NCBI GenBank assembly: GCA_964639165.1
Contig: CAZXCH010000001.1
Location: forward strand, 1-34,969
Direction: 5' to 3'
Origin: an uncultured Candidatus Saccharibacteria bacterium
Lineage (GTDB): Bacteria > Patescibacteriota > Minisyncoccia > UBA6257 > 2-01-FULL-56-20
Length of the DNA: 34,969 bases
Shown here: positions 1 through 34,969 of the stretch, one piece after another
Position numbering within the stretch: the stretch's first letter is position 1
Layout of the letters: every line of letters starts with the position of its first letter
Program-made: the position numbers and the translations under genes
The notes under the pieces: generated by a model
Seen by the model: the letters and a program-made list of their open reading frames with translations, nothing else
Databases searched by the model: none
What the model was told of the DNA's origin: nothing

Positions 1-1
1 T

Positions 2-208
2 ACATCGTGCGTAACAACCAACAGATGCCCCTCAACCGAAAACAGCGATGGCACTCCGCTTTATAATTGGACCGCGCCCGGATCGATGGAGGGAGCCGGC
101 AACGGACAAAACATCACGCTTACCTATTCCATCCCGGGAACGTATTCGGTAAGCGTGATCGCCTCCACTGATAATTCGCAATCAAGCTGCCAGATCCACG
201 TACAATGA
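2..208 (+). CDS. 3' end of an upstream gene (partial, start outside window) with a PKD/Ig-like beta-sandwich C-terminus
   Basis: The frame is open from the window edge to TGA 206-208; it is absent from the ORF track because it has no start. ...NWTAPGSMEGAGNGQNITLTYSIPGTYSVSVIASTDN... resembles a PKD repeat. The stop overlaps the next start (ATGA 205-208). Confidence 0.5.
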   Translation, partial: TSCVTTNRCPSTENSDGTPLYNWTAPGSMEGAGNGQNITLTYSIPGTYSVSVIASTDNSQSSCQIHVQ

Positions 209-2229
209 AGTTGAAAAATCCTCTAAAAAATGGGTTGAGGAAGGAAGTAGTCATTACGGCTATTCTCGGTTTCTTTTTAATATTTTTTGGATTAACACGC
301 CCGGCACGTGCTGATGGCTTATTTGATATAAGCGGCTTCACGTCTGGAGCTATTTCGATGTTGATGGAGGGCATCACCTATATTTTGGCTTGGATTTTTG
401 GCGCCTTCATTTCCATAGAAACATGGCTCATTAGTATCGTTTTAAATATCAACGCTAATATACTGCAAACGAGCTTTGTTCAGACCGGATTTTCAATATC
501 GCTTTCCGTTGCAAACCTCGCATTCGTACTGGGGATCATCGTAATTGCGCTTGCAACGATATTGCGAATAGAAAACTACAGTATTAAAAAAATGCTCTGG
601 AAGCTGGTGATTATGGCGATCCTTGTTAATTTCGGCCTCGTAATCATTGCGCCAATCTTTGCGTTCGCCAATGCAACCACGCAGTATTTTCTCAATTCTT
701 TCCCTGGCCAGGGAGGATTCAGTAGTTTTGCGTCAACGATGGCGGGGAAATTCAATCCACAGGCAATGTTTGCCGCAGTCTCGAATCCAACGCCGGGGTC
801 GGGGAATAGTACCGGGCCTTTTGGTCTTTCAGCATCGGGAGTCGGCCAGTCAATAAGCGCGCAGATGGTTCCGATCTTTAGCATGCTTTTTACTGTCGTC
901 GACTTTTTGCTTATTATTTGTGTGCTTGGGGCATTCATTGTTATGTTAATAATAAGATACATCTATATCGCAATTCTCGCGATTCTATTGCCGTTTGCTT
1001 GGGCGTCATGGGTATTCCCAAGTTTCAGCTCGCTGTATTCCAAATGGTGGAATAAATTCCTCCAGTGGACGTTTTTCGCGCCCATCTTTATGTTTTTTCT
1101 TTACTTGGCGCTCTCCACGATTGGAGGAGCCAACAACGCGGATGCCTTTAATTTAACCAATTATACACAGGGGAGTGGAGGCTCTCTCTTTTCCCCTATC
1201 ACAGATTTTTTCGGTGGCATCATAACCCCGATCCTTACCAACTTCCTTCAAGAAGTGGTGCTTGGTGGCATGATTATCGGCGGCATGATCGCGGCAGATA
1301 GCATGGGCGTCAAGTTTGCAGGCACGGTCGTTAACTTCGCGAAAAAACAAGCGGGGACTTTTGCTACTAATCGATGGAATTCGGCCAGACGGCGCGCAAG
1401 TGAAAAGTTGAGATCGATGGGGAAGAAAACCGATGAGCAGGGGAACACCTCTACAACACTCCAAAGAGTGGGCTCAAAGTTCCAGGGATCGCCCTTACCT
1501 TTTGCGAAAACCGTCGGTTCTAAAATTGCAAGTGCAGGCTCCCCGGAGGTGGGCAAAGAAGACCGCATAAAGGATGTTGATAAATATGTAGAAGAAAACC
1601 TAAAGGGGTTGACTAACGACGGCATGCTCGCGCGTGCGAACGGCATTAATGCCATGACAAGCGACCGCGAACTTGCTGCAATTGGGCAGGAATTGTCCAG
1701 GAGAAACCTTACTGCGCCGCCGACCGCTACGACCCCCGGACTTGATCCAACAAAACTGGAAGCCCTTATTAAGGGAGCTGAAAACATGGGCAGCGTCCAG
1801 TCTCTTCTTAACAGCCGTCCAGAGCTAGCGGCACAAACAACTGCTGCTACTCCGAGGATGCTTCCTACCGGGGTTATGGAAACGACTGCACAAGCTATCG
1901 AAAGAGCGATTACAGATGCAGTGAAGAAAATAAAAATCGCTGACATCCCAACGCTTGAAGCTCGATCATTAGGTGACCCCTCTAAACCAGCTGGTACTTC
2001 TCCAACTCCCGAACAGGAGAATATAGCTATAAACATGTCCATTCCACAACTGAACAAGCTGGCTACCGAAGGAGGACCTGGAGCGGCGGCGGCGTATAAA
2101 GATACTATTGAAAGAATGGTGACTGCTGCTACCGCTCCGGGCGCACCCGCACTTCCTCCAGCCACGCTCGCAAAATTAAATAATCTATATACGTACGTGA
2201 GCGCATCGCCTGCGTGGCAGTATATATAA
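205..2229 (+). CDS. polytopic membrane protein, candidate TrbL/VirB6-like T4SS channel component
   Basis: 674 aa with a signal-like N-terminus and about 8 or more hydrophobic helices over the first ~400 aa, then a soluble A/P/T-rich C-terminal region. Topology and position beside the PrgI and VirB4 genes fit the call. There is no motif-level proof. Confidence 0.5.
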   Translation: MKLKNPLKNGLRKEVVITAILGFFLIFFGLTRPARADGLFDISGFTSGAISMLMEGITYILAWIFGAFISIETWLISIVLNINANILQTSFVQTGFSISLSVANLAFVLGIIVIALATILRIENYSIKKMLWKLVIMAILVNFGLVIIAPIFAFANATTQYFLNSFPGQGGFSSFASTMAGKFNPQAMFAAVSNPTPGSGNSTGPFGLSASGVGQSISAQMVPIFSMLFTVVDFLLIICVLGAFIVMLIIRYIYIAILAILLPFAWASWVFPSFSSLYSKWWNKFLQWTFFAPIFMFFLYLALSTIGGANNADAFNLTNYTQGSGGSLFSPITDFFGGIITPILTNFLQEVVLGGMIIGGMIAADSMGVKFAGTVVNFAKKQAGTFATNRWNSARRRASEKLRSMGKKTDEQGNTSTTLQRVGSKFQGSPLPFAKTVGSKIASAGSPEVGKEDRIKDVDKYVEENLKGLTNDGMLARANGINAMTSDRELAAIGQELSRRNLTAPPTATTPGLDPTKLEALIKGAENMGSVQSLLNSRPELAAQTTAATPRMLPTGVMETTAQAIERAITDAVKKIKIADIPTLEARSLGDPSKPAGTSPTPEQENIAINMSIPQLNKLATEGGPGAAAAYKDTIERMVTAATAPGAPALPPATLAKLNNLYTYVSASPAWQYI

Positions 2230-2236
2230 CAAACAC

Positions 2237-3220
2237 ATGGATTCTAAGACGTTTCTCTTAAAAATTAAGGATACTCCGCCCTCCATTCGTACATGGTTTG
2301 CTTCCGGGGAGGTTTCCCTGATGGTTCGCACAATCAACCAGCACTTTAATATACAAAAAGGAAGCGAAACCGTCCTCCCTAAATTATTGGCTCGCTTGGA
2401 AGTGCGTGATATAGCCCCCGATTATTTCGCCGGAGAACTCTCAGAAGAGTTGAAATTGGATCGGGATAAAGCATTGGGTATTTCCACGGAAGTTAAACGA
2501 ACTATCCTAACTCCACTAACAAAAGAATTCTTGGCTTTTGGTGTTGACATCTCCCTTTTAGATAAATTCCAGATCCCCACTATAAAAGACTTAAGTCCGA
2601 GTGCGACCATGGCAATAGTGAACGGTCCGAAAATTATCCAGGATGTGAGCATCACTCCTCCAAAACCTGTGGCGCTCCCCGCTGTCGGTTGGTCAAAAAT
2701 GCCGGCCTCCACATTCTCATCCACGCCCACACCGGTGCCTCCCGTCACGCCGCGACCCATAACCCCGCTCGCGCCGATAGCTCCGGCAGCCCCGGCTGAA
2801 CCTGCCCCCATAATCCTTCACGAGGATACGGCGTTCAAAGCGGTAGAAAAAAATGCGGGCTTTACGCTTGCCCGGCCGGGAGGAGGAGCGGATATGCAAC
2901 TCGGCGGACATGGAAGCTCCTCCGTCCCAACTCCACCGCGGCCGGCGGTTTTGGAATTCGGCGGGGCAAAACCAGCGGCTCCAATGCCGAGCGCAGTTCA
3001 CAATACCGGGCAAAGTGTCCCGCTCTCCGCGATGCCAACGGCCAATACCGGCCCGAGGAGCGTAAGTCAGATTACGCCCGTCGCCGCTATACCGACGCCG
3101 CCGAAACCGCCCGCACCTCCGATGTCGCCAGCGCCGTCTAACATTGTTCCAATGCCGCAACCGCCGCAACCGCCTTCTGCTCCACAATCCGCCAAGCCGA
3201 TCGTTAAGGACTTTCTTTAG
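2237..3220 (+). CDS. hypothetical protein: ~130-aa N-terminal domain followed by a ~200-aa Pro/Ala-rich extended region
   Basis: Long ORF starting 8 nt after the upstream stop. Pro-rich low complexity (PPKPPAPPMSPAPS, PQPPQPP). No recognisable domain. Confidence 0.6.
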   Translation: MDSKTFLLKIKDTPPSIRTWFASGEVSLMVRTINQHFNIQKGSETVLPKLLARLEVRDIAPDYFAGELSEELKLDRDKALGISTEVKRTILTPLTKEFLAFGVDISLLDKFQIPTIKDLSPSATMAIVNGPKIIQDVSITPPKPVALPAVGWSKMPASTFSSTPTPVPPVTPRPITPLAPIAPAAPAEPAPIILHEDTAFKAVEKNAGFTLARPGGGADMQLGGHGSSSVPTPPRPAVLEFGGAKPAAPMPSAVHNTGQSVPLSAMPTANTGPRSVSQITPVAAIPTPPKPPAPPMSPAPSNIVPMPQPPQPPSAPQSAKPIVKDFL

Positions 3221-3287
3221 CAATCGCGCGGCGCAATAGCTTATTCGCAGTGGCAAATCCCGGCTGCTGGCTTTACAATGATGAGAT

Positions 3288-3908
3288 ATGCAGTACCAAG
3301 TTCCACAATTCATTGATACCGAGGATAATCTGGTTGGGCCGTTCTCCCTTCGGCAGTTTGCTTATGTCGGCGCCGCGGCGATCGTGAGCGCCATATGCTA
3401 TTTCTTCCTACAAACATGGCTGTTCGTCATTGTGGCAATCATCGCGATTGGCGGCTCGCTCGCCCTCGCCTTTCTTAAGATCAACGGCCGGCCGCTCATC
3501 AAGGTCATCACTTCCGCTGCTAATTTTTATTGGAAGCCTCAACTTTACGTCTGGAAAGCCGATCATCCGATCATGACGCAGCAAAAGCAGAGGCCTGCTG
3601 CCGCGATGCGCGCGTTGCCTCCGATCGAAGAGAAAAAAGTCGGCCGGGTGGCGACGCATGGCGGCAACAATACCGCATCCGCGCCTCCGGATGTCACCGA
3701 ACGCGAGCTTCCGCCGGTTCAAACCATCGCAAGGGGAGATTCGTTGCACAAGAGCTGGGAAAATCTCCAGACCGGTACGCCGGACGGCGGTGAAACAAAG
3801 AAGACTTCCGACCGGCAATTTCTGGAAAAGAAGATGGCCGAGCGGTATGAGATATTCCAGCGGCTTGGCGGCGATCGCGCGGCGGCGCGGCGCGTGGATT
3901 ATCGCTAA
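3288..3908 (+). CDS. PrgI-family (VirB3-like) small membrane protein
   Basis: The N-terminus MQYQVPQFIDTEDNLVGPFSLRQFAYVGAAAIV followed by two TM helices is the characteristic PrgI-family signature. It lies upstream of VirB4, as in Gram-positive T4SS loci. TACAAT sits at 3274-3279, 8 nt before the ATG. Confidence 0.65.
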   Translation: MQYQVPQFIDTEDNLVGPFSLRQFAYVGAAAIVSAICYFFLQTWLFVIVAIIAIGGSLALAFLKINGRPLIKVITSAANFYWKPQLYVWKADHPIMTQQKQRPAAAMRALPPIEEKKVGRVATHGGNNTASAPPDVTERELPPVQTIARGDSLHKSWENLQTGTPDGGETKKTSDRQFLEKKMAERYEIFQRLGGDRAAARRVDYR

Positions 3909-3929
3909 GAAATATGGGAAAATAAGAAT

Positions 3930-4625
3930 ATGGCTCCAATACAACAACAGGATGCAGGAAATTCCGTCGATCTCGTGGAGGTCAAGGAGATCAAAGAGAA
4001 GACTGTCGTCGTGAAAGACGGAAGCCTTCGTCAAGTTATCATGGTGGGGGGCGTCAATTTTTCCCTCAAATCCGATAACGAGCAGAACATCATCACGCAG
4101 GGATATCAGACCTTTTTAAATAGCATCGATTTCCCTCTGCAGATAGTCATCCATTCCCGGAAGGTGAACATCGAAAAATATTTGGAGAGCCTTATGGCAA
4201 GAAAAGAAGTTGAGCCGTCACCCATCCTTCAAAACCAAATAGAGGAGTATACGAAGTTTGTGAAAGGATTCGTCGAGCAGAACGCGATCATGGAAAAGAT
4301 ATTCCTGGTGGTCGTCTCGTTCTATCCGCTCTCCGGACTTCCTGGCGTCAGCAAGAGCGTTTCCGGATTTCTCCCGTTCCTCGGAAAGAAAAAAACGCCC
4401 GCCGGTGCGGGGCCCGCTTCCGCGCAACGCGCCGAAGAAGAGGAAAGAATGTTCAAAGAAAACCTCGCGCAGCTGAATCAGCGGGTCACCCAGGTGACGA
4501 CGGGATTGCTGAATATCGGGCTGGAGGCAACCGTCCTTGACGACGAACAGCTCGTTGAGCTCTTCTATAATTTCTATAATCCTCAAACGATCGAGCGCGC
4601 CACGGCGCCCGATTCCCGAAAATAA
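3930..4625 (+). CDS. hypothetical soluble protein in the T4SS-like operon
   Basis: 231-aa ORF packed between the PrgI-like and VirB4-like genes. Any resemblance to N-terminal regions of VirB4/TraC-type proteins is weak and unverified. Confidence 0.55.
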   Translation: MAPIQQQDAGNSVDLVEVKEIKEKTVVVKDGSLRQVIMVGGVNFSLKSDNEQNIITQGYQTFLNSIDFPLQIVIHSRKVNIEKYLESLMARKEVEPSPILQNQIEEYTKFVKGFVEQNAIMEKIFLVVVSFYPLSGLPGVSKSVSGFLPFLGKKKTPAGAGPASAQRAEEEERMFKENLAQLNQRVTQVTTGLLNIGLEATVLDDEQLVELFYNFYNPQTIERATAPDSRK

Positions 4626-4635
4626 CAATACGACC

Positions 4636-6372
4636 ATGCCAGAAGGCCAAGAAAAAAACACTTTTGATAACGTAAAAAAGATCATCGCGCCGGCGGGCGC
4701 GCAAGTGTTTCCCAACTACCTGAAGATCGGCGACAAATTGGCGAAGACCTTCTTTGTGTTCTCCTACCCCCGCTATCTTTCTACCGGGTGGTTCGAGCCG
4801 CTCATCAACCTGCCAAACCTCTTCGACGTCTCTATCTTCATCAACCCGGTCGATACCGGGAGCGCGCTCAAGAAACTCCGCAAGAAAGCGGGGCAACTGG
4901 AATCACAAATGAACGAAGAGCAGGAAAAAGGGCTCGTAAGAAACCCCGTGCTCGAGACTGCCATCAATGACGTTGAAGGTTTGCGCGATTCGCTCCAACA
5001 ATCCGAGGAAAAACTTTTTGATACCGGCGTCTATATTACGATCTACGCGGACACCCTTGAGGAACTTGCGCGGCTTGAGAGCAAGTTGGTCACCATGATG
5101 GAAGCGAAGTTGATCTATCTCAAACCCGCTCTTTTTGAACAGCTTGAGGGACTTTCCTCCGTTCTGCCCATCAACGACGACAAACTGCAGATATACTCCC
5201 CGATGAACACGAGCCCTATCTCGTCATTCTTCCCGTTCGTCTCGGAGGATCTTTCGTCAAACCAGGGGATTATGTACGGCATCAACCTTCACAACAACAA
5301 TCTGGTCATCTTCGACCGCTTCTCTCTTGAGAACGCGAACGAGGTGGTGTTTGCAAAGTCCGGTTCCGGCAAATCGTACACAACCAAGCTTGAGATCCTT
5401 CGCGCGCTCATGGCGGGCATCGATATGGTGATCGTCATCGATCCGGAGAATGAATACGGCCGCCTTGCGGAAACGTTCGCGGGAAGTATGTTCAACATCT
5501 CGCTTTCCTCGCATGAACACATCAATCCGTTCGATATCCCGCCGATACCTGAGGGCGAGACCCCTTCCGACGTTTTGCGTTCGCACATCGTGAACCTTGC
5601 GAGTCTGCTCAAGTTGATGCTTGGCAAACTTACCCCGGAGGAGGACTCCATTTTGGACCGCGCGATCACTGAAACGTATGCCTCGCGCGAGATCGTCGCC
5701 GATACGGACTTCACCGGCAAAGAGCCTCCTTTATTGGGAGACCTTGAAACGATCCTGCGGAATCTTGAAGGGGGAAATGAGCTCGCCGAGAAGCTCTATA
5801 AATACACAAAGGGTAGCTTTGCCGGTTTTTTGAACCAGCCCACCAACATTGACGTCAACAACCGCCTGATCATCTTCTCCATCCGCGACCTCGAAGAAGA
5901 GCTCCGCCCGCTCGGCATGTTCGTCGTGCTCAACTTCATCTGGAATCTCATCCGCGCGAAGCTCGCCAAACGCCTGCTCTTCATCGACGAGGCGTGGATC
6001 ATGATGAAGAACGACGACAGCGCGACGTTCCTGTTCGGCCTCGTCAAGCGCGCGCGCAAATATTATTTGGGCGTCACCACGATCACGCAAGACGTGGAAG
6101 ACTTTTTGCGGTCGCCGTACGGGCGCCCGATCGTCACCAACTCTTCTCTTCAGCTGCTCTTGAAGCAGGCGCCCGCCACGATTGATATTCTCGCGAAAGC
6201 ATTTGACCTCACCGACGCGGAGAAGAATTTCCTTCTTGGCGCCGCCGTCGGCACCGGCATCTTCTTTGCCGGCAAGCGACACGTCGCCATCCAGATCGTC
6301 CCGTCATATTACGAAGACCAGATCATCACCACGAATCCCGAACAGCTTCTCGAGGAGAAAAAACAGGCCTAA
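4636..6372 (+). CDS. virB4: VirB4/TraC/PrgJ-like type IV secretion ATPase
   Basis: Walker A is FAKSGSGKSYTTK and Walker B is RLLFIDEAW. The N-terminal pattern YPRYLSTGWFEPLINL...DVSIFINP is typical of VirB4 homologues. The start was moved from the ORF-track position 4537 to ATG 4636, 11 nt after the upstream stop. Confidence 0.8.
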   Translation: MPEGQEKNTFDNVKKIIAPAGAQVFPNYLKIGDKLAKTFFVFSYPRYLSTGWFEPLINLPNLFDVSIFINPVDTGSALKKLRKKAGQLESQMNEEQEKGLVRNPVLETAINDVEGLRDSLQQSEEKLFDTGVYITIYADTLEELARLESKLVTMMEAKLIYLKPALFEQLEGLSSVLPINDDKLQIYSPMNTSPISSFFPFVSEDLSSNQGIMYGINLHNNNLVIFDRFSLENANEVVFAKSGSGKSYTTKLEILRALMAGIDMVIVIDPENEYGRLAETFAGSMFNISLSSHEHINPFDIPPIPEGETPSDVLRSHIVNLASLLKLMLGKLTPEEDSILDRAITETYASREIVADTDFTGKEPPLLGDLETILRNLEGGNELAEKLYKYTKGSFAGFLNQPTNIDVNNRLIIFSIRDLEEELRPLGMFVVLNFIWNLIRAKLAKRLLFIDEAWIMMKNDDSATFLFGLVKRARKYYLGVTTITQDVEDFLRSPYGRPIVTNSSLQLLLKQAPATIDILAKAFDLTDAEKNFLLGAAVGTGIFFAGKRHVAIQIVPSYYEDQIITTNPEQLLEEKKQA

Positions 6373-6381
6373 CCCATTCCT

Positions 6382-7245
6382 ATGGCCGAAAGACCGGAAC
6401 CAAAGATATCCACATCGGAGGCAGTCCTCATCGGGATGTTTTTGTTGATCCTCGACGCGATCGATCTAATCCCCATCGCAGGCGACCTTACGGATGTCGC
6501 AGGCGCCCCATTGATCCTCTACTACTATACAAAGCATATCAACGGCGTTGCTTATATTGTTTCCGAGATTTTGGATCTCATCCCTATTGTTCAAGAGATT
6601 CCCTCGCGGAGCATCGTTTGGTGGGGGACGGTCGCATTTGATAGATTTGCGCCCGCAAAAGTTGAAGAGGCGGTGGAAAAACTTGGCGAAGAGGCCGAAG
6701 GCAAAGAGGGAGGCGGGGAATTGGAAGGCGAAGGAGGACTTGGCGCGGAAACATCAGAAGGCGGCCAACGCGGCGCTTCTTCGGCAGAAAGGGTTGAAGA
6801 GGAAGGAGTGCGAGGCAGCGGGACAAAGGAAGGGGTTCAGGATGAAGAGTCAAGACAAAACACCGAATCCGGAACCACCGAGAAAGAGGCGGCGGATATG
6901 AGAGAAGGCGGAGAACCGGGTGGCGAAAGCGAAAGTCCGGAAGAAAATGGGGGCCAAAAGAACGGTAACGGTGAAGATATTTCAGCCACGGAGAGCGAAG
7001 AGGAGCCAATGGCCGTGACCGAAGGCCAGCTCTTCACTCAGTCGGGCGATGAAAGTTCCTCCTCCACCGAAGAGAAAGGAGAAGATGAGGAGGCTGTAGA
7101 AGAAAAGGCTCGTGCCGCGCCACCGAGACACTCTGGGAATACTGTTAGCATTGATAGTTCCAAGAAATGGCAACGAAACCAGCGACGTAAAAAAACCAAA
7201 CCAAGCACGGCCGACGTTATCCCCCCGGAAGAGATGGCCGCATAG
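6382..7245 (+). CDS. membrane-anchored protein with a ~190-aa Glu/Gly-rich polyacidic tail and a basic C-terminus
   Basis: Hydrophobic N-terminal ~100 aa, then EEAEGKEGGGELEGEGGLGAE... low complexity, ending in KKWQRNQRRKKTK. It starts 10 nt after the VirB4 stop. Confidence 0.55.
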   Translation: MAERPEPKISTSEAVLIGMFLLILDAIDLIPIAGDLTDVAGAPLILYYYTKHINGVAYIVSEILDLIPIVQEIPSRSIVWWGTVAFDRFAPAKVEEAVEKLGEEAEGKEGGGELEGEGGLGAETSEGGQRGASSAERVEEEGVRGSGTKEGVQDEESRQNTESGTTEKEAADMREGGEPGGESESPEENGGQKNGNGEDISATESEEEPMAVTEGQLFTQSGDESSSSTEEKGEDEEAVEEKARAAPPRHSGNTVSIDSSKKWQRNQRRKKTKPSTADVIPPEEMAA

Positions 7246-7284
7246 CGCTTCCCCGATTTGAATTTGCTATACTAAAGGAAAGAT

Positions 7285-8001
7285 ATGTCCGCTCGTTCTA
7301 CTATCCGAAAAGTGGTCTTCCTGGGGCTTTTGGTTTTTTCTGCCGTTTTCTTCTTTTCGTTCTGCGGGGCCCATGCCCAAACCGCATCGTCGCCCAAGTT
7401 TTTGCTGACCTGGAAGGCATCCAATAGTTATATCCCTTCGTTCTATGAGGGAAAAGCACTCCCGTCCTCGGGAGGCACGAAGATCACTGCATCGCTTGAG
7501 CTGATCTCAAACGGAAAGCTCGTCAATCTTAGTAACCAAAATATTTATTGGTATGAGGATGAAATTTTGGTAGGAGGTGGGGCCGGGGTGCAGCAAGTGA
7601 CATTTACTCCATTTGGAACGCCGCCCAGCACCCTTGTGTTAAGCGTGCAGCTCCCCCAATATAGTGGCGGCTATCTCACCCACACCGTCAACATTCCTTT
7701 CGTAACCCCTTTGGCGGTGATTGACGCCCCGTATCCAAACCAAGAATTTTCCACAAATCTTCTTACGCTACAAGGGCTACCGTTCTTTTTCAATGCAACA
7801 TCAACGAACAACATTTCGTTCACGTGGTCGGTCAACGGCCAAACCGGAGCGAACGCGGAAAATCCTCAAGTGGCCGAGATCAGTCTCCCACCAGGAACCC
7901 CGGGCGGAACGAATTTTGGCGTCTCGCTTTCTATCAGCAATTTCCAAGGGGCCACGGTCGCAAACACGAATCAGGAATTCACATTCCAAAATCAATTATG
8001 A
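7285..8001 (+). CDS. secreted beta-rich protein of unknown function
   Basis: Signal peptide MSARSTIRKVVFLGLLVFSAVFFFSFCGAHAQ. An AGGAAAG motif lies upstream. The stop overlaps the next start (ATGA at 7998-8001). Confidence 0.6.
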   Translation: MSARSTIRKVVFLGLLVFSAVFFFSFCGAHAQTASSPKFLLTWKASNSYIPSFYEGKALPSSGGTKITASLELISNGKLVNLSNQNIYWYEDEILVGGGAGVQQVTFTPFGTPPSTLVLSVQLPQYSGGYLTHTVNIPFVTPLAVIDAPYPNQEFSTNLLTLQGLPFFFNATSTNNISFTWSVNGQTGANAENPQVAEISLPPGTPGGTNFGVSLSISNFQGATVANTNQEFTFQNQL

Positions 8002-8666
8002 TGAACTTTCTTTTTTTGGTGGCACATGCGGTTACCATCAGCACCGCCATCCCCGGCACCAATCCGAATAGCACGAGCTCCTCGCCGGGGGCGTTCGTGG
8101 CGAACTTCTATCAATTCGCATTGATGATCGGAGGAATCCTTGCCTTGGGTGCCATCGTGTACGGAGGGGTCAGATATGTGGCTTCCGCAGGCAATCCTTC
8201 CGCCCAAAGCGATGGGAAGGAATGGATCTGGGGGGCATTGATCGGACTCCTGCTCCTTGCCGGAGCCTATCTGGTGCTGAACGTCGTGAATCCCCAGCTC
8301 GTGAACCTCAATCTGCCTACCCTGAATCAGATATCGGCGGTGAATAATACGACGGTGGCGCCGGGAAATTATACAACCGCCTCAACGTGCCAGGCTACTT
8401 CCAATGGAGGTTCGACCGGAACATGTCAACCCGACGCAAGCGGTAAAAATCAAAACTGCTGTAATCTTAACGGACTGGGGATCTGCACTACCGACTCGTG
8501 CTCGGATCTGTCAAATTTACAATGTCGGGCCACTTCTAATGGAGGCACAACCGGATCTTGCCCAAATCTTAATGGGGCGGCCCAAAATTGTTGTTATTCT
8601 AGCATCGATGATAGTGCGATCTGCGTAACCGAGACGTGCGCCGATTTTGCCGCCGAGGCCCAATAA
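7998..8666 (+). CDS. VirB2/TrbC-like T4SS pilin with two C-terminal six-cysteine modules
   Basis: Hydrophobic leader, then two TM helices (FYQFALMIGGILALGAIVYGGVRYV and WIWGALIGLLLLAGAYLVLNVV) joined by a short polar loop, which is the pilin hairpin topology. The C-terminus carries a tandem C-x11-C-x9/10-CC-x7/9-C-x4-C repeat. The start was trimmed to ATG 7998, coupled to the upstream stop. Confidence 0.6.
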   Translation: MMNFLFLVAHAVTISTAIPGTNPNSTSSSPGAFVANFYQFALMIGGILALGAIVYGGVRYVASAGNPSAQSDGKEWIWGALIGLLLLAGAYLVLNVVNPQLVNLNLPTLNQISAVNNTTVAPGNYTTASTCQATSNGGSTGTCQPDASGKNQNCCNLNGLGICTTDSCSDLSNLQCRATSNGGTTGSCPNLNGAAQNCCYSSIDDSAICVTETCADFAAEAQ

Positions 8667-8682
8667 TATATATAATAGATTC

Positions 8683-10026
8683 ATGAAACGCTATCTCTAC
8701 ATCATCATCGGCATCGTGGTTGCGGCAGTGATCGTAATTTTGGTTCTTTTCTTGATCAAAAATCGTGCGGCTGGACCTTCTCTCGTTACGTCGGGCACGG
8801 GGTCTCTGCCCGCCGCCAACACGCAGGGCATTGGCGGTTCCTCGTCGACGGGGAGCGAAAGTAGTGGTAGCGGGACACTTGGCCTTGCGGTCATAACGGG
8901 GAGCAGTACGGCCGCCGCGAGCGGACAGATGACCCCGCAGAAGTTTGGTGTCTTATCGAACAATCCGGTCCTTACTTATTTCGTCGATCCACACAACAAC
9001 ATAACCGCCATTGAGCCGACGGGCGAGATATTCACTATCTCAAACGGACAATCCACTATAGTGAACTCTTCAACGATCAACGACATCATTTCTGCAAGTT
9101 TCTCGTATGACGGTAAAAAAATACTCGTAAACTATGGCGCCTCTTCTAACCCGCAATCGGGGGTGTTCGATCTTGCGGCAAACACGTGGACATCGCTTCC
9201 GCAAGGCATGACGTCTCCTCAATGGTCGCCCGTCAGCAACTACCAGATCGCATATCTCGTGACTACCAACAACGGAAAGCTCGCGCTCGCGACTATAGAC
9301 GCCTCAAATCTTAAAGCAGCCCCTTCGGTCCTTCTTTCACTCAATGCGAACGACATCGCCCTCCAGTGGCCGACAAAAAGCGAATTTATCCTCTCGGACA
9401 GGCCGACGTCAAAGAGCCTTGGTTCGGTGTGGGCATTCAATTCTCTAACGGGGACGTTCTCCCCGGTTCTCTACGAGGTTTCTGGCGCAGAAAGCACCTG
9501 GAGTAATAATGTCGCGTTCCCCTATGGACTTCTATTCTCCACCGCAAACGGAGGGAATCGCTTGCAGTTGCAGGCGCTTTCAGGACCTCTTCCCATTGAG
9601 TCGCTTACTTTTGCCACGCTTCCGTCAAAATGCACATTTAATACCGAGCTGATGCCCATCGCCACATCCACGACTGCCACTTCTTCAACAAGCACAACAA
9701 CGTCAACGGCCACTTCATCCACAAAGAAGGCAACGACACCCGCGAAGGCTGCTCCAACCTCTACCCCGTACCTTGCACTTTATTGCGGCATCCCGCGAAG
9801 TTCAAGCGGGTTCTCTTCTGCGCATCTTCCCGATGATTATAATATGATGGCTCTCTTTACTTCGGACAATCTCTATAAGGTGAACACTGAGACGGGAGTG
9901 ATACAACCGCTTTGGAACTCCCCAACGCAGAACATGGACGTCTCGGATCTGAAATTCTTCAATAACGCGCTGTTCTTCGTCAACCGCTACGATAATAAAT
10001 TGTACGGACTCACATTCGCTAATTAA
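8683..10026 (+). CDS. N-terminally anchored surface protein with a beta-propeller-like (TolB-like) body and a Thr/Ser-rich insert
   Basis: TM anchor YLYIIIGIVVAAVIVILVLFLI, then an S/G linker and repeated FSYDGKKIL / WSP-type strands. A low-complexity stretch reads ATSTTATSSTSTTTSTATSS. TATAAT at 8671-8676 lies exactly 6 nt before the ATG. Confidence 0.55.
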   Translation: MKRYLYIIIGIVVAAVIVILVLFLIKNRAAGPSLVTSGTGSLPAANTQGIGGSSSTGSESSGSGTLGLAVITGSSTAAASGQMTPQKFGVLSNNPVLTYFVDPHNNITAIEPTGEIFTISNGQSTIVNSSTINDIISASFSYDGKKILVNYGASSNPQSGVFDLAANTWTSLPQGMTSPQWSPVSNYQIAYLVTTNNGKLALATIDASNLKAAPSVLLSLNANDIALQWPTKSEFILSDRPTSKSLGSVWAFNSLTGTFSPVLYEVSGAESTWSNNVAFPYGLLFSTANGGNRLQLQALSGPLPIESLTFATLPSKCTFNTELMPIATSTTATSSTSTTTSTATSSTKKATTPAKAAPTSTPYLALYCGIPRSSSGFSSAHLPDDYNMMALFTSDNLYKVNTETGVIQPLWNSPTQNMDVSDLKFFNNALFFVNRYDNKLYGLTFAN

Positions 10027-10040
10027 TAAGGCCTTGGAAT

Positions 10041-10075
10041 AAAAAACACCCGCTTCATCGTCGGGTGTTTTTTAT
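10041..10075. terminator. bidirectional intrinsic terminator between convergent genes
   Basis: AAAAAACACCCG-cttcatcgt-CGGGTGTTTTTT, with an A-run and a T-run flanking the GC stem. Confidence 0.75.
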
Positions 10076-10509
10076 TCCAATATCGGCTTGATGATGACAT
10101 ATCGTTCCTTTCCCTCGCCCGCACTTTCGGTCTTCACCTCCGGGTGGACAGCAAGTTCCATATGCACCAATCTGCGTTCGTATGAGTTCATCGCCGGAAG
10201 CGCGACTTCCTTCTTTGTGACGGCCGCCTTCTTCGCCGCAGCGCGGGCGAGTTCCGCGATCAGTCGCTCGCGGTCGTGCCGGTAGTTATTGATGTCAAGA
10301 AATATCGCTTCGGTCTGATTTTTTTTGGCCACCATCTGGAGGATATGGTTCACCGCATCCACGATTGCCGGGAGGTTTTCCTTCACCATCTCTTGGTCCT
10401 CGTAGATAAAAACCGATCCCCTCCTCTCGTCTATTTTGATCTCCAAACGATAATCGGTGAACCCGATGAGGTCTAATGTTTTTTTAATGTATGATTCCCA
10501 GTTGTCCAT
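10072..10509 (-). CDS. jag: Jag/KhpB-type KH + R3H RNA-binding protein
   Basis: R3H motif region (ERRLVHMELAVHPEVKTESAGEGKERYVIIKP). It occupies the conserved position downstream of yidC. Confidence 0.75.
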   Translation of the reverse strand: MDNWESYIKKTLDLIGFTDYRLEIKIDERRGSVFIYEDQEMVKENLPAIVDAVNHILQMVAKKNQTEAIFLDINNYRHDRERLIAELARAAAKKAAVTKKEVALPAMNSYERRLVHMELAVHPEVKTESAGEGKERYVIIKPILE

Positions 10510-10557
10510 GCGTTCCCGTAACTATTCCATGTTTTCCCAATAAAATCAAGCTTGATA

Positions 10558-10616
10558 GGCAAAATATCCTCTTCGCCGAACGGTCATCTGCCCGGAGGCG
10601 AAGAGGATATTTTGCC
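10558..10616 (-). repeat. perfect 20-bp hairpin with a 19-nt loop (conserved-loop hairpin, copy 1)
   Basis: 10558-10577 is the exact reverse complement of 10597-10616. The loop on the sense (minus) strand is TCCGGGCAGATGACCGTTC. The hairpin lies 10 nt downstream of the yidC stop. Confidence 0.9.
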
Positions 10617-10626
10617 GTACCGGGCG

Positions 10627-11340
10627 TTATACGCCGTACTTTTTCTGCAAATGCTTGTTCACGAAGTACTGCTGGACGGCGGAAAAGAGCGCACTCATAA
10701 GCCAATAGAGACTGAGGGCGGCAGGGAAATTATAGAAAACGAGGATGGTGATGATCGGACCGACGAACACCATCTGGCGGGCGATCTTTTCCGCCTGCGT
10801 CGGCGCGCTCGTGTTATTAGGGTTGCGATAAATGGCGAGGCGCGCTTGAAGATATTGCGCGAGGGCGGCCGCGAGAATGAGGATAAGATTAGGATTCGCG
10901 AGATTGATAAAACCAAGGAAGACGGTATTTATTTTTTCTGGCGTCGCGATGAAGGAATAAAGTCCCGTCAGTTGAGCGGTGCCGACGCCCGAACGGATGA
11001 CCCAGTAGAAGGTGAGAAGGATCGGGATTTGGATGATGAGAAGCAATATCCCGGAGAAAGGATTGACGCCGTGTTCTTTGTAGAGCTCCATCAACGCCTT
11101 TGCCTGCTGATCACGGTCGTCTTTGTGTTTCGTCTGGATATCTTTTATCTTCGGCTGAATGCGCTGCATCAGCATTTGCTGTTTCGCCCCGGTATGGAAG
11201 AACGGATAGAGGATGAGGCGGATAAAAAGCGTCACTAATATGATCGCGATGCCGAGATCGTGGAACCCAATCGTTTGATAGAAAAAAATAAGTAGGTTGA
11301 GGATTGGCCGGTAGAGTATCTGCTGATAAAGATAGACCAT
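10627..11340 (-). CDS. yidC: membrane protein insertase YidC (short form)
   Basis: 237 aa with 5 TM helices. YidC/Oxa1-type sequence and the conserved rnpA-yidC-jag order. Confidence 0.85.
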   Translation of the reverse strand: MVYLYQQILYRPILNLLIFFYQTIGFHDLGIAIILVTLFIRLILYPFFHTGAKQQMLMQRIQPKIKDIQTKHKDDRDQQAKALMELYKEHGVNPFSGILLLIIQIPILLTFYWVIRSGVGTAQLTGLYSFIATPEKINTVFLGFINLANPNLILILAAALAQYLQARLAIYRNPNNTSAPTQAEKIARQMVFVGPIITILVFYNFPAALSLYWLMSALFSAVQQYFVNKHLQKKYGV

Positions 11341-11345
11341 AATTT

Positions 11346-11666
11346 TTATTTTAATTGTGCTTTCGTAAATGCTTTGGCAAGTTCTTCTTGAAACTGCTTT
11401 TTCGTAAGGCGATTCACGCCACGCGAAACTATTATAAGGATATCATTTCCCGTTGTCGTTTGATTCCTAAGCCCGGCCAACACCTGTCTCTTCCAAAAAT
11501 TTCTTTTTACCGCTGTTTTATGGACCGACATCCCCACCACCACACCGATCCGCGCGTTCCCGACGGTGTTCTTTTTTGTTTTTAACAGGAAAAACGGGGT
11601 TGGGATTGTCTTATATCCTTTCGCCCGAAACTGATCCGAGGAGAGACGCGCTGTTTTAGCGGCCAT
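11346..11666 (-). CDS. rnpA: ribonuclease P protein component
   Basis: The motif HKTAVKRNFWKRQV matches the RNase P protein RNR motif. It lies directly downstream of rpmH. Confidence 0.85.
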   Translation of the reverse strand: MAAKTARLSSDQFRAKGYKTIPTPFFLLKTKKNTVGNARIGVVVGMSVHKTAVKRNFWKRQVLAGLRNQTTTGNDILIIVSRGVNRLTKKQFQEELAKAFTKAQLK

Positions 11667-11684
11667 AAAGGCAGGAAAAGCGTT

Positions 11685-11819
11685 TTATACGGCTAATTTC
11701 TTCCTTCCCTTCGCGCGGCGACGGGAAAGAACGCGGCGGCCGGTAGGCGTTGCCTGGCGGACCAAAAAGCCGTGAGTTGTCTTTCGTTTTTTCTTCTTGG
11801 GGTTGTATGTGAACGACAT
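11685..11819 (-). CDS. rpmH: 50S ribosomal protein L34
   Basis: Hand translation gives [44 protein letters not shown] (44 aa). It is too short for the ORF track, and the overlapping 161-aa ORF 11656-12141 is spurious. Confidence 0.9.
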
Positions 11820-11826
11820 TCCCTCG

Positions 11827-11854
11827 ATGATACCACATCGTTTTTAAAAAGCAA
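11827..11854 (-). promoter_or_regulatory. rpmH promoter; -10 lies 7 nt from the ATG
   Basis: The minus strand reads TTGCTT-16 nt-TATCAT-7 nt-ATG. Confidence 0.5.
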
Positions 11855-11987
11855 AACATCACACCGTGGCGTTTTCCCGCTCTCCCCATGTAATCCCCAG
11901 GAAAGGAACTTTTCTGCCTTTCCCTCGCCTTTGACTTGTTCCCTGGAAGAGATAATAATGAATCCACAAACTTAATTATTTTTAACC

Positions 11988-13343
11988 ATGGACCTTGAAC
12001 AAATGTGGCAGTCGACGTTGGGGGAGATGGAGGTTCAACTGACGAAGGCGCATTTTGCGACGTGGTTAAAAAACAGCCGACCGATCGATAAAAAAGATGA
12101 TACGCTATTTGTCGCGCTCCCAAGTAATTTTGCGAAAACATGGGTAGAGGAAAAATATCAGAAAAATATCATCGGCATCGTCCGGAACATGGACACGTCG
12201 GTCAAAAAGATAGAATTTGTGGTGGGAAATAAGAGCCTCCCCCCCAGCAAGGCCGACGCCGCCACAAAAGACACGCCAAACAGCACCGGCGCCGAGCTTG
12301 ATTTCAATAAAACCGATCCGGAAACAGGGCTGAACCCAAAATATACCCTCTCCTCGTTCGTTGTCGGCCCTTCGAATGAACTCGCGTTCGCCGCTGCCGC
12401 AGCGATCACGGAAGGCCCCGGCAAAAAATATAATCCATTCTTTATTTATGGCGGCGTCGGCTTGGGAAAAACACATCTTATCCAAGCGATTGGTAATGAA
12501 ATCGTCGCAAAATATAAAAACAAGATAAAACCCAAATACGTTTCCTCGGAACAGTTCACGCGCGATATTGTGTGGGGGTTGCGAAACGACCGCATCGAGA
12601 GCGTAAAGAAAAAATATCGCGACGTTGATGTGTTGATCATCGACGACATCCAATTCATAGGGGGGAAAGAAAAGACCGAAGAAGAGTTTTTCCATACTTT
12701 TAACGCTCTCTACGAAAGCAACAAACAGATCATTATTTCATCCGACCGGCCGCCACAATCACTGCCAACCCTCCAGGAACGCCTTAGGTCGCGTTTTGAA
12801 GGCGGCCTTATCACCGATGTGTCTTACCCGGAATACGAGATGCGCGTAGCGATCATCCGCAGCAAACTTCAGGAGATGAACCGGAAACTCTCCGATCCGG
12901 TAGTGGATCTCATCGCGAAGAAGCTCAGAAAGAACATCCGGGAATTGGAGGGGGTCCTTAAAAAGATCATATTTTATGAGGAACGGAAGCAGACCGAGAT
13001 CAGTATTAAGATGGCCGAGGAGATCATCGAAAAGACTACCCAAAACCTATCAAAAAGGGTTGCCGACTCCCAAATATTGAAAGCGGTCGCCGAGTTCTTT
13101 GGCATCACCGTGGAGGATCTTGTAAGCCATAATCGCCGTAAAGAAGTGGTGGAGCCACGTCAGATTGCAATCTATCTTCTTCGGGATATCTCGGACCTTT
13201 CCTATCCGTATATTGGTGAGAAGCTGGGGAGAGATCACACCACAGCCATCCACTCCTACGAAAAGATCAACCAGGAAATCAACAGGAATCCCGCACTTAA
13301 TCAAAAGATATTAACAATAAAGGATATCATTTATAAGAGTTAA
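11988..13343 (+). CDS. dnaA: chromosomal replication initiator DnaA
   Basis: Walker A is GGVGLGKTHL and Walker B is VLIIDDIQF. The C-terminal DNA-binding domain contains HTTAIHSYEKI. Confidence 0.95.
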   Translation: MDLEQMWQSTLGEMEVQLTKAHFATWLKNSRPIDKKDDTLFVALPSNFAKTWVEEKYQKNIIGIVRNMDTSVKKIEFVVGNKSLPPSKADAATKDTPNSTGAELDFNKTDPETGLNPKYTLSSFVVGPSNELAFAAAAAITEGPGKKYNPFFIYGGVGLGKTHLIQAIGNEIVAKYKNKIKPKYVSSEQFTRDIVWGLRNDRIESVKKKYRDVDVLIIDDIQFIGGKEKTEEEFFHTFNALYESNKQIIISSDRPPQSLPTLQERLRSRFEGGLITDVSYPEYEMRVAIIRSKLQEMNRKLSDPVVDLIAKKLRKNIRELEGVLKKIIFYEERKQTEISIKMAEEIIEKTTQNLSKRVADSQILKAVAEFFGITVEDLVSHNRRKEVVEPRQIAIYLLRDISDLSYPYIGEKLGRDHTTAIHSYEKINQEINRNPALNQKILTIKDIIYKS

Positions 13344-13476
13344 TCCCGTCGCTATCCACACACACAACGCCGCGTAGAGCTTATTAGTATTGAATAATAA
13401 AAAATTATCCCCAGAAATATTCATTACTAATAACAATAATCATAAAAAGTATTTAAATATAAACTATAATTAAGAG
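13344..13476. other. putative oriC / DNA-unwinding region in the dnaA-dnaN spacer
   Basis: DnaA-box-like sites CTATCCACA (13352-13360) and TTATCCCCA (13405-13413). About 95 bp is strongly AT-rich (13381-13476). The gene context is the canonical origin arrangement. Confidence 0.5.
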
Positions 13477-14589
13477 ATGAAATTTATCGCGATACGGGCA
13501 AACATCAAGGATGCTATTTCAGTGATTGAGAAAGCGGTTGGGGAAAACACCAACCTCCCAATATTGAAAAATATTCTTATTGAGGCGGAGGATAACACCA
13601 TTACTTTTACCGCCACCAATCTTGAAATTGCGATAACGCACCGTGTCGCGGGAAAGGTGATTGAGAACGGGAAACTAACCATCCCACTTACCCTTTTTTC
13701 AAGCCTTATTGGGAACATCCAAAGTGACCGGTTGAATTTTGAGAAAAAGGAAAGTAACCTCGAGATTGCCACGGATAATTACAGCGCGGTGATCAATGGT
13801 ATGCCGGCCGACGATTTCCCCATCACCCCAAAAATAAAAAATCTTGAAAATTATATCGAGATAAAAAGCGTTTTTCTTAAAGAAGCCATCCAGCAAGTTA
13901 CGGTCGCGTCGCAATATTCAGACCTTCGCCCGGAACTAAACAGCGTCTTGTTTAATTTCTCACTCGAAAACCTCATACTTGCCTCCACTGATGGTTTCCG
14001 TTTGGCGGAAAAATCCATCCCATCGAATATTTTTAGCGTAAAAGGGAAAGAGCCGTTCAAAATACTCATCCCGCTCAGGACGAGCCTTGAGGCCGCGAGG
14101 ATTATGCGCGACGACGAAGTGGTGCGGATATACCAGGATGAGAACCAAGTTCTGTTTAAAACCGATCAAACCGAGATGATATCCCGCCTGGTGGAGGGTA
14201 GCTTCCCGGACTATTCCGCGATCGTTCCCCATGAGTTCGCTGCGGAAATCGTGGTGGAGCGGGACGAATTTTTAAGCGCGATAAAGCTCGCCGGTGTGTT
14301 TGGGCAAAAAAACAGCGAGGTAAAAATAAAGATCCATCAGAATAAGAAAGCGATAGAGATCAATTCGGCGGATCAAGCGCTCGGTGAGAACAATCATATT
14401 CTTCCGGCAAAAATAAAAGGCGATATTCCCGAGGTATTTTTCAATTGGCGCTATCTTTCCGATCCGATGAAGGGCATTAAAGCGGAAGACGTGTTCCTCG
14501 GCCTTCAGGAGGATGCGGGCCCGGCACTTATCCGTTCGGTGAGCGATCAATCGTATTATTACGTCCTCAAGCCTATTTTAAAATCCTAA
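13477..14589 (+). CDS. dnaN: DNA polymerase III beta sliding clamp
   Basis: 370 aa with a typical clamp N-terminus (LPILKNILIEAEDNTITFTATNLEIAI). It follows dnaA. TATAAT at 13465-13470 lies exactly 6 nt before the ATG. Confidence 0.9.
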   Translation: MKFIAIRANIKDAISVIEKAVGENTNLPILKNILIEAEDNTITFTATNLEIAITHRVAGKVIENGKLTIPLTLFSSLIGNIQSDRLNFEKKESNLEIATDNYSAVINGMPADDFPITPKIKNLENYIEIKSVFLKEAIQQVTVASQYSDLRPELNSVLFNFSLENLILASTDGFRLAEKSIPSNIFSVKGKEPFKILIPLRTSLEAARIMRDDEVVRIYQDENQVLFKTDQTEMISRLVEGSFPDYSAIVPHEFAAEIVVERDEFLSAIKLAGVFGQKNSEVKIKIHQNKKAIEINSADQALGENNHILPAKIKGDIPEVFFNWRYLSDPMKGIKAEDVFLGLQEDAGPALIRSVSDQSYYYVLKPILKS

Positions 14590-16718
14590 TTAGGGTAACC
14601 ATTCGCCCGCGCCCAATTTTCCACCCCTAACTCCCAATTATTGTATTGGGGATCCATCGCGGGATTTGTCGGATCTACTCCGGTCGGATCATTTTTATCA
14701 ACATAGTAAAGAATATCGTGCACTTGTCCGTTAATGACATATTGTCCGGTTAAAACCGGCTTTGTCGCGTTTGTCGGATCGGGTTGTGTAAAGGTCGTGT
14801 TGGGGACCTCGGGGAGCGCTTGGGTCATAAATGCGTTCCACATCGGCACTGCCGCTAAAATACTGGATCCTGCACGCTGCATCGCCGTGTCATTGTTGTT
14901 GCCCGCCCAAACTCCGACAACAAGCGATGGTGTATAGCCCATTGCCCACGCATCTTTATAGTCGTTTGATGTCCCCGTTTTTAGCGCCACGTCATAGCCG
15001 GAAAATACGGTGAGATTTTGGCTTGCGCCCATGAGGGGTGCGCGGGCGGCGTTATCAGAAAGGATGTCATTCACCAAACTCACCGACTGCGCGTCCGCTA
15101 CCTGCGTCGCTTGATCCTGATAAGACTCCAGTGTGTTCCCGTTTGCATCCTGCACGGAGAGGATCATCGCCTGCGCGTGGTGCGTGCCGTCTTGTGAAAG
15201 GACAGAATAGGCCTCAGTGAGGTCTATCAACTTCACCGCGCCACCGCCGAGCACAAGAGAGAGGCCGTAATTTGCGGGATCGGTCAGGGTTGTTAAGCCA
15301 AAATTATAAGCATTCTCAATGGCGTTCTTTTCTCCGACCAAATAAAGCATTTTTACCGCGGGGACGTTCACTGATTGTGCGAGTGCGTCGCGTATGGACA
15401 GCGGTCCGGCGAACGTCCCTTCGAAATCCTGCGGGTGGAAGCATTTTGTGTTTGTTGAGGTATAGTCGGGAACGGCCGGGCACGAAGAATTCATGCTGAA
15501 TTCTGTGGGTACGTCAAATAATATCGTGTCGGGGGTATACCCCATTTGGAATGCGGTCATATAAACGAACGGCTTCAATGATGATCCCGGTTGGCGAAGT
15601 CCCTGGGTCGCTACGTCAAAATTTCCGTCATTGGAAGTATCGAAGTAGTCTGCGGACCCGACAAGCGCCAGAATTTGCCCGGTAGTGGGGTCTTCTGCCA
15701 CCAGAGCGCCATTCGTCGCTTTGTAGAGTTGCGTGTTGCGTGCGACGCCCGCAGTGACCGCCGTTTCCGCTTGTTGTTGCATCGTCCAGTTTAGCGTCGT
15801 GATCACTTTGAGGCCGCCATTATCAACTTCATTCTCGCCATATTTTTGCACAAGATAATTTTCCACTGCCATCACAAAATGTGGCGCTCTAATTCCGGAC
15901 CCCGTTGCCGACTGTGGCTGGAAGACGATCTTAAAGTTCTGGGCGGCGGTCAATTGGGACTTTGTGATCTTGCCGGTGTTATACATCTGCTGAAGGACCA
16001 ATTTTTGGCGTTGAAGGAGCTCGCTCACGTGCGTGCCCCACGGCGAGTAATATGTCGGTGCCTGGGGAAGCGCGGCGAGAACGGCGCTTTGGGCAACATT
16101 AAGTTGGCCCACCGGGACGCCGAAGTAATCCATAGATGCTTCGCCCACGCCCGAGATATTTGGACCATAAGGCACTTCGTTTAAATATAAGGCGAGTATT
16201 TGATCCTTTGAATAATATTCATTCAATTTGACCGCAAGGATGAACTCCCTGATTTTGCGCGAGATTGTCTGGTCGAGCGTAAGAAATGCGGTGCGCGCGA
16301 GTTGTTGAGTAAGGGTAGACCCTCCTTCCGCGAATGAGTGGGTGGTGATATCAACAAAAAGGGCGCGCAGAATTCCTTTTATATCGAATGCCGGCTCGTT
16401 ATAAAACTGCTGGTCTTCAATGGCAATCGTCGCATCCTTGACGCTCTGTGGAATCTGGTCAAAAGAGACCAATGTGCGTTTTTGCCCGTTATTTATATCA
16501 TAAAGCAGCACCGCGCCCGTCCTATCATAGATCTTCGTCGACTGGCCGATTTCCTGGCTGCCGATTTCCTGGATGGAGGGTACGGTTTTTGCGAAATAAA
16601 GCACGGCGAGGCAGATCGCAATGAAGCACGTCGCCACAACAACCCCCGCTATCTGGAGGATTTTGATATACCGCTTCTTTTTTGGGCTGGAGAGCTTGCT
16701 TGAGGGGCTTTTCATCAT
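14586..16718 (-). CDS. class A penicillin-binding protein (glycosyltransferase + transpeptidase)
   Basis: GT51 motifs (IAIEDQQFYNEP, RKIREFILAVKLN) and transpeptidase motifs SSLKP and KTGTS. N-terminal TM anchor. The 3' end overlaps dnaN by 4 bp in convergent orientation. Confidence 0.9.
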   Translation of the reverse strand: MMKSPSSKLSSPKKKRYIKILQIAGVVVATCFIAICLAVLYFAKTVPSIQEIGSQEIGQSTKIYDRTGAVLLYDINNGQKRTLVSFDQIPQSVKDATIAIEDQQFYNEPAFDIKGILRALFVDITTHSFAEGGSTLTQQLARTAFLTLDQTISRKIREFILAVKLNEYYSKDQILALYLNEVPYGPNISGVGEASMDYFGVPVGQLNVAQSAVLAALPQAPTYYSPWGTHVSELLQRQKLVLQQMYNTGKITKSQLTAAQNFKIVFQPQSATGSGIRAPHFVMAVENYLVQKYGENEVDNGGLKVITTLNWTMQQQAETAVTAGVARNTQLYKATNGALVAEDPTTGQILALVGSADYFDTSNDGNFDVATQGLRQPGSSLKPFVYMTAFQMGYTPDTILFDVPTEFSMNSSCPAVPDYTSTNTKCFHPQDFEGTFAGPLSIRDALAQSVNVPAVKMLYLVGEKNAIENAYNFGLTTLTDPANYGLSLVLGGGAVKLIDLTEAYSVLSQDGTHHAQAMILSVQDANGNTLESYQDQATQVADAQSVSLVNDILSDNAARAPLMGASQNLTVFSGYDVALKTGTSNDYKDAWAMGYTPSLVVGVWAGNNNDTAMQRAGSSILAAVPMWNAFMTQALPEVPNTTFTQPDPTNATKPVLTGQYVINGQVHDILYYVDKNDPTGVDPTNPAMDPQYNNWELGVENWARANGYPN

Positions 16719-16775
16719 AAGAAGTCCCTTTATTTTACCTCTTTTCCTCTTTTTCGTCCCGATTTTTTAATTTTG

Positions 16776-16816
16776 AGATAAAAAACACCCCATGCTTAGA
16801 AAAGCATGGGGTGTTT
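16776..16816 (-). terminator. intrinsic terminator (15-bp stem, T-run on the minus strand)
   Basis: AAACACCCCATGCTT-agaa-AAGCATGGGGTGTTT, followed on the minus strand by TTTTTTATCTC. Confidence 0.8.
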
Positions 16817-16822
16817 GGGCTG

Positions 16823-17005
16823 TTATTCTATCGGGTCTGCGGAATCGCCCGCGTCATCGTCTGCCGGAGTGCCGAGATCCGCATCGTCTTCGTCCAGATC
16901 GTCGTCATCAAGATCTCCCGGGGCATCAACGACGGTCGGATCTTCATCGTCCTCATCGCTTAATCCGCGAAACGCGAGTTGTAATGGAAATAATTCAGTC
17001 AACAT
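16823..17005 (-). CDS. possible 60-aa highly acidic protein
   Basis: MLTELFPLQLAFRGLSDEDDEDPTVVDAPGDLDDDDLDEDDADLGTPADDDAGDSADPIE. It lies between ruvC and a strong terminator. Composition alone cannot prove that it is coding. Confidence 0.4.
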   Translation of the reverse strand: MLTELFPLQLAFRGLSDEDDEDPTVVDAPGDLDDDDLDEDDADLGTPADDDAGDSADPIE

Positions 17006-17053
17006 GGTTACCAATAATTAACGACCTTTTTTATTTTCAACCAGTATATTGTA

Positions 17054-17536
17054 TCATCGCGCACTGTCAAGCAAGCGGTCGCCTGTGGATAAAATAGCGA
17101 GCGCGAGCGCGTCGCTTGCGTCGTCGATGAGCGCGAGGTCGGGCTTGCCCAAGATAAGGCGCACCATCTTAAGCACCGCTTTTTTATCCGCCATACCATA
17201 TCCCGCCACGCCAGCCTTCACTTCGTTCGGCGTGTATTCTTTTATACGAACACCGCGCTCTTTAGTTGCAAGAAGAATGACGCCGCGCGCCTGCGCTACC
17301 GCGAGCGCGGTCTTGGTGTTTTTGGAAAAGAAGAGCTTTTCGATCGCCACCACGTCCGGCTTGTGCTTTTTTATGAGGGCATCGATCCCTTTTTTCGTCT
17401 CCTCAAGAGCGGGCACGTCGTCGAAGGATTTTATAGCAAGGATGCCCGCGGTCACGTACGTTATGGCCGGACCATTGCATTCAACCACGCCATATCCTAT
17501 CCGCCGGGTTCCCGGATCGATGCCGAGCGCGATCAT
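17054..17536 (-). CDS. ruvC: Holliday junction resolvase RuvC
   Basis: The N-terminus MIALGIDPGTRRIGYGVVE and the 160-aa length fit RuvC. The start overlaps the yebC stop (ATGA). Confidence 0.9.
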   Translation of the reverse strand: MIALGIDPGTRRIGYGVVECNGPAITYVTAGILAIKSFDDVPALEETKKGIDALIKKHKPDVVAIEKLFFSKNTKTALAVAQARGVILLATKERGVRIKEYTPNEVKAGVAGYGMADKKAVLKMVRLILGKPDLALIDDASDALALAILSTGDRLLDSAR

Positions 17537-18066
17537 GAGAAGTTGATATTACTGTATACGGCTTGGACGTCGTCGCTCTCTACGAGCGCATAAAGGAGGC
17601 CCACGAGCTTTTCCTTCTCCTCGTCCGGGATATCCTGCGGGAACTTCGCGGTCCATTCGCCCGCAGCCAATTCGAACGCCCACTGGACGCTTCCGGATTC
17701 GGCCCATTTACCGTTGTGATCACGCAGAACGGTTTTTACTTCCTGCACGGTGCGGTTGCGATTATCGCTCAAGGCGGTGATGAGTATCGCCGCGCCGCCC
17801 GGGCCATATGCTTCATACAACAATTCCTCCAACTCTTCTGCCGGATCCGCAGCGCGCTTGATTGCCCGGTCGATCGTGTCCGCCGGCACGCCCGCCTCGC
17901 GCGCTTTTGCGACCGCCGTGCGGAGCCGCGGATTGAAATCAGGGTTCGGTTCGGTGTGCGCCGCCGCCGAGATCAACTTGAGCGATTTTGAAAATATCTT
18001 TGCCCGTTTCTTGTCGGTGATCTCTTTTTTGTGTTTTATTCCCGCCCAGTGCGAATGTCCTGACAT
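17533..18066 (-). CDS. yebC: YebC/PmpR-family transcriptional regulator
   Basis: The conserved N-terminus MSGHSHWAGIKHKK sets the start at 18066, so the ORF-track extension to 18117 was rejected. TATAAT (minus strand) lies 9 nt upstream. Confidence 0.85.
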   Translation of the reverse strand: MSGHSHWAGIKHKKEITDKKRAKIFSKSLKLISAAAHTEPNPDFNPRLRTAVAKAREAGVPADTIDRAIKRAADPAEELEELLYEAYGPGGAAILITALSDNRNRTVQEVKTVLRDHNGKWAESGSVQWAFELAAGEWTAKFPQDIPDEEKEKLVGLLYALVESDDVQAVYSNINFS

Positions 18067-18067
18067 A

Positions 18068-18096
18068 TTGCTTGCATTATATCGGCGCGGTATCAT
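18068..18096 (+). promoter_or_regulatory. pilB-type ATPase promoter
   Basis: TTGCTT-17 nt-TATCAT, then 8 nt to ATG 18105. It overlaps the divergent yebC -10 element. Confidence 0.5.
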
Positions 18097-18104
18097 CAAA
18101 GCAA

Positions 18105-19781
18105 ATGCTCGACGCACCTCAAAAAGACCTTACCGAGAAGCTCGCAAAACTGCGGCGTGACGGGGAAGAGCGTGCCGCCGAGCGGCTCGCCGAGAAGCTG
18201 GGGCTTTCGTATGTGGACCTGGCGAAGATCCCCGTATCACTCGATGCGGTAAGGATATTGCCGGAGACCGAGGCGAAGGACGCGAAGGTGGCCGCCATCG
18301 AGCTGAAAGCGAAAAAAGTAGCGCTCGCGGCAATCAACCCCGAGCTTCCCGCCACAAAAAAAGCGCTCGAAGAACTCGTCGGAAAAAAGTATGAGGTGAA
18401 AGTCGTTGTGGTTTCCCCGTCAAGTATGGAGGCCGCATGGCGCTTTTATCAATTCGTGAAACCGGAAACGGGAAATATCACGGGAAAGGTGGAGATACCT
18501 CAAGAGCGCCTCGACGCATTAAAGGCAAAACTGGTGACGATCGATGCGGTCCATAAGGAGATCGGTGCGCTCCCGCTCGCGAATGTTTCTCCGGTAGCGT
18601 TGATTGAGATCATCCTGGCGGGCGCGATGGGCTTGCGTGCGTCGGATATTCACACCGAGGCGGAAGAGAAGAAAGCGAAGATCCGTTTCCGCATCGACGG
18701 GTTGCTGCACGACATGTTCGACGAGATCCCGCTCGATGCGTATCACACGTTCGTGTCGCGCATCAAACTTCTTTCCGAGATGAAGTTGAACGTTCGCGAC
18801 GCGGCGCAGGACGGCCGCTTCACGATCGGGCTTGGGCAAAAAGATATCGAGATGCGCGTATCCGTGATCCCGGCGGAGTTCGGCGAAACGATCGTCATGA
18901 GAATTCTTGACCCGTCCGCGACGATGGTGACACTGCCGCAGCTTGGGCTTCGTGCGGACAACCTCGCTCTTGTTATGAAGAAAATATCCCAACCGAACGG
19001 GTTGATATTGAACACCGGCCCGACGGGTTCCGGAAAAACAACGACACTCTACGCATTCCTGCGCACCATGAACGATCCGACGATGAAGATCATCACCCTG
19101 GAGGATCCGATCGAGTATCGCATTGATGGTATTGAACAGACACAGATCGACGAGGAGGCGGGATATACCTTTGGCAACGGCTTGCGGGCCATCGTGCGGC
19201 AGGATCCGGATGTGATCCTTGTCGGCGAGGTACGTGACCTTGAGACGGCGGACATCGCGCTCGAAGCGGCGCTCACGGGGCACTTGGTGTTATCCACGCT
19301 TCACACGAACGATGCCGTGGGAGCCGTGCCGCGTTTGATCAATCTTGGCGTGAAGGCGGTGAGCATCGGGCCGGCGCTTTCGCTCGCGATAGCGCAACGT
19401 CTCGTGCGCGTGTTGTGCAAGGAGTGTAAAAAGGAGGCTCCGGTGGATGGACCGACAGCGGAGAAGATAACCAAACTCCTCGCCGCGCTGCCGGCGAAGG
19501 TGGATAAAAAAGTTTATGACGGCTATAAGATCTACGCGCCGGTGGGCTGCGAGAAATGCAATGGCATCGGATACAAAGGTCGCGTCGGTGTATTTGAGTT
19601 TTTAGAAGGCGGCCCGGATTTGGAGAAGACGATTTTGCGCGAGGCATCGGAGGTCTCGCTTCGCGAGGTTGCGCAGCGGCAGGAGATGGTCACTATGCAG
19701 CAGGACGGCATCCTGAAAGTACTCGAAGGGAAGACGACGTTTGATGAAGTGACGGGAGCCACCGGAGACTTGGTGTGGTAA
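18105..19781 (+). CDS. pilB: GspE/PilB-family type II secretion / type IV pilus assembly ATPase
   Basis: Walker A is GPTGSGKTTT, Walker B is ILVGEVRD and the His box is LSTLHTNDA. A tetracysteine motif reads CKEC...CEKC. The start was chosen at ATG 18105 rather than the ORF-track position 18072, based on promoter geometry. Confidence 0.85.
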   Translation: MLDAPQKDLTEKLAKLRRDGEERAAERLAEKLGLSYVDLAKIPVSLDAVRILPETEAKDAKVAAIELKAKKVALAAINPELPATKKALEELVGKKYEVKVVVVSPSSMEAAWRFYQFVKPETGNITGKVEIPQERLDALKAKLVTIDAVHKEIGALPLANVSPVALIEIILAGAMGLRASDIHTEAEEKKAKIRFRIDGLLHDMFDEIPLDAYHTFVSRIKLLSEMKLNVRDAAQDGRFTIGLGQKDIEMRVSVIPAEFGETIVMRILDPSATMVTLPQLGLRADNLALVMKKISQPNGLILNTGPTGSGKTTTLYAFLRTMNDPTMKIITLEDPIEYRIDGIEQTQIDEEAGYTFGNGLRAIVRQDPDVILVGEVRDLETADIALEAALTGHLVLSTLHTNDAVGAVPRLINLGVKAVSIGPALSLAIAQRLVRVLCKECKKEAPVDGPTAEKITKLLAALPAKVDKKVYDGYKIYAPVGCEKCNGIGYKGRVGVFEFLEGGPDLEKTILREASEVSLREVAQRQEMVTMQQDGILKVLEGKTTFDEVTGATGDLVW

Positions 19782-19847
19782 TAGTGTTTCGTATTCTCGG
19801 CTCCAAGCAGATGACCGTTCGCCGCGAATACGAAACACCATTACCAC
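19775..19847 (+). repeat. 26-bp hairpin (2 mismatches) with a 19-nt loop (conserved-loop hairpin, copy 2)
   Basis: 19775-19796 pairs with 19826-19847 with 1 mismatch, and 19798-19801 pairs with 19821-19824. The loop is TCCAAGCAGATGACCGTTC (19802-19820). The hairpin overlaps the pilB stop codon. Confidence 0.9.
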
Positions 19848-19878
19848 GGTTGTTCTTTAAAAAGGGAAAGAAGAAGAT

Positions 19879-19907
19879 AAAAAAATAAGCGCGGACGCTT
19901 ATTTTTC
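19879..19907. terminator. bidirectional intrinsic terminator
   Basis: AAAAAAATAAGCG-cgga-CGCTTATTTTT, with 7 T on the minus strand and 5 T on the plus strand. Confidence 0.75.
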
Positions 19908-20128
19908 AAGATTGAAAGTAGTAAACTCAGACCTGGGGGCAATTCCTCGCGAAAGGATAATGATCTCTTCTATCTAATGATAAAAGAGGCTAGAATTACT
20001 CAAAGGATATAACCAGCCGGAACCGGTTAGTCCTGTAGTTTTTAGAAATAACTCCCGCCCCCAGATCTGAATCAGCTACTTTTAATGAACATCGGTTAAC
20101 TTGCCAGCAGCCCATATTTATTGAGCAC
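19879..20128 (-). ncRNA. candidate ~250-nt orphan transcript (structured sRNA or small-ORF mRNA)
   Basis: A minus-strand promoter at 20135-20163 and the terminator at 19879-19907 bracket a region with no conserved gene. Inside it, a 14-bp helix (13/14 paired) joins 19927-19940 to 20057-20070. Confidence 0.35.
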
Positions 20129-20134
20129 TGAGAT

Positions 20135-20163
20135 ATGTTAGCATATAGAATATTATTTGTCAA
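20135..20163 (-). promoter_or_regulatory. sigma70-type promoter reading away from ruvB
   Basis: The minus strand reads TTGACA-17 nt-TAACAT. Confidence 0.5.
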
Positions 20164-20198
20164 GCCCCAGCTTATCCCCACATAATCCACACTCGCCC

Positions 20199-21212
20199 AT
20201 GCCAAAAACACCCCCGCCAATCAATAATTCGGCCAATAAAGAGGATTCGAATATCGATCTTACTCTTCGGCCCACCGAGTGGGATGAGTATATCGGCCAA
20301 GAGAAGATAAAAGATAATTTAAAAACACTCTTGAGCGCCGCAAAGAAGCGCGGCGAGTCCGCAGACCATCTTTTATTCTCCGGTCCTGCGGGGTTGGGGA
20401 AGACGACGCTCGCGTATCTTGTCGCGCGTGAACTTGGCGGATTGATCAAAACCACTTCCGGTCCCGCTTTGGAAAAGGCAGGCGACCTCGCTGCGGTACT
20501 TACCAATCTAACGCCCGGCGAAATATTATTCATTGATGAAGCGCATCGCATCAATCCGATGATCGAAGAGGTGTTATATCCGGCGATGGAGGCGCGGAAG
20601 TTGCACCTCGTCGTCGGCAAGGGGCCGTCCGCGCGGACGCTTTCTCTCGATCTTCCGCCGTTCACGCTGATCGCGGCGACTACGCGCGAGAATTTACTTT
20701 CGCAGCCGTTGCGCTCGCGCTTCGGCGCGACCCTTCGCCTCGGCTATTACACGCCGGAGGATATCAAGAAAATATTAAAACGCTCAGCGGCGATCTTGGG
20801 CGTGGAGGCAACGCCGGAGGCGATCGATATTCTCTCTCGTGCGTCGCGTGGGACGCCGCGCGTTGCGAACCGGCTGTTGCGCCGCGCCCGCGACTTTGCC
20901 GAAGTGCACCGGGAGAGCGTGATTGACGAAGACGCCGCGCGTAAAACGCTTGCGATGCTTGAGATCGACGAGGTGGGGCTCGAGCCACAAGACCGTGAGC
21001 TCCTCATGACGATCATTGAGAAGTTCCATGGCGGACCCGTCGGCATCAACACCATCGCTGCGGCACTTGCGCAGGACCGCGGCGCCATTGAAGATATCTA
21101 CGAGCCATATTTGATGACGCTCGGCTTTCTCCAGCGCTCGTCCGCCGGGCGCATCGTGTTGCCCGCGGCATATCGGCATTTAAAAATAAAAGGATACGAG
21201 GAGTTGTTATAG
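20199..21212 (+). CDS. ruvB: Holliday junction branch-migration helicase RuvB
   Basis: LRPTEWDEYIGQE, Walker A GPAGLGKTTLA and Walker B ILFIDEAHR. ATG 20199 was preferred over the TTG at 20157 used by the ORF track. Confidence 0.9.
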   Translation: MPKTPPPINNSANKEDSNIDLTLRPTEWDEYIGQEKIKDNLKTLLSAAKKRGESADHLLFSGPAGLGKTTLAYLVARELGGLIKTTSGPALEKAGDLAAVLTNLTPGEILFIDEAHRINPMIEEVLYPAMEARKLHLVVGKGPSARTLSLDLPPFTLIAATTRENLLSQPLRSRFGATLRLGYYTPEDIKKILKRSAAILGVEATPEAIDILSRASRGTPRVANRLLRRARDFAEVHRESVIDEDAARKTLAMLEIDEVGLEPQDRELLMTIIEKFHGGPVGINTIAAALAQDRGAIEDIYEPYLMTLGFLQRSSAGRIVLPAAYRHLKIKGYEELL

Positions 21213-21288
21213 GAGAGGAGGCCATTGTGTGTTTTGAACACCCCCTTTTTATAAATAAAAATGCCGGGGCGCTTATTGCGTCCAGGCA

Positions 21289-21834
21289 TCACTTGATAAG
21301 GTGGCTTACTACCCAGAGCCCTACGGGGAAAAGCACAAATTGTTGGAGACTGAAATGAAACACGGAATGGGGGAACCAAATTCCTCGCCGAACCTCGCGA
21401 AATTTCTTATGATACCCCCCAAAGAGAAGAAGTATTCCGCAGAGAATGATTAGTCCCCAGACAACCTCCACGCGATCTTCCACAAAAGCCCTGGCGATCC
21501 CGACGGCGAGTATGCCGACAACTCCGAAGTACATTGCACGGTTCATCTCGGGGCCTAAGAGATCTGATGGATCCCTAAGAAAGAACTTTTCCATCAGGCG
21601 TTCGGTGACGACGATTGCCAGTGCGGTCGTGACGCAATCGACCAACATAGCAGTGACCACCAGGTTGTGATAGCTGCCACTCGTGAGCCCCTTCGCGCCG
21701 AAGATTTGCTTACAGAGCACGAGTAGGGTGGCGGCGAATACAGTCTGAACAATGAGGGCCGCGCCGGTGTTAACGAGTATCGTTGATAGGATCCCCAGCT
21801 TCTTTTGGGGAACAGCCACGCGAGTTTTTTTCAT
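21289..21834 (-). CDS. integral membrane protein of unknown function
   Basis: 181 aa with about 5 TM helices. A strong SD (GGAGGGAGA) lies 5 nt upstream of ATG 21834, and the ORF-track extension was trimmed. Confidence 0.6.
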   Translation of the reverse strand: MKKTRVAVPQKKLGILSTILVNTGAALIVQTVFAATLLVLCKQIFGAKGLTSGSYHNLVVTAMLVDCVTTALAIVVTERLMEKFFLRDPSDLLGPEMNRAMYFGVVGILAVGIARAFVEDRVEVVWGLIILCGILLLFGGYHKKFREVRRGIWFPHSVFHFSLQQFVLFPVGLWVVSHLIK

Positions 21835-21927
21835 CGAGGTCTCCCTCCTCAAAACTGTTGGAATTATAAATAAATATTTTAAAAAAGTCAAACATCCCAT
21901 CTTTAATTTTAGACATTTTTAATTTCC

Positions 21928-22521
21928 ATGCATTATCCTTCGGGTGTGATTTATATCAACGAGTGGCTTCCAAACCCGGTAGGTAATGACGCTGCCGGGG
22001 AATTTATAGAGCTCTATAACAGCGGCGCGGCAAGCGCGAGTCTTGACGGCTACGCATTGGGCGTTGGAGTCAAAAAAGCATTTTCCCTCGCCGGCTATAG
22101 TATCCCGCCTGGTGGTTATCTTATTCTAAAAAAGACGCAGGATAAGCTGTCTTTGAAAAACACCGACGGGGCAGTATTGTTATATGGTCCGGGTGGGCAG
22201 CTGGCGGATAGCGCAAATTTTGTCGGCGCGGCGCCGGAAGGGAAGAGCTTCTCGCGCATGGATTACGGTACGGCGCCAATCGCACACTTCGCGTTCGAGT
22301 ATCCTACGCCCGGCGCGGTGAACAAAAAAGTGGACACGACGGTTCACGTGAACAGTTATCCATTCGGCGTTCCGCTTGCGCCGCAACTTTCGCCCGGAGG
22401 GTTTATCGTGCTTATGTTCGGCGTCGCATCGTTCTTTCTGGTATTCTTTATCTATGTCATCCAAAAAAATAGAAACATATCGGACTTTTTCTTCGGAGGA
22501 GACGAAAAAAGTGGGCTATGA
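21928..22521 (+). CDS. lamin-tail-domain (LTD) protein with a C-terminal TM anchor
   Basis: INEWLPNPVGNDAAGEFIELYNSGAASASLDGYAL matches the LTD signature. A hydrophobic helix ([20 protein letters not shown]) lies near the C-terminus. Confidence 0.7.
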   Translation: MHYPSGVIYINEWLPNPVGNDAAGEFIELYNSGAASASLDGYALGVGVKKAFSLAGYSIPPGGYLILKKTQDKLSLKNTDGAVLLYGPGGQLADSANFVGAAPEGKSFSRMDYGTAPIAHFAFEYPTPGAVNKKVDTTVHVNSYPFGVPLAPQLSPGGFIVLMFGVASFFLVFFIYVIQKNRNISDFFFGGDEKSGL

Positions 22522-22945
22522 TGTTGCGCGGGCGCTCACGAAAAAGGCGGCTGGAAATAAGTGCGCCACGGTGTTTGCCCTTCAGGGCGATCTTGGGGCA
22601 GGGAAGACCACGTTCGTGCAAGGGTTTTTAAAAGGCCTTGGATCAAAGACGCGCGTCACGAGCCCGACGTTCATTCTGATGCGCCGGCATAAACTACCGG
22701 GCCAAAAGATCAAAAACGTTTTTCATATTGATGCGTATCGCCTAAAGAAGCCGGAACATCTTGAGCCTCTGGAACTCGATGTCATCCTCAACGGTCCGCG
22801 CAACGTGGTGTTAATAGAATGGCCGGAGCAGGCGAAGCGGTTTCTCCCGAAGGATACCGTGCGGCTGCAATTCAAACACGGGAAAAAAGAGAATGAGAGG
22901 ACTATTTCAATAACGCGTCCGGCGTCAATCATCGGCGTAAAATAG
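22454..22945 (+). CDS. tsaE: tRNA t6A37 biosynthesis ATPase TsaE
   Basis: P-loop [13 protein letters not shown] preceded by [13 protein letters not shown], as in YjeE/TsaE. The start at ATG 22454 gives a 68-nt overlap with the LTD gene. Confidence 0.8.
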
Positions 22946-22946
22946 C

Positions 22947-23915
22947 ATGAAAAAATTATTACTGATCGACGCGAACTCGATCATCCACCGGTCGTTCCAT
23001 GCGTTGCCGCCATTCACTACGCCGGAGGGAAAGCCATCAGGCGCCATCTATGGGCTCGCGAGCATTCTGTTGAAGTTGTGGCGTGAGGAGCGGCCGGATT
23101 ACGCCGCTGCGCTTTTTGATCGGCCGGAACCTACGTTCCGCGATGAGAAATATGCGGAGTACAAAGCGCAGCGCCCACCGACGGCCGATGAGCTGATTTC
23201 GCAGTTGATAGAGGCGCATAAATTATTTGAAGCGTTCGGGATAAAAACATTCGAGAAGCCCGGCTACGAAGCGGACGATTTGATTGCCACGCTCGCGGAA
23301 AAATTCAAAACATTGCCCGATGTGCAGGTGGTCATTTTGACGGGCGATCGCGACACGTTGCAGATGGTGGAAGGGGACAAGCTCGTCGTGCAGACATTCA
23401 ACAAAGGAGTGAGCGATACGACGATCTATAACGAGACTGCGGTGATAGAGAAATATGGTATCGCGCCAAAGCAGATGGTGGACTACAAAGCGCTTGTCGG
23501 TGATTCGTCCGATAACATCAAAGGCGTGCCCGGTGTTGGACCGAAGACGGCGCTTGAACTGATAAAAAGATTCGGTACCGTAAGGGAGATGTATGAACGG
23601 CTGGACGCTGCGGCTGCGGATGATGACGCGGAAGTGAAAAAAATGCGCGACCGGTTCGGCTCGTTCAAAAAAGAGGCGGAGCTTTCGGAAATGTTGGTGA
23701 CGCTTGAGCGCCATGCGCCGATAGAAATTCCGGCCGATATCGCCGTGCTGGCTCCCGCCGAAGGCACCGGCACCGCCGCGGCATATTTTGAGAAAATGGG
23801 ATTTGCGACATTGCTCAAGCGGCTCATTATGCCGGGAGCAGACGAAAAGCCGGAACCGAAGGCAAAAAGTAAAGCGGCGGCGAAACATCACGATGCGCAG
23901 ACGCCGCTTTTTTAA
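22947..23915 (+). CDS. stand-alone 5'-3' exonuclease (Pol I N-terminal / FEN domain)
   Basis: Motifs LLLIDANSIIHRSFHA, GYEADDLIATLA, GDRDTLQ and GDSSDNIKGVPGVGPKTA. No polymerase domain follows. Confidence 0.85.
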   Translation: MKKLLLIDANSIIHRSFHALPPFTTPEGKPSGAIYGLASILLKLWREERPDYAAALFDRPEPTFRDEKYAEYKAQRPPTADELISQLIEAHKLFEAFGIKTFEKPGYEADDLIATLAEKFKTLPDVQVVILTGDRDTLQMVEGDKLVVQTFNKGVSDTTIYNETAVIEKYGIAPKQMVDYKALVGDSSDNIKGVPGVGPKTALELIKRFGTVREMYERLDAAAADDDAEVKKMRDRFGSFKKEAELSEMLVTLERHAPIEIPADIAVLAPAEGTGTAAAYFEKMGFATLLKRLIMPGADEKPEPKAKSKAAAKHHDAQTPLF

Positions 23916-23957
23916 AAAGCCGCGCAAAGGCCGCCGTGATGCTATAATAAAGAGAAA

Positions 23958-25292
23958 TTGAAGAATCAAACCTCCAAAATAAAAGACGTCATCCTATGGC
24001 CTGAGTTTCAGGTGATATGGGTAATGCTCGCGATCGTCATCGTGGAGTTCATTTTTGACTTCAATGTTTCCGGATCGTGGGTTTTACTCGTGAATGGCGG
24101 ATTGCTCGTGATCGTCTTTGCGCTGTCCGCGGTGAGCGTGTACCGTTCGGCGCGCACCGAGCGGGATACAAGCGTTGAACGCAGCGAGCTGAACAGCATC
24201 CTCGCCAGCCTTAGCGACGGGCTTATCGTCTACGAAACGGATTTTCGCGTGATATTTTTCAATCCCGCCGCGGAGCGCATTTTTAAACTTGACGCGAAGA
24301 CGGTGATCGGCCACGTTTTTTCCCCGCGCGACGTGGAGCGCGAAGGATGGCGCACGCTCATCCAGATCGTCTTCCCTTCGCTCGCACCACGCGTCGTCCC
24401 TCGCACGAAAGAGAATGAATATCCGCAGGTGGTTGATATCTCATTCACCGATCCGCCATTCGAATTTCGCGTGACAACCGCACCGGTGACGGACGAGAAC
24501 GGCAAGCCGCTCGGTTTTATGAAGATCATCCGTGACCGCACTTCGCAGATACTCGCGTTGCGGTCAAAGAGCGAATTTGTGACCGTTGCCTCGCACCAGT
24601 TGCGCGGGCCGGTGACGGACATCAGCTGGGCGTTGCAATCGCTTGATAACGCGACCGGACTGGATGACACGAATAAGGCGATTCTCGCAAACGCGCGCGG
24701 CGCGAGCGATAGCCTTCTTCGCCGCATCGAAGACCTGCTCAATATCGCGAAGATGGAGGATGGTCAGTTCGGATACAAATTTGAGGATACGGATATTGCG
24801 GAGTTCATTGCGAAGACGCTCGCGGATGTTTTGCCGGCTGCGCAAAAAGCGGGTATCAAGATCTATTTCGACCGGCCGCAGGACGATCTGCCGCATGTGT
24901 TCATCGACCCCAAGAGGTTGTCTATTGCGATCACGAACCTCCTGGAGAACGCTATCCGCTACAACGTGGAGAATGGCGAGGTGACGGTCAAAGTGGACAA
25001 GATGCAGGACAAGCCGTTCGTGGTGGTGAGCGTGAAAGATACCGGCATCGGCATACCGCCCGAATCCGTGGAGAAGTTGTTCAACAAGTTCTACCGTGCC
25101 GATAATGCCATGAAGCTTCAAACCGAAGGCTCCGGCCTCGGTCTCTATATATCAAAAGGCATTGTGAATGCCCACGGAGGCCAAATTTGGGCAGAATCCG
25201 AGCTCAATCGCGGCACCACCATCTCTTTTGCGTTGCCGACAGACCCGAATTTGGTGCCAAAAAACGAGGTGGGAGCGGAAGACTTGTTCTAG
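23958..25292 (+). CDS. membrane sensor histidine kinase (PAS + HisKA + HATPase_c), no adjacent response regulator
   Basis: H-box VASHQLRGPVT, N-box LLENAIRYN, G1 DTGIGI and G2 GSGLGLYI. The start is uncertain: the ORF-track start is a TTG 9 nt after TATAAT 23943-23948. Confidence 0.8.
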   Translation: MKNQTSKIKDVILWPEFQVIWVMLAIVIVEFIFDFNVSGSWVLLVNGGLLVIVFALSAVSVYRSARTERDTSVERSELNSILASLSDGLIVYETDFRVIFFNPAAERIFKLDAKTVIGHVFSPRDVEREGWRTLIQIVFPSLAPRVVPRTKENEYPQVVDISFTDPPFEFRVTTAPVTDENGKPLGFMKIIRDRTSQILALRSKSEFVTVASHQLRGPVTDISWALQSLDNATGLDDTNKAILANARGASDSLLRRIEDLLNIAKMEDGQFGYKFEDTDIAEFIAKTLADVLPAAQKAGIKIYFDRPQDDLPHVFIDPKRLSIAITNLLENAIRYNVENGEVTVKVDKMQDKPFVVVSVKDTGIGIPPESVEKLFNKFYRADNAMKLQTEGSGLGLYISKGIVNAHGGQIWAESELNRGTTISFALPTDPNLVPKNEVGAEDLF

Positions 25293-25296
25293 GCGT

Positions 25297-25324
25297 TTGC
25301 CTTGCTTTCGGTTTCACGTATAAT
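25297..25324 (+). promoter_or_regulatory. pyrG promoter
   Basis: TTGCCT-16 nt-TATAAT, then 10 nt to ATG 25335. Confidence 0.5.
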
Positions 25325-25334
25325 GATATGCGAA

Positions 25335-27023
25335 ATGGCACCGACCAACTTAAAGGGCAACCATAAATATATTTTCATCGTCGGGGGAGTAATGTCGGGT
25401 GTCGGCAAGGGAGTGTCTTCGTCGTCCATCGGAAAAATTTTGCAATCGCGTGGGCTCGAGGTGACATCCATCAAGATCGATCCGTACGTGAACGTTGATG
25501 CGGGAACCATGAACCCCACCGAGCACGGTGAGGTTTTTGTTTTGGATGACGGCACGGAGTGCGATCAAGATATGGGCAACTACGAGCGCTTTTTGGACCG
25601 CGATCTCTCCGGCGCGAACTATATGACGACGGGCAGTATCTATCAGACGGTCATCAATCGCGAGCGAAGCATGGGCTACGGAGGAAAATCGGTGAGTGTG
25701 GTGCCGCATATTCCAATGGAAGTGATGGATCGCATCGATCGCGCGGCGGAGCTCGCGAAGGCGGAGGTGGTGATCACGGAGATCGGTGGTACGGTAGGCG
25801 AGTATGAGAACATTCTTTTCATCGAAGCGATCCGCATGATGAAGTTCAAACACCCGAAGGATGTGTTGGTGATCCTCGTCAGCCACTTGCCGATCATGAG
25901 CGATGACAATGAGCTGAAGACGAAGCCGACCCAGCAGGCGGTGCGTGCGTTGAATGGCACGGGCCTTCAGCCGGACATCATTCTCGCGCGCGCGAAGTAT
26001 CCGCTCGATGAAAAGCGCAAAGAAAAGATCGCGTTCAATTGCGGACTGCGCGAAGAGGACGTGATCTCCGCGCCGGATGTCGCGAGCATCTATGACATCC
26101 CGGTCAATTTTGAAAAAGACGAACTTGGTAATTTGATATTGGAAAAACTTTCCATGAAGCCGCGTGCGAAAGATATGAAAGAGTGGCGCGCGTTCACGGA
26201 GAAGATCCACAATGCGAAGGATGTCGTGCGTATCGGCATCGTCGGAAAATATTTTGCGAGCGGGAAATTTGTTTTAGCAGACTCATATCTTTCCGTGATC
26301 GAATCCATCAAGCACAGCGCCGCGCTGTGGGGGGTGAAGCCGGAGATCAAGTGGCTTGATTCGGGCGAGTTTGAGAACGGCGCCGAAGGGTTGAAGACCC
26401 TCGATGGTTTTGACGGCATCATCGTGCCTGGCGGATTCGGCTCGCGCGGCGTGGAGGGCAAATTGAAGGCGATCCAGTACTGCCGCGAGAACAAGATCCC
26501 ATACTTCGGGCTTTGCTATGGTATGCAGCTCGCCACGGTGGAATTTGCGCGGAATGTGCTCAAAATGAAGGGTGCGAACACGACGGAGATCGACCCGAAG
26601 ACGAAGTATCCCATCATCGACATCCTGCCGGAGCAGAAGAAGTTGATGGCGGAAAAGAAGTACGGCGCCACGATGCGGCTCGGCGCATATCCCGCAGTAC
26701 TCACACCTGGCACAATCGCGGGTAAGGCGTACGGGAAGACAAAGATTTCCGAGCGGCACCGGCATCGTTACGAAGTGAATCCGGTTTACGTGAAGCGGCT
26801 CGAAAAAGGCGGTATCACTTTTTCCGGCGTATCGCCCTCGCGGCGGCTGATGGAGGTAATGGAGCTTCCGCGCAGCGTCCACCCATTCTTCCTTGGCACG
26901 CAGTTCCATCCTGAGCTGAAGTCGCGCCCGCTCAATCCGCATCCGCTGTTCAGGGAATTTATGAAGGCCGCGAAAGCGCGGCGTGCCGTGGTGCATCCGA
27001 CCGTGGTAGCTTCCGCAGTATAG
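25335..27023 (+). CDS. pyrG: CTP synthase
   Basis: KYIFIVGGVMSGVGKG, glutaminase GLCYGMQ and HRHRYEVN. The start was trimmed to ATG 25335. Confidence 0.95.
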   Translation: MAPTNLKGNHKYIFIVGGVMSGVGKGVSSSSIGKILQSRGLEVTSIKIDPYVNVDAGTMNPTEHGEVFVLDDGTECDQDMGNYERFLDRDLSGANYMTTGSIYQTVINRERSMGYGGKSVSVVPHIPMEVMDRIDRAAELAKAEVVITEIGGTVGEYENILFIEAIRMMKFKHPKDVLVILVSHLPIMSDDNELKTKPTQQAVRALNGTGLQPDIILARAKYPLDEKRKEKIAFNCGLREEDVISAPDVASIYDIPVNFEKDELGNLILEKLSMKPRAKDMKEWRAFTEKIHNAKDVVRIGIVGKYFASGKFVLADSYLSVIESIKHSAALWGVKPEIKWLDSGEFENGAEGLKTLDGFDGIIVPGGFGSRGVEGKLKAIQYCRENKIPYFGLCYGMQLATVEFARNVLKMKGANTTEIDPKTKYPIIDILPEQKKLMAEKKYGATMRLGAYPAVLTPGTIAGKAYGKTKISERHRHRYEVNPVYVKRLEKGGITFSGVSPSRRLMEVMELPRSVHPFFLGTQFHPELKSRPLNPHPLFREFMKAAKARRAVVHPTVVASAV

Positions 27024-27040
27024 GAGTATATAATAGTGGC

Positions 27041-27847
27041 ATGATCATCTTCCTCTACGGGCCGGACGATTATCGCCGCTCCGAAAAGAAGCGTTCTATC
27101 ATAGCGGAGTTTTCCAAAAAGCGATCGGAGATCGGGCTTGGTTTTTTCGATCTTGAAGAAAAGACGACGCTTGAATCGCTCGGTGAGTTTTTGAAGACGC
27201 AATCCATTTTTGAAACAACAAAGCTTGCGGTACTGGAAAATGCGTTCGAGCTCGAAGCACCGAAGCTCGCCAAGCTGTTAAAGCCGTACGTGGAAGAAAA
27301 AAATATCACGATTTTAATTACGGAGAAGGACAAGCCGGTGAAGGCGCTCGCGTTCCTTTTGGAGAAGCCGACAATCTCGCAAAAGTTCGAACAGCTTGCG
27401 GGCGCGGAGCACATGGCGTGGCTCGCAGCCGAGGCAAAGAAAAATGACGTGGCGCTGACGCCCTCTGCCGCACAATTCTTATCATCGGTGTATGAGGGCG
27501 ATACCTGGGGGCTGGTGACGGAGTTGCAAAAGCTTGCGGGGCTGAACCGCGGCGTCGATGGGAGGACTGCCGCCAAGCCGATCGATAAAAAAGATCTGGA
27601 TGTGTTCGATCTTGAGGTTGCGCCGAACTATTGGGGGCTCATCAACGGGCTAAAGAATTACGACATCAAGAACCGGCTGTACGCGTTTGAGACGATGCTC
27701 GCGGCGAACGATCCGCCGGCAAAGATCTTCAATATTCTCGCATCCCAGTGGCAAGAAAAAACCCCGCACATGGCGGAGTATGATCTGGCCGTGAAGTCCG
27801 GGAAGGTGGACTACGAAGAGGCCTTGGTTGATTTGTTGATAAGCTGA
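27041..27847 (+). CDS. holA: DNA polymerase III delta subunit-like protein
   Basis: The N-terminus MIIFLYGPDDY, the all-helical 268-aa protein and its size and pattern resemble short HolA proteins. Sequence similarity could not be verified here. TATAAT at 27029-27034 lies 6 nt before the ATG. Confidence 0.5.
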   Translation: MIIFLYGPDDYRRSEKKRSIIAEFSKKRSEIGLGFFDLEEKTTLESLGEFLKTQSIFETTKLAVLENAFELEAPKLAKLLKPYVEEKNITILITEKDKPVKALAFLLEKPTISQKFEQLAGAEHMAWLAAEAKKNDVALTPSAAQFLSSVYEGDTWGLVTELQKLAGLNRGVDGRTAAKPIDKKDLDVFDLEVAPNYWGLINGLKNYDIKNRLYAFETMLAANDPPAKIFNILASQWQEKTPHMAEYDLAVKSGKVDYEEALVDLLIS

Positions 27848-28086
27848 GAAAGGCGGCTCTTGAGGCGGCTGGCCTTGTTCTTCTCGATGACTTTGGCCTT
27901 TGCGGCCTTATCAAGCGCCTTGAAGACGAGCGGGAGGATTTTCGCGGCCTCTTCGTTCTTCTTTGCGACGACAAGCTTGCGGAAGGTGACAACCTGAAGT
28001 TTATAGGCTTCCTTGCGAACAACATTCCGCTTGTGGCGGGTCACGTTCTGGCGGAGCGCCTTCTTGGCTGACTTGGTGATTGGCAT
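27811..28086 (-). CDS. rpsT: 30S ribosomal protein S20
   Basis: MPITKSAKKALRQN...KNKASRLKSRLSQLINK aligns with S20. The start was trimmed to 28086. The 3' end overlaps holA by 37 bp in convergent orientation. Confidence 0.9.
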   Translation of the reverse strand: MPITKSAKKALRQNVTRHKRNVVRKEAYKLQVVTFRKLVVAKKNEEAAKILPLVFKALDKAAKAKVIEKNKASRLKSRLSQLINKSTKASS

Positions 28087-28093
28087 AAGTGAT

Positions 28094-28121
28094 AGTATAG
28101 CGGGAAATCCTGTATTTACAA
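28094..28121 (-). promoter_or_regulatory. rpsT promoter; -10 lies 7 nt from the ATG
   Basis: The minus strand reads TTGTAA-16 nt-TATACT-7 nt-ATG. Confidence 0.55.
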
Positions 28122-28127
28122 GGGGCA

Positions 28128-28157
28128 TTGACAACATCACTATTATTATGTTAATAT
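28128..28157 (+). promoter_or_regulatory. strong sigma70-type promoter driving the triple-hairpin leader
   Basis: TTGACA-18 nt-TAATAT, with a TGT extended -10 element at 28149-28151. Confidence 0.6.
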
Positions 28158-28163
28158 ATGCGG

Positions 28164-28257
28164 AGCGTCCGGCTGGCTAAGCCGGTTTGCCAATTGCCTT
28201 TCGGGGAGGCTATCCCCGAAGAATCCAAGCTGGCTAAGCTTGGATAGGAGAATCAAA
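28164..28257 (+). promoter_or_regulatory. structured 5' leader with three hairpins that share the pentaloop GGCUA
   Basis: CCGGCT-GGCTA-AGCCGG (28169-28185), TTCGGGGA-GGCTA-TCCCCGAA (28200-28220) and ATCCAAGCT-GGCTA-AGCTTGGAT (28223-28245). The SD AGGAG (28246-28250) and ATG 28258 follow. Confidence 0.6.
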
Positions 28258-28797
28258 ATGAAGCGTTCTACCAGACTCACGCTGTTCGCCGGAAGTCTCG
28301 CCCTCGCAGAAGTGATTGAATTCATCGCCCTCTTCTTTTTCCCATGGTCGTCACACTTCTTCACTCTGTCGCTTGTCACTATTATTGCGATGGTAGTGGA
28401 GTGGTCCGGTATGATGAAGTCCCTAAGGAAGGCTAACTTCTGGAGAGCGAGAGAGGATCGATTTTTCAACGCCACAGGACATGAGGCTCCTCATTCGTAT
28501 AAGGAGGTTGAGGCAATGAAAGCTATCAACGAGCAGGTTGCAGGCCTATTCATTCCCGTCAGGGATGCTATGACTGAACTTGCTCAGCTAAAACGCCAAC
28601 GCCTTACCGTTTTTAATGCGAAACGATGTGCCAAGCTTGAGGAAGAGATCAGGAAGGGCCGGGAACACTATACCAAAGGCAGAGAGGCCGCACTTCCTTT
28701 CTTAACCCTCCCATTCCGGTTAATTTCCGAGCGTAAGCTTTCTGAGGCGCTCAATGAACGCCTGCGTCGGCCTCCGATACCATTTCGGCCGCGCTAG
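28258..28797 (+). CDS. small membrane protein (2 TM) with a coiled-coil/basic C-terminal half, unknown function
   Basis: AGGAG lies 7 nt upstream of ATG 28258, and the ORF-track TTG at 28240 was rejected. An intrinsic terminator follows. Confidence 0.65.
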   Translation: MKRSTRLTLFAGSLALAEVIEFIALFFFPWSSHFFTLSLVTIIAMVVEWSGMMKSLRKANFWRAREDRFFNATGHEAPHSYKEVEAMKAINEQVAGLFIPVRDAMTELAQLKRQRLTVFNAKRCAKLEEEIRKGREHYTKGREAALPFLTLPFRLISERKLSEALNERLRRPPIPFRPR

Positions 28798-28823
28798 AAG
28801 CTCTGCAGTCTATTCTCCCAAAC

Positions 28824-28857
28824 CAGGGACCGCTTTATGTGGTCCCTGTCCTTTTTT
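28824..28857 (+). terminator. intrinsic terminator
   Basis: CAGGGACC-gctttatgt-GGTCCCTG, followed by TCCTTTTTT. Confidence 0.8.
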
Positions 28858-28901
28858 ATATTTCTGATGCATTCGCGCTTTACCCGCGCTATAATGAACG
28901 C

Positions 28902-29486
28902 ATGATATACAGCGTTTCCGGCAAACTAGCGCTAAAAGAAGCCAGCTTTGCCGTGGTGGAAGCGGGAGGTCTTGGCCTCAAGCTCTTTGCGAGCAAGCAA
29001 ACATTGGAGGCGCTTCCGGCCATCGGAACCGGCATCACATTCTATTGTCACCTCCACGTGCGTGAGGATGCGCTCGATCTCTTTGGGTTCACATCGCCGG
29101 ACGAGCTGGATTTCTTTGAGATGCTCATTTCCGTCTCCGGCGTGGGACCAAAATCCGCGCTCGCTATATTGGATACGGCGCCGCTTGATGAGCTTTCCGC
29201 GGCCATCAAAGAAGGACGCCCGGATCTGCTCACGCGCGCGGCGGGCATCGGCAGAAAGACCGCGGAACGCGTCATTGTGGAGCTTCGCTCAAAGGTGCAG
29301 TCTTCAAAGAGCGGTGCGGTGGTGGAGAAGATGCAGACCGATTCCGATCTCGTGGAGGCGTTGACCAGTTTGGGATATCGGCGCGAAGAAGCGCGCGCCG
29401 CACTCGGCAAGGTTGACGAAAAGGTGGTCGGCACGGAAGCGCGCTTGCGCGCCGCGCTCGGGGTCTTGGCCAATAAACAAAAATAA
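28902..29486 (+). CDS. ruvA: Holliday junction DNA helicase subunit RuvA
   Basis: MIYSVSGKL... plus the HhH region ISVSGVGPKSALAIL. TATAAT at 28890-28895 lies exactly 6 nt before the ATG. The ORF-track extension was trimmed. Confidence 0.9.
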   Translation: MIYSVSGKLALKEASFAVVEAGGLGLKLFASKQTLEALPAIGTGITFYCHLHVREDALDLFGFTSPDELDFFEMLISVSGVGPKSALAILDTAPLDELSAAIKEGRPDLLTRAAGIGRKTAERVIVELRSKVQSSKSGAVVEKMQTDSDLVEALTSLGYRREEARAALGKVDEKVVGTEARLRAALGVLANKQK

Positions 29487-29500
29487 CGATCGCATCGCGC

Positions 29501-30769
29501 ATGAAAAAGTTTTTAAGAAATATCCACCCGCTGTCGGTCTACCATTTTTTATGGGCGTGGACCGGCGCTCACCTGCATGGCAATCCGAGCAAGAAATTGT
29601 TCGTGATCGGCGTGACGGGCACCAAAGGAAAGACAACGACGGTGGAGGTCATCAATGCCATCCTCACCGCTGCCGGCAAACGTACCGCGCTCATCTCCTC
29701 CTTGCGCGTGAAGATCGGCGACGAGAGCCGCAAAAATACCACCGGCAATTCCATGCCGGGCCGGGCATATCTTCAGAAATTCCTGCATAACGCGGCACGC
29801 GCCGGGTGCAATTACGTAATTATAGAAGTGACGTCACAGGCGGTCGTTCAGCACCGGCACCGGTTCATTCACTGGAACATGGGGGTGCTCACCAACCTGG
29901 CGCCGGAACATATCGAATCGCATGGTTCGTTCGAGAATTACCGCGAGGCAAAATTGGATTTTTTGAAATATGTGATAGGTCGTGGCGGCAAGATATTTTT
30001 GAACCGCGACGACAAGAATTTTGATTTCTTTATTGAGGCGCTGGGGGATAGCCAGCCGGTCGCGTATTCCAAGGACGACGAGTTCTTCCACGAATCATTG
30101 CCGCACATCCGCAGTACGAAGATGCGTCGCGATGACGAAGCGCCGCATTTCCTTATGAGTCCGTTCAACGAAGAGAACATTGCCGTCGCGGTGGCGATCG
30201 CGAGGGAGCTCGGTATCGCGAGCAAGATCGTTGACGACGCGATCCTTGAGTTCGAGGGCGTGCCGGGGCGGATGGAGTTCGTTCACGCGGGCGATCGCAC
30301 TGCGGTCGTGGATTACGCACACACGCCGGATTCGCTCGAGGCGGCATATATCGCCGCAAAGCCAAACCCGTCGCACGATTTTCCGCATCCGCGCCTGATC
30401 TGCGTCCTTGGATCCGCAGGCGGCGGCCGTGATACCTGGAAGCGTCCGTCCATGGGTGCTATCGCCGCGGACCATTGCGACGAGATCGTTTTGACGAACG
30501 AAGATCCGTACGACGAGGATCCGCAGGGGATCATGGACGAGATCGACGGCGGCATCCCGCGCCCGCTACGCGAAGGACAGCGTGTCTATAAGATCGTGGA
30601 TCGCGTGGAGGCGATCAATAAAGCGATCGCACTCGCGCAACCGGGCGATGTGGTGATCGGCACGGGCAAGGGGAGCGAGGACTGGATCCATGTCGCCGAC
30701 GACCGGAAGGTCCCATGGAACGAACGTTCGGTATTTGAGGCGGCGCTTGTGAAGCAGGCAAAGAAATAA
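29501..30769 (+). CDS. murE: Mur ligase family protein (MurE-like, short N-terminus)
   Basis: P-loop GVTGTKGKTTT and the DYAHTPDSLEAAY motif. At 422 aa it lacks the usual N-terminal domain. Confidence 0.65.
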   Translation: MKKFLRNIHPLSVYHFLWAWTGAHLHGNPSKKLFVIGVTGTKGKTTTVEVINAILTAAGKRTALISSLRVKIGDESRKNTTGNSMPGRAYLQKFLHNAARAGCNYVIIEVTSQAVVQHRHRFIHWNMGVLTNLAPEHIESHGSFENYREAKLDFLKYVIGRGGKIFLNRDDKNFDFFIEALGDSQPVAYSKDDEFFHESLPHIRSTKMRRDDEAPHFLMSPFNEENIAVAVAIARELGIASKIVDDAILEFEGVPGRMEFVHAGDRTAVVDYAHTPDSLEAAYIAAKPNPSHDFPHPRLICVLGSAGGGRDTWKRPSMGAIAADHCDEIVLTNEDPYDEDPQGIMDEIDGGIPRPLREGQRVYKIVDRVEAINKAIALAQPGDVVIGTGKGSEDWIHVADDRKVPWNERSVFEAALVKQAKK

Positions 30770-30800
30770 AAAACAGCCCCACTCCGGGAAGGGGCAGGGC
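30770..30800 (-). terminator. minus-strand intrinsic terminator
   Basis: The minus strand reads GCCCC-ttcccggagt-GGGGC followed by TGTTTTTTATTT. There is no T-run on the plus strand. Confidence 0.55.
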
Positions 30801-30811
30801 TAGGGGTGCGG

Positions 30812-31009
30812 TCAGCGGGATTTTCCACGGCGGCTCTGAGAAGGCTGTTGCCGGGCGTTCGTTCGTGGGCACAGCTCGTGGGCCGAGTCCGCGAATTGTT
30901 TGAGGCGACGCGCGGTCCACCTTTTTCTGTGGCGGCGGCGTGGCGGATGCTGGGGGGTTCTATCTATGAAGATGGCGCCTGAGTAGTCTGTCTTAGGCTT
31001 TCGCTCCAT
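30812..31009 (-). CDS. possible 65-aa Arg-rich basic protein
   Basis: GAGGAG lies 8 nt upstream of ATG 31009, and a terminator follows the stop. MERKPKTDYSGAIFIDRTPQHPPRRRHRKRW... shows no recognisable homology. Confidence 0.4.
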   Translation of the reverse strand: MERKPKTDYSGAIFIDRTPQHPPRRRHRKRWTARRLKQFADSAHELCPRTNARQQPSQSRRGKSR

Positions 31010-31081
31010 GGAGTCTTCTCCTCTGCGCAGTATCCTATAGCAATTTGTTTCTCTCCGCAAGCAGCCGTATACTTACTGCAT

Positions 31082-32428
31082 ATGCAACTTACTTTCTACG
31101 GGGGGACGGGTGAGGCGACTGGCTCGAACTATATTTTGGAATCGGGAGGGACGAAGATCATGATCGATTGCGGGCTTCATCAGGGGAGCCATTACGCGGA
31201 CCGGGAAAATTTCGAGAAGTTCGCGTACGACCCAAAGGAGGTGTCGGCAGTGTTCATCACTCATTCGCATTTGGACCATATCGGGCGTCTGCCGAGCCTC
31301 GTACTCGCCGGATTCAAAGGAACGATCTATTCCACGCACGCCACGCGTGATTTCGCCGAGCTGATGCTTGAGGATTCGGAACATCTTCTTGCAAAAGAAG
31401 CCGAGCGCGAGGCTCGCCCGCTGCTGTATCGCGATAGCGATATTCCCAAGGTAACCGGGTTGTGGAAAGGGTTAAAATATCATGAGCCGGTCGAGGTCGG
31501 CCCGTTCAAGGTTGAGCTTTATGACGCGGGCCATATTCTTGGTTCGGCGATCATTCACATAGAGGCCGAAGGGAAGACGATCGTGTTCTCCGGTGACCTT
31601 GGGAATGTGCCGTCGCCACTCATCAAACCGACGGAAAAGATCCCGTCGGCGGATTACTGTCTGATAGAGTCCACCTATGGCGATCGTGTGCATGAAGATG
31701 TGGCGCAGCGGCGTGAGATGCTGCTCGGCGCGATCGAGGAGACGTTCAAGGCGGGTGGCGTGCTCATGATTCCGACATTTGCGATGGAGCGCACGCAGGA
31801 TCTTCTGTTCCATTTCCATCAGCTGAATGAAGAGGGGAAATTGCCGAACGAACCGATCTTTTTAGACAGTCCGCTTGCGATCAAATTGACAGAACTTTTT
31901 AAAAAACACGAGGATGCATTCAATGACAAGGTTGAGAACATCGTGAAGGTGGGAGATGAAGTGTTGAGCTTCCCGGAATTGCGCGTTACGCTATCAACGG
32001 AGGAATCAAAAGGGATCAACGACGTTCCGTCGCCGAAGATCATCATCGCAGGATCCGGCATGTCGAACGGTGGACGTATCCTACATCACGAACTGCGTTA
32101 TCTCCCGGACTCCAAGAGCGAGGTGGTATTCGTCGGCTACCAGGCCGAAGGTTCCATGGGCCGCCAGCTGCTCGAAGGCGCCACGGAGGTGCACATCTTC
32201 GGTGAGGCGGTGCCGGTGCGGTGCCGAAGGATCGACATTCCGGGATATTCCGCACATGCGGACCAACCGCATCTGCTCGACTGGCTGAGCTCCATGAAGG
32301 GCTCGCTCAAAAAAGTATTCGTGGTACAAGGGGAGCAGACGTCGTCGGAAACGCTCGCGCATAAAATAATAGACGGCTTTGGGATCGCGGCGGAGGTTCC
32401 GCACGCGAATGAGAGTGTTACGTTATAA
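31082..32428 (+). CDS. MBL-fold beta-CASP family (CPSF/RNase J-like) nuclease
   Basis: HSHLDH metal motif and an N-terminus GGTGEATGSNYILESGGTKIMIDCG. The beta-CASP-sized insert and the C-terminal H motif (GYSAHAD) fit the family. TATACT lies 8 nt before the ATG. Confidence 0.8.
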   Translation: MQLTFYGGTGEATGSNYILESGGTKIMIDCGLHQGSHYADRENFEKFAYDPKEVSAVFITHSHLDHIGRLPSLVLAGFKGTIYSTHATRDFAELMLEDSEHLLAKEAEREARPLLYRDSDIPKVTGLWKGLKYHEPVEVGPFKVELYDAGHILGSAIIHIEAEGKTIVFSGDLGNVPSPLIKPTEKIPSADYCLIESTYGDRVHEDVAQRREMLLGAIEETFKAGGVLMIPTFAMERTQDLLFHFHQLNEEGKLPNEPIFLDSPLAIKLTELFKKHEDAFNDKVENIVKVGDEVLSFPELRVTLSTEESKGINDVPSPKIIIAGSGMSNGGRILHHELRYLPDSKSEVVFVGYQAEGSMGRQLLEGATEVHIFGEAVPVRCRRIDIPGYSAHADQPHLLDWLSSMKGSLKKVFVVQGEQTSSETLAHKIIDGFGIAAEVPHANESVTL

Positions 32429-32450
32429 TAAACGAAATATCGATAAAAAC

Positions 32451-33041
32451 ATGGCGACTAAAAAAATAGACACCGCGTATCACCTTAAATATAAGATCTG
32501 CATCTCCGGCGCTGCCGAGATAGAACATTGCCCGCCGGGCACGGTGGAAAAAGCGGAGCTGATCGGCAAGTTGATCGCCGAAGCGGGGATGGTGCTCGTT
32601 GATGGTGCCACCACCGGCATCCCGTACTATGCGGCGAAAGGCGCGAAGCTGGCAGGCGGCATCGTCATTGGCCTCTCGCCCGCGGAATCAAAAGCGGCGC
32701 ACGTGCGGACCTACCGTCTGCCGCTCGATTATCACGATCTCATCATCTATACCGGCTTTGGCTACTCGGGCCGCAACCTACTCCTTACCCGCTCCGCGGA
32801 CGCGGTCATCACGATCTACGGCCGCATCGGTACGTTGAATGAATTTACCATCGCATTCGAGGATAAGAAGCCGCAAGGCGTGCTCACGCACACCGGCGGT
32901 ACGAGCGACGAGCTTGAGCACATCCTGAAGATCGCGCACCGCGGCAACGGCAAGGCGGTGTTCGACCCGGACCCGAGGGCGCTCGTGGAGAGAGTGGTAG
33001 AGTTGATCCATAAAGAGGAAGAAAAAATGGAGATCGAATAA
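32451..33041 (+). CDS. TIGR00725 / LOG (SLOG) family Rossmann-like protein
   Basis: ISGAA...GATTGIPYYAAKGA...YGRIGTLNE resembles the LOG PGGxGTxxE pattern. The start was trimmed to ATG 32451. Confidence 0.6.
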   Translation: MATKKIDTAYHLKYKICISGAAEIEHCPPGTVEKAELIGKLIAEAGMVLVDGATTGIPYYAAKGAKLAGGIVIGLSPAESKAAHVRTYRLPLDYHDLIIYTGFGYSGRNLLLTRSADAVITIYGRIGTLNEFTIAFEDKKPQGVLTHTGGTSDELEHILKIAHRGNGKAVFDPDPRALVERVVELIHKEEEKMEIE

Positions 33042-33045
33042 CACC

Positions 33046-33339
33046 ATGGCCGCGAAGAAGAAGAAAATAATAAAGAAGGCGGTAAAAAAAGCGAAAGTGA
33101 AGCCCATCGGCAAGGTGACGCATTACTACGCGCACATCAAGGTGGCGATCGTAAAGTTCAATACGAAAGTGAAGGCGGGCACGGAATTATATTTCAAGGG
33201 TGCGACGACGGATTTTAAGGAAGTGTCAAAATCCATGCAGTTCGATCACAAACCGGTGGTGGTGGCGATGCCGAAGAAGCAGATCGGTATCAAACTCAAG
33301 AAACGCGTTCGCGAAGGAGATTTGGTCTATAAAGCATAA
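33046..33339 (+). CDS. small Lys-rich protein with an EF-Tu domain-2-like beta-barrel
   Basis: KVTHYYAHIKVAIVKFNTKVKAGTELYFKG...VREGDLVYK resembles translation-protein beta-barrel proteins. It starts 4 nt after the upstream stop. Confidence 0.45.
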   Translation: MAAKKKKIIKKAVKKAKVKPIGKVTHYYAHIKVAIVKFNTKVKAGTELYFKGATTDFKEVSKSMQFDHKPVVVAMPKKQIGIKLKKRVREGDLVYKA

Positions 33340-33360
33340 CGAGGGGAACAGTAAGAACGC

Positions 33361-34485
33361 ATGTCAATAAAATCTCTCACCATTGTGGCGATCGTCGCCG
33401 CGGCGACGATCGGCGAAGGGGTCTTCGCGGTGCCATATGTCATCCAATCGTCGGGATGGCTGGTCGCGCTTGGCTATTTCATCGCGGTCATCGCGATCGT
33501 TTCCGTCGCGCATATTCTTTATTTGCGGACACTTGCGGCGACCGATGAGAAGGAACGGCTGCTTGGTCTCGCCCGGAACTATTTCGGCGCGCCGGGATTT
33601 TGGATCGGATTTGTGGCGATCGTCATCGGATTGCTCCTTGGATTCGTTGCTTACCTCGTGCTCGGGACGCAGTTCTTGCAAATACTCTTTCCGGGAATAT
33701 CGCCCAGCCTCGCGCTTGGAATATTCTGGGTTCTGCTCGCGGCGCTTGTGTGGGGGAGCGAGGGGCGGATTGCGCGATTTGAGGCGGTCGGCATTGCGCT
33801 CGTTTCATTCGCAATACTTTTCATCTTCTTTACCGGGCACCCCGGCGCACCACTTTACGGCGTACCGCTCGCGGTGCCAGGGCTTGCCAGCTCTTTCCTT
33901 CCGTTCGGCGTCGCGCTTTTCGCCCTCGCCGGATGGACGGGTGTCGAGCCGGTCTACGAACTTGCGTATAGGAAAAATGGCGGCAACGGCAGTCCGATGC
34001 CGGGAACATTCGCGCTCTTTGCGCTTGGCACCGCTTTTGCGGGATTGCTCTACTGGCTTTTTGCGGCTGGCGTGATCGGCACGGTGCCGCACGTGGCAAC
34101 GGATACAATCTCCGGTATCGCCGGATGGCCGGTGTGGCGAAAAGATATTCTCGCCGCAGTTGGGTTGCTCTCGGTGGCAGTCGTGTCGGTGCCGATCGCG
34201 CGCGAGATTCGCGGGGCGATGGAAAAGGATCTTGGCTGGAATAGCTTTGTTGCGCGTGCGCTCATCATTGTGCTCCCGCTCGCGGCGGTACTCTCCGGAT
34301 TCAACAACTTCCTCGCGATCGTCGGTCTTGTCGGCGGTGTCTTCATTAGTACCCAATATCTTTTGATTATCTCCGTCGGCCGGCGGACGCTCGCGCTCAC
34401 TACGCGCGAAAAGGTGCTCCTCGACGTAGTCGCCATTGCGTTCATTCTCGCCGCGGTTTACGAGGTCTGGCATTTCGTAGTATAA
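33361..34485 (+). CDS. amino-acid permease-like transporter (about 11 TM)
   Basis: 374 aa and highly hydrophobic. The N-terminus AATIGEGVFAVPYVI is typical of amino-acid/aromatic amino-acid permeases. Confidence 0.55.
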   Translation: MSIKSLTIVAIVAAATIGEGVFAVPYVIQSSGWLVALGYFIAVIAIVSVAHILYLRTLAATDEKERLLGLARNYFGAPGFWIGFVAIVIGLLLGFVAYLVLGTQFLQILFPGISPSLALGIFWVLLAALVWGSEGRIARFEAVGIALVSFAILFIFFTGHPGAPLYGVPLAVPGLASSFLPFGVALFALAGWTGVEPVYELAYRKNGGNGSPMPGTFALFALGTAFAGLLYWLFAAGVIGTVPHVATDTISGIAGWPVWRKDILAAVGLLSVAVVSVPIAREIRGAMEKDLGWNSFVARALIIVLPLAAVLSGFNNFLAIVGLVGGVFISTQYLLIISVGRRTLALTTREKVLLDVVAIAFILAAVYEVWHFVV

Positions 34486-34531
34486 AGAGATGCGTTGGGT
34501 GGGCGCGCGAATGCGCACCACACAGAACAGA

Positions 34532-34603
34532 GCTCTCGTAGTTTAATGGATAGAATATCTCCCTCCGAAGGAGGTGGTCGTGGTTCGATTCCACGCGAGA
34601 GCA
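34532..34603 (+). tRNA. tRNA-Arg (anticodon CCG)
   Basis: Hand-folded cloverleaf with acceptor GCTCTCG/CGAGAGC and a D stem with two G-U pairs. The anticodon arm is TCTCC-CTCCGAA-GGAGG and the T arm is CGTGG-TTCGATT-CCACG. The discriminator is A, and CCA is not encoded. Confidence 0.9.
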
Positions 34604-34775
34604 CAACGCAGTGAGACCGACCATGACGCATAAATGCTACGTTTTTTGAAGGTAGTCAAGGCACCTCTACATAGAAATCGAACCGAGAATTTTAAAACTT
34701 AGATTTTGCGGGTCTATCCCGCCCGTGCGACCATGACGGTTAGATTCCCAAATAGAGAGGTATAATCAAAACAAT

Positions 34776-34969
34776 ATGACTGATTCAATGGACAATCAAA
34801 ACTATCAGCAACCTTCTGATGATAGCGTTCAACAAGGGACTACCATTATAAACAATTATTATGAAGGTTATCCTGATCGTTATGGCTGGAATCACAATTT
34901 TTATTTTGACTATTGTTATGATCCTTTTTTCTACGGTGTTTATGATCCTTTTTATTGGGGTTGGGGTTT
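34776..34969 (+). CDS. 5' part of an aromatic/Asn/Asp-rich protein (partial, runs off the window)
   Basis: ATG 34776 lies 9 nt after TATAAT 34761-34766 and the frame stays open to the window end. MTDSMDNQNYQQPSDD...YFDYCYDPFFYGVYDPFYWGWG. The region has low GC. Confidence 0.5.
   Translation, partial: MTDSMDNQNYQQPSDDSVQQGTTIINNYYEGYPDRYGWNHNFYFDYCYDPFFYGVYDPFYWGWG

Follow-up and report, generated by a model that had tools for sequence, protein, structure and literature searches.

Beside dnaA in a genome of the Paceibacteria, ultra-small Patescibacteria, lies a ten-gene operon resembling a T4SS. It raises the question of whether it is a conjugative element or a resident apparatus of the chromosome, and what it could do there. 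The window analyzed here is the whole stretch of 34,969 nucleotides that contains it. Ten closely set open reading frames, all on the + strand, fill positions 1-10026 (window ORF list), separated by gaps of -4, 7, 67, 21, 10, 9, 39, -4 and 16 nt. The first-pass annotation of this DNA had put the gaps at 66 nt or less; the tight packing holds and only the exact limit fails, trivially, with the widest gap being 67 nt. The ATGA start/stop overlaps that it read at 205 and 7998 are both present in the sequence. The core genes said to adjoin the cluster were also found as claimed: jag (10072-10509), yidC (10627-11340), rnpA (11346-11666) and rpmH (11685-11819) on the - strand, followed by dnaA (11988-13343) and dnaN (13477-14589) on the + strand. 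The jag/yidC/rnpA/rpmH block (10072..11819, -) is kept beside the operon in related loci.

The 578-aa product of 4636..6372 (+) had been read as a VirB4 ATPase. It matched the NCBIfam model conju_CD1110 at 1.8e-122 over model positions 186-733 of 752, scoring 410 bits where the cut-off is 325, and its Walker A (AKSGSGKS, residue 240) and Walker B (LLFIDE, residue 447) motifs are both intact, which bears the reading out. Pfam matches were to P-loop_TraG, AAA_10 and DUF87, and the closest solved structure is that of a Firmicute protein, the Thermoanaerobacter VirB4 C-terminal domain (PDB 4AG5, 5.8e-40). The protein is without the N-terminal ~185 positions of full-length models. A homologue of the N-terminal part of VirB4 is encoded by the preceding gene (3930..4625, +), whose 231-aa product had been listed as unknown. 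It is in fact a known component, a TrsD-like protein, with NCBIfam matches to VirB4_plasma (7.2e-11, model positions 101-218), TrsD (8e-6), VirB4_CagE (5.4e-5, positions 19-119) and CD1110 (8e-5, positions 17-113), and a precomputed Pfam TraC-like match (PF26593). Because trsD and virB4 are two distinct ORFs in 78 of 78 loci, and all three relative frames occur, a frameshift artefact was rejected as the source of the split. Directly 5′ of trsD in 74 of 80 loci is the gene of a small membrane protein (3288..3908, +; 206 aa), with transmembrane segments at residues 23-42 and 44-67 and then a hydrophilic C-terminal extension. It matched Pfam PrgI at 6.1e-9 (36.8 bits, cut-off 27), so its assignment as PrgI/VirB3-like stands in the HMM search.

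The 674-aa protein encoded at 205..2229 (+) has about seven hydrophobic segments in residues 1-370, and its C-terminal ~300 aa form a hydrophilic domain. It gave no direct match in Pfam or NCBIfam and no sequence match in the PDB. Its homologues (E down to 1e-57) carry PF04610/PF19590, and 7 of 42 aligned family members matched Pfam TrbL/VirB6 (best 5.5e-7). The earlier description of this protein as VirB6/TrbL-like is thus supported through its family members and not by a direct HMM match; the sequence data point to an extended, polytopic VirB6/TrbL-like protein by transitive assignment. The VirB2-like pilin (7998..8666, +; 222 aa) was confirmed by Pfam T4SS_pilin (2.2e-8, 34.5 bits, cut-off 26.6), with NCBIfam Mbov_0395 pilin-like at 0.0023. 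A signal-like N-terminus is followed by two hydrophobic helices; the last 95 aa (about nt 8379-8663) form a C-terminal tail that holds two C-C-CC-C-C modules, the cysteines falling within residues 131-214. Tail length and cysteine number differ widely across related loci (0-32 Cys in proteins of 117-363 aa). The tail is hypervariable and often Cys-rich, a small addition to a known system.

Surface and accessory proteins make up the rest of the operon. Only the 3′ end of the first gene (1..208, +) is in the window, and its stop overlaps the start of the VirB6-like gene (ATGA at 205). The 68 aa that it encodes there matched PKD PF00801 (8e-6, 26.2 bits, cut-off 23.5), in line with the PKD-like label first given to it. 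The full protein has 736 aa (7794-10004 of the upstream-extending public sequence L001) and consists of an N-terminal membrane anchor, a long Ser/Thr/Ala/Gln-rich region, a Cys-containing C-terminal part and the terminal PKD domain; a DUF4141 match was below threshold. In 32 related loci this gene lies 5′ of that for the VirB6-like protein. The protein encoded at 7285..8001 (+; 238 aa) gave no Pfam match and no PDB sequence match. Its AF2 model (mean pLDDT 85.8) has a helix at residues 4-25 and then two all-beta domains, and the best Foldseek matches are FN3/Ig tandem modules (2.4e-8); the model thus predicts two tandem Ig/FN3-like beta-sandwich domains on a membrane anchor. The family contains 2267 representative clusters at E<=1e-3, all of about 220-240 aa, and in 67 of 80 loci the gene follows virB4 on its 3′ side. 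The protein is an accessory component, conserved and from a large family without a named Pfam counterpart. The last gene (8683..10026, +; 447 aa; found in 39 loci) had been called an anchored beta-propeller-like protein, and the AF2 model (mean pLDDT 85.3) agrees: an N-terminal TM helix and a disordered Ser/Gly linker lead to a propeller with a Ser/Thr-rich insertion. Foldseek returned beta-propellers (prolyl oligopeptidase, WD40, TolB; 7e-9 to 5e-7), and the family profile matched TolB blades at 6e-4. A VirB8-like fold was not found in these two AF2-modelled proteins.

Two further proteins remain uninterpretable, each without a family match in Pfam or NCBIfam and both fast-evolving. One (2237..3220, +; 327 aa; called in six independent assemblies) is Pro-rich as described (17% Pro); its N-terminal ~130 aa are structured, a low-complexity tail follows, no TM segment is predicted, and tblastn detects the protein in only 16 of 80 loci. 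The other (6382..7245, +; 287 aa; 18 of 80 loci) is the polyacidic membrane protein of the first reading, with a hydrophobic N-terminal part of about 95 aa and then a poly-acidic Glu/Gly-rich tail (17% Glu and 5% Asp). The statement that more than half of the proteins have no recognisable function was overstated, since five of the ten belong to the T4SS core and the folds of another three can be recognised. On these matches and models, the operon is shown to encode the membrane core (VirB6-like, PrgI/VirB3-like, VirB4 with a separate TrsD-like N-terminal part, and VirB2-like pilin), and also membrane-anchored surface proteins (PKD, tandem-Ig and TolB-like beta-propeller).

The first-pass annotation had inferred a chromosomal, non-mobile apparatus, and had noted that an upstream relaxase, coupling protein or integrase with direct repeats would instead indicate an ICE. 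Among the main ORFs scanned in the 35-kb window there was no match to relaxase, coupling protein (T4CP), integrase or hydrolase families, as it had reported. A T2SSE-family ATPase (18072-19781) was considered as VirB11 and rejected, being PilB-type (462 bits versus 39 bits for VirB11), which agrees with the stated lack of VirB11 in the window. The 10 kb 5′ of the window was taken from the same sequence in public assemblies. It encodes NERD/UPF0102, DksA-like, ComM-type Mg-chelatase, a LysM protein, UvrD, UbiA and KsgA, with no relaxase, T4CP or integrase. The 25 kb downstream likewise holds housekeeping genes only. No T4CP was found in these 45 kb, no tRNA or direct repeats bracket the cluster, and its GC content matches that of the flanks.

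Synteny, which the first-pass annotation had proposed to compare across related genomes, gave a consistent result: about 80 Paceibacteria genomes, counted at species level, share the order ksgA > T4SS > < jag...rpmH, dnaA >. VirB4 identity across them is 56-94%; in the closest genomes it is 91-94%, with DnaA at 88-95%. Since the slot between ksgA and jag is kept and relaxase, T4CP, integrase, tRNA and bracketing repeats are absent, the cluster is chromosomal and vertically inherited and not an ICE, as the first-pass annotation had inferred of its chromosomal, non-mobile nature. VirB4, PrgI and TrsD have their closest counterparts on ICEs and plasmids of Firmicutes and Mollicutes, as would be expected of an ICE, or a recently immobilised remnant, whose mobility genes lie outside the window. 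That explanation is largely refuted by the surroundings described above and by VirB4 divergence that tracks that of DnaA, and we consider it very improbable. Nor is the operon likely to be a decaying, non-functional leftover, which could be suggested by the lack of any VirB8-like or VirB1-like component, the split VirB4 and the two low-complexity genes. All ten ORFs are unbroken in six independent assemblies, TrsD and VirB4 are kept as two ORFs throughout, the catalytic motifs are intact and VirB4 is as conserved as DnaA. This conservation, which indicates a cluster that is intact and constrained, refutes decay almost completely.

Best hits and the taxonomy of the 80 nearest genomes assign the cluster to the Patescibacteria-clade T4SS. 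Novelty had been implied earlier; the main finding was already published in 2023-2025 (Wang et al. 2023, PMC10633639; Quinonero-Coronel et al. 2025, PMC12102498), including the lack of a relaxase, co-option, and proximity to dnaA/dnaN/rnpA/rpmH/ksgA. That system is MPF-FATA-like, with TrsD, PrgI, VirB6 and VirB2, no relaxase and a location near dnaA (PMC12102498; PMC10633639). The same gene set and origin-proximal site were described across 2,407 Patescibacteria assemblies, the arrangement being common in Paceibacteria and Microgenomatia (PMC12102498). The present operon shows no essential difference: its VirB4 is closest to MPF-FATA, TrsD adjoins virB4, PrgI/VirB3, VirB6 and VirB2-like pilin are present, relaxase and T4CP are absent nearby, and it is chromosomal beside the same genes. 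VirB1 homologues are reported to be associated with virB4 in Paceibacteria (PMC12102498); none is recognisable here. The T4SS of Southlakia epibionticum ML1 (SEML1_0006-0019; PMC10633639) is similarly Gram-positive-like, has VirB2-like pilins, essential there, and includes neither a coupling protein nor a relaxase that can be recognised; the low numbers of its locus tags suggest that it is origin-proximal too. This organism belongs to another class, Saccharimonadia. Six divergent pilin genes form an array there, and genes for peptidase and lysozyme lie 3′ of virB4, whereas the present operon lacks a hydrolase and encodes just one pilin, whose tail is variable.

The conjugative MPF-FATA T4SSs of monoderms (CTn2/CD1110 of C. 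difficile, pGO1 Trs, pCF10 Prg) share with the operon a VirB4 above the CD1110 cut-off, PrgI- and TrsD-type partners and absence of the VirB7/9/10 outer-membrane core, as monoderms would have it. However, they reside on plasmids or ICEs with relaxase, T4CP, VirB1-type hydrolase, VirB8-like proteins and adhesins and without VirB2 pilins, whereas the present cluster is chromosomal, lacks all those components and has a pilin. Overall, the best explanation, to which we give a probability of roughly 85%, is a T4SS from MPF-FATA-like monoderm conjugation machinery that is no longer in a mobile element.

The 133-nt dnaA-dnaN spacer is AT-rich with two DnaA-box-like 9-mers (13352 and 13405), and the curve of cumulative GC skew shows a wide minimum at 10.6-18 kb. 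The dnaA-dnaN region (11988..14589) is therefore the probable origin region. The operon is transcribed toward dnaA in 51 of 51 loci; as first proposed, it would be head-on to replication if oriC is near dnaA. PMC12102498 mentions neither this direction nor the pilin's variable, Cys-rich tail, nor the accessory proteins with tandem-Ig, beta-propeller and PKD domains; all but the PKD protein count as small additions here.

S. epibionticum cannot grow epibiotically without its T4SS genes and pilin array (PMC10633639; PMC12857230). In this one genetically tested Patescibacterium the T4CP homologue is dispensable (PMC12102498); none is encoded near the present operon either, and the essential activity is therefore probably independent of a coupling protein. 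Both facts argue against an injection or release of protein effectors into the host bacterium, with substrates delivered by a VirD4-type coupling protein elsewhere on the chromosome. In favour of it, effector exporters are the majority among non-conjugative T4SSs, the S. epibionticum system "may instead export proteins" in the proposal of Wang et al. (PMC10633639), and VirD4 homologues lie far from virB4 in most Patescibacteria genomes (5,713 in 2,918 genomes; PMC12102498). Nevertheless, the operon has no gene recognisable as a candidate effector or chaperone, and this role seems rather unlikely.

By analogy with Helicobacter ComB or archaeal Ced (CedA/A1/A2/CedB), the operon might be a dedicated nucleic-acid importer feeding a nucleotide-auxotrophic cell. 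They share a minimal set of pilin-like, polytopic and VirB4-like parts and the absence of both relaxase and coupling protein, and a 2026 preprint describes host-RNA feeding by a cultivated Minisyncoccota parasite with possible T4SS pili (bioRxiv 10.64898/2026.06.21.733656). However, VirB4 scored 410 bits on the Firmicute conjugative CD1110 model and 33 bits on CedB (cut-off 700), ComB has a diderm VirB7-10 core that is absent here, and no nuclease or DNA-binding component is recognisable. In S. epibionticum, deletion of comEC abolishes transformation and leaves the cells viable, so the essential role is something other than ComEC-dependent uptake of DNA (PMC12857230). A dedicated importer likewise seems rather unlikely. 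The weak CedB/CedD similarity reflects shared ATPase ancestry.

We tentatively prefer pilus building and/or uptake from the host to effector export, at slightly under even odds. VirB4/TrsD would dock to the membrane via PrgI, pull pilin out of the membrane and build a pilus or tube by polymerising it, with VirB6 as the platform. Tubes that may be T4SS pili have been observed where a parasite meets its host (bioRxiv 10.64898/2026.06.21.733656). Contact with the host cell that these epibionts need would be made by the Cys-rich, variable end of the pilin together with the anchored proteins of the surface, and for this reason the apparatus may serve host contact and macromolecule transfer rather than conjugation.

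The ten open reading frames of the T4SS operon (1-10026) all lie on the + strand and are separated by gaps of -4, 7, 67, 21, 10, 9, 39, -4 and 16 nt. Co-direction, tight spacing and the ATGA start/stop overlaps at positions 205 and 7998 were found as described in the first-pass annotation, except that the largest gap, put there at 66 nt, is one base longer. Promoter-like and terminator-like sites across the operon region were no more numerous than in shuffled sequence, so the term "operon" rests on spacing and co-orientation. The cluster indeed abuts jag (10072-10509), yidC (10627-11340), rnpA (11346-11666) and rpmH (11685-11819), all on the - strand, which are followed on the + strand by dnaA (11988-13343) and dnaN (13477-14589).

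Searches with Pfam and NCBIfam profile HMMs bore out four of the earlier assignments, namely the PKD, PrgI/VirB3, VirB4 and pilin proteins. The 578-aa VirB4 matched the NCBIfam CD1110 family (1.8e-122, 410 bits against a cut-off of 325) as well as Pfam P-loop_TraG, AAA_10 and DUF87, and contains Walker A (AKSGSGKS) and Walker B (LLFIDE) motifs. Its nearest solved structure is the C-terminal domain of VirB4 from the Firmicute Thermoanaerobacter pseudethanolicus (4AG5, 5.8e-40). The PrgI protein (Pfam PrgI, 6.1e-9) has two transmembrane segments, and a VirB2-like pilin (T4SS_pilin PF18895, 2.2e-8) is encoded near virB4; both matches are over the cut-off. The first gene of the operon encodes, at full length, a 736-aa protein with a membrane anchor, a long Ser/Thr/Ala/Gln-rich region and a C-terminal PKD domain (8e-6, over the Pfam cut-off).

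The 231-aa protein, previously listed as an unknown, matches the TrsD family (8e-6) and N-terminal parts of VirB4 models: VirB4_plasma positions 101-218 (7e-11), VirB4_CagE 19-119 and CD1110 17-113. trsD ends 10 nt ahead of virB4, so that a TrsD homologue is associated with VirB4. Since the 578-aa protein spans CD1110 model positions 186-733, trsD and virB4 together tile a full-length VirB4, and the two raw ORFs overlap at 4537-4625. Such an arrangement could be read as a frameshifted or pseudogenised virB4. This was ruled out by the known pairing of TrsD with VirB4 and by the finding that trsD and virB4 are two ORFs in every one of 78 related loci, among which all three relative frames occur and the median gap is 6 nt. 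Accordingly, trsD and virB4 are an old gene pair with no frameshift.

The 674-aa protein, earlier called VirB6/TrbL-like, did not match VirB6 models in Pfam, NCBIfam or PDB sequences. Its homologues, with E-values down to 1e-57 and beyond, do match such models: Pfam TrbL/VirB6 was matched by 7 of the 42 relatives aligned (best 5.5e-7), and for others PF04610 or PF19590 assignments are precomputed. About seven hydrophobic segments precede a hydrophilic domain of about 300 aa. We take the protein as a probable "extended VirB6", assigned through members of its family rather than a model match of its own. On topology the bitopic 238-aa protein (7285-8001) was chosen as the best candidate for VirB8. 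It was rejected, because the AlphaFold2 model (pLDDT 85.8) has an N-terminal membrane helix and two Ig/FN3-like sandwiches instead of an NTF2 fold, and Foldseek matches were to Ig/FN3 modules. A VirB8-like NTF2 fold was absent from both proteins modelled with AlphaFold2, the other being the 447-aa propeller protein.

The tandem-Ig protein belongs to a large family: its profile retrieved 2267 representative clusters at E<=1e-3 and 347 at 1e-30, nearly all members being 220-240 aa long and matching end to end. No Pfam, NCBIfam or PDB sequence match was found for it, and its gene is on the downstream side of virB4 in 67 of the 80 loci. In the AlphaFold2 model of the 447-aa protein (pLDDT 85.3) a disordered linker joins a membrane helix to a beta-propeller; Foldseek likewise matched propellers, and the family profile has a weak match to TolB blades, in agreement with the anchored beta-propeller-like protein proposed at first pass. 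The Pro-rich (2237-3220, 327 aa) and acidic (6382-7245, 287 aa) proteins gave no informative match in Pfam and NCBIfam scans. Sequence and profile searches against solved structures returned nothing useful for the VirB6-like and tandem-Ig families, the Pro-rich N-terminal domain, TrsD or the 736-aa PKD protein.

The analysis of the pilin gene (7998-8666) revealed a C-terminal tail (nt 8379-8663) that contains two tandem six-Cys modules of C-C-CC-C-C spacing, with cysteines at residues 131-168 and 176-214, and has no Pfam match. The VirB2-like domain is conserved between loci (44-77% identity). The tail varies across some 40 related loci, from no tail at all to about 250 aa and with 0-32 Cys, and it differs even between genomes whose VirB4 is at least 92% identical. 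In one relative (locus L056) two long pilin-like genes (at 12700 and 14947) and an expanded region downstream of virB4 were seen. In the closest genomes (loci L007-L013) VirB4 is 91-94% and DnaA 88-95% identical, DnaN being conserved to a similar extent as VirB4, and the VirB6-like and PKD proteins are 30-49% identical. Evolutionary rates thus differ greatly within the operon.

A cluster of this kind might be part of an integrative and conjugative element (ICE), in which case a relaxase, coupling protein or integrase could lie just upstream, flanked by direct repeats. An identical protein set on several public contigs allowed the 10 kb upstream of the window to be recovered. This region encodes NERD/UPF0102, a DksA-like zinc finger, ComM-type Mg-chelatase, a LysM protein, UvrD, UbiA and KsgA, followed by the 736-aa gene. 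The 25 kb downstream are housekeeping: PBP1a, RuvC, YebC, a PilB-type ATPase, RuvB, TsaE, 5'-3' exonuclease, histidine kinase, CTP synthase, HolA, S20, RuvA, Mur ligase, beta-CASP RNase, a permease and tRNA-Arg. In these approximately 45 kb (window ORFs and 10 kb upstream) there was no family match to a relaxase, coupling protein (VirD4/TcpA), integrase or VirB11, which extends the same observation made earlier for the window to the upstream flank. An oriT is itself unrecognisable without a relaxase family. In the next 1-2 kb or so beyond the right end, inspected for a coupling protein, lie genes for a sigma-70 family factor with r2/r4 domains and for a DUF5667 protein. The cluster is not flanked by direct repeats, the repeats present being short, imperfect and of chance origin; there is no tRNA upstream of it, the Rfam scan detecting tRNA-Arg only, and its GC content matches that of the flanks.

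To these data synteny can be added. A scan limited to one genome per species yielded 80 loci with VirB4 56-94% identical, all from Patescibacteria MAGs (Paceibacterota, Parcubacteria, Minisyncoccia, Liptonbacteria and Nomurabacteria, some auto-labelled Saccharibacteria). Every locus long enough has the order ksgA, PKD gene, VirB6-like, PrgI, TrsD, VirB4, Ig protein, pilin and propeller in one direction, then jag, yidC, rnpA and rpmH in the opposite one, then dnaA and dnaN again in the first; no related genome of sufficient length has an empty ksgA-jag site. Because this order is conserved, the cluster is a chromosomal feature passed on vertically. An ICE is ruled out by the upstream 10 kb, the repeat and tRNA scans and the synteny together, and conjugation and decay are effectively excluded as explanations of the locus. 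Overall, the original observation is confirmed, and its interpretation as a chromosomal, non-mobile apparatus is supported. Exceptions to the synteny are the L056 locus described above and one relative (L014, ~15128-20918) in which about 5 kb are inserted between jag and yidC.

Several other features of the flanks were recorded. The gene at 18072-19781 (+), considered as a candidate for VirB11, encodes instead a PilB/GspE-type ATPase with an MshEN domain; it stands alone between yebC/ruvC and ruvB, and no pilC/pilM-type genes were recognised beside it. The genes ruvC (17054-17536, -), ruvB (20157-21212, +) and ruvA (28839-29486, +) are scattered over 12 kb and both strands, with no ruv operon. 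A 5'-3' exonuclease (22947-23915, +) has the N-terminal Pol I-like domains without a polymerase domain. At 21928-22521 (+) lies the gene for a protein with a lamin-tail domain (LTD) and a hydrophobic segment at its C-terminus, its raw ORF overlapping that of tsaE (22376-22945), the true start of which is probably further downstream. In locus L001, which extends the window leftwards, three partly palindromic AT-rich copies of a 39-nt element are present at 381-640, some 17 kb before the window starts, 105-116 nt apart, in the intergenic region between a NERD/UPF0102 gene and a dksA-like gene.

Cumulative GC skew falls over 1-10 kb, has a flat trough at 10.6-18 kb and rises steadily to 35 kb. 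The dnaA-dnaN spacer is AT-rich, 133 nt long and contains two one-mismatch DnaA boxes (13352-13360 and 13405-13413). One-mismatch boxes number 15 in all, about threefold the 5.0 expected from shuffles, and include a pair at 20172/20183; the sole perfect box (TTATCCACA) is located away from dnaA, at the 3' end of ruvC (17084-17092, -). An origin near dnaA is plausible from these sequence features, which do not pin it, the boxes being weakly informative and the trough broad. With an origin anywhere in the trough the operon is transcribed towards it, that is, head-on to replication, as had been suggested. The direction relative to dnaA is identical in all 51 of 51 related loci reaching dnaA; this invariance may be inherited synteny only.

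VirB4 has been reported in 2,417 of 3,035 genomes, with most copies in a single clade that lies within MPF-FATA (Quinonero-Coronel et al. 2025, PMC12102498). According to the same study, TrsD is the commonest partner of virB4, with PrgI/VirB3, VirB6 and VirB2-like pilins nearby; VirB8 and VirB1 are seldom detectable, relaxases almost absent and T4CP genes seldom near virB4. Genes abundant near virB4 in Paceibacteria and Microgenomatia are dnaA, dnaN, rnpA, ksgA and rpmH, and the authors suggest a gene-dosage benefit of origin proximity (PMC12102498). The cluster described here shares TrsD, the VirB2-like pilin, the lack of a nearby relaxase or T4CP (window ORFs and 10 kb upstream) and the dnaA/dnaN/rnpA/rpmH/ksgA proximity. 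The best models for its VirB4 are MPF-FATA types (CD1110, Mbov_0397) and the 80 nearest relatives are all Patescibacteria MAGs, so that this VirB4 may belong to the Patescibacteria clade. It differs from the Ced/ComB uptake systems in ATPase lineage (CedB 32.8 bits against a cut-off of 700, CedD 15 bits, VirB4_CagE 106 against 643). The cluster corresponds to the published Patescibacteria T4SS and is no new kind of system, and the novelty implied by the first-pass headline of a relaxase-free apparatus does not hold. PMC12102498 makes no mention of the operon's direction or a head-on geometry, of pilin extensions (Cys-rich or C-terminal) or of Ig, propeller or PKD partners, and the variable pilin tail, the uneven rates, the large unnamed tandem-Ig family and the invariant direction are slightly new increments to the known system.

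What is established of the mechanism is the parts list and its conservation. By analogy with established T4SS biology, VirB4, with its N-terminal part supplied by TrsD and anchored by PrgI, would pull pilin out of the membrane, and the extracted pilin would polymerise with VirB6 as the platform; the pilin tail and the anchored proteins of the Ig, propeller and PKD types would face outside and the host. In Southlakia epibionticum Tn-seq identified the T4SS genes and pilin array as essential for epibiotic growth, and no recognisable relaxase or coupling protein accompanies that system (Wang et al. 2023, PMC10633639). The essentiality is restated in a 2025 review, which adds that loss of comEC abolishes competence with viability kept (PMC12857230). 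As there is no T4CP nearby and the T4CP homologue of S. epibionticum is dispensable (PMC12102498), a coupling-protein-independent role in pilus or host contact, possibly uptake, is favoured over effector export. A recent preprint on a cultivated relative, reported to feed on host RNA and possibly to have T4SS pili (bioRxiv 10.64898/2026.06.21.733656), would fit such a role.

Taken further, the system of this Paceibacteria lineage might be a coupling-protein-independent pilus or conduit for uptake from the host, possibly of nucleic acids, in which the single VirB2-like pilin exposes its hypervariable disulfide-rich C-terminal module on the surface of the pilus and this module sets host specificity in place of the multi-pilin arrays of Saccharimonadia, and the strictly conserved dnaA-ward (head-on) orientation is selected and not just inherited. 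We consider this joint reading unlikely, giving it roughly one chance in eight; if true, selection on the orientation could act, for instance, by way of replication-linked regulation or a faster evolution of surface genes. Much of bacterial diversity belongs to Patescibacteria, which live attached to other microbes, and their T4SS is among the few systems genetically shown to be essential for the attached lifestyle, in one Saccharibacterium. The window provides a clean and complete Paceibacteria example with about 80 syntenic relatives. Its testable details, the fast-changing Cys-rich pilin tail, the widespread unnamed tandem-Ig component, the anchored TolB-like propeller and the constant dnaA-ward order, lend themselves to structural study and, when Paceibacteria become open to manipulation, to experiments on host range.

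Follow-up and report, generated by a model that had tools for sequence, protein, structure and literature searches.

A T4SS pilin with a variable, twelve-cysteine C-terminal tail at a fixed operon slot in an uncultured Saccharibacteria genome

The pilin gene and its operon

The window, i.e., the whole stretch of 34,969 nucleotides of an uncultured Candidatus Saccharibacteria bacterium analysed here, carries a T4SS operon with a single PF18895 (T4SS_pilin) gene, P0001, whose product joins a two-helix core to a long C-terminal tail with 12 cysteines (Table 1). The PrgI and VirB4 genes lie 1.6-4.7 kb upstream of the pilin gene on the same strand, and the pilin ATG at 7998 and the TGA that closes the ORF before it (7285-8001) overlap in an ATGA arrangement, a sign that the p238 gene and the pilin are co-translated. 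The gene order p238, pilin, p445, R3H, yidC, rnpA, dnaA is common to four or five metagenomic loci, and the T4SS block adjoins R3H/jag, yidC, rnpA, dnaA, and dnaN in relatives, which agrees with the origin-proximal T4SS described for Patescibacteria (PMC12102498). A frameshifted VirB4 can be dismissed, given that the same two-gene split into TraC-like and VirB4 parts is found in all relatives examined (repeated in L004-L011). Among the operon genes, we saw no relaxase. The genome as a whole comprises 738,780 bp in 89 contigs at 53% GC and is 93% complete.

Table 1. Coordinates of the pilin gene, its parts, and its operon neighbours in the window.
Feature	Position	Strand	Description	Basis
T4SS core	3288..6372	+	PF12666, PF11130, PF19044	Pfam
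PrgI/VirB3-like	3288-3908	+		Pfam
TraC-like N-part	3930-4625	+		Pfam
VirB4 P-loop part	4537-6372	+	ORF	Pfam
Upstream partner (p238)	7285..8001	+	238 aa; predicted secreted or membrane protein	Found in every positional orthologue
Pilin gene P0001	7998..8666	+	222 aa plus stop	ORF and translation
Leader	7998..8030	+	11 aa; ends A-H-A, then conserved mature N-terminus VTIST	Alignment
Predicted two-helix membrane hairpin	8097..8288	+	aa ~34-58 and 76-97	AF2 helices, hydropathy, charge count
Linker	8289..8387	+	aa 98-130; opens with conserved NPQLVNLNLPTL motif	Sequence, charge/hydropathy, AF2
Variable cassette	8330..8670	+	DNA homology lost	blastn vs L008, L009, L014, L019
Cys module 1	8388..8501	+	aa 131-168; C-x11-C-x10-CC-x7-C-x4-C	Sequence; AF2 tail model
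Cys module 2	8523..8639	+	aa 176-214; C-x11-C-x9-CC-x9-C-x4-C; tandem duplicate of module 1	Sequence; AF2; shuffle test
Downstream partner (p445 in orthologues)	8683..10026	+	447 aa; N-terminal TM helix	Identity to orthologues

Residues 30-97 of P0001, which ends in a stop codon at 8664-8666, match PF18895 over profile positions 5-71 of 71 with a score of 34.5 bits, above the curated cut-off of 26.6. Together with the PrgI/VirB4 operon context, this upholds the pilin assignment that a preliminary description of the locus had made for the N-terminal part, and judged by sequence these residues are a T4SS pilin of the Patescibacteria type. The full-length AF2 model has helices at residues 30-63 and 67-97 (pLDDT 60-77), and G65, N66, P67, Q70, K74, and W76 are invariant hairpin-loop residues in the alignment of homologues. 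Classical TrbC/VirB2 and F-type TraA pilins are short and often trimmed or cyclised at their C-terminus. Like these, P0001 has a leader, two hydrophobic helices, and a short charged loop, but it differs from them in a 125-aa tail with 12 cysteines and in the absence of any match to their family PF04956 at E<=0.01. Two PF18895 paralogues score 17 bits against the PF04956 cut-off of 27.9 (E 0.005-0.007) and thus stay below threshold, as does a likeness of P0001 to a Mycoplasma ICE pilin-like family, and Foldseek found no match to P0001 among solved pilus subunits.

Two stretches outside the hairpin deserve mention. The leader is unusually short compared with the 24-27 aa of orthologue leaders (alignment; cluster members P0124 and P0125) and has no charged n-region, which, as regards the export route, counts against the display of the tail on a pilin proposed below. 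Beyond its opening motif, the linker is rich in Asn, Thr, and Ser with two N-x-S/T sequons, and its residues 103-125 are disordered in the full-length AF2 model (pLDDT <50).

Hydropathy analysis reveals two hydrophobic segments with Lys and Arg confined to the connecting loop (aa 59-75, conserved), where R59 and K74 are the only such residues near the membrane by hydropathy and charge count. Because of this confinement, the positive-inside rule would place the loop in the cytoplasm and orient both the N-terminus and the C-terminal tail outward, suggesting that the tail probably sits outside the cell. The charge distribution therefore predicts an outside location of the C-terminus, as the preliminary description had presupposed, and not a cytoplasmic one. 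In conjugative pilus structures, the pilin termini face outwards.

Two tandem cysteine modules

All 12 cysteines of P0001 fall into residues 131-214 and none into residues 1-130. Their codons start at 8388, 8424, 8457, 8460, 8484, 8499, 8523, 8559, 8589, 8592, 8622, and 8637, which gives spacings of 11, 10, 0, 7, and 4 residues in the first module, an inter-module spacer of 7 residues, and spacings of 11, 9, 0, 9, and 4 in the second. Two C-C-CC-C-C modules at the pilin C-terminus had been described from 8388-8639, and we indeed confirmed that the sequences agree with that transcription and that this interval runs exactly from the first to the last Cys codon; the module length of about 45 aa given at the time holds if the spacer is included, but the Cys-to-Cys length is 38-39 aa. 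The two modules are true duplicates with a similarity far above chance: their global alignment scores 113 against 6 +/- 10 for full shuffles of the modules and 38 +/- 11 for shuffles with the cysteines fixed, and a score of 113 was reached by 0/5000 shuffles in both tests.

A tail-only AF2 model built with 15 homologues as alignment reached a pLDDT of 78.8 and a pTM of 0.52 (pLDDT 76-84 for module 1) and predicts the same course for each module, i.e., a CC-bearing strand, a tight turn, a Cys5 strand, and a short helix from Cys6, with the predicted hairpin tip in loop 4 between the CC pair (Cys4) and Cys5. The tail had no match in Pfam at E<=1, and neither the tail nor the homologue profile A1 matched PDB sequences at E<=10. 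Foldseek against the PDB gave no match at E<=0.001 (best E 1.9, TM <=0.26) and none of significance against the viral structures of BFVD. Follistatin/Kazal-like modules took the top Foldseek rows, yet with E 1.9-2.5 and TM <=0.26 these are at chance level and the assignment was rejected.

Secreted knottin-type peptides typically show the C-C-CC-C-C pattern, and their consensus reads CX3-7CX3-6CX0-5CX1-4CX4-13C. Both modules of P0001 have six cysteines in this order with the adjacent CC pair and share with knottins a small size and a predicted beta-hairpin, but their loops are longer, with loops 1 (11 residues), 2 (9-10), and 4 (7-9) and thus three of five exceeding the consensus, and the predicted hairpin tip lies between Cys4 and Cys5 and not between Cys5 and Cys6. 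Alignments to the spider knottins 8uwf and 2roo cover 16-18 columns at E 8-9 in Foldseek, a method that is weak on very small domains. We therefore do not uphold membership in the knottin/ICK group, on the grounds of misfitting loop lengths, the displaced hairpin, and the lack of any significant match in Pfam, PDB, or Foldseek searches, and the earlier label "cystine-knot-like" denotes a shared order of cysteines and no more.

The same cysteine order, C-C-CC-C-C, occurs in hevein, where the CC pair and Cys5 lie on strands and a short helix sits at Cys6. The predicted order of secondary structure in the modules is similar to that of hevein-type CBM18 (PF00187), and some homologues have an aromatic residue after the CC pair, but the module loops are longer and module 1 has no aromatic residue in the loop from CC to Cys5. 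At the thresholds used (E<=1 in Pfam, E<=10 for PDB sequences), a CBM18 match of any kind should have appeared; Pfam, PDB, and Foldseek lend no support to a hevein/CBM18 carbohydrate-binding module, which we keep as a lead only.

Several observations point to disulfide formation in the tail. Among the encoded proteins is a DsbB with a CELC motif and a further Cys pair, which scores 43 bits at a cut-off of 22. Two Thioredoxin_4 proteins are DsbA-like; the first combines CPFC with a TM anchor and the second has CPAC. VKOR was not found in this 93%-complete genome. Of the disulfide-forming systems named in the preliminary description (DsbA/VKOR), the DsbA part is therefore borne out and accompanied by DsbB, which is present instead of VKOR; the latter was dropped as the oxidant. 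Among the homologue tails of at least 40 aa, 98 of 104 have an even, non-zero number of cysteines, three an odd number, and three none, and this bias toward even counts is what intramolecular disulfides predict. Cysteines make up 6.5% of the tail residues of homologues but 0.13% of their core residues. We infer from these data and from the charge distribution that the tail is extracellular and disulfide-bonded. Metal binding by the cysteines, in the form of zinc or iron-sulfur clusters and not disulfides, would fit their high density and a few Foldseek rows to zinc regulators at chance level, but the predicted extracytoplasmic location, the Dsb proteins in the genome, the overwhelmingly even cysteine counts across homologues, and the lack of His in both modules make this reading exceedingly improbable.

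Occurrence and exchange of the tail

How widespread such tails are was assessed in the best 120 homologues of P0001, selected with a length filter of 122-388 aa and ranked on the full-length query, with the tail measured after the conserved N-P-x-L motif. Tails of at least 40 aa are present in 104 of these 120, a share of tail-bearing pilins that is inflated because of the length filter and the full-length ranking. The earlier view that pilins normally lack such extensions thus holds for classical VirB2/TrbC but not for this clade of Patescibacteria, in which most close homologues have a Cys-rich tail. We counted 76 distinct cysteine frameworks among the best 120 homologues, and a module of the C-C-CC-C-C type occurs in 17 of them, be it as one copy, as two, or alongside modules of other types. 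The alignment of these 17 has invariant columns at Cys2, at the CC pair, and at Cys5. Four-Cys variants also occur in homologues, and these favour no particular pairing of the cysteines, the knotted one (I-IV, II-V, III-VI) included. P0002, which is 70% identical to P0001 overall, keeps all 12 of 12 cysteines even though loop 2 of its module 1 has 4 residues and not 10, so that the cysteines, whose conservation had been proposed as a check, are kept in relatives that share the module. As a side observation, P0003 resembles P0002 minus 43 aa, a deletion that joins the beginning of module 1 directly to the remainder of module 2 and that, resting on one 2.8-kb contig, could be the product of unequal recombination or of assembly collapse.

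Searches with the tail itself led back to pilins. Among 1.84 billion representative proteins, phmmer returned three matches (P0121, P0122, and P0123), of which P0121 and P0123 are N-truncated pilins with the same modules, while P0122 was rejected as a non-pilin carrier because it is a low-complexity repeat protein and its match an artefact. A word-indexed search with the tail region found P0002 only, and a profile of four tails matched only the pilin P0005. No module outside pilins and no stand-alone module was thus found in the phmmer, word-indexed, and profile searches. These results bear on the idea that the tail is cleaved and released as a small disulfide-rich peptide (e.g., a toxin, antimicrobial, or signal) with the core as its export carrier. 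TrbC-type pilins are known to undergo C-terminal trimming, and this precedent, the likeness of the cysteine order to secreted knottin-type peptides, and the long flexible linker ahead of the modules would all suit such a release. Against it stand the lack of stand-alone module proteins in our searches, the fact that no protease or cleavage motif was identified, and the lack of a significant match to knottin toxins (spider toxins with 16-18 columns at E 8-9), and we consider a released peptide very improbable.

At its fixed place in the operon, the tail is far more variable than its surroundings. Identity to positional orthologues amounts to 92-95% for the VirB4 P-loop protein, 78-84% for the pilin core, and 67-69% for p445 but 28-65% for the tail. 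The L004 tail (65% identity) has the same two modules, whereas those of L008 (34%) and L011 (28%) have one and two variant modules, respectively, and that of L009 (40%) has two modules of a different, CC-less framework, C-8-C-7-C-7-C-4-C-7-C. In blastn comparisons with loci that carry other tails (L008, L009, L014, and L019), DNA homology stops at about 8299-8354. It sets in again where the next gene starts, at 8671-8683, for L008, L014, and L019, and at 8916 for L009. Further tails were found in five other species of the same genus, where p238 and p445 on either side confirmed the slot orthologues: 43 aa with 6 Cys (G079), 118 aa with 12 Cys in another framework (G009), 229 aa with about 30 Cys (G099), 11 aa without Cys (G091), and a Gly/Ser/Asn-rich stretch of 33 aa without Cys (G055). 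A sample of 100 further genomes from this family contained no match to the window's own tail. The tail is therefore a separately evolving cassette that is replaced at the same slot in close relatives and, since congeners have Cys-free tails of 11 and 33 aa, a Cys-rich tail appears dispensable for basic function, which counts against the role proposed below.

Within the shared two-module type, the tail evolves faster than the core yet under constraint, as judged from a dN/dS of 0.09 for the core and of 0.27 for the tail (0.40 without Cys codons) in the pairwise comparison with L004, where dS is about 1 and near saturation. Elevated dN/dS or variability of the modules, which the preliminary description had put forward for examination, is thus seen in the faster pace of the tail but not as a ratio above 1, and values of 0.27-0.40, at a dS of about 1 that is close to saturation, do not support positive selection on the tail. 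Antigenic variation has been raised as a reading of pilin diversity in other T4SSs (PMC12102498), and variation of the tail could analogously be an escape from phages or host defences that target the exposed pilin, with modules that have no ligand. The sharp cassette boundaries and the occurrence, within one genus, of differing frameworks and tail-less forms at a single slot are in keeping with such an escape, but the conservation of the Cys scaffold and several non-Cys positions between module-sharing species and a tail dN/dS well below 1 indicate a maintained fold with a function, so that we regard escape as quite improbable. All three of these alternatives, i.e., escape, released peptide, and metal binding, are less likely than a disulfide-stabilised, exchangeable surface module of the pilin, which is the most likely identity of the tail.

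Proposed role of the tail

Patescibacteria, which account for much of bacterial diversity, live attached to their host cells. For P0001, we propose that the hairpin would be inserted into the membrane with the loop in the cytoplasm and both ends outside, where DsbA and DsbB would oxidise the 12 cysteines to six intramolecular disulfides, three per module. The oxidised modules may then form two small, protease-resistant knobs on a flexible stalk, and the T4SS could either extract and polymerise the pilin with its 125-aa tail or hold it at the machine, in both cases decorating the outside with knobs through which the host cell would be contacted. Swapping the cassette would in turn alter binding specificity. 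A binding role of the tail toward the host would fit its inferred exposure, and the entire proposal of a VirB2-like pilin of a chromosomal, origin-adjacent T4SS with oxidised tail knobs outside, host contact, and specificity altered by cassette exchange has in our estimate about an even chance of being correct.

A conserved assembly part with a variable, exposed C-terminus and a sharp homology boundary between them is equally seen in phage tail fibres, tailocins, and the D-regions of type IV pilins, systems in which receptor-binding ends are exchanged on a conserved shaft. The variable C-terminal D-region of type IV pilins is held by a disulfide. All of these belong to unrelated protein families and machines, however, so that the analogy is one of working mode only.

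Alternatively, the hairpin could be a membrane anchor and not a polymerising pilin, with the modules shown on the cell surface, possibly docked to the T4SS, and any filament formed by the short pilins of a second array. This alternative draws on other tails of the family, as P0072 carries an SLT_3 lysozyme-like domain on the same hairpin (36 bits), weak VanY/VanW signals occur in close homologues, and congeners also carry SLT_3-like tails of 157-182 aa, domains more to be expected on an anchored protein than on the subunit of a filament. This genome also has a separate array with four short PF18895 genes that lack a tail, and monoderm T4SSs are generally without pili (PMC12102498). On the other side, the T4SS operon has no pilin gene other than P0001, the slot of this gene is kept in all relatives examined, and its core, including the family-typical loop residues, is under strong purifying selection (dN/dS 0.09), which together lead us to consider a mere anchor unlikely, though it is the main alternative, well ahead of the escape, released-peptide, and metal readings.

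The closest described systems are the T4SS pilins of other Patescibacteria, of which the array of Ca. Southlakia epibionticum shares with P0001 the hairpin family, nearby PrgI and VirB4 genes of the monoderm type, a dnaA-adjacent location, and variable pilin paralogues. The pilin genes of that organism are essential (PMC10633639, PMC12857230), its T4SS likewise being required for life on the host in this one system tested (PMC10633639), and the pilin arrays of Patescibacteria are highly divergent, possibly for adaptation to host strains (PMC12102498). Different from Ca. Southlakia-type arrays, the operon in the window has a single tail-bearing pilin and the array lies elsewhere in the genome, and the papers searched on arrays of divergent pilins describe neither disulfide-rich C-terminal modules nor their exchange at a fixed slot. 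Cys- or disulfide-rich pilin tails are not mentioned in PMC12102498, PMC10633639, or PMC12857230, and a full-text literature search found no description of them. New at this locus are the tandem C-C-CC-C-C module, which our searches found on pilins only, the boundaries of the cassette, the failure of the knottin and hevein labels in our tests, and six different tails within one genus at one verified slot.

A survey of Patescibacteria T4SS loci identified no adhesin, and none of the PrgB type in particular (PMC12102498), and the tail module is a tangible candidate for the element that is missing there, be it for contact or for specificity. At about 40 aa, the modules would be easy to express and test for binding, and the diversity of frameworks (76 among the best 120 homologues) would open up a fresh supply of small scaffold folds. 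Even if the tails were inert decoration, they would still correct the textbook view of conjugative-type pilins as minimal peptides.

A more far-reaching reading, which we put forward only tentatively as possible but doubtful, is that Cys-rich tails are host-specificity determinants of epibionts, i.e., a library of small, disulfide-stabilised binding modules on a T4SS pilin whose cassettes are swapped by recombination between the conserved core and the start of the next gene as well as between paralogues. If this is true, the tail type would predict the host of a given CPR cell, much like the swapping of phage tail-fibre tips. As for paralogues, contig C38 of the same genome holds five further PF18895 genes, four of them short and tail-less, and a 392-aa paralogue on this contig has a core with about 90% protein and 81% DNA identity to P0001 up to the linker, followed by an unrelated tail.

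The pilin core and its C-terminal partners

Besides the operon of the window, the genome carries a second pilin locus on another contig, C38 (see table), with five PF18895 genes encoding proteins of 163, 392, 122, 136, and 156 aa, and the same pilin-array layout is seen in the related locus L010. The core of the 392-aa pilin is 81% identical at the DNA level to that of the window's pilin, P0001; past this core, it continues with a different six-cysteine module and then a large domain without assignment. Other close homologues of the P0001 core (P0072, P0013, and P0014; loci L015, L020, L021, and L022) carry at the C-terminus either a lysozyme-like SLT_3 domain (PF18896; P0072 scores 36 bits) or weak signals resembling VanY/VanW, and in other species of the genus the pilins with such C-termini belong to the second pilin locus. 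In one of these species (genome G099; loci L018, L023, and L024), four contigs stop within the conserved pilin core, where near-identical paralogue cores seem to break the assembly.

Positions of the pilin genes and neighbouring operon features
Feature	Location	Description
VirB4, first gene	window 3930-4625	TraC-like, 231 aa
VirB4, second gene	window 4537-6372	P-loop gene, ~580 aa
287-aa protein	window 6382-7245	N-terminal membrane region; long acidic Glu/Gly/Ser-rich low-complexity tail
P0001	window 7998-8666 (+)	PF18895 pilin
Leader of P0001	window 7998-8030	MMNFLFLVAHA, 11 aa only; no charged n-region
Second pilin locus	C38, L012:1712-5333	Downstream of gyrA and of a gene for a solute-binding protein

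Variants of the leader and of the cysteine modules

The leaders of P0001 orthologues measure 24 to 27 aa, much longer than that of the window's pilin. The short form is also present in P0124 and P0005 and is therefore no assembly error. The mature part of P0125, a cluster member of P0001 on a 2.7-kb ENA contig, almost matches that of P0001, module 2 containing a single substitution, yet the P0125 leader of 27 aa resembles that of the C38 paralogue; either the two pilin genes recombined through their near-identical cores or the assembly is chimeric. On another ENA contig (2.8 kb), P0003 is identical to the P0001 homologue P0002 except for the loss of 43 aa, which joins the beginning of module 1 directly with the remainder of module 2 and replaces the C-11-C spacing with C-7-C. 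Either the tandem modules recombined unequally or the assembly is collapsed here.

Neighbouring genes and sub-threshold likeness to Mycoplasma ICE proteins

P0001 shows sub-threshold similarity to the NCBIfam Mbov_0395 family (E 0.0023; 17.6 bits against a cut-off of 40), whose members are pilin-like proteins that Mycoplasma ICEs encode for conjugal transfer. The similarity hints that Patescibacteria pilins are linked to the hairpin proteins of monoderm conjugation systems. Upstream of the pilin, the split of VirB4 into two genes recurs in every related locus examined (L004 to L011) and is therefore a conserved feature rather than a frameshift. The 287-aa protein shares 32% to 57% identity with its orthologues; within the operon, only the pilin tail varies more.

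Follow-up and report, generated by a model that had tools for sequence, protein, structure and literature searches.

A near-constant 19-nt loop at the apex of unrelated gene-ending palindromes in Paceibacteria

How do two hairpins whose stems have nothing in common come to carry almost the same 19-nt loop, each at the end of a different gene? This question is raised by a 34,969-nt stretch of DNA (the window, meaning the whole stretch that was analysed) from a genome of the Paceibacteria type (CPR/Patescibacteria). The window encodes a small YidC, rnpA, dnaA-dnaN at a switch in GC skew, a T4SS-like cluster, and pilB. The first hairpin (copy 1; 10558-10616, minus strand) lies in the yidC-jag spacer in the sense of yidC, starts 10 nt past the yidC stop codon, and reads GGCAAAATATCCTCTTCGCC TCCGGGCAGATGACCGTTC GGCGAAGAGGATATTTTGCC on the minus strand. 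Its two perfect 20-bp arms (10558-10577 and 10597-10616), which pair at 20 of 20 positions as originally predicted, enclose the loop TCCGGGCAGATGACCGTTC (10578-10596, minus strand) through TTCGCC/GGCGAA closing pairs. The second hairpin (copy 2; 19775-19847, plus strand) lies in the pilB 3' UTR and reads GTGGTAATAGTGTTTCGTATTCTCGGC TCCAAGCAGATGACCGTTC GCCGCGAATACGAAACACCATTACCAC on the plus strand. Its arms (19775-19801 and 19821-19847) proved to be 27 nt long with two mismatches, where a 26-bp stem had been predicted; the left arm takes in the last codon and the stop codon of pilB (TGG TAA), and the loop TCCAAGCAGATGACCGTTC (19802-19820, plus strand) is closed by CGGC/GCCG pairs. The loops are identical at 17 of 19 positions, with differences confined to loop positions 4-5, which confirms the original prediction of unrelated stems with near-identical loops. 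Copies 1 and 2 are the top two inverted repeats by length in the 35-kb window, both with 19 nt between the arms, and the loop pattern occurs twice in the window against a shuffled mean of 0.03, with at least two matches in none of 100 shuffles. On the sense strand, the folding energy is -45.6 kcal/mol for copy 1 (z = -9.1) and -41.2 kcal/mol for copy 2 (z = -5.6). The same hairpins are present in same-species metagenome contigs.

We found that the two hairpins are members of an interspersed, lineage-specific repeat family in Paceibacteria, here called module A. One genome per GTDB species was scanned for TCCNNGCAGATGACCGTTC, and every listed match (at least 113 stretches) was checked for flanking complementarity. 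Among the matches listed, 31 are flanked by inverted repeats of 9-34 bp of unrelated sequence, and all of these lie in 7 MAGs labelled Paceibacterota, Parcubacteria, Minisyncoccia, or 'uncultured bacterium'. Hairpin scanning added 2 variant copies, which brings the family to at least 33 copies beyond the window in these 7 MAGs, and the MAG MFD04780.bin.2.65 has at least 15. By comparison, about 75 listed matches elsewhere (Rhodobacteraceae, Clostridia, and other groups) have only 0-6 complementary flanking bases; these matches in other phyla are chance or coding matches. The search for the loop between inverted repeats, which had been proposed as a check, thus bore out the combination of a fixed loop and variable arms as a recurrent family. 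At module A loci, 80 hairpins have a stem of 12 bp or more, and in 24 of them the loop measures exactly 19 nt. The conserved core exceeds the loop and spans about 31 nt (yTTCGCC-TCCNNGCAGATGACCGTTC-GGCGAAr). In a gapless alignment of 36 copies, the loop is invariant except at positions 4-6 and, in the divergent copies of the relative L121, at a few dialect positions (14-16). A module A covariance model matches copy 1 with 74.9 bits and copy 2 with 70.5 bits, and in 0.8 Mb of unbiased relatives' DNA it gave 6 strong matches from only 4 sources, along with weaker dialects.

Module A appears to be confined to hairpins: when about 1 Mb of related DNA was searched under relaxed criteria, every copy lay in a hairpin, and the 5 loop matches in the viral contigs scanned were all stem-less and are attributed to chance. 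No RNA partner complementary to the loop was found in about 1 Mb of related DNA. Searching Rfam with the whole window at the gathering threshold returned tRNA only, E-value scans of both hairpins returned only generic miRNA and 3'-UTR hairpin models far below threshold, and nothing meaningful came from such scans of modules C, E, and F, which are described below. Literature searches on the loop string and on CPR palindrome or terminator repeats gave primer matches only and no description of the element. Module A therefore matches no described RNA family or published repeat that we found, as the original prediction had supposed, and what sets it apart from REP/BIME elements and template-switch hairpins is the combination of a conserved apex, a locally built stem, and a loop under selection.

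What, then, do these hairpins do at the ends of genes? The consensus of 36 copies runs, in order, through an A-tract, a variable GC block, TTCGCC, the loop, GGCGAA, a variable block, and a T-tract. In 30 of 37 copies the 3' arm runs into a T-tract (at least 6 of 8), and in 26 of 37 there is an A-tract just ahead of the 5' arm, with the reverse polarity of the T- and A-tracts seen in just 3 and 1 copies. Gene orientation was counted around 37 copies with a codon-usage-model gene caller. In 21 of the 37, the stop codon of a co-oriented gene lies 16-31 nt ahead of the loop, i.e. the left arm begins at or over the stop codon; 3 of these 21 copies also abut a convergent gene. Five copies are antisense to both neighbours, and none of the 37 abuts only an antisense gene, so that the predicted orientation in the sense of the upstream gene held up. 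The hallmark of an intrinsic terminator, a GC hairpin with a U-tract past the stop codon, is found across the family, while about 20% of copies, copy 2 among them, have no T-tract of their own. Judged by this architecture, most module A hairpins look like intrinsic, mostly bidirectional, terminators, contrary to the earlier view of them as an alternative to terminators. Plain terminators of the same genomes share this build, for example the bidirectional terminator past jag in the window (10034-10080, both strands), a module-free hairpin with a 19-bp perfect stem and a 9-nt loop that pairs with the jag stop codon and the final two jag codons.

The orientation of the loop tracks the gene and not replication. 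Specifically, a replication-strand signal of the Chi or KOPS type was rejected: GC skew flips near dnaA, yet loop orientation follows the genes, and the relative L079 carries two oppositely oriented copies about 600 bp apart. A short ORF starting from the ATG in the loop was also discarded on inspection, its downstream portion being variable arm. The genes that end at module A hairpins are unrelated housekeeping genes (L27, RNR small subunit, P-type ATPase, PilB, response regulator, UvrA, GreA, TopA, DinB, pilin, dUTPase, M50 peptidase, and YidC), and no functional theme was found among them.

The two window copies differ in how they fit this picture. Copy 1 has a marginal T-tract of 4 T within the stem end. 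The original prediction had argued that a terminator at this position, inside an operon, would cut off jag. Between the copy 1 hairpin and jag, just upstream of jag, we observed a promoter-like motif, CTTGATTTT-N-ATGGAATAGT (10521-10550, minus strand), that scores just under the threshold of a simple consensus scanner. The motif (CTTGATTTT...TATGGAATAGT) is kept in 37 of 67 relatives, hairpin-free and empty-spacer ones included. From this conservation we infer that it may act as a promoter; since relatives keep it whether or not they have the hairpin, jag need not share a transcript with yidC, and the operon objection to a terminator at copy 1 fails. Copy 2 has no T-tract, and a separate canonical bidirectional terminator (AAAAAATAAGCGCGGACGCTTATTTTTC; 19880-19907, both strands) follows 33 nt further on and would end both the pilB transcript and a minus-strand ncRNA. 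Copy 2 is thus a 3'-UTR hairpin and not the terminator itself.

Perfect stems of unrelated sequence had been taken, by implication, as evidence for a structure selected at the RNA level, and a covariance model with a test for compensatory stem changes had been proposed. Part of that expectation stood: in a 24-bp helix, 91% of positions are paired compared to 57% in shuffles, and both sides have changed in 23 of 24 pairs. The pairs themselves are DNA-like. Among stem pairs, 741 (96%) are Watson-Crick, 8 are G.U, 15 are A.C, and 10 are other mismatches, whereas an adjoining conserved structured RNA has 11 G.U in 61 pairs; the stems thus have no excess of G.U. At the yidC site, an indel is mirrored between the arms (GGCAAAATATCC-TCTTCGCC in the window versus GGCAAAAACAAAGACGCCG-TCTTCGTC in L121, with the 3' arm matching in each). 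Elsewhere, arms reach into or copy the final 8-12 nt of the coding sequence or the -35 region of jag, the centre of a C module in L144 has been overwritten to a perfect palindrome, and the centre is inverted between relatives with the same outer stem (L129 and L137 versus L182). The stems, and only the stems, therefore display the features of quasipalindromes made by template switching: perfect arms, mirrored changes, arm expansion, and spacer inversion. Published work gives arm homogenisation, arm expansion, and spacer inversion as hallmarks of template switching in replication (PMC8794818, PMC5941160, PMC8604942, PMC13100816). Together, the almost wholly Watson-Crick pairing, the mirrored indels, and the arms that copy coding ends show that the stems are templated at the DNA level, as local sequence that was palindromised there and not as the product of RNA-level compensatory selection. 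The sequence signature of template switching is present in the stems, and the mechanism would be that of the published work. An inverted duplication of the flank at insertion found partial support only, the empty alleles in L133, L136, L125, and L126 lacking both arms.

Constraint on the loop is a different matter. We compared five pairs of copies that are orthologous by descent, with shared stems and flanks (L033/L100, L036/L079, L077/L022, window/L079, and window/L150). Over these pairs, 7 of 95 loop positions have changed, a count that drops to 2 of 80 once the free positions 4-6 are set aside. Fourfold-degenerate sites, by comparison, diverge by 0.36-0.46 in the genome pairs for which they were measured, and the flanking DNA of the orthologous pairs, mostly coding, is 77-85% identical. 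The loop is thus more conserved than neighbouring coding DNA. Because homogenisation between copies is unable to slow divergence between species, this conservation means that the loop sequence is under purifying selection, as the original prediction had suggested. In a sister clade (L121, L130, L131, L134, and L182), loops drift as dialects that grade from module A into module B, and some dialects are specific to one genome, such as GATAGTTC/GATAATTC in L121.

Are individual copies needed where they stand? Exact-protein look-up gave the syntenic region of 6 relatives and a YidC-based metagenome scan that of 80 relatives, and three orthologous sites proved highly variable among relatives at 85-94% protein identity. 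The yidC-jag spacer is empty (10-39 nt) in L133, L138/139, L127, L125, and L126, and holds a small plain hairpin in L128, module A in the window, L079, and L121, dialects of A in L124, L135, and L132 (inverted), and other centres in further relatives. At the 3' end of jag, where the window has the plain terminator at 10034-10080, relatives bear either plain terminators with unrelated GC blocks or modules A, B, C, D, or F. The 3' end of pilB carries module A in the window, L150, L121, and L107 (the last from another MAG), deletion remnants in L130 and L182, other centres in L122 and L155, a plain hairpin in L123, and nothing in L136, L142, L143, and L124-126. Individual copies are therefore dispensable, relatives having nothing, a plain terminator, or another module at the same sites.

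These other modules share the architecture of module A. At least five were observed, with recurrent centres on unrelated outer stems: module B (TCGTGATAAGAATAATTC) with its variant B' (TAGATATAAGAATAAC), module C (about 28-45 nt, GGAACGGGCTCACCCTTCGGGATTGTTCC), module D (TAGCGAGCAGACTCGAC), module E (56-63 nt, with two inner hairpins), and module F (about 32 nt). Hairpins with A, C, or D at the yidC site have the outer stem CAAAATAYC in common. For module F, an empty and a filled site can be paired, namely ATCCCCTTTC-AGAA-GAAAGGGGAT in L138 versus ATCCCTTTC-TCTGTT[F]AACAGA-GAAAGGGAT in L142. Such a pair was seen for module F only, and simple insertion into a pre-existing loop was set aside as a general account. 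In their turnover, the modules resemble small repeat units set at the tips of terminator palindromes. The original prediction had held that a fixed loop on varying arms sets these hairpins apart from repeat elements; at least five sister modules that are gained, lost, and swapped at orthologous sites speak against that distinction.

Which explanation accounts for a selected loop on a DNA-built stem that turns over so fast? The reading that we tentatively prefer, and hold a little short of probable, is that a constant, sense-oriented, single-stranded 19-mer on many mRNA 3' hairpins is a putative platform on which one trans-acting factor docks to influence termination or the fate of the 3' end. 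The unit is a core of about 31 nt in which a short GC clamp (yTTCGCC/GGCGAAr) closes the 19-nt loop TCCNNGCAGATGACCGTTC at the apex of long gene-ending palindromes. The whole palindrome, which starts at or over the stop codon, would act as an intrinsic, mostly bidirectional, terminator or as a 3'-UTR hairpin. Template switching would build the site-specific outer arms and keep them perfect; it would homogenise the arms, lengthen them at their outer ends so that they run into the stop codon or an adjacent promoter, and now and then invert the spacer. Purifying selection holds the loop, in the same sense as the gene whose end the hairpin marks, and the transcribed hairpin would display the single-stranded 19-mer to the factor, most likely a protein acting on mRNA 3' ends. 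The putative effect of this factor would be on termination efficiency or on 3'-end decay or processing, across many unrelated housekeeping transcripts. Meanwhile, the module spreads and is replaced like a small repeat element, with at least five other modules in the same niche. A 19-nt loop is atypical of efficient intrinsic terminators. The five copies antisense to both neighbours, the inverted ortholog in L132, and the copies with no T-tract of their own also speak against the docking reading. Since relatives with 85-94% protein identity have lost copies, let them decay, or exchanged them for other modules, any benefit per gene must be small.

Much of this turnover can also be read without a benefit to the host. 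Module A might be a purely selfish miniature palindrome of the REP/MITE type, a foldback of about 31 nt (6-bp inverted ends and a 19-nt centre) that is copied into terminator apices, the only places where a compact genome could safely take it in, either by a transposase or through template switching from one hairpin to another; the copying machinery would need the loop, and the host would gain just a longer stem. We consider this rather unlikely, even though it explains the turnover and the many module families better than docking does. At least six module families (A-F), with short inverted ends of their own, occupy the same apical position, which under the docking reading would need several factors and fits selfish repeats better. 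Empty, plain, or differently occupied orthologous sites, the outer stem shared by A, C, and D hairpins at the yidC site, the empty/filled pair of module F, the genome-specific dialects such as that of L121, the missing functional theme among carrier genes, and stems without a G.U signal all agree with such a selfish module. What it leaves unexplained is the conservation of the loop at each locus: in old orthologous copies the loop has changed far less than fourfold sites and less than coding DNA, which is not expected of a dead or selfish insert. Moreover, neither the window nor the DNA between the paired copies of L035 yielded a transposase or recombinase (only HicAB, L10, L7/L12, and housekeeping genes), no direct target-site duplication is visible at any copy and no parent element came to light in the DNA examined, although the 6-bp clamp could serve as the TIR of a MITE, and the arms are continuous with the core, without residual loop residues.

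The sense bias of the loop would arise equally from a DNA process on an exposed non-template strand, and the loop could be a signal that is read in DNA: as a single-stranded hairpin or a cruciform that an HUH endonuclease, a relaxase, or a recombinase would nick or bind, as a nucleoid or gyrase-type site at the ends of transcription units, or as an uptake sequence tolerated only in terminator loops. The perfect Watson-Crick palindromes of 17-34 bp are capable of forming cruciforms, type IV pilus and T4SS-like genes are conserved in the clade, an invariant loop on a variable stem resembles rolling-circle origin hairpins, and dialects that differ by lineage resemble those of the uptake sequences of Neisseriaceae. 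We nevertheless regard a DNA-level signal as improbable, because all copies lie in hairpins and none in coding DNA, at about 1 per tens of kb and thus far below the density of known uptake sequences, because orientation tracks the abutting gene and not replication, because no Rep, relaxase, or recombinase gene stands beside any copy examined, and because the viral contigs hold no hairpin-flanked matches. Finally, these might be ordinary terminators with coincidentally similar loops, or an overlooked RNA family or ribozyme. The hairpins do have terminator architecture, part of the loop (CAGAUGA...CGAA) superficially resembles a hammerhead core, and GGCAGAUGAC presumably occurs in E. coli 4.5S RNA. 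The hammerhead likeness leaves no room for stem I, has the wrong base at core position 4, and has no Rfam hammerhead match, and the 4.5S likeness has no Rfam SRP match. With a chance expectation of 0.03 in the window, over 30 copies with flanking stems in a single clade but no such copy among the roughly 75 listed chance matches elsewhere, and Rfam matches that are all generic hairpins far below threshold, chance or a known RNA family is effectively refuted.

CPR/Patescibacteria have tiny genomes and almost no described non-coding biology. Our findings show that terminators in Paceibacteria are unusually long, perfect palindromes, probably shaped by DNA template switching, that host families of fast-turnover apical modules. 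In at least one such module, purifying selection has preserved a single-stranded sequence of 19 nt between species, on housekeeping transcripts that are otherwise unrelated. Should a factor read the loop, it would amount to a genome-wide layer of 3'-end control in an uncultured phylum; if the modules are selfish, they would represent a new type of repeat, in which the apex is conserved and the stem is built from local sequence. As a bolder speculation, which we think unlikely, Paceibacteria may carry a 'terminator-loop code' of interchangeable apical modules A-F on mRNA 3' hairpins, each with its own co-evolving trans-acting factor, which would explain the dialects, or else a new kind of mobile element, free of any transposase, that propagates by template switching into hairpin apices and so seeds new terminators. 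There is also a caution in these stems, namely that hundreds of 'compensatory' base-pair changes are here no evidence of selection at the RNA level.

Several known systems share one side of this element. REP, BIME, and REPIN elements of Enterobacteria and Pseudomonas are, like module A, short palindromic repeats in intergenic 3' regions with many copies and several families per genome; copies of REP/BIME elements and of module A are individually dispensable, and some REPs have been co-opted for mRNA 3' stabilisation or protein binding. A REP, however, has a conserved stem and a 5' GTAG-type tetranucleotide recognised by the RAYT transposase, whereas in module A only the loop and 3-6 closing pairs are conserved, the arms beyond these pairs are unrelated, and no flanking GTAG-like tetranucleotide is present. 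No RAYT (Y1 transposase) gene was found in the window or near the copies checked, and module A, unlike a REP, is nested in a terminator palindrome. Integron attC sites, with outer R''/R' boxes (RYYYAAC ... GTTRRRY) around a variable centre, have the opposite layout. With intrinsic bidirectional terminators, module A shares an A-tract, a GC-rich stem, and a T-tract straight after stop codons; the loops of such terminators are 3-8 arbitrary nucleotides, whereas that of module A is a conserved 19-mer on perfect stems of 17-34 bp that reach into coding sequence. The stems resemble template-switch hairpins (Monttinen and Loytynoja, 2022, PMC8794818; Lavi et al., 2018, PMC5941160), which likewise have perfect arms, one-step multi-base 'compensatory' changes, arm expansion, and spacer inversion. 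Template switching accounts for the stems only and not for the recurrence and constancy of the same 19-mer at unrelated loci.

An invariant loop on differing stems is also seen in the origin hairpins of rolling-circle Rep proteins and relaxases, such as the nonanucleotide loop of geminiviruses and circoviruses. These occur once per replicon beside a Rep gene, whereas module A has dozens of chromosomal copies at gene ends with no Rep gene found nearby. The uptake sequences of Neisseria (DUS) and Haemophilus (USS) have lineage dialects, an association with terminators, and conservation beyond neutral in common with module A; they form stems as inverted pairs, at about 1 per kb and in coding DNA too, whereas module A is single, found in loops only, and about 20-50 times rarer. 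A DNA uptake sequence was accordingly rejected for its low density (6 strong matches in 0.8 Mb of unbiased relatives' DNA) and its lack of coding copies. Iron-responsive elements, bacterial SECIS elements, and the histone 3' stem-loop have short, imperfect, wobble-bearing stems and a known reader, in contrast to the long DNA-level palindromes of module A and its carrier genes without a common function. In their possible mode of action, with a free stem and a loop that is read by a factor on many mRNAs, they are nonetheless the closest match to module A.

Beyond module A, the repeat with a conserved 19-nt loop at the apex of gene-end terminator hairpins, at least five additional apical modules (B/B', C, D, E, and F) of 16-63 nt were found in the stretches from relatives that we compared with the window (L121-L206). 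These modules recur at gene ends, where they are carried on long, perfect, and unrelated stems, for example in L137 (6652-6781, 10702-10798, 10852-10925, and 11392-11488), L133 (4408-4527 and 4591-4706), and L131 (2658-2738 and 3217-3288). Module E contains two inner hairpins and thereby forms a T-shaped structure. Rfam scans, which covered C, E, and F, returned no match. We also observed hairpins caught in the middle of decay or remodelling. At the jag 3' end of L144, the centre of a C module has turned into a perfect palindrome, while at the pilB 3' end the left arm is the sole remnant of the hairpin in L130 and L152, and only the stem base is left in L182, the centre having been deleted. 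The yidC-jag spacer of L150 holds a half-eroded F-type hairpin.

In this clade, the stop codon and as many as 12 nt of the coding sequence before it are regularly drawn into the terminator stem, which can reach 39-40 bp; examples are window 10034-10080 and the jag 3' ends of relatives L129, L134, and L137. Such long stems pairing into coding ends suggest that these genomes tolerate very long perfect palindromes. In L035, a further genome stretch, two module A copies in opposite orientations enclose an interval (5201-6017) that encodes a HicA/HicB-like toxin-antitoxin and rplJ-rplL, and no transposase was found between them.

Immediately upstream of jag, a conserved promoter-like motif, CTTGATTTT...TATGGAATAGT, is located on the minus strand (window 10521-10550). 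Because this motif is kept in 37 out of 67 relatives with or without a preceding hairpin, jag appears to be transcribed independently. On the strand opposite to pilB, the pilB-ruvB interval contains a structured RNA candidate of approximately 165 nt (window ~19910-20075, minus strand), with a promoter-like site (TTGACA-17-TAACAT, 20163-20135) and a terminator (19907-19880) on the same strand. The candidate is conserved in relatives L121, L123, L124, and L126 and shows eight compensatory pairs as well as numerous G.U pairs. It had no Rfam match, and its identification as a tRNA or tmRNA was rejected.

A likely oriC is marked by a switch in the sign of the GC skew (across window 10-14 kb) close to dnaA and by AT-rich hairpins in the dnaA-dnaN interval (13381-13472); L134, L137, L182, and L191 carry an orthologous hairpin whose 33-nt loop is conserved. 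Finally, a T4SS-like gene cluster (window 205-10026; L121-L126 11300-20700, in conserved synteny) encodes PrgI, a VirB4/TraG-type ATPase, a T4SS pilin, and several proteins without a Pfam match. Since it adjoins jag-yidC-rnpA-dnaA with synteny conserved in all relatives, the cluster seems to belong to the core of the lineage and not to a mobile island.

What the first reader, a model, noticed from the sequence alone, without database searches (positions are those of the whole stretch)
19775..19847. Copy 2 of the conserved-loop hairpin overlaps the pilB stop codon and is followed by a separate canonical terminator
GTGGTAATAGTGTTTCGTATTC (19775-19796) pairs with GAATACGAAACACCATTACCAC (19826-19847) with one A/C mismatch. 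CGGC (19798-19801) pairs with GCCG (19821-19824), giving 26 bp around the 19-nt loop at 19802-19820. The left arm begins in the last codons of pilB (TAA at 19779-19781). A conventional bidirectional intrinsic terminator lies only about 30 nt further on, at 19879-19907. The long hairpin is therefore not needed for termination. A 26-bp RNA duplex is also far longer than typical terminator stems and is RNase III-sized. This argues for a role distinct from termination, such as 3'-UTR processing, mRNA stabilisation or a docking site.
Basis: partly seen in the sequence, partly recalled or inferred. Interest (0 to 1): 0.7.

Follow-up and report, generated by a model that had tools for sequence, protein, structure and literature searches.

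The report
Conserved-loop 3'-end hairpin repeat family
The long hairpin at the end of pilB is real and is one copy of an undescribed repeat family in tiny soil bacteria (Paceibacterota): a nearly constant 19-base loop sits on stems that differ at every site, placed right at the ends of genes and tRNAs, and what it does is still unknown.

Summary
In detail: 26 bp around a 19-nt loop at 19775-19847, with the left arm starting in the last pilB codons. Copy 1 lies at 10558-10616 on the minus strand, after yidC.

It is not an idiosyncratic terminator. The same loop (TCCNNGCAGATGACCGTTC, closed by yTTCGCC/GGCGAAr) tops more than 100 distinct hairpins in a Paceibacterota clade. None occur in phage contigs, none match Rfam, and the sequence is absent from the literature.

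- **Arms:** copy-specific, about 97% Watson-Crick, median 23 bp (ordinary terminators there: 13 bp).
- **Position:** they start at a gene's stop codon or a tRNA's 3' end, about 10:1 in the sense orientation.
- **Terminator features:** about 70% carry A/T tracts like bidirectional terminators. The pilB-site copies mostly do not.
- **pilB site in relatives:** same loop with homologous arms (all changes compensated, including an indel), same loop with unrelated arms, left arm only, an ordinary hairpin, or empty.
- **Variants:** discrete loop subtypes and other apical modules share this architecture.

Best reading: a REP-like 3'-end palindromic element with a conserved apex and arms templated from the local flank. 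It acts as an RNA 3'-end hairpin whose loop docks an unknown factor. Mechanism and factor are inferred, not shown.

The parts
19775..19801 (+). Left arm of copy 2. The first 7 nt are the last pilB codons plus the stop (GTG GTA A; TAA at 19779-19781). The inner 4 nt, CGGC, are the conserved-type closing stem.
   Evidence: (I1)
19802..19820 (+). Conserved 19-nt apical loop TCCAAGCAGATGACCGTTC (type A1; family consensus TCCAGGCAGATGACCGTTC).
19821..19847 (+). Right arm of copy 2. It is an inverted copy of the left arm, including the complement of the pilB stop codon (TTACCAC).
18105..19781 (+). pilB (T2SSE/GspE-type pilus ATPase, 558 aa as in its orthologues). This is the upstream gene whose 3' end the hairpin caps.
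19879..19907 (.). Ordinary bidirectional intrinsic terminator (11-bp stem, 4-nt loop, A-tract and T-tract). It is shared by pilB and the convergent minus-strand RNA gene.
19912..20163 (-). Convergent, highly conserved, unannotated RNA gene (body about 170 nt) with its promoter (TTGACA-17-TAACAT at 20163->20135). It is neighbouring context, not part of the element.
10558..10616 (-). Copy 1 of the family. On the minus strand the left arm is 10616-10597, the loop is 10596-10578 (TCCGGGCAGATGACCGTTC) and the right arm is 10577-10558. The arms pair 20/20. It starts 10 nt after the yidC stop and lies upstream of the conserved jag promoter-like motif.
   Evidence: (I15, I2)
10627..11340 (-). yidC (60KD_IMP), the upstream gene of copy 1.

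Best explanation
The pilB hairpin is one member of a dispersed, REP-like family of 3'-end palindromic elements found in one clade of Paceibacterota (CPR bacteria). Its architecture is inverted relative to known repeats. The conserved part is the apex: an 18-19-nt single-stranded loop (type A1: UCCNNGCAGAUGACCGUUC) closed by a short GC-rich stem (yUUCGCC/GGCGAAr). The long stem below it is different at every locus. The left arm is simply the local 3' end of the upstream gene (its last codons plus stop, or the 3' end of a tRNA) together with the sequence that follows it. The right arm is an inverted copy of that sequence. Shown: family membership, conservation of the apex, the local origin of the outer left arm, strict Watson-Crick pairing maintained by compensated changes, the position at 3' ends, the roughly 10:1 sense orientation, and rapid gain and loss between close relatives. 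Inferred: (i) The element is co-transcribed with pilB and folds into a very stable 3' hairpin right at the stop codon. Where a U-tract follows (about 70% of copies) it is the (bidirectional) intrinsic terminator. At pilB, where the U-tract is poor and a shared terminator lies 30 nt downstream, it acts as a 3'-end barrier or insulator against exonucleases and against read-through from the convergent RNA gene. (ii) The exposed loop is a docking site for a clade-specific trans-acting factor, most simply an RNA-binding protein or nuclease that uses the loop as an anchor. This would explain why the loop sequence and its orientation are kept while the stems change freely. (iii) Arms are created and kept perfect by templated copying of one arm from the other (fold-back or template switching at the palindrome), so the unit that is gained or lost is 'loop + right arm'.
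For: Family: an exact-loop scan of 185,579 species genomes gave 30 loci, 29 of them hairpins and almost all in Paceibacterota/Parcubacteria/Minisyncoccia MAGs, with up to 15 copies per MAG. The JGI metagenome scan gave 71 distinct hairpins and only 2 armless chance hits. The viral-contig scan (capped at 120 hits) gave only armless or coding matches. Apex versus arms: across 35 aligned copies, 11 of the 19 loop positions are invariant and 6 more are at least 90% conserved (only positions 4-5 vary freely), while 13 of 14 stem pairs covary, 97.1% of cells are paired, and 0 of 500 shuffles reach that. Conservation decays gradually outward from the closing pair. Arms have a median of 23 bp against 13 bp for ordinary terminators in the same DNA (p = 6e-18). 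Loop lengths are bimodal, 3-10 nt versus a spike at 19. Context: a gene 3' end abuts the sense side only in 29 cases and the antisense side only in 3. A same-strand tRNA ends within -8 to +8 nt of the left arm in 12 of 69 cases, with further cases. Upstream genes have no common function. Of 35 copies, 22 have T-tracts on both strands. Orthology: L135/L144, L133/L150 and L129/L143 keep the loop and show compensated arm changes. Window versus L157 shows 3 compensated substitutions, one tracking the TAA->TGA stop change, plus a compensated 1-nt indel. Five genomes carry the loop at the pilB stop and three at the yidC stop. Unit of change: L250-L254 have the homologous left arm ending in TTCGCC joined directly to the right flank, without loop or right arm. 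At yidC, the empty site in L159 retains a left-arm-like segment.
Against: No transcript, 3'-end or protein-binding data exist, so every functional step is inference. Close relatives lack the pilB copy entirely (L255, L159, L163, L256), which means weak selection at this locus. Arm mismatches are A.C-type twice as often as G.U-type on the sense strand (34 versus 16). This gives no sign of selection on a sense-strand RNA helix, although bidirectional use would also demand strict Watson-Crick pairs. Discrete loop subtypes (A2-A4) recur identically at different loci and co-occur with A1 on the same contigs. That looks more like master-copy proliferation than a single binding specificity. The fold-back model is contradicted by clean empty sites that lack the inner left arm (L255, L159 at pilB). 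It is also contradicted by one case where an apical module sits inside a pre-existing terminator with homologous arms (L159:7958-8033 versus window 16783-16816). No candidate trans-acting factor was identified.
Confidence: 0.45

Rival explanations
1. A purely host-encoded cis-acting RNA motif with no mobility. The hairpin is a 3'-UTR/3'-trailer processing or stability signal whose conserved loop positions a dsRNA-specific enzyme (RNase III or Mini-III type) or another RNA-binding protein at a fixed distance along a roughly 23-bp stem. The analogy is yeast Rnt1p measuring from AGNN tetraloops. Copies arose in place by ordinary evolution of terminators.
For: Strong sense orientation (29:3; tRNA 12:2). 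Loop conserved at orthologous sites while the arms drift. A narrow arm-length distribution centred on 22-25 bp, about two helical turns and the length range of RNase III substrates. Enrichment after tRNA genes, which need 3' processing.
Against: Identical 19-mers at more than 100 unrelated loci cannot arise independently, so some copying process is required. Discrete subtypes co-occur in one genome. Presence or absence varies between close relatives and there is a half-site. G.U pairs make up less than 1% of stem pairs, and sense-strand A.C mismatches outnumber them.
Confidence: 0.2
2. A selfish or neutral palindromic repeat with no RNA-level function. A tiny apex sequence spreads among gene-end hairpins by template switching, conversion or an unknown enzyme. 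It is merely tolerated there because terminator apices and 3' flanks are safe sites in a compact genome.
For: Subfamilies with identical loops at different loci and in different genomes. Other apical modules (B, C, D) share the same architecture, and module B occupies the very yidC site in L161. Rapid gain and loss, and dispensability at pilB. Fuzzy element boundaries, with a gradient of conservation in the inner stem. No sense-strand G.U tolerance.
Against: A roughly 10:1 orientation bias relative to the upstream gene is not expected for a symmetric target unless insertion or selection is coupled to transcription. Loops at orthologous sites change less than the arms and flanks. No two loci share arms, so there is no sign of very recent transposition. 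No autonomous parent was found among 30 + 83 pattern hits.
Confidence: 0.2
3. A DNA-level site. The palindrome extrudes as a hairpin or cruciform (for example on the lagging-strand template or behind RNA polymerase). Its single-stranded loop is then recognised by a DNA enzyme or binding protein: an HUH nuclease or RAYT-like transposase, a recombinase, a nucleoid or gyrase-type binder as at BIMEs, or a DNA-uptake receptor.
For: Stems behave like DNA palindromes: strict Watson-Crick pairing, transitions of both kinds, and a compensated indel. In the window both copies flank the dnaA/oriC region, and each has its sense strand on the presumed lagging-strand template. pilB and competence pili are present.
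Against: The orientation bias follows the adjacent gene at about 90%, which is higher than a replication-based bias filtered through gene-strand bias should give (inference). The copy density (about one per 20-60 kb) is far too low for uptake sequences. No Y1/HUH or recombinase gene was seen next to copies in the annotated loci, though this was not searched systematically.
Confidence: 0.1
4. An idiosyncratic long terminator or a chance inverted repeat at pilB with no wider significance.
For: A U-rich run (UUGUUCUUU) follows the stem in the window. An ordinary terminator occupies the same site in L161.
Against: The same loop occurs in more than 100 hairpins elsewhere. 0 of 200 shuffles fold as well. 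The U-run is not conserved in L157, L158, L160 or L151.
Confidence: 0.02

Closest known systems
REP / BIME / REPIN elements of proteobacteria (RAYT-associated extragenic palindromes)
   Same: Short dispersed palindromes in tens of copies. They sit in 3' intergenic positions, are co-transcribed as 3' hairpins, persist at orthologous sites, and show lineage- or subfamily-specific sequence types. REPs stabilise upstream mRNA and, when within about 15 nt of a stop codon, interfere with terminating ribosomes (from established literature, not tested here).
   Different: In REP/REPIN the conserved sequence is the stem (with a GTAG/CGTC head) and the loop or spacer is variable. Here the loop is conserved and the stems are locus-specific and derived from the flank. 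No RAYT was identified. The copy number is lower.
Bidirectional intrinsic (Rho-independent) terminators
   Same: Position at gene ends, a GC-rich stem core, an A-tract on the left and a T-tract on the right in about 70% of copies, and stems that often overlap the stop codon, as ordinary terminators do in these genomes.
   Different: A 19-nt sequence-conserved loop instead of 3-8 arbitrary nucleotides. Stems are about 10 bp longer. The pilB-site copies lack a conserved U-tract and are followed by a normal terminator.
Rnt1p (yeast RNase III) substrates with AGNN tetraloops; histone mRNA 3' stem-loop/SLBP
   Same: A functional analogy only: a variable stem capped by a conserved loop that a protein reads in order to act on an RNA 3' region.
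   Different: Different organisms, a much larger loop, and no evidence here for cleavage or binding.
Correia (CREE), ERIC, RUP, RPE and other bacterial MITE-like hairpin repeats
   Same: Dispersed, transcribed, hairpin-forming repeats, some of them RNase III substrates and some affecting neighbouring gene expression.
   Different: Those have conserved terminal inverted repeats and direct target-site duplications. Here there are no conserved termini, and the 'duplication' of the flank is inverted.
TIGR-Tas stem-loop arrays (PMC12045711)
   Same: Found in CPR or parasitic bacteria. Units have variable palindromic stems flanking a functional loop.
   Different: TIGR units are tandem arrays beside a Tas (Nop-domain) gene, and their loops hold two variable spacers between short box C/D motifs. 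Here the copies are dispersed singletons with an invariant loop at gene 3' ends.

Membership tests
Intrinsic (Rho-independent) terminator | GC-rich stem-loop with a short loop (about 3-8 nt) | tested here: not met
   The loop is 19 nt. The terminator scan does not call it. Ordinary terminators in the same genomes have loops of 3-10 nt.
Intrinsic (Rho-independent) terminator | U-tract immediately 3' of the stem | tested here: inconclusive
   The window copy has 6 T in the best 8-nt window, starting 2 nt after the stem. Orthologous copies L157, L158, L160 and L151 have 3-4. Family-wide, 25 of 35 copies have a T-tract of at least 6 of 8 on the sense strand.
REP/REPIN (RAYT-associated) | Conserved palindromic arm sequence with a GTAG/CGTC head; variable loop | tested here: not met
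   Arms are unrelated between copies and the loop is conserved.
REP/REPIN (RAYT-associated) | A cognate RAYT (Y1 HUH transposase) gene in the genome | not tested
   Only fragments of genomes were held. No such domain appeared among the genes annotated around the copies.
MITE | Conserved terminal inverted repeats and direct target-site duplication; a related autonomous IS | tested here: not met
   The outer arms are locus-specific. The flank copy is inverted, not direct. No pattern hit lies within a larger element.
Integron attC site | Conserved R''/R' (RYYYAAC / GTTRRRY) at the base of an imperfect hairpin; arrays next to intI | tested here: not met
   The stem bases (GTGGTAAT.., GGCAAAAT..) lack these motifs. 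The copies are dispersed singletons.
TIGR-Tas stem-loop array | Tandem array of units beside a Tas gene; loop with two variable spacers | tested here: not met
   Copies are single with an invariant loop, and the neighbours are housekeeping genes.
Any Rfam 15 RNA family | Covariance-model match at the gathering score | tested here: not met
   No hit at the gathering threshold in the window or in 36 related loci. At E<=10 only spurious miRNA-precursor or leader models appear, far below their thresholds.
RNase III substrate | Roughly 20 bp or more of near-perfect dsRNA | tested here: met
   25 Watson-Crick pairs here; family median 23 bp. Actual cleavage cannot be tested with these tools.
DNA uptake sequence (DUS/USS type) | Very high genomic density (about one per kb), orientation-independent | tested here: not met
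   2 copies in 35 kb; at most about 15 per MAG; strong orientation bias.

The most novel reading that the evidence does not exclude
The only propagated, non-templated information is the roughly 19-nt loop. A new copy would arise when the loop is laid down after a TTCGCC-like motif at a transcript's 3' end, and the upstream 20-25 nt are then copied back in inverted orientation (fold-back synthesis, possibly primed on the RNA or at a stalled 3' end). Such a process would create palindromes from gene ends in a transcription-oriented way. That would be a minimal, transposase-less kind of mobile unit that builds its own stem from the host's sequence, with several competing loop 'species' (A1-A4, B, C, D) in one CPR clade.
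Probability: 0.2. Interest if true: 0.85.

Novelty: new variant of a known kind. Interest (0 to 1): 0.65.

Why it matters
Dispersed hairpin repeats (REP, ERIC, Correia and others) are known only with conserved stems. A family with a conserved apex and stems borrowed from whatever gene end it sits on is the mirror image. It raises two questions that can now be tested.

1. What reads a 19-nt loop at the 3' ends of mRNAs and tRNAs in CPR bacteria? Almost nothing is known about the RNA metabolism of these organisms.
2. How are perfect, flank-derived palindromes generated and maintained?

The family also gives a ready marker for 3' ends of transcription units in uncultured Paceibacterota, and a natural series (full hairpin, left arm only, empty site) for studying palindrome birth and death. 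For the window itself the practical message is narrower. The pilB hairpin is a repeat-family member and is dispensable in close relatives, so it is not a pilB-specific regulator.

Tried and rejected
1. **Phage or mobile origin.** The 14-mer core was scanned in IMG/VR.
2. **Known RNA family.** Rfam at the gathering score on the window and 36 loci, and permissive scans of 19700-19950 and 19870-20170, gave nothing meaningful. A resemblance I recalled between the loop and a segment of E. coli 4.5S/SRP RNA was not borne out, because no SRP model appears even at E<=10.
3. **Loop similar or complementary to rRNA.** The best ungapped matches to a 16S and a 23S from the same clade are no better than shuffled loops.
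4. **Hammerhead, K-turn or C/D-box, T-loop, PyrR-site, CsrA-site and Cheo-box likenesses.** I considered these by eye and rejected each because key invariant positions are absent or fall in the variable part. These are reasoning only, not tests.
5. **TIGR-Tas stem-loop arrays.** I read the paper and the architecture differs.
6. **Literature.** The loop sequence occurs only in unrelated chicken qPCR primers. Keyword searches for conserved-loop/variable-stem repeats in CPR found nothing relevant.
7. **Functional theme among upstream genes.** None was found.
8. **Strain-level polymorphism.** Three contigs with 100% identical PilB all carry the identical hairpin.
9. **tRNA-Gly filled versus empty comparison (L129 versus L143).** The loci are not syntenic downstream, so it is uninformative.
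10. **Simple slippage between direct repeats as the origin of the L250 half-site.** The junction does not fit the available CCAG repeats (by inspection).
11. **A lineage-specific loop shift in L160 as evidence of co-evolution with a factor.** This is weakened because the same variant (A2) co-occurs with A1 on contig L172.
Full report
**1. The observation**

The sequence at 19775-19847 is as described. The 22-nt outer arms have a single A/C mismatch. A 4-bp CGGC/GCCG inner stem is separated from them by one T/C mismatch. The loop is 19 nt, TCCAAGCAGATGACCGTTC. The pilB ORF stops at 19779-19781. It is a T2SSE/GspE ATPase, and its orthologues are 558 aa, so the gene is 18105-19781.

As RNA the hairpin folds at -41 kcal/mol, z = -5.6. 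The only other match to the loop in the window is on the minus strand at 10578-10596. It lies inside a perfect 20-bp hairpin (10558-10616) that starts 10 nt after the yidC stop. Both copies therefore present the loop in the sense of the gene that ends just upstream.

**2. It is a family**

An exact scan for the loop plus its closing C-G pair over one genome from each of 185,579 species returned 30 loci. Of these, 29 are hairpins, and all but one of those come from MAGs labelled Paceibacterota/Parcubacteria/Minisyncoccia or simply "uncultured bacterium"; the exception (L131) is labelled delta proteobacterium. One MAG carries 13 exact copies plus 2 variants. The same scan of JGI metagenomes gave 83 loci with 71 distinct hairpins and only 2 armless chance hits.

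Phage contigs contain the 14-mer core only by chance or inside coding sequence. Rfam 15 has no matching family. The loop sequence does not occur in the searchable literature. The window's own organism is a Paceibacterota bacterium seen in several peat and rhizosphere assemblies.

**3. Anatomy**

In 35 aligned copies, 11 of the 19 loop positions are invariant, 6 more are at least 90% conserved, and only positions 4-5 vary freely. The closing pair is always C-G. The next pairs are conserved at 83, 91, 83, 77 and 63% (consensus yTTCGCC/GGCGAAr), and beyond that the stem is effectively random sequence. Even so, 97.1% of stem cells are standard pairs and 13 of 14 pairs covary (0 of 500 shuffles).

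| Feature | Family hairpins | Ordinary terminator-like hairpins, same DNA |
|---|---|---|
| Arm length, median | 23 bp (mean 23.0, sd 4.2) | 13 bp |
| Loop length | spike at 19 nt | 3-10 nt |

The arm-length difference has p = 6e-18, and the loop-length distribution is bimodal. Pairing is almost purely Watson-Crick. Among about 2,200 pairs there are 34 A.C-type and 16 G.U-type mismatches on the sense strand. The stems therefore do not show the G.U tolerance of a helix selected only in the sense RNA.

**4. Context**

The left arm begins within a few nucleotides of the end of an upstream same-strand gene, or overlaps it.

- In the metagenome set, a gene end abuts the sense side only in 29 cases, the antisense side only in 3, both sides in 28 (convergent genes), and neither in 9. 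By my arithmetic the two-sided binomial p for 29:3 is about 3e-6.
- A same-strand tRNA ends within -8 to +8 nt of the left arm in 12 of 69 copies, against 2 convergent.
- The genome set shows the same pattern for tRNA-Gly, Pro, Val, Ala and Ile, and one copy lies just upstream of a 16S promoter.
- Upstream protein genes are unrelated housekeeping genes.
- Of 35 copies, 22 carry a left A-tract and a right T-tract like bidirectional terminators, 3 are sense-only, 1 is antisense-only and 9 have neither. The five pilB-site copies are all in the poor or none group.

Ordinary terminators in this clade also overlap stop codons (window 10034-10080 over the jag stop; L161 at pilB). That feature is therefore not special to the family.

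**5. Orthologous sites**

Syntenic loci from PilB relatives show the following at the pilB stop codon.

| State at the pilB stop | Loci (PilB identity to the window) |
|---|---|
| Identical hairpin | same species: L247-L249 (100%) |
| Homologous arms, every difference compensated | L157 (92%) |
| Same loop (variants), unrelated arms | L158 (89%), L160 (83%), L151 (not determined) |
| Homologous left arm ending in TTCGCC joined directly to the right flank; no loop or right arm | L250-L254 (89%) |
| Clean empty site | L255 (91%), L159 (87%), L163 (72%) |
| Ordinary 16-bp hairpin with a TATT loop and U-tract | L161 (81%) |
| Other hairpins | L162 (78%), L256 (88%) |

The window/L157 differences are three substitutions, one of which tracks the stop codon change TAA->TGA, plus a 1-nt indel present in both arms. 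The window's two mismatches are perfect pairs in L157. In every filled genome the distal right arm complements that genome's own stop codon (TAA, TGA or TAG).

At the yidC stop, the window, L144 (homologous arms) and L160 carry the family hairpin. L159, L162 and L163 are empty, L157 has another hairpin, and L161 has a long hairpin with a different 56-nt apex. Elsewhere, L135/L144, L133/L150 and L129/L143 are orthologous pairs with identical or near-identical loops and compensated arm changes.

Because the outer left arm is a tRNA 3' end or the last conserved codons, it is ancestral. The right arm must therefore have been made to match it.

**6. Subtypes and sister modules**

A covariance model of the core found secondary copies that define discrete loop subtypes.

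- A2, TCCCGGCAGATGATAGTTC: L160 and L172.
- A3, TCCYRRAAGATTAAT(A)GTC: L183, L210 and L201.
- A4, TCGTGMTAAGAAKAATTC: L160, L204 and L212.

All have the same closing stem, and they co-occur with A1 on the same contigs. Three other apical modules (B about 56 nt, C 30 nt, D about 20 nt) show the same design of a conserved apex on locus-specific arms. Module C sits in a terminator whose arms are homologous to an ordinary terminator in the window. None matches Rfam.

**7. The neighbourhood of copy 2**

The terminator at 19879-19907 lies between pilB and a convergent, unannotated RNA gene on the minus strand. That gene has a body of about 170 nt that is almost invariant in 8 genomes and a conserved TTGACA-17-TAACAT promoter at 20163->20135. 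It has a multi-stem consensus fold with 9 covarying pairs and no Rfam hit. The 'separate canonical terminator' is thus shared, and the family hairpin sits between two converging transcription units.

**8. Interpretation**

Shown:
- a dispersed, clade-restricted, orientation-specific family of 3'-end hairpins with a conserved apex and flank-derived, strictly complementary stems;
- persistence at some orthologous sites;
- fast turnover at others.

Inferred:
- the hairpin is transcribed with the upstream gene and acts as a generic 3'-end structure, a terminator when a U-tract follows and otherwise a barrier or insulator;
- the exposed loop is read by an unknown factor, which would explain the conservation of its sequence and orientation;
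- the arms are produced and kept perfect by templated copying within the palindrome, as suggested by the compensated indel, the stop-codon tracking and the left-arm-only state.

The subtypes, the fuzzy boundary of conservation and the rapid gain and loss show that a copying process spreads the apex, as with REP-type repeats. I could not decide between three possibilities: a host-useful RNA signal, a tolerated selfish repeat, or both. I give the combined REP-like reading 0.45. The evidence does not support a pilB-specific regulatory role.

**9. Caveats**

- Most copies were found with an exact-loop pattern, which inflates apparent loop conservation and the share of type A1. The unbiased copies (PilB-based loci and secondary CM hits) show 0-5 substitutions.
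- ORF calls in the context statistics are heuristic, so the 'both sides' class is probably inflated.
- Genome taxonomy rests on record titles.
- No expression data were available.

Noticed in passing
window 19912-20163, minus strand: An unannotated, highly conserved RNA-like gene between pilB and ruvB. Its body of about 170 nt is almost invariant in 8 genomes and more conserved than the flanking proteins. It has a conserved TTGACA-17-TAACAT promoter and a multi-stem consensus fold with 9 covarying pairs, and it ends at the shared terminator 19907->19880. There is no Rfam match even at E<=1.
   Followed up: partly
L161:1864-1977, L160:18086-18219, L159:17143-17260: A second hairpin family ('module B'). 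It has a conserved apex of about 56 nt (..CGGAGsCGCGAAGGCGsCGAG..TAGCG.TTTTTCAGCAGAAAAA.ACGCG) on locus-specific perfect arms of 26-39 bp. In L161 it occupies the same yidC 3' site as the window's copy 1. No Rfam match.
   Followed up: partly
L159:7958-8033 versus window 16783-16816 and L157:7769-7816; L162:~7960-8040: At the terminator upstream of the PBP gene, the arms are homologous across genomes. The 4-nt loop of the window and L157 is replaced by a 30-nt apical insert in L159 and a 39-nt insert in L162. So apical modules can sit inside pre-existing terminators.
   Followed up: partly
L162:11691-11735 and L256:~2944-2985: Another apex type downstream of pilB (..GGCA GATC...TC.. TGCC..) is shared by two genomes that lack the family-A hairpin there.
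   Followed up: no
L160:1405-1474, L204:1108-1153, L212:1386-1431, L183:12019-12064, L210:93-138, L201:1137-1183, L172:4709-4755: Loop subtypes A2, A3 and A4 of the same superfamily. Each recurs with an identical or near-identical 18-19-nt loop at different loci and in different genomes, and each co-occurs with type A1 on the same contigs.
   Followed up: partly
L250-L254, just after the pilB stop (e.g. L250:2378-2396): A solo 'left arm' (GTGTGAACGTATATTCGCC) homologous to the window/L157 arm, joined directly to the right flank with no loop or right arm. It is either a pre-insertion state or a precise arm-plus-loop deletion.
   Followed up: partly
window 10509-10560 (minus strand) and orthologues: A conserved promoter-like motif CTTGATTTT..N..TGGAATAGT lies between the yidC hairpin and the jag start in all relatives. 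jag probably has its own promoter, so copy 1 may end the rnpA-yidC transcript rather than sit inside an operon.
   Followed up: no
window 10072-14589: The window spans the rpmH/rnpA-yidC-jag | dnaA-dnaN junction, which is the probable replication origin region. The two family copies lie on either side of it, each with its sense strand on the presumed lagging-strand template.
   Followed up: no
L158:650-1609: An rve-type (IS481/IS3-like) transposase gene lies immediately upstream of pilB in one relative, replacing the usual yebC/ruvC neighbours.
   Followed up: no
L132:87-315 and 922-3096: A group I intron lies next to a 23S rRNA gene whose span (about 2.2 kb) is short for the full-length model. 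A family hairpin sits between tRNA-Pro and this 23S gene.
   Followed up: no
window 113-159: A 12-bp hairpin with a 23-nt loop (TATTCCATCCCGGGAACGTATTC) upstream of the first large ORF. It is unrelated to family A.
   Followed up: no
L131 (CAVXGH010000012.1): A contig of a MAG labelled 'delta proteobacterium' carries a typical family hairpin after a topA gene. This is probably a mis-binned Paceibacterota contig.
   Followed up: no

Follow-up and report, generated by a model that had tools for sequence, protein, structure and literature searches.

A structured leader RNA with reiterated pentaloop hairpins upstream of an orphan membrane protein gene in Patescibacteria: a candidate translational operator

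Here we show that an orphan gene encoding a small membrane protein is preceded by a conserved, sense-strand, gene-specific structured leader RNA. We propose that this leader is a translational operator whose reiterated loops would serve an oligomeric RNA-binding protein, possibly in an autoregulatory arrangement, and we put the probability of this reading at roughly 45%; protein binding, translational repression and autoregulation are the parts of it that we infer. Patescibacteria (CPR) are uncultivated and have reduced genomes with few recognisable regulators, and to our knowledge very little is known about their gene regulation. The leader is a compact candidate for a cis-regulatory RNA, well supported by covariation and simply built, with pentaloops on interchangeable stems next to the Shine-Dalgarno (SD) sequence. 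The membrane protein to which it is linked diversifies rapidly and is encoded in a hypervariable slot flanked by housekeeping genes, so that the leader may point to a gene on which hosts or phages exert selection. With about 10 protein clusters among 1.8 billion, it is very narrowly distributed, and its general importance is limited accordingly.

The window, i.e. the whole 34,969-nt stretch of DNA that was analysed, has the local gene order pyrG, holA, rpsT (minus strand), the open reading frame (ORF) studied here, ruvA and a Mur ligase gene. Its genome is of the Paceibacteria/Minisyncoccia type within Patescibacteria: among GTDB species representatives, the best matches to its S20 come from MAGs labelled Paceibacterota, Parcubacteria or Minisyncoccia. 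The features of the ORF and its leader are as follows:

28128..28157, plus strand: sigma-70-type promoter, found by consensus scan with 10/12 matches and with the TG present
28164..28164, plus strand: predicted transcription start, A28164, the A of the conserved 5'-AGC, 7 nt past the -10 element
28165..28190, plus strand: hairpin P1, made up of P1a, P1b and pentaloop L1 (28175-28179, GGCUA)
28165-28167 (GCG) with 28188-28190 (UGC), plus strand: basal helix P1a, a 3-bp extension of P1 in the minimum free energy (MFE) fold
28169-28174 (CCGGCT) with 28180-28185 (AGCCGG), plus strand: helix P1b, 6 bp, perfect
28191..28198 (CAAUUGCC), plus strand: single-stranded linker J1/2 between P1 and P2
28199..28221, plus strand: hairpin P2 with pentaloop L2 (28208-28212, GGCUA); 28200-28207 (TTCGGGGA) pairs with 28213-28220 (TCCCCGAA)
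28223..28245, plus strand: hairpin P3 with pentaloop L3 (28232-28236, GGCUA); 28223-28231 (ATCCAAGCT) pairs with 28237-28245 (AGCTTGGAT), 9 bp
28246-28250, plus strand: SD sequence AGGAG, abutting P3 and conserved in alignments
28258-28260, plus strand: ATG start codon of the ORF, conserved in alignments
28258-28797, plus strand: the ORF, encoding a 179-aa orphan protein with two N-terminal transmembrane (TM) helices and a helical, basic C-terminal domain
28824..28858, plus strand: intrinsic terminator of the ORF, a 10-pair stem (28824-28848) plus a T run

The first-pass annotation had described three hairpins bearing the same loop, GGCUA, on different stems, and both reading of the sequence and a hairpin scan confirm them. 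The MFE fold of the window leader (RNAfold) consists of exactly P1, P2 and P3 plus the 3-bp extension of P1, with a folding energy of -44 kcal/mol, all hairpins being very stable; the stem of P2 comprises 8 bp, or nine pairs including U28199·G28221. An exhaustive scan of the 35-kb window for perfect hairpins found GGCTA pentaloops on stems of at least 6 bp only in these three, and perfect pentaloop hairpins of at least 6 bp with any loop numbered 13 vs a mean of 10.8 in shuffles. The earlier judgement that such a cluster of identical loops is unlikely by chance holds, as none of 300 dinucleotide-preserving shuffles of the window (0/300) gave even two same-loop hairpins within 100 nt. In a looser scan for the general loop type G-R-N-W-A defined below, few hairpins lay elsewhere: the window has 10 besides those of the leader, vs 8.7 expected in shuffles.

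Direct repeats within the leader are limited to an 11-nt sequence present twice (GCTGGCTAAGC) and one 9-nt near-repeat (AGAATCCAA at 28220-28228, AGAATCAAA at 28249-28257), which flanks P3 and the SD and may be due to chance. Type III antitoxin repeats (ToxI-like) and other tandem-repeat RNAs were rejected as candidates, there being no tandem repeats and the stems being unrelated. Other long perfect hairpins in the window carry tetraloops (16783-16816, 15 bp; 19881-19906, 11 bp; 33389-33412, 10 bp), the first two of which resemble terminators. The pentamer GGCTA occurs 23 times on the plus strand of the window vs five times for its complement TAGCC, a skew that is probably a coding-strand or codon effect.

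The promoter consists of a -35 element TTGACA (28128-28133), an 18-nt spacer and a -10 element TAATAT (28152-28157), which a TG at 28149-28150 extends to TGtTAATAT (28149-28157). A matching layout (TTGACA/TTGACT, 17-18 nt, TATAAT-like) precedes the leader in the other lineages described below (L095, L104, L105, L107 and L109). Exactly 6 variable nt separate the -10 element from a conserved AG(C/U) in all six lineages, and it is at this AG(C/U) that sequence conservation starts in each of them; the fixed position of the AG supports the promoter, and the start near 28164, that had been proposed from the window sequence. The transcript is predicted to start at about A28164, and P1a begins at +2 of this predicted transcript. 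The description of the ORF as a small membrane protein gene with its own terminator was likewise accurate, and a terminator scan found none between 28164 and 28257. An attenuator was rejected, as the leader has no GC-rich hairpin followed by a U tract.

The divergent rpsT gene has its own promoter at 28121..28094, with a -10 element TATACT that ends 7 nt before the ATG at 28086 (window 28084-28121, minus strand), and it appears to be leaderless, in a layout conserved in relatives. A role of the hairpins as a leader of S20 (rpsT) was rejected because of this separate promoter and apparent leaderlessness; in addition, the element occurs without rpsT in L095, L104, L105, L107 and L109, and is absent at 80 related rpsT loci. 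At its other end, rpsT (minus strand, ending at 27811) converges with holA (plus strand, ending at 27847), and the 3' ends of the two genes overlap by 37 nt (27811-27847), an overlap that is also present in the gene calls of L004.

Homologues of the ORF were collected by word-indexed searches of 5.8 billion proteins, which yielded four and then seven clusters, and by an exhaustive HMM search of 1.84 billion representative proteins, which yielded 10 clusters at 50% identity. The window clade, in which the gene adjoins rpsT, comprises L001-L005, L089, L091/L092 and L103, and further lineages were found by protein similarity alone: L104 (cluster P0009), L105/106 (P0010), L107/108 (P0011) and L109/110 (P0013). 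Contigs of the L095 type (P0007) were first met through a DNA 19-mer (L087/L088) and later regained through the protein. As L087-L091 were retrieved with the 19-mer of P2, their identity in P2 is by construction; L103-L110, on the other hand, were fetched through protein homology only, and all of them carry the leader. L111 (P0012), in which the gene is cut at the contig end, gave no readable leader, and L086 was rejected as a carrier because its 19-mer match is a chance one within a high-GC coding region. Overall, the leader is present in every ORF homologue for which upstream DNA could be fetched (six lineages in five genomic contexts). The shared arrangement is a sigma-70 promoter, 6 nt, AG(C/U), P1, a conserved linker, P2, P3 and the SD, with L105 as the exception, having two hairpins and no P2. 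In every lineage, 0-3 nt separate the last hairpin from the SD. Neighbourhoods include rpsT/ruvA in the window clade, a CBU_0592-like gene and RseP in L095, an ABC ATPase and a desaturase in L107, and an isochorismatase gene in L104, among others; since these are unrelated, the leader travels with the gene and not with the locus.

Covariation was assessed in a MAFFT alignment (A6) of 13 leaders from six lineages. Standard pairs make up 96.4% of 334 pair cells, and compensatory double changes are found in 13 of the 27 pairs (31 cells). None of 500 column shuffles matched the observed pairing values, a control that ignores phylogeny in a set where seven of the 13 leaders belong to one close clade and the independent lineages number about six. 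Sliding the partners by ±1-3 columns lowers pairing to 25-56%, and RNAalifold returned the same four helices without structure input. In P1b, 98.7% of cells are paired, and its variants are U·G, G·U and a single compensatory change. P2 is paired in 97.4% of cells, with compensatory changes in 7 of its 9 pairs, and P3 in 97%, with such changes in four pairs. P1a is paired in 87% of cells in the MAFFT alignment, which places L107 one column out of register; on inspection by eye, L107 keeps P1a as GUG/UAC. Between close relatives, DNA identity in 60-nt bins is 93-100% in the leader vs 35-65% in the ORF and 75-95% in the flanks.

The per-pair table sums to 37 G·U cells. Because G·U would become an A·C mismatch on the opposite strand, the structure belongs to the sense-strand mRNA, and the earlier view that the hairpins are folded RNA in the ORF's 5' leader is thereby borne out. 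The same cells, which are mismatches in DNA as well as on the other strand, weigh heavily against taking the inverted repeats for DNA operators of a transcription factor acting on the divergent rpsT and ORF promoters. Perfect palindromes near two promoters of the window would suit such a role; the three half-sites, however, have no common sequence and share only an asymmetric centre, their position relative to their own promoter and SD is kept in contexts without rpsT, and close relatives that have rpsT but lack the ORF have no hairpins. This explanation is largely refuted, and we give it next to no credence.

The loops follow the consensus G-R-N-W-A. Across the 38 loops of the 13 leaders, the first and last positions are always G1 and A5, the second is either G or A, and the fourth is U with GGAAA as the only exception; GGCUA accounts for 28/38 loops, followed by GGAUA (5), GAAUA (2), GGAAA (2), GACUA (1) and GGUUA (1). 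Loops can be mixed within one leader, as in L107 (GGCUA/GGAUA/GGCUA) and L109 (GAAUA/GGAUA/GGAAA), and the constraint is therefore on a loop type rather than on one word. The expectation that orthologous leaders would conserve the loops is thus upheld for the loop type, but neither a strict GGCUA nor a set of three hairpins is obligatory (L105 has two). Loops are spaced 24-33 nt apart.

Exposed, identical 5-nt loops would also suit kissing interactions with a trans-acting RNA (an sRNA, or a tRNA or rRNA segment with UAGCC or UAUCC), and their variation mainly at position 3 is what a co-varying partner would lead one to expect. The differing loops within L107 and within L109 are nevertheless hard to fit to one complementary partner, no antisense promoter was predicted, and a 7-nt reading of the loops has no U33 and so no mimicry of a tRNA anticodon loop, which makes a trans-acting RNA very improbable. 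A tRNA anticodon mimic, T-box or glycine-codon reading of the GGC/GGU loops was rejected, given the lack of U33 and the occurrence of GAC, GGA and GAA loops.

The linker J1/2 is A/U-rich and has an invariant AAU core, and the linker of the window holds GCC, complementary to the GGC that opens each loop. J1/2 always includes a 3-5 nt complement of the loop start, which changes along with the loop: GGC loops occur with a GCC linker in the window clade, L095 and L104, and GGA loops with UCC/UUC in L105, L107 and L109. This complementarity, which rests on one or two evolutionary events, may reflect pairing. A compact tertiary fold of the riboswitch or sensor RNA kind could be built on it, with one pentaloop pairing to J1/2, the others docking, and translation modulated in response to a small ligand, an ion or temperature; the conserved linker nucleotides and a downstream membrane protein without assigned function would be in keeping with this. 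We nevertheless rate such a fold as distinctly unlikely, considering that the loop-linker change amounts to one or two events and only 3-5 bp, that a multi-helix junction and an expression platform are both lacking, that one hairpin is dispensable (L105), and that the linker, by directly adjoining P2, is sterically implausible as a pairing partner of L2.

When the folds of the leaders were compared, no conserved SD-sequestering helix was found: the predicted probability of the SD being unpaired ranges from 0.14 to 0.78, and its partners differ between leaders. An SD-sequestering alternative fold was rejected for the same reason, the pairings of the SD with early codons not being shared. In the window, a weak pairing is predicted between the SD and codons 3-5 (GUUCU.CC, 28247-28272); these codons are nucleotide-conserved in the window clade, and the SD pairing is not conserved in other lineages. 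As the leader contains neither a terminator nor a conserved helix that sequesters the SD, any control would need a trans factor. Against the operator proposed here, a stable hairpin adjacent to the SD could also act without any protein.

The leader may alternatively be an mRNA stability or processing element that has no dedicated regulator, P1 and the stable hairpins shielding the transcript from 5'-end-dependent RNases and the loops being kept because a general RNase, a chaperone or folding kinetics needs them. The position of P1a at +2, the stability of the hairpins (-44 kcal/mol), the lack of a conserved SD-sequestering alternative and the single copy in the sampled DNA all agree with this. 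Protection, however, calls for stems; it does not require each hairpin to keep a G-R-N-W-A loop as its stem changes, and it leaves the 0-3 nt spacing between hairpin and SD and the conserved linker unexplained; we consider a stability element unlikely.

The structure was also sought elsewhere. A covariance model built from seven leaders (R1) found no further copy in 534,745 bases (the window plus 85 related loci), the remaining hits being fragments with E of at least 0.02, and the hairpins are absent from close relatives that have rpsT (S20 88-95% identical) but lack the ORF. On the basis of this search, which covered about 0.5 Mb made up of the window and locus fragments, the leader looks gene-specific rather than part of a regulon in the sampled DNA, and the idea of a CsrA- or TRAP-style regulon, raised by the first-pass annotation, finds no support in the absence of any other copy from about 535 kb of related DNA. 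A REP or attC-like element was rejected in view of the single copy in the sampled DNA. A phage origin was rejected as well, with no match of the hairpin-2 19-mer in viral contigs and no hit in phage genomes by tblastn; the three matches to a second leader pattern lacked the hairpin architecture and were due to chance. The impression that no known riboswitch or leader family is involved agrees with Rfam 15, in which no leader hit reached the gathering threshold for the window, none was found at E<=10 for 27900-28500, and the distant leaders (L104, L105, L107 and L109) had no match at E<=1.

Family-wide conservation of the ORF product, judged from 14 aligned sequences, is limited to the motif IRxxRxxYxxxR...F..(R)SERK(R/L), in which R132, R135, R142 and E158-R159 are invariant. 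The last 60 aa carry a net charge of +1 to +11 with 10-20 K+R and are positive in all members, and both termini are probably cytoplasmic by the positive-inside rule. The AF2 model has a pLDDT of 84 and an all-helical C-terminal domain. The product has no match in Pfam, NCBIfam, PHROG, PADLOC or a PDB sequence profile, and Foldseek with the AF2 model returned nothing meaningful.

The ORF is hypervariable even where the genomes are otherwise nearly identical. Between the window and close relatives (L001, L003, L089 and L091) the protein is 39-62% identical, vs 93-97% for RuvA, 85-99% for S20 and 85-93% for HolA; its first five codons (MKRST) and its C-terminal third are conserved, and the TM region is the most variable. 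The slot between rpsT and ruvA (window 28087-28901) is itself variable among close species. No gene occupies it in L006, L009, L010 and L015-17; in L008 it is filled by an XRE-type HTH gene, in L007 and L013 by different small membrane proteins, and in L011, L012 and L014 by unrelated genes. The residue that follows SERK(R/L) (S162 of the window; alignment A7) is Ser with GGC-type loops and Leu or Phe with GGA-type loops, a change that is suggestive of co-variation between protein and loop and is confounded by phylogeny.

In the translational operator that we propose, the leader would be transcribed from its own promoter, and it is inherited as a unit with the orphan two-TM gene of Paceibacteria-type Patescibacteria. 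It folds into two or three independent hairpins, the stems of which may change freely as long as the G-R-N-W-A loops are kept. An oligomeric RNA-binding protein would dock on the reiterated loops, a reading suggested by stems that are interchangeable while the loop type is repeated and held beside the SD. Occupation of the SD-proximal hairpin would hinder binding of the 30S subunit, and the 5'-terminal P1 would probably also shield the start of the mRNA. The product of the gene itself is the leading candidate for this protein, because the leader occurs only with this gene family, in five unrelated neighbourhoods, and because the sole conserved part of the protein is a predicted cytoplasmic, Arg-rich helical region. 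Against the operator stand the lack of a recognisable RNA-binding domain in the product and its membrane anchoring, which is unusual for a translational repressor.

A stronger version, which we regard as doubtful, is that promoter, leader and ORF together make up a feedback module complete in itself, in which the Arg-rich helices of the membrane-anchored protein would bind boxB-like loops and stop its own translation. If true, the protein would represent a new kind of RNA-binding membrane protein, and Patescibacteria would have their first defined cis-regulatory RNA-protein pair. More speculatively still, the hairpins might be bait for a phage protein of the arginine-rich motif (ARM) type, gating a hypervariable membrane effector in a variable slot.

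Among known systems, the E. coli thrS operator has two same-loop hairpins with a single-stranded linker between them, the proximal one directly upstream of the SD; its own product, the homo-oligomeric ThrRS, binds the two hairpins in competition with the 30S subunit. The window leader likewise has same-loop hairpins, a single-stranded linker and an SD-adjacent hairpin. In contrast, the thrS loops are 7-nt mimics of the tRNA anticodon with U33 and CGU, whereas those of the leader are 5-nt G-R-N-W-A loops; read as 7 nt (UGGCUAA, AGGCUAU), the window loops have G at position 33 and are no mimics of the thrS type. The window leader further differs in that up to three hairpins are present and that the product, a candidate binder, is an orphan membrane protein. 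T-box leaders differ as well, with no T-box hit in Rfam and no terminator in the leader.

The boxB hairpins of phages lambda and P22 are bound by the arginine-rich motif of N. Like boxB, the hairpins described here have short stems, and their pentaloops always start with G1, end with A5 and have a purine in second place; the conserved core of the ORF protein family, an Arg-rich helix, may be likened to the protein side of the boxB-N pair. As pentaloops of the boxB type are recognised by arginine-rich helices, this partial resemblance would fit the gene's own product as the binder. Measured against the GNRNA pentaloop family as defined for boxB-type hairpins (PMC9830547), the leader loops have the G1 and A5, and GGAUA, GAAUA and GGAAA of the relatives fit GNRNA. 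The window GGCUA (C at position 3, three times), however, lacks the position-3 purine, as do GACUA and GGUUA, and the leader is for this reason not classed as boxB-type. In addition, boxB is a single hairpin that acts with boxA in transcription antitermination, unlike an array beside the SD. Compared with a lambda-type nut site, the leader has two or three hairpins, no terminator within it and one after the ORF, and there is no phage, N or Nus context at the leader.

Leaders targeted by CsrA/RsmE, and the corresponding sponge RNAs, resemble the present leader in having several hairpins with one short loop motif and a site at or beside the SD. CsrA/RsmE dimers repress translation and need GGA, usually in an ANGGAN loop. 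The window loops have GGC instead, GGA being found only in L105, L107 (P2) and L109, at loop positions 1-3, and no regulon-like spread was seen in the 535-kb covariance-model search or the hairpin scan of the window. The series of (G/U)AG triplets recognised by TRAP (2-3 nt spacing) and HutP (4 nt spacing) is absent from the leader. The 5'-terminal stabiliser hairpins of the ompA and aprE leaders place a stable stem a few nt from the 5' end of a long leader. A stable stem also lies a few nt from the predicted 5' end here, although stabilisers need neither a conserved loop on several hairpins nor a fixed spacing to the SD.

Our literature search found no match for this leader. Functionally, the proposed mechanism would resemble that of the E. 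coli thrS operator or of coat-protein operators. A leader of reiterated hairpins at the SD is known as a kind; what is new is the motif, its loop rule and its association with this gene.
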